Part shown: positions 1 through 31,678 of the stretch, in pieces
Position numbering within the stretch: the stretch's first letter is position 1
Layout of the letters: every line of letters begins with the position of its first letter
Assembly (NCBI GenBank): GCA_041389905.1
Contig: JAWKQY010000082.1
Span: forward strand, 1-31,678
Direction of reading: 5' to 3'
DNA from: Nannocystaceae bacterium
GTDB lineage: Bacteria; Myxococcota_A; Polyangia; Nannocystales; Nannocystaceae
DNA length: 31,678 nucleotides
Position numbers and translations under genes: made by a program
The notes under the pieces: generated by a model
Told to the model about the DNA's origin: nothing
Seen by the model: the letters and a program-made list of their open reading frames with translations, nothing else
Databases searched by the model: none

Positions 1-2
1 CG

Positions 3-1010
3 GCCGAGGCGACGATCGCCGAGGCCTTCGCGCTGGCGGGGGGGGAGACCGGGCCGTGGATGACGCGCGCGCGCCTCCACTTCACGCTCCACCGCCTCGA
101 CGCGGCGATCGCCGATCTCGACAAGATGTCGGAGCGCTTCTTCATCGACGACCGCCAGCAGGCGGCGATCGACGGGCTGCGGGCGGACATCGCCTTTCAG
201 CGCGGGGACTACGGCGTGGCGCTCGCGGAGTTCCTCCGCATCGCCGACGCCAAGCCCAACGTCACCTCGCTCGCGCGCCTGGCGACCTATCGCTGGAAGA
301 CGGGCGACTTCGACGGCGCCGACGCGCTCTACAAGCGCGCGCTCGAGGCGTACGACGGCACCGCGGCCCAGCCGCGGGCGTGGCTGCGGCTGATGCGGGG
401 CCTCCTCGATCTCGATCGCGGGCGCTACCACGAGGCCTACGCCCACTACCAGCACGCCGAGGCCGAGCTCTCCGGCTTTTGGCTGATCGAGGAGCACATC
501 GCCGAGATCCGGGCGCTCCTCGGCGACAGCGCGGCGGCGATGGACCTCTACGAGGATCTCATCGTCCGCACGGAGAACCCCGAGTTCATGGACGCGCTCG
601 CGGATCTCAAGGAGGCGCACGGCGACGAGGCGCGGGCGACCGCGCTGCGCACGGCGGCGCGCGAGGCCTACGAGGCGCTCCTCGAGCGCTACCCGGAGGC
701 CGCGGCTGGGCACGCGCTCGGGCACTACCTCGATCGCGGCGACGCGCCGGCGCGGGCCCTCGAGCTCGCGCAGGCGAACCACGCGGCGCGACCGAACGGC
801 GCGGCCGTGATCGCCTTGGCGCAGGCGCTCCTCGCCGCTGGCGAGGGCGCGCAAGCGCAGCAGACGATCGAGGCGGCGCTCGCCACGAAGTGGAGCTCCG
901 CGGAGCTCCACTTCGTGGCGAGCGAGATCTTCGCCGCGCGCGGGGACGCCGAGCGGGCGGCGGCGGAGCTCGCCGCCGCGAAGCAGATAAACCCGCGGAT
1001 CGACGATTAG
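3..1010 (+). CDS. TPR-repeat protein, 5' partial (frame is open back to the window edge; the ORF-track ATG at 60 is internal)
   Basis: In-frame translation from nt 3 (AEATIAEAFALAGGETGPWMTRARLHF...) has no stop before the window start. The 316-aa ORF-track product is Ala/Leu-rich with repeated helical A-x-x-Y/L-x-x-A patterns typical of TPR. High GC3 codon usage, stop TAG at 1008-1010. Confidence 0.65.
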   Translation, partial: AEATIAEAFALAGGETGPWMTRARLHFTLHRLDAAIADLDKMSERFFIDDRQQAAIDGLRADIAFQRGDYGVALAEFLRIADAKPNVTSLARLATYRWKTGDFDGADALYKRALEAYDGTAAQPRAWLRLMRGLLDLDRGRYHEAYAHYQHAEAELSGFWLIEEHIAEIRALLGDSAAAMDLYEDLIVRTENPEFMDALADLKEAHGDEARATALRTAAREAYEALLERYPEAAAGHALGHYLDRGDAPARALELAQANHAARPNGAAVIALAQALLAAGEGAQAQQTIEAALATKWSSAELHFVASEIFAARGDAERAAAELAAAKQINPRIDD

Positions 1011-1247
1011 ACAGGCCGGCGACCGTCGCGGCGGATCGTCTCGGGGAGACCCGGACGGTTCGCGGCGGCGGCCGTCGGTCTGAGGGGAGCGCCGACCGCA
1101 GCCGGCTGTATCGACGGACAGGTCCGTGCGGACGCCAGCGCGTGGTCGCAGACCTCGCCATGAGGCGGGGATCCTCCGCGGGCGAAATCGACCCCTCTGC
1201 ATGGGAAAAAGCGCTCCTGCGCAGCAGGAATGCGCTAGCGTGGCGAC

Positions 1248-2930
1248 ATGCGTGGATTTGGCTTCGGTAGATCGATCGCCGCGCTCGCGCTCATCGCGGG
1301 TGGCTGTGCGCTCGGGGACGGAGACTCGGCGGCGCCCGGTCTCTCGGCGGGGAACCAGACGGCGACCGAGGGCGGGTCGACTGGCGCGACGGAGGGCGGC
1401 ACCGAGTCGACGAGCGGACCTTCGGGCGGGAGCGAGAGCGAGGGCGGCGACACGACGGCGCCGCCCGGCTGCGGCGACGGCGTGGTCGAGGGCGACGAGG
1501 CGTGCGACGACGGGCCCTTCAACGGCGCCGGCTACGGGTGGTGCAACGGGGTCTGCGGCGGGATCAAGGCGACCTCGCCCAACGCGATCTACGTCGCGAC
1601 GGGAGGCGACGACGCCAACGCAGGGACCCGCGACGCGCCGCTGCTGACGATCGGCGCCGCCGTGGTCAAGGCCGACGCCGTCGACGCGGACGTCTATGTC
1701 GCGAAGGGGGTCTACAGCGAGCCTGGGACGATCGACCTCATCGACGGCGTGTCGGTCTACGGCGGCTTCGACGAGGACGACGACTGGTCGCGCGCGCCCG
1801 ACAACCTCACGCGGATCGAGGTCGCCGCGCCGCTGGCGATCAGCGGCCTGCTCCTCGAGTCGACGACCGCGCTGACGCTGCTGACCGTCGCCAGCGGCGA
1901 CGGCGGCCCCGGCGAGTCGACCTACGGCGTCTTCGCCAGCGACAGCGACGGGCTCGTGATCACGGACTGCGTGATCGAGGCGGGGCGCGGCGGCGACGGT
2001 GCGGCCGGCGGCGACCAGGGCGGCGCGGGCGGCAGCGGCGGCTCCGGGATCGCCGGGCAACCTGGCTGTGAGGACAGCACCGGCCTGTGCTCGACGTGCT
2101 CGAAGCCGCTGGGGGGTCAAGGCGGGAGCTCGAGCTGCGGAGCGACCGGCGGGCCCGGCGGCGCCCCTGGCAACGGCCCAGCCTCAGGATCCCCAGGGGG
2201 CCAAGGCGGCGGCGGGACGCCGGGCGGCCCGGGGACACCGTCGGCGCAGGGCGACTGGAACACGCCGAACAGCTACTGGGGGCAGGACGGCGCCAGCGGC
2301 GACGACGGCAGCGACGGCGCCGCAGGTGCGCCTGCGTTCGGCGCGACCGGCTACACCGCGAAGGACGGCCAGGCGGGCGGCGACGGGGTCGACGGCAAGG
2401 GCGGCGGCGGCGGCGGCGGAGGCGGCGGCGGCGAGAACCTATGCGACTCCTTCGGCGGCGGCGGAGGAGGCGGCGGAGGAGGCGGCTGCGGCGGCCTCGG
2501 CGGCGGCGGAGGGGCGAGCGGCGGCGGATCCTTCGCGATCTTCCTCTGGGGATCGGACGCCGAGATCGGCTCGTGCGAGCTCCGCACGGGAGGCGGCGGC
2601 GACGGAGGTCAGGGCGGCAAGGGCCAGCCGGGAGGGGCCGGCGGCGAGGGGGGCGTCGGCAGCCTCAGCGGCGCGGGCAACAACTACGGCGGCAGCGACG
2701 AGCAGGACGACGGCTCCAATGGCGGACGCGGCGGACGCGGGGGGAGCGGAGGCGACGGCGGCCCGGGTGGCGGCGGGGCAGGGGGCCCCTCGGTCGGGGT
2801 GGTGCTCGCCGGCGGCTCGACCCCGGCGCTCGCCGAGCTCACGCACGACATCGGTCCGGCGGGGGCAGGGGGCGCCTCGGACGGGCTCTCGGGGCCGATC
2901 GGCGCCGAGGCGGAGACGCTGACGCCGTAG
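1248..2930 (+). CDS. Secreted lipoprotein: myxobacterial Cys-rich repeat, right-handed beta-helix (DUF1565-like) domain, and a long Gly-rich C-terminal region
   Basis: N-terminus MRGFGFGRSIAALALIAGGC is a signal peptide with lipobox. CGDGVVEGDEACDDGPFNG..WCNGVC matches the myxococcal cysteine-rich repeat pattern. IYVATGGDDANAGTRDAPLLTIGAAV resembles the start of a parallel beta-helix (DUF1565/pectate-lyase-like). The rest is GGxGG repeats encoded by (ggc)n-rich DNA at 2400-2520. Confidence 0.75.
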   Translation: MRGFGFGRSIAALALIAGGCALGDGDSAAPGLSAGNQTATEGGSTGATEGGTESTSGPSGGSESEGGDTTAPPGCGDGVVEGDEACDDGPFNGAGYGWCNGVCGGIKATSPNAIYVATGGDDANAGTRDAPLLTIGAAVVKADAVDADVYVAKGVYSEPGTIDLIDGVSVYGGFDEDDDWSRAPDNLTRIEVAAPLAISGLLLESTTALTLLTVASGDGGPGESTYGVFASDSDGLVITDCVIEAGRGGDGAAGGDQGGAGGSGGSGIAGQPGCEDSTGLCSTCSKPLGGQGGSSSCGATGGPGGAPGNGPASGSPGGQGGGGTPGGPGTPSAQGDWNTPNSYWGQDGASGDDGSDGAAGAPAFGATGYTAKDGQAGGDGVDGKGGGGGGGGGGGENLCDSFGGGGGGGGGGGCGGLGGGGGASGGGSFAIFLWGSDAEIGSCELRTGGGGDGGQGGKGQPGGAGGEGGVGSLSGAGNNYGGSDEQDDGSNGGRGGRGGSGGDGGPGGGGAGGPSVGVVLAGGSTPALAELTHDIGPAGAGGASDGLSGPIGAEAETLTP

Positions 2931-3157
2931 CCCCGGCGTCCCTCGGGGACGCCTCGGTTCGGGCGCGGGCGCACGCGCTGCGGGCTCCTCATCGCGCGCG
3001 TATTCGACCGCGTCGACGCGGCGCCTCGCGGCCTCACAGCGTGCCCTCGCCGCGGCTCCGACGGCGTGCGCGAGGGCTCGCGGGGCGGCCGCTCGGGCCT
3101 CCTCGCGCGCGACAGAGGTGTTACTCTCGGCCGACGTTGCAGCGACGAGATCGAGCG

Positions 3158-4894
3158 ATGGCAGCCACAAGCGACGGCTTCCTGCAGATTCGACGGGGAG
3201 ATCAGCTCCTCCGGGTGACCCCCATGATCGGCCCGCGCATGGTCGCCGGTCGCTCTCCCGACGTCGAGCTCGTGCTCGCCAGCGACACGGTCTCGCGGCA
3301 GCACCTCGAGGTCATCCGCGAGGCCGGGGGCTGGTGGGTCCGCGACCTCGGCAGCCGCAACGGAACGGCGGTCAACGGCAAGCAGATCGCCTCGCATCGC
3401 CTCGCCTACGGCGACGTCATCCAGGTCGAGGACTACACCCTGACCTTCGTCCGCGCGCCGAGCGAGGGGCGGGCCCCCGCGCGCAAGCCGGTCACGGCGG
3501 AGGGCTCCTCGACGCGCCTGACCCTCGTCGACAGCCCGGTCGGCTCCGTCCGCTCGCTCCGCGATCTCGGCGCGCCGAAGATCGACGCCTCACACCTCTC
3601 GCGCCTCGTCTCGCTCAGCGCCGAGCTCCTCGCCACCGAGGCCGATGACGATCGCCTCGACAAGCTGTGCAAGCTGATGGTCAGCCGCGACATGCGGGGG
3701 ACCGCGGCCGTGGCGATCCGGGTCTTCCGCACGGGGGTCGCCGACCCCGAGCTCCTCGTCCCGCCGTCGCTCACCGGCGCCGGCCAGGGCGTCCCGCACA
3801 TCTCACGGACGGTGCTCCGCGCGGTCATCACCCAGGGCACCCCTGTGATCGCCTCGACCTCGGCCGCGCCGGGCGGGAACACCGATCTGCTCAAGCTCTC
3901 GGTCGTCGTCCAGTCGATGTCCGCGGTCGCCGTGCCGATCGGCGGCGAAGGCGAGACGCTCGACGTCCTCTACGTCACCTTCCCGAGCAACTACGCGACC
4001 GCCGAGTGGCTCGCGCTGGTGTCGCTGGCCGGCGAGCTCTACCGCCAGGCCGACGCCGCCTGGGTCGCGCGCCGGGCCGCCCAGGAGCAGGCGATCCTCG
4101 AGGAGGAGCTCGAGCGCGCGCACGACATCCAGACGCGCCTCGTCCCCGACGACTTCCACCTCGGCCAGCTCGACGTCGGCTTCGGCTTCGAGGCGTGTAA
4201 GTGGGTCGGCGGCGACTACGTAGACGCCCTCCCGCTCCACGACGGCCGCGTCCTCATCACCGTCATGGACGTCTGCGGCAAGGGCCTCGAGGCCGCGCTG
4301 ATCGCCGCCGGCCTGCACACGACGGTGCACGTCCTCGTCCACGAGGGGCTCAGCCTCGCGCCGCTCGTCGCCAGCCTCAACCGCTACCTGTGTGAGACCC
4401 TGCCGGCGGCCTCCTTCGTGACGATGTGCGCCCTCGTGCTCGACCCGAACACCGGCGTCATCGAGCACGTCAACTGCGGCCACCCGCCGCCGCTCGTCGC
4501 CGGCCGCAGCGGCGTCGTCCGCGAGATCGCGCTCCACGAGCACGCGCCGCTCGGCTTCCTCGACGTCGACGAGGCGATCGTCGTCACCCGCGACCAGCTC
4601 CCGCGCGATCACATCCTCGTTCTCTACACAGACGGCCTCTCGGAGCTGCTCAACGAGCGCGACCAGATGCTCGGCGTCGAGGGCCTCAGCACCCTCATCG
4701 GCGAGGTCGGTCGGGCCGCGCCGGAGAGCTCCGCGACGCGCCTCGCCGCCGCCCTGCGCGGCGCCCTCGCCGACTACCAGGGCCGGGCCGTCGCCGCTGA
4801 TGATCTCTCGTTTATCCTGGTTCTCCGCGCCGTCCCGGCCGTGATGCGCACCGGCCCCCAACGGGTCGCGCGCTTCCCCAAGCCGGGTCGCTGA
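3158..4894 (+). CDS. FHA domain - GAF-like domain - PP2C-family (SpoIIE/RsbU-type) protein serine/threonine phosphatase
   Basis: The long track ORF 2087..4894 is Arg-rich junk until the in-frame ATG at 3158. From there the N-terminus has FHA hallmarks (GRSPDVELVLASDTVSRQHLEV...GSRNGTAVNGKQI). The C-terminal ~230 aa carry SpoIIE/PP2C metal-binding motifs (VGGDYVDAL, MDVCGKG, LYTDGLSE, DDLSFILV). Confidence 0.8.
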   Translation: MAATSDGFLQIRRGDQLLRVTPMIGPRMVAGRSPDVELVLASDTVSRQHLEVIREAGGWWVRDLGSRNGTAVNGKQIASHRLAYGDVIQVEDYTLTFVRAPSEGRAPARKPVTAEGSSTRLTLVDSPVGSVRSLRDLGAPKIDASHLSRLVSLSAELLATEADDDRLDKLCKLMVSRDMRGTAAVAIRVFRTGVADPELLVPPSLTGAGQGVPHISRTVLRAVITQGTPVIASTSAAPGGNTDLLKLSVVVQSMSAVAVPIGGEGETLDVLYVTFPSNYATAEWLALVSLAGELYRQADAAWVARRAAQEQAILEEELERAHDIQTRLVPDDFHLGQLDVGFGFEACKWVGGDYVDALPLHDGRVLITVMDVCGKGLEAALIAAGLHTTVHVLVHEGLSLAPLVASLNRYLCETLPAASFVTMCALVLDPNTGVIEHVNCGHPPPLVAGRSGVVREIALHEHAPLGFLDVDEAIVVTRDQLPRDHILVLYTDGLSELLNERDQMLGVEGLSTLIGEVGRAAPESSATRLAAALRGALADYQGRAVAADDLSFILVLRAVPAVMRTGPQRVARFPKPGR

Positions 4895-4912
4895 CCGCCG
4901 CGAGGTTTGCCG

Positions 4913-5257
4913 ATGATCGTCGAAGACAAAGAGTACAGCGTCGCCTTCGAGGCGACCGAGCGCCGCGTCCGCTTCGAGGGGCAGCTCCGCCTGCGATCCC
5001 CCCGCGACTACGGGCCTGTCCTGGAGCTCCTGCGCGCGGCGCATCAGTCGGGGCTCGACAGCCTCACGCTCGACTTCCGCAACCTCGACATGCTCAACTC
5101 GTCGGGCATCGGCACGATCGGCGCCTTCCTCGTCGAGGTGCGCAAGGCCAAGAACATGTCGATCATCGTCCTCGGCAGCGCCAACAAGCGCTGGCAGGGG
5201 CGGACGCTGGCGACGCTGAAGAAGATCTGGCCGCAGGTCGAGCTGATCATCGACTGA
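4913..5257 (+). CDS. SiaC-like (DUF1987) STAS-fold partner-switch phosphoprotein
   Basis: 114 aa. ATG at 4913 is preceded by GAGG 7 nt upstream; the track start at 4907 is TTG. The segment LTLDFRNLDMLNSSGIGTIGAFLVEV aligns with the LELDLRLLYLNTSSIKAMMDIL region of Pseudomonas SiaC as recalled from memory, where the phospho-Thr lies in the LNTSS motif; here the equivalent is LNSSG. It starts 19 nt after the PP2C gene stop, same strand. Confidence 0.6.
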   Translation: MIVEDKEYSVAFEATERRVRFEGQLRLRSPRDYGPVLELLRAAHQSGLDSLTLDFRNLDMLNSSGIGTIGAFLVEVRKAKNMSIIVLGSANKRWQGRTLATLKKIWPQVELIID

Positions 5258-5294
5258 TGATCGTCGGAGGGCGTCGACAGACGCGTCGACCCGT

Positions 5295-5325
<31 letters not shown>

Positions 5326-5355
5326 ACGGTCGCCGCGGCGAGCCGCGTGTAGCGA

Positions 5356-5387
5356 GGCGACGGCGCCCGCGGGCAGGCGCCGTCGTC
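5356..5387. terminator. GC-rich hairpin between convergent genes (candidate bidirectional terminator)
   Basis: GACGGCGCC (5359-5367) and GGCGCCGTC (5376-5384) form a perfect 9-10 bp stem with an 8-nt loop. It lies between the SiaC-like gene stop (5257) and the pseudokinase gene stop (5404). There is no U-tract, which is common in high-GC taxa. Nearby are 3 copies of the 9-bp unit gccggcctc at 5290-5316. Confidence 0.3.
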
Positions 5388-5403
5388 CGCCGCGACTTCC
5401 CGC

Positions 5404-8400
5404 CTAGGCGACGGCCAGGCCGACGCTGCGCCGGGCCTCGAAGTAGGCCTCGCTGACGCTGTAGACGATCAGCTCGGTGAGCGCGTCCTTGCCGGTGATG
5501 TTCACCGCCGACGAGCGCTGCTCGCTGCGGATCGCCTTGGCGGCGGCCTCGAGGTCGTTGCTCAGCAAGAGCCCGAGGCGGTAGCCGGCGATCGCCGCGG
5601 CCCGGGCCCAGCGCTTGACGTCCGTCTGGCCGAGCTCGCGCGCGAGCGCCTTCACCTTCTCGAGGTTCGCCGGCGGCAGGCGGTTGACGAGCTCCTGGAT
5701 GATGACCTGGACCCCTTGGCCGCCGTCGCCCGATCCGCGCTCGGCGAGCACGGAGCAGGCGACGAGGAGCTGGCCGAGGTTCTTCGGCGAGCGCTCGAGG
5801 AGGAAGAACGCGTGGTGCGGCGGGTAGAGCTCGAGGAGGTGGCGGGCGACCTCGAAGACGACCTCGCCGTCCGTCCGCTCCTGGCGCAGGAGGCTGCCGC
5901 GGGCGATCGCCACCTGCTCGACCTCGCCGCCGCGGCGACGGACGCTGTGGATCGTGATGTCGCCCGGCTCGCTGCGCAGGAAGTGGAGCTCCGGCTGCTG
6001 GACGTTGATGATCCGCGCGACGTACGAGAGCGCCTGCGCCGGCAGCGACGGGCTCTCGGCCGTGTCGATAGGCTCGCTGTCGCGGAGCTGCGGCGGCGCC
6101 GGCTTCGAACGCCAGGTCGCGAGCGCCGGGTCGACGAGGCCGAGGAGCATCGTCACCGTCGGATCCTGATCGCCGGGGAGCACCGTGCGCCGCAGCGTGT
6201 CGTCGCTCAGGCGCAGGCGCGCCTGGCGAAAGACCGCCGGCGGCCCGCTGCGGTAGAAGGCGCCCTCCTCGTCGGTCGCCTGCTTGAGGAAGAGGAGCGT
6301 GCGGGCGACGCAGTACGCCTTGTCGATCTCGTTTTGCTGGCGGTAGATGTTGTAGAGCTGGTGGTAGCTCCGGTAGTAGCTCGGATCGAGGCGGATGAGC
6401 GTGCTGTGGCTGCGGATGAGCGCGTCGGTGTACTGCGCCGGGTCCTGCTGCATCAGCATCCCGTAGAGCTCCGTGACCATGAGCTGGCGCTTGAAGTTGC
6501 TCGGATCGAGGCTCAGCGCGACCTCGAGGGCCTTGGCCGCGGACGCGTAGTCGCCGACGCGCGAGCGGTAGATCTCGGCGAGGTTGTGCCACAGGAGCTG
6601 CTTGAGCGGCGACTTGTCGTCGGCCGGCAGGCGCTTGATCATCTTGCGGTAGGCCCGCTCGAGCGCCTTCCAGTCCTTGCGCTTGGTGAGGATCGTGTCG
6701 ATCGCCTGGAACGCCTTGAGGAACTCGCGATCGTCGTCGAGGACCATGTCGAAGCGGCCGAGCGCCTCGTCGGGGTTGTCGAGGTTGTCGCGTTGGATCG
6801 CCGCCGAGGTGTAGAGGTACTTCGCCCGCCGCTTCGGCTCCTGCTCGCCGGCGATCAGCTCGTCGAGGATCGGCATCACCTCGGGCCAGCGCTTGGCCTC
6901 GGTGTGGAGGTCGAGGAGCGTGTGGAGGAGCGTCTTGTCGTCGGGGCGCAGCTCATGCGCGCGCTGGAAGGCGGCGACGGCCCGCCCCGGCTCGCCGAGG
7001 TGGTCGCGGAAGATCTTGCCGATCTCGACGAAGACGCCGGCCTTGGCGTCGCCCTCGAGCGTCGGCAGGCGCCCCTGGTGCGCCTTCAGGAGGCCGCGCC
7101 AGTCCTTGTTGTCGGCGTAGATCTCGGCGAGGCCGCTGTGCGCGTGGACGTTCTTGGGGTCGCAGCCCAGCGCCTCCTTGTAGTTCTGGATCGCGATGTC
7201 GCTGCGCCCCTGCGCCAGGGCGATCTCGGCGAGCTTGACGTGGACGCTCGCCTTGGCGTCGCCCTGGCGGCGGCCGAGGAGCTTCTCGTAGGCCATCCGC
7301 GCCTCGTCCCAGGACTTGCGGACCATGGCGAGCTCGGCGACGCCGACGAGCGCGTGGCTCGACTCGGGATCGATGTCGAGGGCGCGCTTGAAGAGCTTGC
7401 TCGCCTTCGACGTGCTGCCGATGGCGCGCGCGACCTGACCTGCGCGGACGAGCACGCCGACCTTGCTCGTGTCGCGCAGGCCGAGGTTGTCGATCTTGCG
7501 CACGAGCGCGTCGAAGATCGGCGCGGCGGCGACGTAGTTCTTCTGCTCGTAGTAGATCTTGCCGAGGATCGGCCCGACCTTCGCGTTCTCCGGGTCGATC
7601 TCGACGACCTTGGCGAACATCTGGATCGCCCGATCCTTGACCTGGAGCTTCTCGAGCCAGACGAAGCCGGCCTCGGTCGCCCGCTCGACGCGCTCGTAGC
7701 TGCTCGTCGTGTGCTCGACGATCGCCTCTAGCGCCTCGACGAGCTCGATCCACTCGTGGCGCGCGCGGAAGAGGTCGGCGAGGAGCTTGAGCGCCTCGAG
7801 GTGCCCGGGCGCGAGCTCGGTCGCCTGGTAGAGGCGGGCGATCGCCGAGTCGGTCTCGGAGAGCTTGTGGTGGAGGCCGCCGAGGTGGGCGAGCTGATCG
7901 GCGCAGCGCTTGCTGTCGGTGCACAGCTCGACGAAGCGCTCGTAGTGCGGGATGGCGTCCTCGATCTCCTGCTTGCGCTCGAGCGCCTGCGCGAGGCCGA
8001 GGTGGGCCTCGAGCGCGCCGTCGTCGGCGTCGATGAGCGCCCGGTAGATCTCGATCGCCTTGTCGTAGTTGAGGATGTGCCGGAGGTAGAGGTCGGCGAG
8101 CGAGCCCATCAGCTTGTGGACCGCGTCGTCGTCCGTGGCGAGCTCGAGGCGGCGGAGGTAGACGGCCTCGAGCTCGCGCCAGCGCTTGGCCTCGGAGTGG
8201 CGCTGGCCGAGCTGGAAGTAGGCGTAGTCGCGGCCCTGATTGATCCACTGGGACCAGCGCAGGTAGTCCTCGGAGTCCTTGGCCTCGCCGGCCATGGCGT
8301 TGAGGGCCCGATCCATCTTGTCGAGGACCTGGAGCTGATCGTCGGGGGAGGGCGCCGTCGCGAGCATCCCCTGCAGCGCCTCGATCGAGTAGAAGAGCGC

Positions 8401-9369
8401 CGAGTCCTTGGTCGGCTGCGCGCCGATCTGGCTCATCGCGCCGCCCGCCGCCGCGCCGACCGGCGCCCCCGCCGAGCCGCGCCGCGGCACCTTGCCCTCG
8501 TCGCTGATCTCGCGCAGGTCGTGCTCGAGGGCGCCGAGATCGGGGTAGCGATCCTCGGGCGCCTTGGCGAGGCAGCGCAGGATCACGGCCTCGACGGGCG
8601 GCGGGATGTCGGCGTCCGGGGCGATGTTCCGCGGCGGCGGCGGCGAGGCCATCGTGTGCTGGGTGACGACCTGGTGCGGCTCCTTGGCGGTGAAGGGCAC
8701 CGACCCGGTGAGGAGGCTGTAGAGGAGCACGCCGACCGAGTAGACGTCGGCGCGGACGTCGAAGGGCTTGCCCTCGGCCTCCTCCGGCGCGGCGAACTCG
8801 GCGACCTCGAGGAGCTCCGGGCCGCTGAAGATGTCGAGGCGCGGCGCCGGCGACAGGCCGAAGGCGGTGAGCTTGACGTGATCGAGGCCGTCGCCGGCGT
8901 CGACCATGAAGACGTTCGACGGGCGGACGCCGCCGTGGACGATCCCCTTGCCGTGGGCGACCCGCAGGGCGCCGAGCACCTGGAGGATCAGCCCCTTCGC
9001 CCGCGGCCAGGGGAAGCGCTGCGTGCCGGCCTGGAGGCTGCCCAGATCGCTGCCCTCGAGGTACTCGTAGATCAGGTAGACGGCGCCGGACTCCGTCGTC
9101 CCGTAGCTCATCAGGCGGGCGACGTTGGCGTGGCGGACGAGCGAGAGGATCCGCGCCTCGCGGAGCACCTTGGCCGCGAACTCCTCGTTCGCCGAGAGCT
9201 CCGGGTCGATGATCTTGGCGACCACCAGCTTGAGCAGGGTCGTCTGCTCGGCGAGGAAGAGCTGGCCGGAGTCACCTGGCCCGAGGTCCTCGGTGAGGGT
9301 GTACTTCTTGGCGATCACAGCGCCGACTTGCGGGACCGCGCCTCCATCAACGGGCGATGTATCGTTCAT
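5404..9369 (-). CDS. Pseudokinase-TPR giant protein: N-terminal Hanks-type kinase-like domain with degenerate catalytic motifs, followed by ~1000 aa of TPR repeats
   Basis: The track ORF 5404..9645 has an Arg-rich junk N-terminus. The plausible start is ATG at 9369 (MNDTSPVDGG...). The kinase fold is recognisable: GPGDSG Gly-loop, VVAKII with the Lys, APE-like AAPEE. The catalytic loop reads HGGVRPSN instead of HRDLKPxN, and DFG is replaced by AFG (KLTAFGLS). Downstream there are many A-x-x-Y/L helical repeats (TPR-like) to the C-terminus. Confidence 0.8.
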   Translation of the reverse strand: MNDTSPVDGGAVPQVGAVIAKKYTLTEDLGPGDSGQLFLAEQTTLLKLVVAKIIDPELSANEEFAAKVLREARILSLVRHANVARLMSYGTTESGAVYLIYEYLEGSDLGSLQAGTQRFPWPRAKGLILQVLGALRVAHGKGIVHGGVRPSNVFMVDAGDGLDHVKLTAFGLSPAPRLDIFSGPELLEVAEFAAPEEAEGKPFDVRADVYSVGVLLYSLLTGSVPFTAKEPHQVVTQHTMASPPPPRNIAPDADIPPPVEAVILRCLAKAPEDRYPDLGALEHDLREISDEGKVPRRGSAGAPVGAAAGGAMSQIGAQPTKDSALFYSIEALQGMLATAPSPDDQLQVLDKMDRALNAMAGEAKDSEDYLRWSQWINQGRDYAYFQLGQRHSEAKRWRELEAVYLRRLELATDDDAVHKLMGSLADLYLRHILNYDKAIEIYRALIDADDGALEAHLGLAQALERKQEIEDAIPHYERFVELCTDSKRCADQLAHLGGLHHKLSETDSAIARLYQATELAPGHLEALKLLADLFRARHEWIELVEALEAIVEHTTSSYERVERATEAGFVWLEKLQVKDRAIQMFAKVVEIDPENAKVGPILGKIYYEQKNYVAAAPIFDALVRKIDNLGLRDTSKVGVLVRAGQVARAIGSTSKASKLFKRALDIDPESSHALVGVAELAMVRKSWDEARMAYEKLLGRRQGDAKASVHVKLAEIALAQGRSDIAIQNYKEALGCDPKNVHAHSGLAEIYADNKDWRGLLKAHQGRLPTLEGDAKAGVFVEIGKIFRDHLGEPGRAVAAFQRAHELRPDDKTLLHTLLDLHTEAKRWPEVMPILDELIAGEQEPKRRAKYLYTSAAIQRDNLDNPDEALGRFDMVLDDDREFLKAFQAIDTILTKRKDWKALERAYRKMIKRLPADDKSPLKQLLWHNLAEIYRSRVGDYASAAKALEVALSLDPSNFKRQLMVTELYGMLMQQDPAQYTDALIRSHSTLIRLDPSYYRSYHQLYNIYRQQNEIDKAYCVARTLLFLKQATDEEGAFYRSGPPAVFRQARLRLSDDTLRRTVLPGDQDPTVTMLLGLVDPALATWRSKPAPPQLRDSEPIDTAESPSLPAQALSYVARIINVQQPELHFLRSEPGDITIHSVRRRGGEVEQVAIARGSLLRQERTDGEVVFEVARHLLELYPPHHAFFLLERSPKNLGQLLVACSVLAERGSGDGGQGVQVIIQELVNRLPPANLEKVKALARELGQTDVKRWARAAAIAGYRLGLLLSNDLEAAAKAIRSEQRSSAVNITGKDALTELIVYSVSEAYFEARRSVGLAVA

Positions 9370-9551
9370 AATCAGCCACTCGAACGATAGCCGATGTCGC
9401 GCGAGAGGTGGCCGTCGCGGCCGCGCTCGATGATTGCAGGTGCATGTTCCTGCGCGCGCGACAACGCGCGAAGCGAGGTGTTCGTGCGCGCGCATTCGCG
9501 CCCGTGAAGCCTCGCTCCGCGCGCGGACGAGCGCGCGCGCCGGCGCGCCGC

Positions 9552-10736
9552 TCAGTAGGCGACGCCGATGTCCGCGGCCTGCGAGCGCAGCATGTCGACG
9601 ACGCTGTTGTCGAAGCCGTCCGCGCCGCTGTTGTCCTCGACCCACGCGTCGCGCTTCTTCGCGACCTCGAGGATCTGCTTGTTGAGCGCCTCGCGCTGGC
9701 GGCGGAGGTCCGCGACGTAGGCCTGCTGCTCGCTCGTGCTCATCCGCTGCATGTTCTCCGGGAGCGCCTCGTTGGCGACGCGCTCGAGCTCGACGCGGCC
9801 CTCGTCGAGCGCCGAGAGGAGATCCTCGTCGTTGAGGCGCGCCGTCTTGGCGGAGTACGACGCCGCGTCCGCGGCCGCCTCGCCCGAGAGGGAGGAGCGC
9901 GCCCGCACCTTGCGGTGCGCCCTCGCCTTGTCCGTCGCGCTGCCCCAGCCGAGCGAGGTCGCGGCGAGCGAGCGGTTGAGCTCAGCGAGCTCGGCGTCGA
10001 AGGGGGAGTCGAGGCGATCGACGCCGCCGTCCTGATCGATGGTCGACATCTCGCCGCCGGCGAGCTGGGCGATCCGCGTCCACGCGGCGGCCGTCTCCGG
10101 CTGCTGCCCGCAGCGGATCGTGTTGATGACGATGCCCTTGGCCTTGGCCGCGGCCGCGAGGTCGCTGCTCGAGGGCCCGGCGTAGTCGTCGTGCGGCGGC
10201 GCGTCGCCGACGAGGAAGACGAGGCGGAGGACGTTGTCGCCCTGCTCCCAGGCCATGCCGTGGATCGCGTCGGCGAGGCCCTGGTTGACGTGCTCCGGGC
10301 CGTCGCCGCCGCCGCCCGCGGCGAGGGCGTTGAGGTCGCCCTGGAGGCCGTCGAGGTCGCGGGTGAGCGGCGAGTTGCGGGTGACGTACTCGTCGTTGAG
10401 ATCGCGGAAGGCGACGAGGCCGACGCGGATGTCCGGGCGCGGCTGCCCCGAGGCGAGGCGGTTGGCGATCGACCAGATCTTGCGCTTCGCGCCGTCGAGG
10501 AGCCCGCCCATCGAGCCCGTCGTGTCGACGACGAAGACGACGTCGATCCGCGGGCGCTGCTCCTGCTCGGGGCGGACGAGCGGCGCCTCGGGCTGCGCCT
10601 GGGTCTGCGCGCTGGCGGCGGTCGTCGGGACGTGCGTGGTGGGCTGGGGGATCGGCCAGATCTGGTTGGCGATCAGGGTCCCGCACATCAGGGAGGTGAG
10701 GGCGGCGCCGATGTAGATCATATGGGAGGTGCGCAT
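9552..10736 (-). CDS. Membrane-anchored von Willebrand factor type A (VWA) domain protein
   Basis: Start ATG at 10736 (MRTSHMIYIGAALTSLMCGTLIANQIW, a signal anchor/TM) with GGAG ~13 nt upstream. VWA/MIDAS signature at RIDVVFVVDTTGSMGG...LVAFRD...VFLVGDAPPHDD. C-terminal ~150 aa helical region. The track ORF 9552..10889 has a junk N-terminal extension. Confidence 0.8.
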   Translation of the reverse strand: MRTSHMIYIGAALTSLMCGTLIANQIWPIPQPTTHVPTTAASAQTQAQPEAPLVRPEQEQRPRIDVVFVVDTTGSMGGLLDGAKRKIWSIANRLASGQPRPDIRVGLVAFRDLNDEYVTRNSPLTRDLDGLQGDLNALAAGGGGDGPEHVNQGLADAIHGMAWEQGDNVLRLVFLVGDAPPHDDYAGPSSSDLAAAAKAKGIVINTIRCGQQPETAAAWTRIAQLAGGEMSTIDQDGGVDRLDSPFDAELAELNRSLAATSLGWGSATDKARAHRKVRARSSLSGEAAADAASYSAKTARLNDEDLLSALDEGRVELERVANEALPENMQRMSTSEQQAYVADLRRQREALNKQILEVAKKRDAWVEDNSGADGFDNSVVDMLRSQAADIGVAY

Positions 10737-10922
10737 GGTGGGTCTGCTCCTGTCTCTCGCGTGGGTGTCGCTCGGGGTGAACGCAGGATCCCCTAGGTCG
10801 GCGCAGGAGGCCTGTAAAAGCCGCGTAAAACACTCGTGCGCCGGCCGATACAAGCCGACCGCGGGCGTTCTACGCGGCACGAAGGACATGTCGACGAGGA
10901 CATGTCGCGGGCGCGGAGAGGG

Positions 10923-12107
10923 CTACTTGCAGGTCTTGAGCGCGGCCTTGACCTTCGACGACGAGCTCTTGCGCGCCGCGGCCTTCTGCGCCTCGGCGGT
11001 GCGCCCGAGCTTGCACAGCGCGAGGACCTCGATCTCGACCCGCTGCTCGACGAGCTGGCTGTCGGGGAACTCCTTGGCGTGCTGGCGGGTGTAGGCGAGC
11101 GCCTGCGCCGGGTTCGTCTTCAGCGACTTCTTCGCCTCGCTGAGCATCTGGAGCTCGATGATCACGCGGCCGGAGTCCTTCGCGCCCTTCTTCGACGAGG
11201 ACGTCGTCGTCGACGTGCTCGAGGTCGACGACGTGCTCTTCTTCTTGGTCGTCGCCTTCTTGGCCTTCTTGGTCGTCGACTTCTTCGTGGTGGTCGTCGC
11301 CGCGGCGGTCGCGTTCGTGTCGGCGCTAGCGTCTGCGCTGGCGCCCCCGGTGCCGTCTGTGCCGCTGTCTGTGTCGCCGCCGGTCGTCGTCGCGGGCTCG
11401 GGCTCGGGTTCTGGCTCTGGCTCTGGCTCTGGCTCGGGCTCGATCGGCGGCGGCTCTGGCTCTGGCTCGTCCTCGAGGAACGCGGGGACCCACGGCAGCT
11501 CGATGATCTCCTGCTGGTGGAGGACGATCGCCGCGGTCGCGCCGAGGGCGACGAAGCCGACGAGCGCGAGGATGATCAGGGGCCAGCGACGACGCTGGCC
11601 CAGGACCGCGTCAGGCCGGCCGTCGACGACGTCTTCGCCGCCCATCTCGCTCGAGAAGGTGCGACCCCGCGGCAGCGGGACCGAGCCGAGCTCGCTGGAG
11701 AACGTCCGTCCGTCGCCTGTCGCGACGTCGCCGAGCTCCGTCGAGAAGGTGCTCGCAGGTCGCCGCGCTGGGGCGCTCGGGGTCGACGCGGGGGCCGCGG
11801 GGTTCGCCTGCGCAGGCGCCTGGAAGGGGTGCTGATGCGGCTGGCCGAAGGGGTACTGGGGCGGCTGCTGCGGCTGCGGCTGGCCGAAGGGGTACTGGGG
11901 CGGCTGCTGCGGCTGCTGCTGGCCGAAGGGGTGCTGTTGCGGCTGCTGCTGCGGCTGACCGAAGGGGTGCTGTTGCGGCGGCTGTTGCGGCTGCTGTCCG
12001 AAGTTGCGGTGCTGTTGCGGCTGACCGGGTGCTGTTGCGGCTGTTGCGTTGGCCGAGGGGTGCTGTTGCGGCTGTTGCGGTTGGAAGGGAGGCTGTTGCG
12101 GCTGCTG
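10923..12107 (-). CDS. Membrane protein, 3' segment: Q/P-rich repeats (QQPQQxPFGQ), three TFSSE-like motifs, one TM helix, periplasmic (EP)n and Ser/Thr/Lys-rich linkers, small helical C-terminal domain
   Basis: The reading frame of track ORF 10923..11645 is open without stop up to 12107 but contains no ATG upstream of 11645. Hand translation upstream of 11645 gives ...QPQQPPQYPFGQPQPQQPPQYPFGQPHQHPFQAPAQANPAAPASTPSAPARRPASTFSTELGDVATGDGRTFSSELGSVPLPRGRTFSSEMGGEDVVDGRPDAVLGQRRRWPLIILALVGFVALG... The sequence is protein-like throughout. The minus-strand reading gives a Pro/Gln-rich protein, while the plus strand gives Gly/Arg/Leu junk. Confidence 0.6.
   Translation of the reverse strand, partial: QQPQQPPFQPQQPQQHPSANATAATAPGQPQQHRNFGQQPQQPPQQHPFGQPQQQPQQHPFGQQQPQQPPQYPFGQPQPQQPPQYPFGQPHQHPFQAPAQANPAAPASTPSAPARRPASTFSTELGDVATGDGRTFSSELGSVPLPRGRTFSSEMGGEDVVDGRPDAVLGQRRRWPLIILALVGFVALGATAAIVLHQQEIIELPWVPAFLEDEPEPEPPPIEPEPEPEPEPEPEPEPATTTGGDTDSGTDGTGGASADASADTNATAAATTTTKKSTTKKAKKATTKKKSTSSTSSTSTTTSSSKKGAKDSGRVIIELQMLSEAKKSLKTNPAQALAYTRQHAKEFPDSQLVEQRVEIEVLALCKLGRTAEAQKAAARKSSSSKVKAALKTCK
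11391..11470. repeat. (ggctct/ggctcg)n hexanucleotide microsatellite encoding the (EP)n linker on the minus strand
   Basis: Direct reading: ggctcgggctcgggttctggctctggctctggctctggctcgggctcg ... ggctctggctctggctcg. Confidence 0.8.
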
Positions 12108-12130
12108 TCAAGGGGCACTGCGGCTGCTGC
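11830..12130. repeat. Imperfect ~33-bp tandem repeats (ggccgaaggggtactggggcggctgctgcggctg-like), ~8 copies, encoding QQPQQPPQYPFGQ units
   Basis: Repeated ccgaagggg(t/g)(a/g)ctg(g/t)(g/t)gcggctgctgcggctg blocks are visible by eye. Confidence 0.7.
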
Positions 12131-12519
12131 TGCTGGCTGGGCCGAAGGTGCTGCGGATGTTGTTGTCCGGGGGTGGGCGAGAGGTGCGGCTGCGGCTGCG
12201 GTTGCTGCTGGGTTGGGCGAAGGGTGCGGCTGCGCTGCGTTGCTGCTGCGGTTGGGCGAAAGGGGTGCGGCTGCGCCTGGGGTTGCTGCGCGTACGCTTG
12301 CGGCTGCGGCTGCTTGCGGATGACCGTAGGGCTGCGGCTGCTGGGCGGCGGGCTGCTGGGTCGGCTGCGGCTGGCCGAAGGGATAGCCAGGGGCCTGCGC
12401 CTGAGGTTGCCCGAAGGGCTGAGCCTGCTGCGCGTGCGACGAGGCCTCCTCGGCGGAGGGGGCGCTCGGCGCCTCCGAAGCCTGTCCAGGCTGGGCGAGG
12501 GCCCTGTGGTGGGGCGTGC

Positions 12520-12910
12520 GGTGAGCCGAGGGGGGGCTGGTTGAGAGGGCTCCCGGACGCGTGAACCTGCCCGAAGGGACCGGTCGGGGGCTGGTTGAGG
12601 GCTCTGGGTCGCGGGGGCGTGCGGCGAGAGCCGAGGGGCTGGTTCGGACCGTCTCGGGCTGGTTGGGGGCTCTGGGTCGCGGGGGCGTGCTGGTTGAGAG
12701 GGCTCCCGGACGCGTGAACCTGCCGGATCAGTCGGGGGCTGGTTGAGGGCTCTGGGTCGCGGGGGCGATGCGGCGAGCCGAGGGGGAGCTGGTTGAGGGC
12801 TGCCGGACGCGTGAACCTGCCCAGAGGACCGGTCGGGGGATGGTTGAGGGCTCTGGGTCGCGGGGGCGTGCGGCGAGCCGAGGGGAGGATGGTTGAGGGG
12901 GGTCCCGGAT
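12520..12910. repeat. Long-unit tandem repeats (~100-155 bp unit, ~3 copies) within the repeat gene
   Basis: ctggttgagagggctcccggacgcgtgaacctgcc recurs at ~12537, ~12693 and ~12790 (the last as ctggttgagggctgccggacgcgtgaacctgccc). ggctctgggtcgcgggggcgtgc recurs about 5 times. Confidence 0.7.
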
Positions 12911-13194
12911 GCCGAAGTTTGAGGGCTCTGGGTCGAAAGGTTGAGCTCTGGGTCGAGGGGGCGCTCGGGAGCCGAGGGGCGGGAGGCCCGATCCATGAGC
13001 TTGGCCGAAGGCTGCGGTTGGTCGAGGGCTCTGGGTCCGGGGGCGTGCCGAGCCCAGGGGAGGCTGGTTGGGGGGCTGCCGGTTTGAGGCTGTCCGAAGG
13101 GACTTGTAGGGGAGGCGGGAGGAGAGGGCTCTGCGTCGACGGGGCGCTCTGCCCAGAGGCGGAGGCAGGCTGTCGAGGGGACTTGTAGAGGGGA

Positions 13195-13530
13195 GGCGGG
13201 AGGAAGGGCTCTGAGGCGACGTTGGTTGAGCGGCTCTGCGAACTCAGGCGGTTGGTTGAGCGGGCTCTGAGGTGGTTGGTGAGCGGGGCTTTGAGGCGGT
13301 TGGTTAGCGGGCTCCTGAGGTGGTTGGTTGAGCGGGCTCTGAGAGGTGGTGAGCAGGGCTCCGCGGCGGTTGGTTGAGCGGGCTCTGGGGGCTTGATTGA
13401 GCGGGCTCGAGGTGGTTGATTGAGCGGGCTCTGAGGGGGCTGATTGAGCGAAGGGCTCCGCGGCTGATTGAGCAGGCTCCGGGGGGCTGATTGAGCGGGC
13501 TCTGAGGGGGCTGATTGAGCGGGTTCTGAG
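13195..13530. repeat. Short-unit degenerate tandem repeat (~23-25 bp unit, ~13 copies): g(g)ttg(a/g)ttgagcgggctctgagg
   Basis: Direct reading. Spacer length varies by 1-2 nt between copies, so the encoded PLNQPPQS / AQSAPSEP / RSISPLRA peptides are the same DNA unit read in three phases. Confidence 0.75.
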
Positions 13531-13994
13531 GCGCGCGCGCGAAGGGCCCCTGGGGAGGTCCGAGGGGGGCGCTAGGCCGGTTGAGCGGGTTGGGGGCCAC
13601 GAGCCCGATGAGCGTCCCTTTCGGCGCGCCCGACGGGGTCGCGGCGGGACGCGGCGTCTGGAAGCCCGCGGGCACCTGCCACGTCGGGGCCGCCGGCTTG
13701 GCCTCGGTCTCGGGTTCAGGCTCAGGCTTCGGCTCGGGCCCGCCGACGAGCGACGGGATGTTCCACGGCTGCTTGGGATCGTCGTTGGCCACGCGACCGA
13801 GATAGTCTCACGGCCGGGCCGCGCTCGCACCATCGCGCCGTGCGCCCCCCGAGGACCCGCCTACACGCCGCTCGGCCTCCGATCTCCTCGGATGACGCCG
13901 CGGCAAACATCGCGCGCGCCGCGGGAGCGGCGCTCGACTCGGCTCGAGGTGCGGTCCGTCGCGGTCGGCGACGCAGCGGCGGCGTCGCGAGCGG

Positions 13995-14558
13995 CTAGGA
14001 CGGTTGAACGGCCGACGCCGACGGGCGCGCGCCGAGCTTGTTGCCGAACTTGTCCCCGCAGCGGGTCATGATCTCGGTGGCGCGGCTCTTGGTGATCTCG
14101 CGCGGCGACGCGTTGGTGAGCGCGTGGGCCTGGCAGCGCGCGACGTCGACGTCCTTGTTCGCGAGGCACTCGTCGCGCGCCTTGTCGAGGTCCATCGGCT
14201 TGAAGACGTTCCAGCGCTCGAGCTCGTCGGGCTTGCCGGCGAGCCGGCGCTGGACGAAGTCGTCGTAGGCCTGGCGCATCGCGTCGCAGGCGCCCGCGAG
14301 ATCGGTCGGGATGTCACCGCCGTCGGGGACGATCGTCAGGGCGTCGATGGCCTCGCGGACAGCCTGCTCGGCCTTCGCCGCGGTGCGCTCCTTGAGCCGC
14401 TTCATGTCGCGTGTCGCCTCCTTGGCGGCGGCCTCGGGGTCGGCGTTCTCAAAGGCCTTGGCGATGCTGTTGCGGGTCTTGGCCTTGTCGCCGTCGCCAC
14501 AGGCAGAGGCGGTAAGGAGCAGGCCTATGGCGATGAGCGCGGACTTGGTGGTGGGCAT
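13995..14558 (-). CDS. Small periplasmic lipoprotein of unknown function (4 additional Cys)
   Basis: Start ATG at 14558 with GGAGG 8 nt upstream. MPTTKSALIAIGLLLTASAC is a signal peptide with lipobox. The rest is Lys/Glu/Ala-rich and helical. The track ORF 13995..14660 has a 34-aa junk extension. Confidence 0.7.
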   Translation of the reverse strand: MPTTKSALIAIGLLLTASACGDGDKAKTRNSIAKAFENADPEAAAKEATRDMKRLKERTAAKAEQAVREAIDALTIVPDGGDIPTDLAGACDAMRQAYDDFVQRRLAGKPDELERWNVFKPMDLDKARDECLANKDVDVARCQAHALTNASPREITKSRATEIMTRCGDKFGNKLGARPSASAVQPS

Positions 14559-14967
14559 ACGAAGACCTCCGTGTCGAGCGAATGCGCACTCCGATATGCC
14601 ACGGGGCGAATGCGACCGACAAGGGTCGATCTCCGCGGGTGATGATGGCGCGTCGCCCACTGTCCCGTTACGCGCCGCTCGCCGCCGCGGCGGCGCCTCT
14701 CGCAGCGCGGCCGCGCCCCTCAGCCCGCCGACGCCGACCGCGACTTCGTTGACTCGTCACGGACTTTCGGCCCGCGCAGCGACGGCGGCGCGGGCGTCTC
14801 GGGCGGCGCCGCCGATCGCCCCGAGGCGCCCCTGCGCGCTCGTCTGCGCGAGGCGTGCGCTCAAAGATTTCTCTGGCGATCGTCTGGCGCTACGTCCAGG
14901 ATAGTCGGGCTGGGCTGCTTTATGCAGGGGGGCACGCGGGGAGAGGCGCCGAGGTCGGGATAAGGCG

Positions 14968-17900
14968 ATGGATCTGACGCTACTTGCGAGAGAGCGCGTG
15001 GGGAAGGTCCTGCGTGGCAAGTACCACTTGGATCGCCTCATCGACGTCGGCGGCATGGCTGCGGTCTACGAGGCGACCCACCGTAACGGTACGCGCTCCG
15101 CGATCAAGGTGCTCCACCCGAAGTACGTCTCGGACGTGCAGGCGCGGACGCGGTTCCTCCGCGAGGGCTACGCGGCCAACCACGTCGGTCACCCCGGCTC
15201 GGTCACCGTGATCGACGACGACTTCACCGAAGACGGTGAGGTCTACCTGGTGATGGAGCTCCTCGACGGCGAGTCGCTCGAGAGCTGCCTCGCCCGCGAG
15301 CGGGTGCTCCAGCCGCTCGACGTCCTCAGCATCGGCGATCAGCTCCTCGACGTCCTCACGGCGGCGCACGCCAAGGACATCATCCACCGCGACATCAAGC
15401 CCGCGAACATCATGCTGACGCGGAGCGGGATCGTGAAGCTCCTCGACTTCGGCCTCGCCCGCGTGCGCGAGCTGCCGGCGGTCGCCGGGGTCCACAGCGC
15501 GGAGATCGTCTTCGGCACGGTCGCCTACGTCTCGCCAGAGGCCGCGCGCGCGAACAACGACGCGATGGACGGGCGCGCGGACCTCTGGGCGGTCGCGGCG
15601 ACGATGTTCAAGGCGCTCACCGGCGAGACCGTCCACGGCATGGACGGGTCGGTGATGGAGCGCCTGATCCGGGCGGCGAAGGACCACGCGCGCTCGCTCG
15701 GCGAGCTCGCGCCGCACCTCCACCCGCGCGTCGTCGACGTCATCGATCGCGCCCTCGCGTTCAAGCGCGAGGATCGCTGGCCGAGCGCCGCGGTGATGCA
15801 GGCGGTCATCCAGGACGTCATCGCGGAGCTGATGGAAGAGACAGGCGTCCCGCCGTCGATCTTCTTCATGCCGGCGCTGTCGCAGATGGTCGCGGTGTAC
15901 ACGCCCTCGGGGCCGATGTCGTCGTCGTCGGCCGCGGCGACGCCGACGCCGCGGCCGATGGCCTACAACCCGCACCTGGCGACGCCGTCGCCGAGCCCGT
16001 ACCCGTACCCGGCCGCCCACGCGACGCCGTCGCCGTCGCCGTCGCCCTTCGCCAACCCGCTCAACCAAGTGCGCGGGCGGGCGCCGCAGGCCTACGTCCC
16101 GCAGACGCCGCAGGTCAACTACGCCAACCCGCTCAACCAGGTGCACGGCCGCCGGCAGCAGCAGCCGCAGCAGCAGCCGCAGCCGCGACCGCAGGCCTAC
16201 AACCCGCTCAACCAGGTCTCCGCGCCGCCGCGCTCGCACGCCCGCCCTCAGAGCGCGCCGCAAAACCAAGCCCGCGGCGCCTACGGCCCGGACGCGATGA
16301 ACCAGGCGCGCGGGCACGACCCGTACGCGCAGCAGCGCCGCCCGCCTGCGCGGCCGCAGGGCGACGGATCCTTTGACATCGACATCGACATCGACATCGA
16401 TCTCGACGTCGACCTGGGCGGCGACCCTCGCGAGCTGACGACGACGTCGGAGAACGTGGGCACGCGGCCGGCCGCGCTCGCCGACGAAGCGGAGCCGGCG
16501 CGCCCCCTTCGCCGCGCGACGACGATGCGCGACCTCGGGGCCGCGGCGGCGCGCGCCCGGGCGACGCTCGACGCCCGCCTGCGCGGCTCGACCCCGGTCG
16601 CTCCGCCAGCGCCCGAGCCAGCGCCAGCGCCAGCGCCCGCCGAGGACTTCGAGATCGACATCGGCTTCGGCGAGAGCACGAGCGCCGGCGTGGTGGTCGA
16701 GGTCGCGGAGAGCACGACCTCCGGGGTGGTGATCGACGTCGACGAGCACTACACGCCGGAGCGCCAGCCGTCTGTCTCTGGGGACATCTACGACGAGGAC
16801 GAGTTCATCGACGGCGAGGAGCTCGACTCGGGCGTCGAGTTCGTCTCTGGCGACGACGACGACGAGTACGATGCGAGCGACGCGAGCGCGGGGCGCAGGA
16901 CGTCGGAGGACACCGTCCGGATGGCGATCCCGCAGCCCAGCGAGGACACCGTCAAGCGCCCGCCGCCGGAGCTGCCAAGCGAGCAGACGGTCCGTCGCCC
17001 CTTCCCGCAGCCGCCTGTCGCGGCGGTGAGCGGTGAGATCGGCGCGCCGACGATCGCGTCGCCGCCGACGATCGCCGCGCCGCCGACGATCGCGTCGCCG
17101 CGGGGCCGAGGGGCGCCGCGGATCGCTGCGCCGCCGACGGTCGTGTCGCCGCCGACGATCGGGACGCCGCCGACGATCGGGACGCCGCCGACGATCGGGA
17201 CGCCGCCGACGATCGCCGCGCCGAGGATCGTGTCGCCGCCGACGATCGCCAGCGGTCGCAGCGAGGACACGGTCCGCGGCCCCGCGCCGCTCCCTCCCAG
17301 CGAGGACACCGTCCGCGAGCGAGGCCCGGAGGCCAGCGGCATGGAGGCGGGGATCCTCGTCGAGGCGATCGAGGACGAGGGCGACTGGCCCGAGGACGAG
17401 GTCTGGGGCGCCCCTGCGACGGGCGCAGAGGCGGCCGAGCGGCCCCCCGAGGTGATCGCCGAGGAGGCCGCGCCCGAGGTCGCCGAGGAGGAGGCGAAGC
17501 CCGCCCGGAAGTCGCTGTTCACGCCGCGCTCGAAGGGCTCGCTCGGCGGGCTCCTCGGCCTGCCGCCGATGGGCTCGCGCTTCACCGGGAGCTCGCGCCT
17601 GCAGACCAAGGCCGAGGAGGAGGAGGCGCAGCGCGAGGCGGAGGCGGCGGCGAAGCGCGAGGCAGAAGAGGCGGCGCGGCGCGAGGCGGAGGCGGCGGCG
17701 AAGCGCAAGGCAGAAGAGGCGGCGCGGCGCGAGGCGGAGGCGGCGGCGAAGCGCGAGGCCGAGGAGACGGAGAGGCGCGAGGAGGCGGCGCGGCGCGAGG
17801 AGGAGCGCAGGCCGCCGCGGCGCAGCGCGACGAGGAGCGCAGGGCGGCGGCGACGAAGCGCGCCGAGGAGCGCAAGGCGGCGCGGCGCGAGGCCGAGGCG

Positions 17901-18180
17901 CGGGCGAAGGCGCGGCGTGAGGCCGAGGAGAGGGAGAAGGCGGCGCCGGAGCGGCCGCGCCGAAGCGGACGGTCGGCGCCGGCAGCCGCGGCCTCGATCG
18001 CCTCTTCATCCCTGCGCGGGCCGGCGGCGCCTTTCGCGATCCGGTCGTCGTCGACGCGTCGACGACGACGCTGACCCCCCCGGATCGCACGGTGCGGGTC
18101 GCCATCCGGGCCCCGTCGACGCTCCCCGATCTCGGCGTCGGTCAGCGCTCCTTCGGCGCGAAGCCGCCGAAGGCCGGTGA
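14968..18180 (+). CDS. Active Hanks-type Ser/Thr protein kinase with a ~750-aa repeat-rich intrinsically disordered tail; the 3' end is frameshifted and the true C-terminus is probably at 18403
   Basis: N-terminal ~270 aa have all catalytic motifs: G-loop VGGMAAVYEA, AIKVL Lys, HRDIKPANIM, DFG, SPEAA. The tail contains NPLNQV x3, (DI)n, PPTI(A/G)x hexapeptides x~10, PSEDTV(R/K) x5, a REAEAAAKREAEEAAR coiled-coil x3, and VDEVEV x3. After ~17805 the frame-1 reading becomes Arg-rich junk, while frames 0 then 2 carry protein-like sequence to the TAG at 18401-18403. Confidence 0.85.
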   Translation: MDLTLLARERVGKVLRGKYHLDRLIDVGGMAAVYEATHRNGTRSAIKVLHPKYVSDVQARTRFLREGYAANHVGHPGSVTVIDDDFTEDGEVYLVMELLDGESLESCLARERVLQPLDVLSIGDQLLDVLTAAHAKDIIHRDIKPANIMLTRSGIVKLLDFGLARVRELPAVAGVHSAEIVFGTVAYVSPEAARANNDAMDGRADLWAVAATMFKALTGETVHGMDGSVMERLIRAAKDHARSLGELAPHLHPRVVDVIDRALAFKREDRWPSAAVMQAVIQDVIAELMEETGVPPSIFFMPALSQMVAVYTPSGPMSSSSAAATPTPRPMAYNPHLATPSPSPYPYPAAHATPSPSPSPFANPLNQVRGRAPQAYVPQTPQVNYANPLNQVHGRRQQQPQQQPQPRPQAYNPLNQVSAPPRSHARPQSAPQNQARGAYGPDAMNQARGHDPYAQQRRPPARPQGDGSFDIDIDIDIDLDVDLGGDPRELTTTSENVGTRPAALADEAEPARPLRRATTMRDLGAAAARARATLDARLRGSTPVAPPAPEPAPAPAPAEDFEIDIGFGESTSAGVVVEVAESTTSGVVIDVDEHYTPERQPSVSGDIYDEDEFIDGEELDSGVEFVSGDDDDEYDASDASAGRRTSEDTVRMAIPQPSEDTVKRPPPELPSEQTVRRPFPQPPVAAVSGEIGAPTIASPPTIAAPPTIASPRGRGAPRIAAPPTVVSPPTIGTPPTIGTPPTIGTPPTIAAPRIVSPPTIASGRSEDTVRGPAPLPPSEDTVRERGPEASGMEAGILVEAIEDEGDWPEDEVWGAPATGAEAAERPPEVIAEEAAPEVAEEEAKPARKSLFTPRSKGSLGGLLGLPPMGSRFTGSSRLQTKAEEEEAQREAEAAAKREAEEAARREAEAAAKRKAEEAARREAEAAAKREAEETERREEAARREEERRPPRRSATRSAGRRRRSAPRSARRRGARPRRGRRRGVRPRRGRRRRRSGRAEADGRRRQPRPRSPLHPCAGRRRLSRSGRRRRVDDDADPPGSHGAGRHPGPVDAPRSRRRSALLRREAAEGR
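17041..17240. repeat. 18-bp tandem repeats encoding PPTI(G/A)(T/S/A) hexapeptides (~10 copies; three perfect copies of ccgacgatcgggacgccg at ~17153-17210)
   Basis: Direct reading of the kinase-tail DNA. Confidence 0.8.

Positions 18181-31678: not shown

Follow-up and report, generated by a model that had tools for sequence, protein, structure and literature searches.

The locus analyzed here raises the question of what a 1321-aa protein with an apparently dead kinase domain does beside a gene for a VWA/MIDAS protein, and whether the Ser/Thr signaling genes around it belong to the same system. The best reading of the protein, hereafter the scaffold, is a noncatalytic scaffold role, and we give about an even chance (roughly 0.5) to an envelope-spanning Ser/Thr phospho-signaling assembly in which this dead-kinase/GltI-type scaffold would be the organizer and not an enzyme. 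All links between the proteins of the proposed assembly were drawn from gene order. The features, all located in a stretch of 31,678 nucleotides from a Nannocystaceae bacterium (the window), are listed in Table 1.

Table 1. Features of the locus (positions counted from the first letter of the window)
Feature	Position	Strand	Evidence or remark
FHA-(middle region)-PP2C/SpoIIE phosphatase gene, 578 aa	3158..4894	+	Pfam FHA E 4e-17, SpoIIE (PF07228) E 7e-38
116-aa slr1659-superfamily regulator gene (STAS/SiaC-like)	4907..5257	+	NF047705, 109 bits (cutoff, 100)
Pseudokinase-TPR-CTD scaffold gene (gene A), 1321 aa, stop included	5404..9369	-	ORF, GC3, Pfam, orthologs
C-terminal α/β domain (CTD) of the scaffold, aa ~1033-1321	5407..6273	-	Without Pfam family
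TPR array of the scaffold, ~aa 420-1027	6289..8112	-	Multiple TPR Pfam families
Hanks-type kinase fold of the scaffold, predicted catalytically dead, aa 23-283	8521..9303	-	Pfam PF00069 E 1.3e-32, motif tables
Exported or signal-anchored VWA/MIDAS protein gene (gene B), 394 aa	9552..10736	-	
PQ-rich bitopic membrane protein gene	10923..13792	-	Frame analysis, TM prediction, orthologs
Helical C-terminal domain of the PQ-rich protein, ~90 aa	from 11171	-	
TM segment of the PQ-rich protein	11585-11520	-	TM prediction
Three TFS[ST]E[LM]G motifs of the PQ-rich protein	11750-11730, 11705-11685, 11660-11640	-	
Putative lipoprotein gene, 187 aa, LTASAC lipobox-like	13995..14558	-	First gene of the minus-strand string
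Active-looking Hanks Ser/Thr kinase (STPK) gene, 1070 aa	14968..18180	+	Pfam E 1.8e-35

An earlier note on this DNA had described two co-directional minus-strand genes, encoding a 394-aa VWA protein and a 1321-aa protein. Both were confirmed as real, since the GC3 in frame (0.91 for the scaffold gene and 0.95 for the VWA gene), the Pfam matches, and full-length orthologs agree. The scaffold has eight full-length orthologs at 58 to 76% identity and one, in L014, at 92%; the ortholog N termini favor the start giving 1321 aa over the 1304-aa call of NCBI. No TM segment was predicted in the scaffold, which is therefore probably cytoplasmic. Its kinase domain is followed by a conserved linker (aa 291 to 420), ~600 aa of TPR repeats, and a 290-aa CTD. 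The ~1000 aa of TPR repeats proposed earlier therefore needs correction, as the array covers only ~aa 420 to 1027, and aa 1033 to 1321 make up a separate α/β domain.

The tail of the scaffold led to its closest known kin. By tblastn, aa 329 to 1321 were matched at 36 to 39% in more than 40 loci, and this part, at whose start (aa ~329) the homology begins, shows 36 to 41% identity to the last ~1000 aa of giant TPR proteins reaching 4046 aa. In ~38 Myxococcota loci, the giants are encoded directly downstream of gltG homologs, i.e., in the gltI/agmK position. The GltG homologs preceding them are full length (NF033760, 366 to 374 bits, colinear over positions 4 to 646 of 650) and carry the AgmX/PglI C-terminal domain above the cutoff, and a 346-aa TPR gene also precedes the giants. 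In the focal-adhesion machinery (Agl-Glt) with which Myxococcus glides, GltI (AgmK, MXAN_4863) is a giant TPR scaffold located in the cytoplasm. Kinship to GltI was judged through these gltI-position giants beside gltG homologs. On the evidence of the alignments, aa 329 to 1321, including the putatively zincin-like CTD, were shown to be paralogous to the C-terminal third of the GltI-position giants. The two hallmarks of GltI, giant size and location in the glt (G1) cluster, are missing, as the scaffold has only 1321 aa and the window contains no glt genes; it is a paralog of the giants, not an ortholog.

The AF2 model covering the C-terminal region opens with TPR-like helices, and the predicted fold of the CTD may be weakly M48-zincin-like, with 6 to 11% identity to M48 metallopeptidases, a Foldseek match that is not significant, and no match to M48 at the sequence level. 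Where HExxH would sit, the window copy reads F-E-V-A-R-H, and the family pattern among 149 CTD representatives is F-x-x-G-[RK]-H, with F first in 136; none of the 149 has an HExxH zinc motif or His pair. The CTD thus differs from M48 metallopeptidases (BepA/YfgC with TPR, Ste24/ZMPSTE24, and HtpX) in lacking HExxH and in its predicted cytoplasmic location.

Upstream of the scaffold, the VWA protein consists of an N-terminal hydrophobic helix, a Pro-rich linker, the VWA domain (aa 63 to 233; VWA_4, E 1.2e-12), and a helical region with a conserved GVAY tail. Its MIDAS residues (D71-x-T73-x-S75 ... D145 ... D178) are invariant in 28 homologs. The MIDAS is intact and the fold integrin β I-like, and the protein appears to be signal anchored, as had been claimed. 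CglB, an adhesin of the Glt machine with a MIDAS VWA domain, has a lipobox, 17 cysteines, and a β-jellyroll (PMC9946355); we rejected this identity for the VWA protein, in which there are two Cys, a canonical lipobox is missing, and the second domain is helical, not β.

Two further genes of the minus-strand string were absent from the earlier note. One encodes the putative lipoprotein, homologs of which (59 to 60% identity) occupy the corresponding place in L016 and L017. The other encodes the PQ-rich bitopic protein; its frame is broken within repeats in this assembly and is intact, with 727 codons, in L016. On the cytoplasmic side, the predicted protein has an intrinsically disordered region with [HY]PF[GA] repeats and a triple (S/T)FSxE(L/M) motif, conserved in orthologs, which does not match the classic pT+3 FHA preference; on the periplasmic side are EP repeats and an S/T/K-rich tract. 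The AgmX/PglI C-terminal domain is absent from it. The STPK, earlier placed ~5 kb away, does have intact motifs (HRDIKPAN, DFG, and AIK), but it is more than nearby: its gene is divergently transcribed from the scaffold/VWA/PQ-rich gene string, in which the three genes are separated by gaps of 182 to 186 bp.

On the other side, the FHA-PP2C gene, whose start is ATG 3158 and not that of a 935-aa ORF by ortholog comparison, is transcribed toward the scaffold gene, as stated before, although the directly convergent gene is the intervening 116-aa slr1659-superfamily gene, with its stop 146 bp from the scaffold stop. The 116-aa gene, which has weak STAS and SiaC matches, always follows the FHA-PP2C gene and is 76 to 90% identical in orthologous loci. 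The phosphatase most obviously pairs with this adjoining STAS-like product in a partner-switch-type arrangement.

Do these genes belong together? We found the cluster in a clade of uncultured Nannocystaceae myxobacteria, of which eight lineages were compared. The earlier note had allowed that the genes might not be syntenic in relatives; in fact, the VWA gene followed by the scaffold gene is kept in seven of the eight lineages at 58 to 92% protein identity, the exception being one lineage of the clade (L003-5/L019). The FHA-PP2C and STAS-like genes are adjacent in five of seven assessable lineages and absent from the other two. The most constant neighbors in the clade are the PQ-rich bitopic gene, upstream in all seven lineages with that flank visible, and the divergent STPK gene, upstream in 5/5. 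Conservation of the neighborhood thus holds within the clade but does not extend to the distant scaffold homologs of cultured Nannocystis, near which neither VWA nor FHA-PP2C nor the other cluster genes occur. This implies that the full assembly is clade specific and that the scaffold can function without these neighbors.

The same observation favors the alternative that fares best, though we consider it unlikely: the scaffold would be a GltI-like organizer for another process and its neighbors bystanders, with FHA-PP2C acting only with its STAS-like partner and the VWA protein being an independent exported adhesin or binder. Consistent with this, the FHA-PP2C and 116-aa genes always travel together on the opposite strand, the wider VWA family (6466 matches) is found in unrelated contexts, with relatives at 45 to 57% identity standing alone in unrelated neighborhoods, and gaps of 180 bp separate the genes. 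Against it are the conserved VWA-scaffold order, the presence of the PQ-rich gene wherever its flank is visible, and the recurrence, in three independent forms, of CTD-family genes with an FHA-enzyme gene next to them. Besides FHA-PP2C, these forms are FHA-GAF-cyclase orthologs convergent to GltI-position giants (19 loci, 13 directly adjacent) and an FHA-σ54 activator gene that follows another CTD giant.

Somewhat less probable still is that the cluster encodes, instead of a signaling module, a structural machine of the Glt type that spans the envelope and serves motility, secretion, or adhesion, in which the scaffold would correspond to GltI, the PQ-rich bitopic protein to a GltJ/GltG analog, and the VWA protein to a CglB-like adhesin. 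The paralogy with the GltI-position giants and the MIDAS VWA domain shared with CglB (PMC9946355) fit this mapping, as do the long stretches of disorder in the bitopic protein on both sides of the membrane, like those of GltG/GltJ (PMC11761067). However, the window has no AglRQS/TolQR-like motor, OM barrel, or other Glt genes, and neither the bitopic nor the VWA protein has the distinguishing features of its counterpart (the AgmX/PglI domain; the lipobox, cysteines, and β-jellyroll).

The kinase domain itself fits a Hanks-type (eukaryotic-like) protein kinase fold, with 113.7 bits to PF00069 (cutoff, 31.7) over profile positions 1 to 260 of 263. The motifs of the earlier note were borne out exactly: the HRD region is HGGVRPSN (aa 145 to 152, HGG at 145 to 147) and the DFG position is AFG (aa 169 to 171), so that both Asp residues are lost, while the Gly-loop (G30-P-G-D-S-G35) and the VAIK-type Lys (K52, in VVAKII) are kept, as are the αC Glu (E71), Asn152 of the catalytic loop, and APE (aa 194 to 196).

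These losses are shared by the family. The catalytic Asp of HRD is missing in the scaffold, in most orthologs, and in all homologs at 35 to 42% identity, and the Mg-binding Asp of DFG is replaced in every ortholog at 58 to 92% identity (AFG, NPG, NFG, GFG, or SFG in the window, L014 to L019, and P0002 to P0009). HRD is HGG in most orthologs and HGD in three, which have no VAIK Lys; this Lys is Thr in P0002, P0003, P0004, and P0007. The homologs at 35 to 42% identity have HR[GAMV], keep DFG, and have lost the Gly-loop; the Nannocystis homologs that are more distant than the orthologs lack the HRD Asp. Thus, no ortholog retains HRD and DFG together, whereas such retention would have marked this copy as a recent degenerate, and in the motif tables every catalytic or ATP-binding residue varies somewhere in the family. 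Besides, the dN/dS of the kinase domain is 0.26 to 0.39, compared with 0.16 to 0.40 for the TPR/CTD part, in four of five pairs. The domain therefore has the marks of a conserved pseudokinase under purifying selection like the rest of the protein, not of a recent wreck, and the suggestion of a probable pseudokinase was well founded; judged by its motifs, the head is catalytically dead, with loss of catalytic residues family-wide.

It is quite improbable that the domain retains an atypical activity as a nucleotide-binding switch or noncanonical catalyst (WNK/CASK/SelO-like). The residues kept in the window copy (Gly-loop, K52, E71, Asn152, and APE) would suit such an activity, but four close orthologs have no VAIK Lys, the 35 to 42% clade has lost the Gly-loop, and of the two Asp residues one clade lacks that of DFG and the other that of HRD, leaving the family without any invariant catalytic or ATP-binding residue.

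Finally, a PpkA/PppA/Fha1-type threonine phosphorylation pathway controlling a secretion apparatus encoded elsewhere is very improbable, because, although VWA, STPK, PP2C, and FHA all lie within 16 kb and the VWA, like that of PpkA, is on the periplasmic side, Pfam annotation found no T6SS families among the genes of the window, the FHA protein is far under the cutoff of the TagH/Fha model (TIGR03354, 32.3 bits; cutoff, 120), the VWA is unfused to a kinase while the FHA is fused to a phosphatase, and the scaffold is most closely related to GltI-position proteins.

We now return to the phospho-signaling assembly. The scaffold, a dead Hanks head (aa 1 to 300) on a module (aa 329 to 1321) probably duplicated from a GltI-type C-terminal third, would sit beneath the inner membrane and engage the bitopic protein encoded with it through that protein's long PQ-rich tail in the cytoplasm, which would offer its repeated [HY]PF[GA] motifs and three membrane-proximal (S/T)FSxE(L/M) sites. 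On the periplasmic side, the likely partner or ligand of the MIDAS VWA would be the acidic EP repeats and small helical domain of the bitopic protein; since the VWA domain is predicted to be extracytoplasmic and the scaffold cytoplasmic, any coupling between the two would be indirect. The divergently encoded active kinase may phosphorylate Thr/Ser on the tail, the scaffold, or both, with the pseudokinase head serving this kinase as an allosteric partner or as a decoy for docking. Through its FHA domain, FHA-PP2C might dock on either the TPR scaffold or the phospho-sites, much as the GltG FHA domain is predicted to do on GltI, and the phosphatase would reset the system, the output being the dephosphorylated STAS-like partner. 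If true, this would be a new form of bacterial Ser/Thr signaling and not a T6SS-type switch.

PpkA of the Pseudomonas aeruginosa H1-T6SS is a single active kinase fused to a periplasmic VWA, and Fha1 stands alone as a protein associated with the T6SS core. The H1-T6SS pathway and this cluster have in common a periplasmic VWA, a Hanks-type domain, PP2C, and FHA, which is the part of the earlier parallel that stands. Here, however, the VWA resides in a 394-aa protein of its own and the adjacent kinase-like protein is apparently dead and without a TM helix. With these domains on separate proteins in different compartments and no T6SS genes in the window, as the earlier note had itself recognized in part, the parallel is one of a shared domain list.

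As in the actinobacterial GAP1-N2 GTPase systems and the vWA-MoxR ternary systems (Kaur et al. 2020, PMC7159879), this cluster links a kinase gene to genes for PP2C and a stand-alone vWA, but the kinase-like domain beside the VWA gene is dead here by its motifs, no GTPase, MoxR AAA+, or VMAP gene is present in the cluster, and no MoxR AAA+ ATPase or DUF58/VMAP occurs in the window or orthologous loci. The only matches to PADLOC defense models came from two kinase-like domains, that of the scaffold and that of the active kinase; for the VWA, FHA-PP2C, 116-aa, and lipoprotein products, there was no match. As in RsbU/SpoIIE-STAS and SiaA/SiaC modules, a SpoIIE-family PP2C is followed by a small slr1659-superfamily STAS/SiaC-like protein. 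No GHKL switch kinase/anti-sigma (HATPase_c) protein was found in the window and no sigma factor nearby, and, unlike in partner-switching modules, an FHA domain is part of the phosphatase and suggests input from a Hanks kinase.

The catalog of bacterial pseudokinases comprises ActPs1-3, GLW, CP1, DYD, and DLHK, with no Myxococcota family, and the canonical Myxo1 kinase-TPR family typically has TPR tails (bioRxiv 10.1101/2025.01.12.632604). The scaffold shares with the cataloged families the Hanks fold and substitutions in the VAIK/HRD/DFG triad; compared by description, it differs in that its lineages lose different triad residues and in its GltI-derived tail with a putatively zincin-like end domain. 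In Mycobacterium tuberculosis, PknB phosphorylates the pseudokinase domain of MviN(MurJ), and FhaA is recruited (PMC12599244). That circuit is a precedent for the proposed assembly, as in it a dead Hanks domain works together with an active kinase of the Hanks type and with an FHA protein. It differs in phylum, architecture, and pseudokinase family (ActPs3), and its pseudokinase is joined to a lipid II flippase and not to TPR.

GltI is rich in TPRs, ends in a sizable C-terminal domain, and is predicted to bind the GltG FHA domain at six sites (PMC11761067). Compared with GltI, the scaffold is one-third the size, has a pseudokinase in place of the N-terminal ~2700 aa of TPR, and is encoded outside the glt cluster, among VWA, PQ-rich bitopic protein, STPK, and FHA-PP2C genes. 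FHA-enzyme genes flank both the scaffold and the GltI-position giants, and their paralogy makes the predicted docking of the GltG FHA domain by GltI a closer analog than the T6SS pathway.

An earlier note on this DNA described two co-directional minus-strand genes, one for a VWA protein and one for a TPR scaffold with a kinase-like domain that lacks the catalytic Asp and the DFG Asp and retains the Gly-loop and VAIK Lys. The DNA comes from a metagenome-assembled Nannocystaceae genome, as a contig of 31.7 kb with a G+C content of about 71%, and since such a composition makes spurious open reading frames common, genes were picked by third-position GC, profile matches, and orthologues (see the table). 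Residues 23 to 283 of the 1321-aa scaffold match the Pfam Pkinase profile (E 1.3e-32), and reading the motifs in the protein confirmed the description: HRDLKPxN is replaced by HGGVRPSN and DFG by AFG, while the Gly-loop (GPGDSG), the VAIK-type Lys52, αC Glu71, APE, and the Asp and Arg of subdomains IX and XI are kept. The scaffold contains no hydrophobic segment and should therefore be cytoplasmic.

An exact look-up of the scaffold protein of the window (P0001) returned no record, and a protein search retrieved eight full-length orthologues at 58 to 76% identity. A scan of GTDB species genomes gave full-length loci at 58 to 92% identity, partly the same genes as those eight, and added locus L014 at 92%. 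Had this copy been a recent degenerate, as the earlier note had considered, its orthologues would retain HRD and DFG; in every orthologue at 58 to 92% identity, however, the DFG Asp is substituted (by A, N, G, or S), and HRD reads HGG in most and HGD in three, all of which are without the VAIK Lys. The deeper full-length homologues at 35 to 42% identity, including those of the cultured Nannocystis exedens, N. pusilla, N. punicea, N. radixulma, and N. bainbridge, show HR[G/A/M/V], a retained DFG and Lys, and a degenerate Gly-loop. Across the whole family, we found no invariant catalytic or ATP-binding residue. The two types of loss never occurred in one genome in the GTDB scan, and thus the two appear to be orthologous proteins that eroded along different paths. 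The kinase domain is nevertheless constrained to the same degree as the remaining protein: in four of five pairs, dN/dS was 0.26 to 0.39 for the kinase domain versus 0.16 to 0.40 for the TPR array and the C-terminal domain (CTD), values whose absolute size is inflated by codon bias and which are meaningful only as a comparison between domains. Judged by its sequence, the kinase head is a conserved pseudokinase and not a product of recent decay, and the erosion of different catalytic residues in each lineage under purifying selection is the mark of a fold put to a new use.

The fusion of this head to a TPR array holds, although the array is shorter than the approximately 1000 aa described earlier, as TPR profiles span only about residues 420 to 1000. 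The last approximately 290 residues gave no Pfam match even at an E value of 10, and a sequence search with the CTD (residues ~1033 to 1321) against PDB and Pfam matched only its leading TPR. The AlphaFold model built from an alignment of the CTD with distant relatives is confident (pLDDT 92); in it, terminal TPR-like helices precede a backing helix, a sheet of three strands, and one long helix, in that order. Foldseek retrieved M48-zincin-type proteins at nonsignificant E values only, and we therefore treat a zincin assignment as tentative. At the position of HExxH, the scaffold reads F-E-V-A-R-H, and the same helix in 149 representatives of the CTD family has the consensus F-x-x-G-[RK]-H, 136 of them having the Phe; if the CTD is a zincin at all, it would be one without zinc. 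Searching exhaustively with a profile, we found the domain in 1386 representatives of 50% identity clusters (E ≤ 1e-30). Among the best 150 of these, it lies at or near the C terminus, no more than 70 residues from the end in all but one, and its carriers are mostly TPR proteins of 1000 to 3970 aa, plus shorter, possibly partial ones. The CTD family, for which Pfam has no model, is very large (>1300 clusters at 50% identity).

The genome scan pointed to a link between the scaffold and GltI of the gliding machinery. Residues 329 to 1321 align at 36 to 41% identity to the C-terminal approximately 1000 aa of much larger proteins, which occur in practically all Nannocystaceae (Nannocystis, Enhygromyxa, Plesiocystis, and Paraliomyxa) and in other Myxococcota. 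The paralogue in N. exedens has 4046 aa and consists of TPRs throughout, and directly upstream of its gene are a 346-aa TPR gene and the gene of a 698-aa protein that aligns end to end with the NCBIfam GltG model (366 to 374 bits, positions 4 to 646 of 650), carries FHA at its N terminus, and passes the cutoff of the AgmX/PglI C-terminal domain. The order of GltG-like gene, TPR gene, and giant is repeated in about 38 loci. The gltD-J cluster of Myxococcus xanthus includes the gene of a giant cytoplasmic TPR protein, gltI (agmK), and the paralogous Nfs cluster is without GltI (PMC3169522). NCBIfam has no GltI model; because the giants that follow gltG homologues match GltI in position, size, and composition, they are most probably GltI orthologues. 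By alignment to these giants, the scaffold is thus best described as a GltI paralogue in which a pseudokinase has taken the place of the N-terminal TPR mass. The link was drawn through these gltG-adjacent giants instead of the 3800- to 3970-aa giants that also belong to the CTD family, which are preceded by a TPR gene of approximately 300 aa; two loci of the latter (L094 and L095) lie outside glt clusters, and cluster names were uninformative as to whether these giants are GltI. In a separate lineage, the 1959-aa protein P0010 carries TPRs and the CTD together with a long coiled-coil insert and a degenerate kinase-like domain (HGD, and GGG for DFG), and the combination of a pseudokinase head with a GltI-type body may hence have originated, or been retained, on more than one occasion.

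Features of the scaffold locus and their recurrence in the lineages compared
Feature	Position	Strand	Product and arrangement	Recurrence
560-aa protein gene	1248-2930	+	no family match; directly upstream of FHA-PP2C gene	
FHA-PP2C gene	start ATG 3158	+	578 aa, same as orthologues; convergent to scaffold gene	as pair with 116-aa gene, 5/7 assessable lineages
slr1659-superfamily gene	4907-5257	+	116 aa; always right after FHA-PP2C; convergent to scaffold gene	as pair with FHA-PP2C, 5/7 assessable lineages
Scaffold gene	5404..9369	-	1321 aa; real gene	
VWA gene	9552..10736	-	394 aa; real gene; directly upstream of scaffold gene	7/8 lineages; absent in L003-5/L019
Conserved VWA tail	9552-9566	-		
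PQ-rich gene	~13792 to 10923	-	upstream of VWA gene	7/7 lineages with flank visible
Triple motif of PQ-rich protein	11640-11750	-	just before TM helix	
Lipoprotein gene	13995..14558	-	small	first of minus-strand string in 3 lineages
Hanks kinase gene			divergent; apparently active	5/5 lineages with flank visible
MVP-like gene	23979-26513	+	844 aa	

The neighborhood was compared in eight lineages of the 58 to 92% clade, in which the PQ-rich gene and the divergent Hanks kinase are more constant than the VWA and FHA-PP2C genes noticed earlier. None of these neighbors accompanies the scaffold homologues of cultured Nannocystis, and an HMM of the PQ-rich protein C terminus found no copy near them. 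The full assembly is accordingly clade-specific, limited to an uncultured clade, and the scaffold can work without its neighbors. Gaps of 182 to 186 bp separate the scaffold, VWA, and PQ-rich genes, and a promoter and terminator scan of 4800 to 15100 gave nothing above chance and thus no operon evidence. Major vault protein (MVP)-like genes are unusual outside eukaryotes, and the contig holds a bacterial case (shoulder domain E 8.8e-26, vault repeat E 1.3e-08).

The frame of the PQ-rich gene is split within its repeats, at about 12100 to 13800, probably through an assembly error in low-complexity sequence, and the gene is unbroken in L016 (6016-8199, 727 codons); a 740-aa open reading frame (11611..13833) proved to be a wrong-frame reading of it. 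The product starts with a long Q/P-rich tail in which [HY]PF[GA] motifs recur, followed by an RRRW-flanked TM helix in N-in orientation, EP repeats and an S/T/K-rich tract, and a helical domain of approximately 90 aa. Just before the helix, (S/T)FS(S/T)E(L/M)(G) occurs three times, 14 to 15 residues apart, and the triple is kept in all orthologues (L014-L017, L019). These look like candidate phospho-acceptor or docking sites, and they do not fit the classic FHA pT+3 rule. In the VWA protein, positive charges lie on the N side of an N-terminal hydrophobic helix, which places the VWA domain outside the cytoplasm. Its MIDAS is invariant in 28 homologues, and its family is large (6466 matches, with relatives at 45 to 57% identity in unrelated contexts). 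The family also shares a conserved C-terminal tail, Q-A-x-x-[IV]-G-[VI]-x-[YW] with an aromatic last residue, which recalls a C-terminal recognition signal. The protein is not the gliding-machine adhesin CglB, a VWA protein that has a lipobox, 17 cysteines, and a β-jellyroll; here we found no lipobox, two cysteines, and a helical second domain.

A 935-aa open reading frame for FHA-PP2C was dropped for the start matching the orthologues. The 116-aa protein scores above the NCBIfam slr1659-superfamily cutoff and has weak likeness to STAS and SiaC; we found nothing on slr1659 in the literature beyond one incidental mention. No GHKL kinase accompanies the two genes, which look like a pair of the partner-switch type, and the FHA domain points to a Hanks-kinase input. 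The 560-aa protein, conserved at 66 to 72% identity in 4/4 orthologous lineages with the flank visible, may belong to the same unit.

FHA-enzymes recur beside GltI-family genes. Convergent to the GltI-position giants, an FHA-GAF-class III adenylate/guanylate cyclase gene has orthologues at 67 to 99% identity in 19 loci and is the immediate neighbor of the giant in 13 (e.g., L037:15794-17512, minus strand; the other 18 are among L030-L077, in several Nannocystaceae genera), which suggests a cyclic-nucleotide output coupled to the gliding scaffold. An FHA-σ54 activator gene follows one of the L094/L095-type giants, and thus three different FHA-enzymes (phosphatase, cyclase, and σ54 activator) are found beside such genes, the window included. 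According to AlphaFold modeling, GltI has six predicted sites at which the FHA domain of GltG would dock (PMC11761067). Together with this prediction, the recurrence is the strongest argument that FHA-PP2C does not lie beside the scaffold gene by chance; conversely, it is independent genomic support for the claim that GltI docks FHA domains, and suggests phospho-threonine regulation of GltI-type scaffolds, testable in Myxococcus and Nannocystis.

What the analysis shows is a loss of catalytic residues throughout the family, under purifying selection, together with the paralogy to GltI-position giants, the topology of each protein, and the conserved gene order. In the mechanism inferred, the scaffold would organize a Ser/Thr phospho-relay at the inner membrane, in which the active kinase would phosphorylate the tail of the bitopic PQ-rich protein and/or the scaffold, with the pseudokinase head as its partner or decoy. 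FHA-PP2C would dock on the TPR array or on phospho-sites, and both these and its STAS-like partner would then be its targets. The exported VWA protein might contact the complex via the periplasmic part of the bitopic protein, where the acidic nature of the EP repeats would be fitting for a MIDAS ligand. The MviN pseudokinase-PknB-FhaA circuit of Mycobacterium tuberculosis is a precedent for such logic (PMC12599244). More broadly, with a probability of roughly 0.12, GltI-family TPR proteins with a zinc-less CTD might be general docking platforms for FHA-enzymes in Myxococcota, the window encoding a variant with a dead-kinase head and an intrinsically disordered region-rich bitopic link to a periplasmic integrin β-like MIDAS. 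If so, an envelope binding event would be converted into a Ser/Thr-phosphorylation output, a convergent bacterial counterpart of integrin signaling via the pseudokinase ILK.

Among known systems, a defense-system reading was dropped, since PADLOC models hit only the kinase-like domains of the scaffold and the active kinase and none of the other four proteins scanned. The proposed parallel to the T6SS PpkA/PppA/Fha1 pathway did not survive, every membership feature tested having failed. The vWA-MoxR and Bat systems require MoxR, which does not accompany the scaffold locus. Kinase-PP2C-vWA neighborhoods are known in actinobacterial GTPase systems (PMC7159879), whose GTPase is absent from the window locus. 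A recent catalogue of bacterial pseudokinases lists seven families, none from Myxococcota, and notes TPR tails only for canonical Myxo1 kinases (bioRxiv 10.1101/2025.01.12.632604). Bacterial pseudokinases are little studied, and the scaffold family adds a case from Myxococcota. This phylum has the largest bacterial kinomes, and myxobacterial pseudokinases and kinase-TPR fusions are expected. By the sequence comparisons made here, the scaffold is a pseudokinase built on a GltI-type body, and the assignment of its tail to the GltI family defines the unannotated C-terminal domain of that family. Three points are new and testable beside the known systems: the link to GltI, the zincin-like domain that lacks annotation, and the recurrent pairing with FHA-enzymes.

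Follow-up and report, generated by a model that had tools for sequence, protein, structure and literature searches.

Does a coding frame that appears to pass through all three phases within a single repeat-dense gene reflect a biological switch, a gene in decay or a fault in the assembled sequence? The question is raised by a minus-strand locus in the stretch of DNA analysed here (31,678 nucleotides, hereafter the window), for which a sequence-only reading had proposed repeat units of lengths not divisible by three and, as possible causes, sequencing or assembly collapse, gene decay or a contingency locus that toggles a surface protein. On the evidence set out below, we hold with considerable confidence that the locus is an intact gene of ~955 codons whose repeats retain residual base-level indel errors, and that the apparent frame-hopping is most likely ordinary and not a biological switch.

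Layout of the gene and its reading frames

In minus-strand frame 1, no stop codon interrupts the sequence between 12107 and the terminal TAG at 10923–10925 (394 codons), and the product of this frame contains, in order, Q/P repeats, three TFSSEL-type motifs, RRRW and a transmembrane (TM) helix, (EP)n, an S/T/K-rich stretch and the C-terminal domain (Table 1), in keeping with the earlier description of the 3′ third as a clean open reading frame (ORF) with a TM helix, an (EP)n linker and a small C-terminal domain. The accompanying remark that this ORF has no ATG needs amendment, as one exists at 11645, although the orthologues place it inside the coding sequence. A stop at 12108–12110 divides frame 1 from the upstream frame, which is the junction (~12108) that had been pointed out. 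The N-terminus (V/MANDDPKQPWNIPSLV...) begins at GTG 13792 in a frame other than that of the C-terminal part; previously judged credible, it is conserved in the orthologues (as MSNDDRKEPWNIPSLV, MANDDPKEPWTIPSLV and MANDDPKQPWNIPSLV).

At both gene ends GC3 marks one frame sharply, and in the middle its signal is mixed; the N-terminal segment (13483–13792) has values of 0.83–0.93 in its own frame. The frame-clean parts are ~310 bp at the N-terminus, ~1,100 bp at the C-terminus and a 200-bp low-repeat island. Two other ORFs were rejected as the true gene: a 740-aa ORF in frame 0 (11611–13833), which has low GC3 at its N-terminal end and yields an Arg-rich off-frame product without homology, and a 495-aa plus-strand ORF (10836–12323), which is antisense to the minus-strand frame conserved in the orthologues. 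Because positive charge sits N-terminal to the TM helix, the positive-inside rule predicts an N-in/C-out topology for the RRRW–TM segment, and the Q/P repeats that precede it are predicted to form a cytoplasmic part that is not surface-exposed.

Table 1 Coordinates of the features of the repeat gene and of the affected part of the neighbouring kinase gene
Feature	Position	Strand	Remarks
Whole gene	10923–13792	−	~955 codons as expected reading; GTG start 13792, TAG stop 10923–10925
Clean N-terminal segment	13483–13792	−	Frame 2; VANDDPKQPWNIPSLV...NPLNQPPQSPLNQPP
Indel-laden repeat region	12024–13482	−	Motif phases, Viterbi shifts, mixed GC3, overlap with internally repeated sequence
Array A	13246–13533	−	~12 copies of a 24-bp unit that encodes QSPLNQPP
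Array B	12532–12909	−	Composite ~105-bp unit, LNQPPTGPFGQVHASGSP + LNQPPLGSRRTPPRPRA; TRF ~100/148
Low-repeat island	12325–12524	−	One frame throughout (…SEAPSAPSAEEASSHAQQAQPFGQPQAQAPGYPFGQ…), inside the noisy region
Array C	12170–12289	−	HPFAQP-type units; TRF period 40, ~42 expected
Array D	11836–12107	−	39-bp units encoding QQPQQPPQYPFGQ; TRF 39/30
TFS(S/T)E(L/M) motifs (n = 3)	11643–11750	−	Immediately before the TM helix; kept in orthologues
RRRW and hydrophobic TM helix	11511–11594	−	
(EP)n spacer	11391–11474	−	
S/T/K-rich low-complexity stretch	11178–11390	−	
C-terminal helical TPR-like domain	10926–11177	−	Ends ...ALCKLGR...KTCK
Frameshifted part of Ser/Thr kinase gene (14968–18400)	17783–17960	+	Second affected gene

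Repeat units and frame changes

The repeats of 23–25 bp and ~100–150 bp reported earlier were recovered by TRF, with a period of 24 in Array A and of ~100 and 148 in Array B. The consensus units measure 24, 39 and ~105 bp by TRF and wrap-around alignment (the half-units of Array B being 48–54 bp in a half-unit alignment), and because these consensus lengths are multiples of three, the gain or loss of a unit preserves the frame. The proposal that the frame hops through unit lengths not divisible by three is thus contradicted: the frame changes are scattered 1–2-nt indels within units. Array A holds 12 such indel events in 285 bp, every one of them non-3n, and several of the gene's indels are differences in homopolymer length between motif copies that are otherwise identical (CCCC to CCC, TT to T, TT to TTT and GGG to GG), as in Array C, where CACCCCTTTCGCCC (12267) and CACCCTTCGCCC (12226) stand against CACCCCTTCGG in clean copies. 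The arrays as a whole are degenerate (67–86% matches and 5–15% indels in TRF).

That one peptide unit recurs in all three phases was correctly seen, the xLNQ motif occurring 6, 8 and 3 times and PF[GA]Q 2, 8 and 2 times in frames 0, 1 and 2, respectively. Motif phase gives at least nine net phase changes across the repeat region, and a codon-usage Viterbi path gives 15–31 shifts in 12024–13481, a count that is comparative only, since the intact repeat region of the L002 orthologue (see below) yields 2–14 false calls. When shift positions are laid over the repeat profile, every shift falls in 12024–13482, that is, within repeated sequence; Array D is frame-clean up to ~12024 and noisy above.

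In a phase-variable contingency locus, slipped-strand changes in copy number would toggle a surface protein, as with the CTCTT repeats of Neisseria opa and the tetranucleotide repeats of Haemophilus. The present gene resembles these in having tandem repeats inside a coding region for an envelope-associated membrane protein and a frame that is set by repeat-region length. The resemblance ends there: near-perfect repeats of a non-triplet unit and a single on/off change in repeat number would be expected, whereas the units are degenerate codon multiples, they encode the predicted cytoplasmic, disordered part and they are in frame in the orthologues. As there are at least nine net phase changes from independent intra-unit indels, no single slippage or change in repeat number could restore or switch the ORF. 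We therefore reject a contingency locus and regard it as scarcely credible here. Programmed frameshifting and a DGR were likewise rejected, the shifts being presumably too many for the former and the changes being indels and not the adenine-specific substitutions of the latter.

Selection, orthologues and the origin of the indels

Substitutions between repeat units retain a coding signature, in that unit-to-consensus mismatches in Array A number 6, 5 and 22 at the three codon positions (22 of 33 at third positions, binomial p = 9e-5). At both gene ends dN/dS is 0.26–0.34, and the value of 0.26 for the C-terminal part against L001 equals that of the adjacent vWA gene; on these comparisons, the non-repeat flanks are evidently under purifying selection. 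Such data bear on whether the gene is a genuine lineage-specific pseudogene that has accumulated real small indels since inactivation, its 162-aa N-terminal and 240-aa C-terminal ORFs being remnants. The reading frame is indeed visibly broken many times, and repeats and G/C runs are natural hot spots for indels. A pseudogene would, however, be expected to show dN/dS near 1, substitutions spread evenly over codon positions and disruptions in non-repeat sequence as well, whereas the flanks and the 200-bp island are clean and the ~1.4 kb of non-repeat coding sequence is free of indels and stops. In neutral decay the ratio of indels to substitutions is normally far below that of Array A, in which only 11 mismatches at first and second positions accompany the 12 indels. 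With indels found in repeats only, purifying selection on the flanks and a third-position bias among substitutions between units, the earlier option of a decaying gene is disfavoured, and we judge a pseudogene unlikely.

The gene ends match orthologues at L002, L003, L004, L001 and L082 in conserved synteny, all related loci found being from metagenome MAGs. In the short-read MAG that contains L002, the syntenic orthologue is an intact single ORF of 722 aa (L002:7382–9550) that shares the N-terminus, the repeats, the TM helix, the (EP)n stretch, the C-terminal domain and the gene order, and its counterpart of Array A carries 0% indels. By the comparison with orthologous loci that had been suggested as a check, the underlying gene is evidently real, conserved, myxobacterial and membrane-protein-encoding. 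In HKST-UBA11, the closest short-read MAG, two contigs (L082 and L001) end in these repeats, and both pieces stay in frame right up to the contig ends. The N-terminal segment is 65% identical to P0153 of HKST-UBA11, and its alignment with L082 has gaps of 6 and 27 nt, both divisible by three. L004 carries a run of Ns where the repeats lie. L003, from HK-STAS-MYXO-15, a hybrid Nanopore and Illumina MAG of a series described in PMC8518188, has three frameshifts within its Q/P repeats. Gene integrity among the MAGs with orthologues follows assembly technology, which points to a technical cause: as expected of an artefact, the short-read orthologues are in frame and the long-read-based one has the same defect. 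It also counts against a pseudogene that an unrelated MAG built from hybrid long-read data has this gene frameshifted and a short-read one has it intact.

A second repeat-bearing gene of the same assembly is also affected, another feature expected of an artefact with repeat-restricted shifts. The neighbouring Ser/Thr kinase gene passes from frame 1 into frame 3 near 17805 and on into frame 2 near 17955, within or beside 30-bp repeats, and would under the pseudogene explanation need to have undergone identical repeat-restricted decay; the other window genes compared with L002 and L003 align intact in a single frame. We give a small chance to the broader proposition that the indels are real, that is, that a conserved Q/P-repeat membrane-scaffold gene was recently shattered and the kinase beside it frameshifted. 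If true, it would point to an unusual mutational process that targets repeats with micro-indels, or to separately expressed N- and C-terminal remnants.

Taken with the sequence comparisons above, the indels are most likely technical in origin. We suggest that the 1.45-kb repetitive middle of the intact gene carries roughly 15–30 residual 1–2-nt sequencing or assembly indels, most likely introduced through long-read or hybrid assembly, in which short-read polishing would correct unique sequence and fail in repeats; alternatively, the repeats may have been bridged by a low-depth long-read consensus. Of the options first offered, sequencing or assembly collapse is thereby upheld as to a technical problem and corrected as to its form, the defects being scattered base-level indels and not lost repeat copies. 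That errors in the repeats of long-read or hybrid bacterial assemblies can survive polishing with short reads is documented, and Polypolish addresses this failure mode (PMC8812927). The present locus resembles it in having frameshifting 1–2-nt indels, several of them in homopolymer length, in repeats only, with unique sequence clean, in that more than one repeat-bearing gene of the assembly is hit and in that a hybrid MAG orthologue has the same defect; the density in Array A (~4%) is at the high end of such errors, and many of the indels here lie outside homopolymers.

Several observations count against residual error: ~4% indels is high for a polished consensus, about half of the indels lie outside homopolymers, the most perfectly repeated block (11836–12000) is clean, the kinase frameshift at ~17955 falls a little beyond the edge of a repeat array, and tandem arrays elsewhere in the window (17616–17782, 18179–18246 and 20672–20848) are in frame. 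A different technical origin would be strain heterogeneity, with the repeat variants of co-existing strains merged into a chimeric metagenome consensus. The metagenomic source of all related loci, the variation of repeat length among relatives (722 aa for L002, ~955 codons here) and the restriction of errors to repeats agree with it, and in the present data a strain-mixed consensus and unpolished long-read error give the same pattern; the changes in homopolymer length nevertheless suit read error better, and we regard strain mixing as improbable.

The encoded protein and its relatives

Under the preferred explanation of an intact gene with base-level errors, the product would be a bitopic inner-membrane protein in which a conserved N-terminal motif is followed by a long, disordered Q/P-rich stretch of PLNQPP and HPF(G/A)Q repeats in the cytoplasm, then by the three TFSSEL motifs and a single TM helix and, in the periplasm, by a spacer of (EP)n and S/T/K-rich sequence and a small TPR-like domain. 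The 85 C-terminal residues match 1,362 cluster representatives, and among these relatives the domain is always C-terminal, behind a TM helix and a Pro-rich linker. An AF2 model of the domain (pLDDT 94) has five helices, and its top Foldseek matches are TPR domains (YbgF, BamD, Sec72 and CHIP; also LpoP) at TMq 0.6–0.74, all with E-values >0.1. The window protein has no Pfam match above the gathering score, and relatives of the domain reach sub-threshold TPR_14 or TPR_19 scores at most. Given the model and these matches, the fold is putatively TPR-like.

The domain is shared with an uncurated myxobacterial family of proteins with a TM helix and a C-terminal mini-TPR, some members of which are fused to ECF-sigma region 4; the repeat gene differs in lacking a sigma-like N-terminus, in its far longer Q/P repeats and in its distinct conserved N-terminal motif. 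With TonB and the bitopic envelope proteins of the GltJ/GltG type in Myxococcus, its product shares a layout of a single TM helix and a proline-rich or (EP)n periplasmic spacer. It further resembles GltJ, which has a periplasmic TPR domain and a cytoplasmic Pro-rich region. The weak NCBIfam matches (TonB 26 bits against a cut-off of 315, GltJ 22 bits against 450) fall in low-complexity stretches, and no TonB C-terminal domain, GltJ zinc-ribbon or GYF domain was detected in the repeat-gene protein; with scores so far below the cut-offs and the defining domains not detected, membership of either family was rejected.

The gene family is uncharacterised and was encountered here only in four related Polyangia/Myxococcales MAGs. 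A metagenome scan with the pattern EPEPEPEP returned one distant locus (L081), a word-indexed search for homologues of the C-terminal part (302 aa) gave one irrelevant match, low-complexity words dominating, and a trimmed query of TM helix and domain had a 118-aa fragment as its sole match. Exact look-ups of the 240-aa C-terminal ORF, of the vWA and DnaJ-like proteins and of the 543-aa and 349-aa proteins of the window matched no entry in the contig index. The NPLNQ motif is common to the PLNQPP/HPFxQ repeat region and the adjacent Ser/Thr kinase, and the family may constitute a kinase-linked envelope scaffold.

Gene callers would split the locus into bogus ORFs (that is, the 162-aa N-terminal and 240-aa C-terminal ORFs, the 740-aa shadow and the 495-aa ORF on the opposite strand) and may also report it as a pseudogene or as phase-variable, and a wrong C-terminus is given to the neighbouring kinase. 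The main value of the finding is caution against reading too much into such loci where a MAG comes from long-read or hybrid assembly, for which the warning pattern is the combination of repeat-only indels, coding-like substitutions, clean flanks, intact short-read orthologues and the same gene broken in another hybrid MAG. Apart from the claim of frame-hopping, the underlying uncharacterised family is of modest interest in its own right.

Reading frame of the repeat-bearing gene

In a window of ~71 % G+C, the minus-strand membrane-protein gene at 10923-13792 translates cleanly at both ends (see table), and its coding phase drifts among frames in ~13482-12024. In this wandering middle, frames 0, 1 and 2 hold 6, 8 and 3 xLNQ motifs and 2, 8 and 2 PF[GA]Q motifs, respectively; GC3, which is 0.9-1.0 in one frame at both gene ends, is mixed; and TRF finds arrays of period 24, ~100/148, 40 and 39/30 with 5-15 % indels. 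The clean ends and the wandering phase between them therefore confirm the frame hopping described in the sequence-only reading. Two shadow ORFs, at 11611-13833 (-, 740 aa) and 10836-12323 (+, 495 aa), were rejected as high-GC artefacts with Arg/Ala-rich products, and both are open to mis-annotation by gene callers.

Features of the target gene and the divergent kinase
Feature	Position	Strand	Remark
Clean N-terminal segment	start GTG 13792, VANDDPKQPWNIPSLV…NPLNQPPQSPLNQPP	-	three-frame translation
Clean C-terminal segment, 394 codons	12107 to TAG stop 10923-10925	-	three-frame translation
Q/P repeats QQPQQPPQYPFGQ		-	first element of C-terminal segment
Three TFSSEL-type motifs	11750-11643	-	after Q/P repeats
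RRRW and hydrophobic helix	11594-11511	-	
(EP)n stretch	11474-11391	-	
S/T/K-rich stretch	between (EP)n and C-terminal domain	-	
C-terminal domain, 84 residues	10926-11177	-	
Divergent Ser/Thr kinase	14968-18400	+	frameshifted twice, in or next to 30-bp AEEAARRE-type repeats

The breaks fall in the part of the gene that is internally repeated; the ~310-bp N-terminus, the ~1.1-kb C-terminus, a 200-bp low-repeat island (12325-12524) and the first ~190 bp of repeats adjoining the unique C-terminal flank are all frame-clean. Motif order gives at least 9 net phase changes. Codon-usage Viterbi decoding of 12024-13481 called 31, 20 and 15 shifts at penalties of 6, 8 and 10; set against 14, 4 and 2 false calls in the intact repeat region of the orthologue at L002 (a related MAG locus), these counts lead to an estimate of roughly 15-30 real breaks.

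Indels within codon-multiple units

It had been proposed that the repeat units are not multiples of 3, but those of array A (13246-13530; 24 bp, encoding QSPLNQPP), array D (39 bp, encoding QQPQQPPQYPFGQ) and array B (composite, best copy 54 + 51 = 105 bp) are all codon multiples, and the frame changes stem from scattered 1-2-nt indels within units. In array A, 12 indels (none a multiple of 3) fall within 285 bp, a high density for a polished consensus. Its 33 unit-to-consensus mismatches fall 6/5/22 over the codon positions (binomial p = 9e-5), so the units are still coding-like, each in its own frame; only the indels, not the substitutions, look non-coding. For several indels, otherwise identical motif copies differ in homopolymer length (for example, the HPF-type motif, clean form CACCCCTTCGG, occurs as CACCCC-TCGG at 12062, CACCC-TTCGCC at 12226 and CACCCCTTTCGCC at 12267), an association that holds for part of the indels only. 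Two controls support the indel reading of the frame breaks: the indel rate in L002's PLNQ array is 0 %, and in the N-terminal part the window differs from its closest relative by gaps of 6 and 27 nt.

We consider it likely that the target gene is intact and that its repeats carry residual base-level indel errors. The technical origin within the earlier suggestion of a sequencing or assembly collapse is thereby favoured, in the form of base-level indels. A second technical origin, a consensus that mixes several strains, seems quite improbable. A contingency locus, also suggested earlier, is excluded for practical purposes, because all units are whole numbers of codons long, copies within the arrays are degenerate, the breaks are many and independent, and the repeats are predicted to be cytoplasmic with respect to the transmembrane (TM) helix.

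Orthologues, assemblies and a second affected gene

With the adjacent vWA gene as synteny anchor, four related MAG loci (from MAGs labelled Polyangia or Myxococcales) were found to share the order divergent Ser/Thr kinase, 220-aa protein, target, vWA protein and kinase-TPR protein. In L002 (a 278-kb SPAdes contig), the orthologue is a single unbroken 722-aa ORF (L002:7382-9550) that shares the target's N-terminal motif (here MSNDDRKEPWNIPSLV), repeats of the HPFAQQQ and PLNQPP types, TFSSEL motifs, TM helix, (EP)n stretch and C-terminal domain. Identity over the last 250 residues is 58-84 % among five sequences, and dN/dS is 0.26 against L001 for the C-terminal part (equal to that of the neighbouring vWA gene) and 0.32-0.34 against L002 at both gene ends; the target gene is real and conserved. 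Upstream of it, 13995-14660 (-) encodes a conserved 221-aa protein that belongs to no Pfam family, bears a lipoprotein-like signal (…LLTASAC) and keeps its syntenic position in L002, L003 and L082.

In HKST-UBA11 (the closest relative, a short-read MAG), the orthologue is split across two contig ends, both pieces being in frame: L082 (2501-2846) stops in a PLNQPP array and L001 (1-1016) begins in an HPFGQ array. At the repeats, the L004 locus shows a stretch of N. Judging by these loci, short reads cannot bridge the region. The single long-read-based assembly that does, L003 (HK-STAS-MYXO-15, of a MAG series from a Nanopore and Illumina hybrid study; PMC8518188), is frameshifted there: its orthologue (7563-9784) is broken by three frameshifts, all within a PFAQPQQQ array of 24 copies of 24 bp, and annotation would split it into two overlapping ORFs. 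PMC8812927 documents that repeat errors survive short-read polishing.

All other genes comparable with L002 and L003, including the 1330-residue kinase-TPR protein, align in one frame, except the divergent kinase, which passes from frame 1 to 3 near 17805 (AGGCC is present, in-frame reading needs AGGGCC) and from 3 to 2 near 17955. Its true C-terminus (…KLPSLPKRPPKK, then stop) ends at 18400, matching orthologues, so the Arg-rich tail of the 1070-aa ORF that stops at 18180 is spurious. Genuine gene decay, the remaining earlier option, is unlikely, as it would need dozens of small indels limited to repeats beside undecayed flanks, a codon-position bias kept despite them, and a second gene hit likewise. 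Elsewhere, a 6-bp array of ~29 copies at 20672-20848, encoding (DA)n/(DADI) runs in a membrane protein (20203-21357, -), is in frame.

Predicted architecture and candidate role

The target protein has no Pfam or NCBIfam family match, and neither database has a model for the family of its mini-TPR-like C-terminal domain, a domain with 1362 relatives in a set of 1.8 billion cluster representatives. In members inspected, the domain sits at the C-terminal end, preceded by a TM helix and a Pro-rich linker; some of these members bear ECF-sigma region 4 at the N-terminus, which suggests a signalling context of the sigma/anti-sigma type. The AlphaFold model of the domain is confident (five helices, pLDDT 94), with TPR domains of YbgF/CpoB, BamD, LpoP and co-chaperones as best structural neighbours (TMq 0.6-0.74, E-values > 0.1). 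On the basis of the positive-inside rule and element order, we predict a long, disordered, cytoplasmic Q/P-rich region bearing short linear motifs, one TM helix, and a periplasmic part in which an (EP)n spacer resembling that of TonB would hold the mini-TPR-like domain.

The kinase carries NPLNQ in three copies (NPLNQV, 16057-16215 +) and the target in many (PLNQPP, 12532-13533 -), both sets being conserved among the orthologues of L002-L004. The two proteins may thus share a short linear binding motif; for NPLNQ, presence in both the target and the neighbouring kinase suggests, at the level of sequence, a candidate role for the target as a kinase-linked scaffold.

Follow-up and report, generated by a model that had tools for sequence, protein, structure and literature searches.

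A clade-restricted P-L-N motif in a Hanks-type kinase tail and in a neighbouring predicted membrane protein of Nannocystaceae, a putative docking motif

Two proteins encoded in the 31,678 nt stretch of DNA analysed here (the window), a soluble Hanks-type Ser/Thr kinase (in its tail) and a divergently encoded, predicted membrane protein, carry repeated copies of the short motif [N/H/S]-P-L-N-[Q/A]. The motif is real and non-random, is independent of DNA repeats and is conserved in orthologues of both genes. We give about an even chance to its being a lineage-specific (Nannocystaceae), multi-copy docking short linear motif (SLiM) that couples the soluble kinase to its membrane neighbour.

The initial annotation quoted ANPLNQVRG, ANPLNQVHG and YNPLNQVSA from the kinase tail; all three occur there exactly and in frame, and the kinase ORF contains exactly three NPLNQ copies:

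14968–18180, plus strand: Hanks-type Ser/Thr protein kinase gene (Pfam PF00069, E 1.8e-35)
16054–16068, plus strand: kinase motif copy 1, NPLNQ (FANPLNQVRG), aa 363–367, same position kept in related locus L134
16126–16140, plus strand: kinase motif copy 2, NPLNQ (YANPLNQVHG), aa 387–391, YANPLNQ also in L123 and L134
16201–16215, plus strand: kinase motif copy 3, NPLNQ (AYNPLNQVSA), aa 412–416

The kinase domain (aa 19–278) is followed by a tail of about 750 aa, and the HRDIKPAN and DFG sequences are invariant in the kinase alignment, in agreement with the HRDxKPxN/DFG signature of catalytic Hanks-type Ser/Thr kinases. Neither a membrane helix nor a hydrophobic segment was found in the product of 14968–18180, indicating that it is soluble. 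An AF2 model of residues 1–521 had pLDDT values above 85 for residues 1–300 and below 50 for residues 302–521; all three NPLNQ copies lie in this second stretch, so that the motif tail is disordered in the model, as is typical of regions harbouring SLiMs, with no local rise in pLDDT at the copies. The copies are spaced 72–75 nt apart with unrelated flanks, and TRF did not detect any tandem array spanning them. Frame changes were detected near the 3′ end of the gene; the final ca. 130 codons of ORF 14968–18180 appear to be out of frame, and the true C-terminus probably extends in other frames to position 18403.

For the adjacent minus-strand gene, the initial annotation listed a peptide with NPLNR, QNPLNQPPQSPLNQPP and many further (S)PLNQPP copies. 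The quoted peptides are present in its N-terminal ORF, with QNPLNQPPQSPLNQPP at 13487–13525, but the further copies fall in three frames; a single repeat gene encoding all of them is wrong for the sequence as it stands, owing to frame breaks. The features of this gene, and of the gene that separates it from the kinase, are:

13304–13792, minus strand: neighbour N-terminal ORF, 162 aa, GTG start at 13792 (MANDDPKQPWNIPSLV...), 79% identical to orthologue P0123, which has the same start
13577–13591, minus strand: NPLNR in this ORF
13511–13525, minus strand: NPLNQ in this ORF
13487–13501, minus strand: SPLNQ in this ORF
13370–13384, minus strand: SPLNQ in this ORF
13246–13533, minus strand: TRF array of ca. 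12 tandem units, 21–27 nt in length (period 24 nt), coding for (Q)SPLNQPP
12532–12909, minus strand: second repeat family, units of ca. 101–148 nt, with further motif copies in two different frames
12889–12903, minus strand: TPLNH in the second repeat family
12690–12704, minus strand: SPLNQ in the second repeat family
12537–12551, minus strand: SPLNQ in the second repeat family
10923–12107, minus strand: neighbour C-terminal part, open frame, homologous to positions 7300–7947 of related locus L001 and to P0121/P0122
11520–11585, minus strand: single membrane helix of the neighbour, with RRR on its N-terminal side
10926–11171, minus strand: five-helix TPR-like domain of the neighbour, with two invariant Cys
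13995–14558, minus strand: small lipoprotein gene between the two motif genes (MPTTKSALIAIGLLLTASAC...), without motif

From 13840 to 13600, GC3 is highest in the frame of the N-terminal ORF. The TRF array has a period of 24, 12.2 copies, 76% matches and 9% indels, with unit lengths of 24, 23, 21, 27, 23, 23, 24, 22, 24, 24 and 24 nt. Because these units vary from 21 to 27 nt, the 13 xPLN[Q/R/H] copies found between 12537 and 13591 are spread over three frames (four in the frame of ORF 13304–13792, six in a second minus frame and three in a third), and the stop codon ending the ORF results likewise from frame drift inside the repeat. None of the window ORFs encodes all the neighbour motif copies by itself, or links the neighbour N-terminus to the membrane-spanning C-terminal part. 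As sequenced, no neighbour product could hold more than four to six copies, and the window may carry the gene as a pseudogene. The repeat region is Pro/Gln-rich, and its composition suggests disorder; for the kinase tail, disorder was modelled with AF2. Head-to-tail tandem-repeat DNA occurs in the neighbour array, but not among the kinase copies.

The C-terminal part of the neighbour comprises, in this order, Q/P-rich [HY]PFGQ repeats, three TFSxE motifs, RRR, the membrane helix, a T/S/K-rich (EP)n linker and the TPR-like domain, whose fold was suggested by Foldseek (E 0.2–0.9). Searches for a signal peptide and for Pfam domains in this protein gave no matches, and it is predicted to be a single-pass membrane protein with its N-terminus inside. 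Since the kinase lacks a membrane helix and the neighbour N-terminus is predicted to be inside, prediction places both motif regions in the cytoplasm, making a common partner physically possible. Assignments of the neighbour to GltJ (25 bits vs. an NCBIfam cut-off of 450) and to TonB (23 bits vs. a cut-off of 315) were rejected, both matches being confined to the membrane helix and EP-rich linker.

The window has 13 occurrences of PLNQ-coding DNA, CCNCTNAAYCAR, where shuffles predict 0.08, and four of NPLNQ, where they predict 0.00; all of these are confined to the kinase and neighbour genes. The same confinement of [NHS]PLNQ matches to these two genes was seen in five related loci, and six-frame translation of 604 kb from unrelated high-GC loci gave no match. 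Scanning JGI metagenome contigs for two NPLNQ within 6–36 nt returned, as its only high-GC, in-frame, long-ORF matches, this locus (L121 and L123) and L110, the latter being an unrelated secreted repeat protein. Residue shuffles of each neighbour protein contained at least one PLNQ in 1–3% of trials, a figure to be read for a Pro/Gln/Asn-rich protein and with any shared peptide open to choice in the initial annotation. A cross-gene match of NPLNQ by chance is unlikely, although from the window alone the case would not be overwhelming.

Whether the motif is conserved at the protein level had been set as a check, and it is: each of the six further kinase orthologues (50–90% identity) retains it, as do three of the four further loci with a visible neighbour gene, giving seven of seven and four of five with the window included. 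Each of these six kinases has 3–9 copies of [NHS]PLN[QA], with variable copy number, spacing and flanks; using [NH]PLN[AQL], there are three copies in the window, three in L134, four in L123, four in P0001, six to seven in P0003, five in P0004 and nine in P0005. The only 4-mers that all seven kinase tails have in common include NPLN and PLNQ. Considering both genes, the core is [NHS]-P-L-N-[QA(R/H)], with P, L and N fixed in about 45 copies from seven kinases and four neighbour proteins, and is thus as short as those of SLiMs. The three motif-bearing neighbour orthologues (L134, L123 and L136) encode NPLNQPP in one frame: that of L134/P0123 reads GNPLNQPPQSPLNQPP..NPLNRLPQSPLNQPP; that of L123 has four NPLN[QH]PP copies, ca. 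250 residues further along than in the window and L134; and in L136, whose N-terminal region has diverged apart from four conserved islands, NPFNPLNQPP forms one of these islands. No motif was found in the L001 neighbour orthologue, while the L001 kinase has five copies, and pairing of the motif between kinase and neighbour is thus not obligatory. The L123 kinase domain is 89% identical to that of the window, and L134 shows ca. 90% nucleotide identity; because the motif-bearing organisms are fairly close relatives, simple descent may explain part of the conservation in the neighbour. The core is kept while flanks, spacing and copy number diverge and, judged from these sequences, behaves as a functional short linear motif should. 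Conversely, the peptide is not limited to very close relatives, as a slippage repeat would be, since NPLNQPP appears in L123 and L136 amid diverged sequence, although it is absent in L001.

We infer that the motif binds something, and that both genes use one common reader. Copies in the disordered tail of the soluble Hanks-type kinase, and in the N-terminal Pro/Gln-rich cytoplasmic region of the divergently encoded single-pass membrane protein, would provide multivalent docking of low affinity, either to a single folded reader or to each other's complex. The N-terminus of the membrane protein would lie inside the cell, and its (EP)n linker and small TPR-like domain outside, so docking would recruit the soluble kinase to it and the pair would be, in effect, a two-gene receptor kinase. 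As in PknB-like receptor Hanks kinases, the two genes would jointly supply a kinase domain, a disordered linker, a membrane helix and an extracytoplasmic repeat domain, although here these parts come from two separate, divergently transcribed genes and their coupling is hypothetical. Counting against docking are the different residues following the core (V/I in the kinase and PP in the neighbour) and the three-frame break of the neighbour repeat in the window.

In eukaryotes, NPF repeats in disordered regions are bound by EH domains. The putative docking motif resembles them in its Asn-Pro-containing core of 3–5 residues, present in several copies per protein within disordered regions, in the turnover of copy number and position between orthologues that keep the core, and in the use of one core by different proteins of a pathway, here putatively by two genes; it differs in being bacterial, restricted to a Nannocystaceae-like clade and built on P-L-N, and a Pfam search of the window revealed no EH-like domain. 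Bacterial docking peptides common to several partners include the beta-clamp-binding motif QL[SD]LF, the C-terminal tip of SSB and the C-terminal peptide of FtsZ; these are also conserved short peptides in or after disordered linkers through which more than one protein reaches one hub, but they are single-copy, near-universal and have known hubs, whereas the window motif is multi-copy, clade-restricted and so far seen in two genes. As a myxobacterial precedent for such docking, the cytoplasmic GYF domain of GltJ binds a proline-rich sequence of AglZ with micromolar affinity in Myxococcus xanthus (PMC11135422). The parallels are a myxobacterial cytoplasmic proline-rich linear sequence docking on a folded adaptor domain (putatively so in the window), a single-pass membrane protein, with a Pro-rich region, as one of the partners, and the weak match of the neighbour membrane helix and linker to GltJ/TonB. 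However, in the window the membrane protein carries the motif and not the reader, and no GYF or ZnR domain was found with Pfam in the ten window proteins scanned.

Alternatively, the motif could be functional in the kinase alone, the neighbour PLNQPP being a tandem DNA repeat of recent origin and rapid evolution, located in a Pro/Gln/Asn-rich low-complexity region, that fortuitously spells the kinase tetrapeptide and that close relatives have in common by descent rather than selection. The 24-nt array of neighbour copies is indeed a textbook tandem repeat, its units varying in length as slippage would produce, and the copies use codons (AAT, CAA and CCT) atypical for a 71% GC genome and have a GC3 of about 0.6–0.8 in every frame; moreover, the composition-driven chance of at least one PLNQ, the lack of the motif in the L001 neighbour and the differing post-motif residues agree with this possibility. 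Nevertheless, NPLNQPP persists in L136, where the N-terminal region has otherwise diverged save for three other short islands; the L123 array, ca. 250 residues away, encodes this very peptide, its first residue again being N; L134 has a rearranged repeat block compared with the window, but retains the peptide; and in seven PP units the two codons after the core differ at third positions only. We consider it doubtful that the neighbour copies are fortuitous.

It is improbable that the copies lack a specific reader and are instead biophysical elements, such as polyproline-II spacers or ‘stickers’, driving self-association or condensates of both proteins. Both regions are long, Pro/Gln-rich and multi-copy, the kinase tail is modelled as disordered with flat confidence at the motifs, and a copy number from 3 to 9 would be expected where valency outweighs position. 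A fixed P-L-N preceded only by N, H or S, and retained although the kinases diverge by 50% and all its surroundings change, is however more specific than composition-driven behaviour normally needs, and Leu and Asn are otherwise rare in both motif regions.

The initial annotation proposed, as a specific form of the docking explanation, a locus-encoded TPR domain as the reader. The TPR protein and the TPR giant it mentioned are both present:

5404–9645, minus strand: kinase-TPR giant, a protein kinase domain followed by many TPR repeats (Pfam)
60–1010, plus strand: TPR-only protein, frame open to the window edge (Pfam TPR_16, TPR_14)

Both genes are real and their products lack membrane helices, with no hydrophobic segment in the giant. 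TPR domains bind extended peptides, as in Hop and CHIP with EEVD, and the kinase-TPR giant adjoins the neighbour gene in L001 too; its TPR region is one candidate reader. In L001, the one other locus with enough flank to examine the synteny of the TPR genes, only the giant is syntenic (58% identity over 1322 aa), yet the L001 neighbour lacks the motif; tblastn found no counterpart of the TPR-only protein in L001 or L123. TPR and kinase-TPR proteins are very numerous in myxobacterial genomes, which makes adjacency a weak argument. TPR grooves of Hop, CHIP and Tah1 do bind short extended peptides, and TPR proteins are encoded near the window motif, but EEVD is acidic and needs a free C-terminal carboxylate, whereas NPLNQ is internal, uncharged and multi-copy. 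The kinase motif was rejected as an EEVD-type TPR ligand, its copies being internal (aa 363–416 of >1000) and without acidic residues. A reader among these two candidates is distinctly unlikely.

The initial annotation had rightly called the two low-complexity regions otherwise unrelated, and the possibility it raised, that common repeat DNA gave rise to the shared peptide as a by-product, does not hold. At the motif, the two genes have in common only a 12-nt coding core, CCGCTCAACCA[A/G], reaching 15 nt for the single neighbour copy beginning with Asn; flanks are unrelated and synonymous codons differ, with CAA and AAT frequent in the neighbour and mostly CAG and AAC in the kinase. Shared repeat DNA, or gene conversion between the inverted genes, is effectively refuted in spite of the identical 12-nt core, because the inverted-repeat matches that exist between the genes are CAG/CCG (poly-Gln/Pro) runs (16143–16215 vs. 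11841–12358) outside the motif array, and the L001 kinase keeps its copies though its neighbour has none. L001 lacks the small lipoprotein gene that separates the two motif genes, and L121, L123 and L134 have it.

The peptide motif [N/H/S]-P-L-N-[Q/A] is carried by the tail of a Hanks-type Ser/Thr kinase and by the N-terminal Pro/Gln-rich region of an adjacent minus-strand repeat gene (hereafter the neighbour), which lie in the following gene order:

60-1010, +, TPR protein
1248-2930, +, Gly-rich lipoprotein-like ORF without Pfam match, in a region of 80% GC
about 3155-4894, +, FHA-SpoIIE phosphatase
5404-9645, -, kinase-TPR giant
9552-10889, -, VWA protein
10923-13792, -, repeat gene (the neighbour)
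13995-14558, -, small lipoprotein
14968-18180, +, Ser/Thr kinase
18421-20052, -, PhoD phosphatase

The window has a GC content of 71%, and its top protein matches are from Nannocystaceae and Nannocystis MAGs. Of the two TPR genes, the kinase-TPR giant alone keeps its synteny in the comparison locus L001. The Gly-rich ORF contains extreme runs of glycine (GGGGGGGGGGGG) at around 2400-2500.

The three NPLNQ copies of the kinase tail, read in the initial annotation, are indeed there and are exactly three (16054-16068, 16126-16140 and 16201-16215, +); they are spaced by 72 and 75 nt, their flanks are unrelated and TRF reported no tandem array over them. The protein contains a Pkinase domain, and its AlphaFold2 model is confident for residues 1-300, with a pLDDT below 50 for residues 302-521. 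The motif recurs in every one of the six other kinase orthologues, at a corresponding place in the tail:

Kinase orthologues with the motif (locus or protein; identity; copies)
L134; about 90% nucleotide identity; three, at the same positions, with V, L or I as next residue
L123; kinase domain 89% identical; HPLNQV, SPLNQV, NPLNQV and NPLNRV
P0001 / L136; 70%; four
P0003 / L121; 68%; six to seven
P0004 / L001; 68%; five
P0005; 50%; nine, of the form [NH]PLN[AQL]

Besides NPLN and PLNQ, the only 4-mers common to all seven tails lie in a second island, TPTPRP...TPSPSPYPYP. The motif is absent from the more distant kinases of L002 and L003 (45-49% identity). A kinase-domain scan of the genome contigs matched generic kinase patterns and yielded nothing but paralogues (identity 49% or below); these were of no use for synteny, and their loci were reused as background. 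A kinase from Nannocystis pusilla (P0008) is also without the motif; it is non-syntenic and, therefore, uninformative on co-loss.

In the neighbour, a 24-nt array (13246-13533, -; consensus QSPLNQPP) is composed of units of 24, 23, 21, 27, 23, 23, 24, 22, 24, 24 and 24 nt. Due to these uneven lengths (21-27 nt), the 13 xPLN[QRH] copies of the gene, located between 12537 and 13591, fall in all three minus-strand frames; the neighbour peptides quoted in the initial annotation are thus present, but the many further copies it assigned to this gene are split over three frames. The ORF with a credible start begins at GTG 13792, the start also used by the NCBI orthologue P0123, has the best GC3 signal and stops at 13304 with four motif copies. 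A 740-aa ORF in a second frame contains six copies, and the third frame encodes the C-terminal part with the membrane span (10923-12107). Within the repeats, GC3 frame plots did not distinguish the true frame, and the 24-nt repeat is open in all three (QSPLNQPP, RARSINHL or EPAQSTTS; 12100-13600, -). The kinase changes frame twice as well, near 17800-17960, in its EAARREAEAAAKR coiled-coil C-terminal repeat (17750-18403, +), and its true C-terminus (…DRTVRVAIRAPSTLPDLG…KFKLPSLPKRPPKK) is likely at 18403 rather than 18180; unlike it, the orthologue from L123 is one intact ORF of 1005 aa. In L123, L134 and L136 the neighbour orthologues keep to a single frame, and the window genes lacking repeats align to L123 free of frame breaks. 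The frame hops of the neighbour could be due to assembly error in the repeats, pseudogenisation or slippage-driven variation and, for both genes, the breaks are either genuine or due to mis-assembly limited to the repeats. The lipoprotein orthologue of L123 (11566-12020, +) has its matches to the window protein spread over three frames, indicating that this contig has frame breaks too.

The N-terminal 102 residues of the neighbour, used in an exhaustive HMMER search, retrieved one relative, P0123, which is encoded on L134 adjoining the lipoprotein and the kinase, and reads in a single frame up to ...GNPLNQPPQSPLNQPPRGPFGQAQQNPLNRLPQSPLNQPP, where the contig ends. The gene from L123 (SNDDPKEPWNIPSLV...) stays in one frame over 309 codons, with NPLNQPPHNPLNQPPHNPLNQPPHNPLNHP at the locus edge, and that from L136 reads VANDDPNEPWTIPALV...WQVPSGFQ...KPKGTLIGVV...NPFNPLNQPPRSPLAAP, where four conserved islands, the motif among them, stand out in a diverged region. 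Besides the motif, three N-terminal islands (13598-13792, -) are common to L134, L123 and L136:

13745-13792, -, ANDDPxxPWxIPxLV
13658-13681, -, WQVPxGFQ
13598-13621, -, K(G/S)TLIG

The orthologous gene in L001 matches in its membrane helix and C-terminal domain, and contains no PLNQ, only HSPFAPYPQQ repeats; its HPLQHPP is perhaps a relic of the motif. All seven kinases carry the motif, and so do both genes at four of the five loci in which the two can be seen; it is thus conserved at the protein level in the orthologues of both genes, and the objection that such conservation is lacking does not hold.

The match to the kinase tail might be coincidental, the peptide being spelled in the neighbour by a young tandem repeat. 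PLNQ-coding DNA occurs 13 times in the window, versus 0.08 expected from shuffles, and NPLNQ four times versus 0; additionally, [NHS]PLNQ did not occur in 604 kb of unrelated high-GC loci (1.2 million six-frame residues), and all its matches in the window, L001, L123, L134, L136 and L121 belong to one of the two genes, in the kinase to its tail. Shuffling the residues of the neighbour proteins produced PLNQ, once or more, in 1-3% of trials, so that the evidence from the window alone for a non-chance coincidence between the genes is suggestive but not conclusive. Alternatively, the copies could play non-specific biophysical roles. Shared repeat DNA or gene conversion, which would make the common peptide a DNA-level artefact, was rejected because the two genes have in common only the 12-nt core CCGCTCAACCA[A/G] (15 nt for one neighbour copy beginning with AAC), with different flanks and codon preferences (CAA and AAT in the neighbour; CAG and AAC in the kinase), and the inverted repeats between them are CAG/CCG runs elsewhere. 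Variation at third positions only, as seen in the four core codons, is a circular measure, since the units were chosen by pattern, and only the two codons that follow were used.

The neighbour has one membrane helix (11520-11585), preceded by three Arg and followed by acidic residues, and no signal peptide, from which its N-terminus is predicted to be cytoplasmic under the positive-inside rule. As no hydrophobic segment was found in the kinase, the motif regions of both proteins are predicted to share one compartment. Downstream of the helix there is an (EP)n and T/S/K-rich linker, whose matches to TonB/GltJ are sub-threshold, and the C-terminal end is a five-helix domain (pLDDT about 90) with two invariant Cys; its best structural matches are BamD, the YbgF TPR domain and LpoP (E 0.2-0.9). 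No Pfam or NCBIfam model covers the motif region of the kinase or the neighbour. Just N-terminal to the helix (11646-11750 and 11820-11969, -) there are three copies of TFS[ST]E and five of [HY]PF(G)Q, and L001 shows TFSNE/SFSNE and HSPF[AT]xYPQQ at the same place.

In eukaryotes, endogenous short linear motifs have been mapped in depth; in bacteria, to our knowledge, descriptions of them are rare. Myxobacteria encode Hanks kinases by the hundred, whose long disordered tails have mostly obscure roles. The motif belongs to the known class of short linear motifs and is new within it; a literature search found nothing relevant on NPLNQ in this context. The most economical reading, and a plausible one, is that it is a multivalent short linear docking motif predicted to serve both proteins, and that a common reader would link the soluble kinase with its envelope-spanning partner. 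The TPR domains of the locus are candidate readers, as the initial annotation proposed. Its docking hypothesis is partly supported, in that the motif is conserved and the role plausible, but the frames are broken in this window. A myxobacterial precedent is the GYF domain of GltJ, which binds a proline-rich sequence of AglZ (PMC11135422). We tentatively consider, as a rather unlikely extension of the docking reading, a split receptor kinase in which a private multivalent [NHS]PLNQ code would join the soluble Hanks kinase to a TonB-like single-pass protein that spans the envelope; the code would be read in the cytoplasm by a domain that may be the TPR region of the adjoining kinase-TPR protein, and repeat expansion or contraction would tune coupling strength. 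If true, this would be among the first endogenous multi-copy networks of such motifs in bacterial Ser/Thr kinase signalling.

As far as sampled, only these two genes carry the motif, and only in a Nannocystaceae-like clade; judged from sequence, this narrow scope makes it a good lead rather than a surprise. Being conserved, multi-copy, common to a kinase and an adjoining membrane protein, and synthesisable as a peptide, it offers a handle for finding the reader and the connection from kinase to envelope sensor, and for asking whether repeat copy number tunes signalling.

A protein search with the N- and C-terminal parts of the neighbour hit just two proteins, P0121 and P0122, distantly homologous in the C-terminal domain; both lack PLNQ and have an uninformative context. 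A synthetic query of concatenated NPLNQ gave no significant match, probably owing to the bias correction of HMMER. Paired NPLNQ codons, sought in metagenome DNA, were found at 51 loci, including L123, most of which were discarded as low-GC tandem DNA repeats with short or out-of-frame ORFs. Another locus, L110 (JGI contig Ga0170475_125021344, + ORF, 232 aa), encodes an unrelated secreted protein with a signal peptide and 12-residue repeats, GFGTGYNNPL[RMN]QA, whose NPLxQ core is similar but extracytoplasmic.

The kinase tail contains other repeated or conserved elements. The TPTPRP…TPSPSPYPYP island (15940-16011, +) is single-copy, occurs in six to seven of the seven orthologues and may be a proline-directed phosphorylation site or another docking site. 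There are five copies of S-E-[DQ]-T-V-[RK] at 16906-17316 (+), plus RTVRV near the C-terminus, and comparable xDTVR/KTMR copies are found in both L123 and P0004. Such copies may be phospho-Thr sites, and the locus encodes the FHA-SpoIIE phosphatase. An 18-nt repeat (17045-17249, +) encodes PPTI[AG]x around 11 times, and the equivalent region of P0004 has PPVVG/PPIVG repeats. Finally, a 15-nt repeat of 4.5 copies (18179-18246, +) codes for DEVEV, an acidic run resembling EEVD and close to the C-terminus of the kinase, in the same locus as the two TPR proteins.
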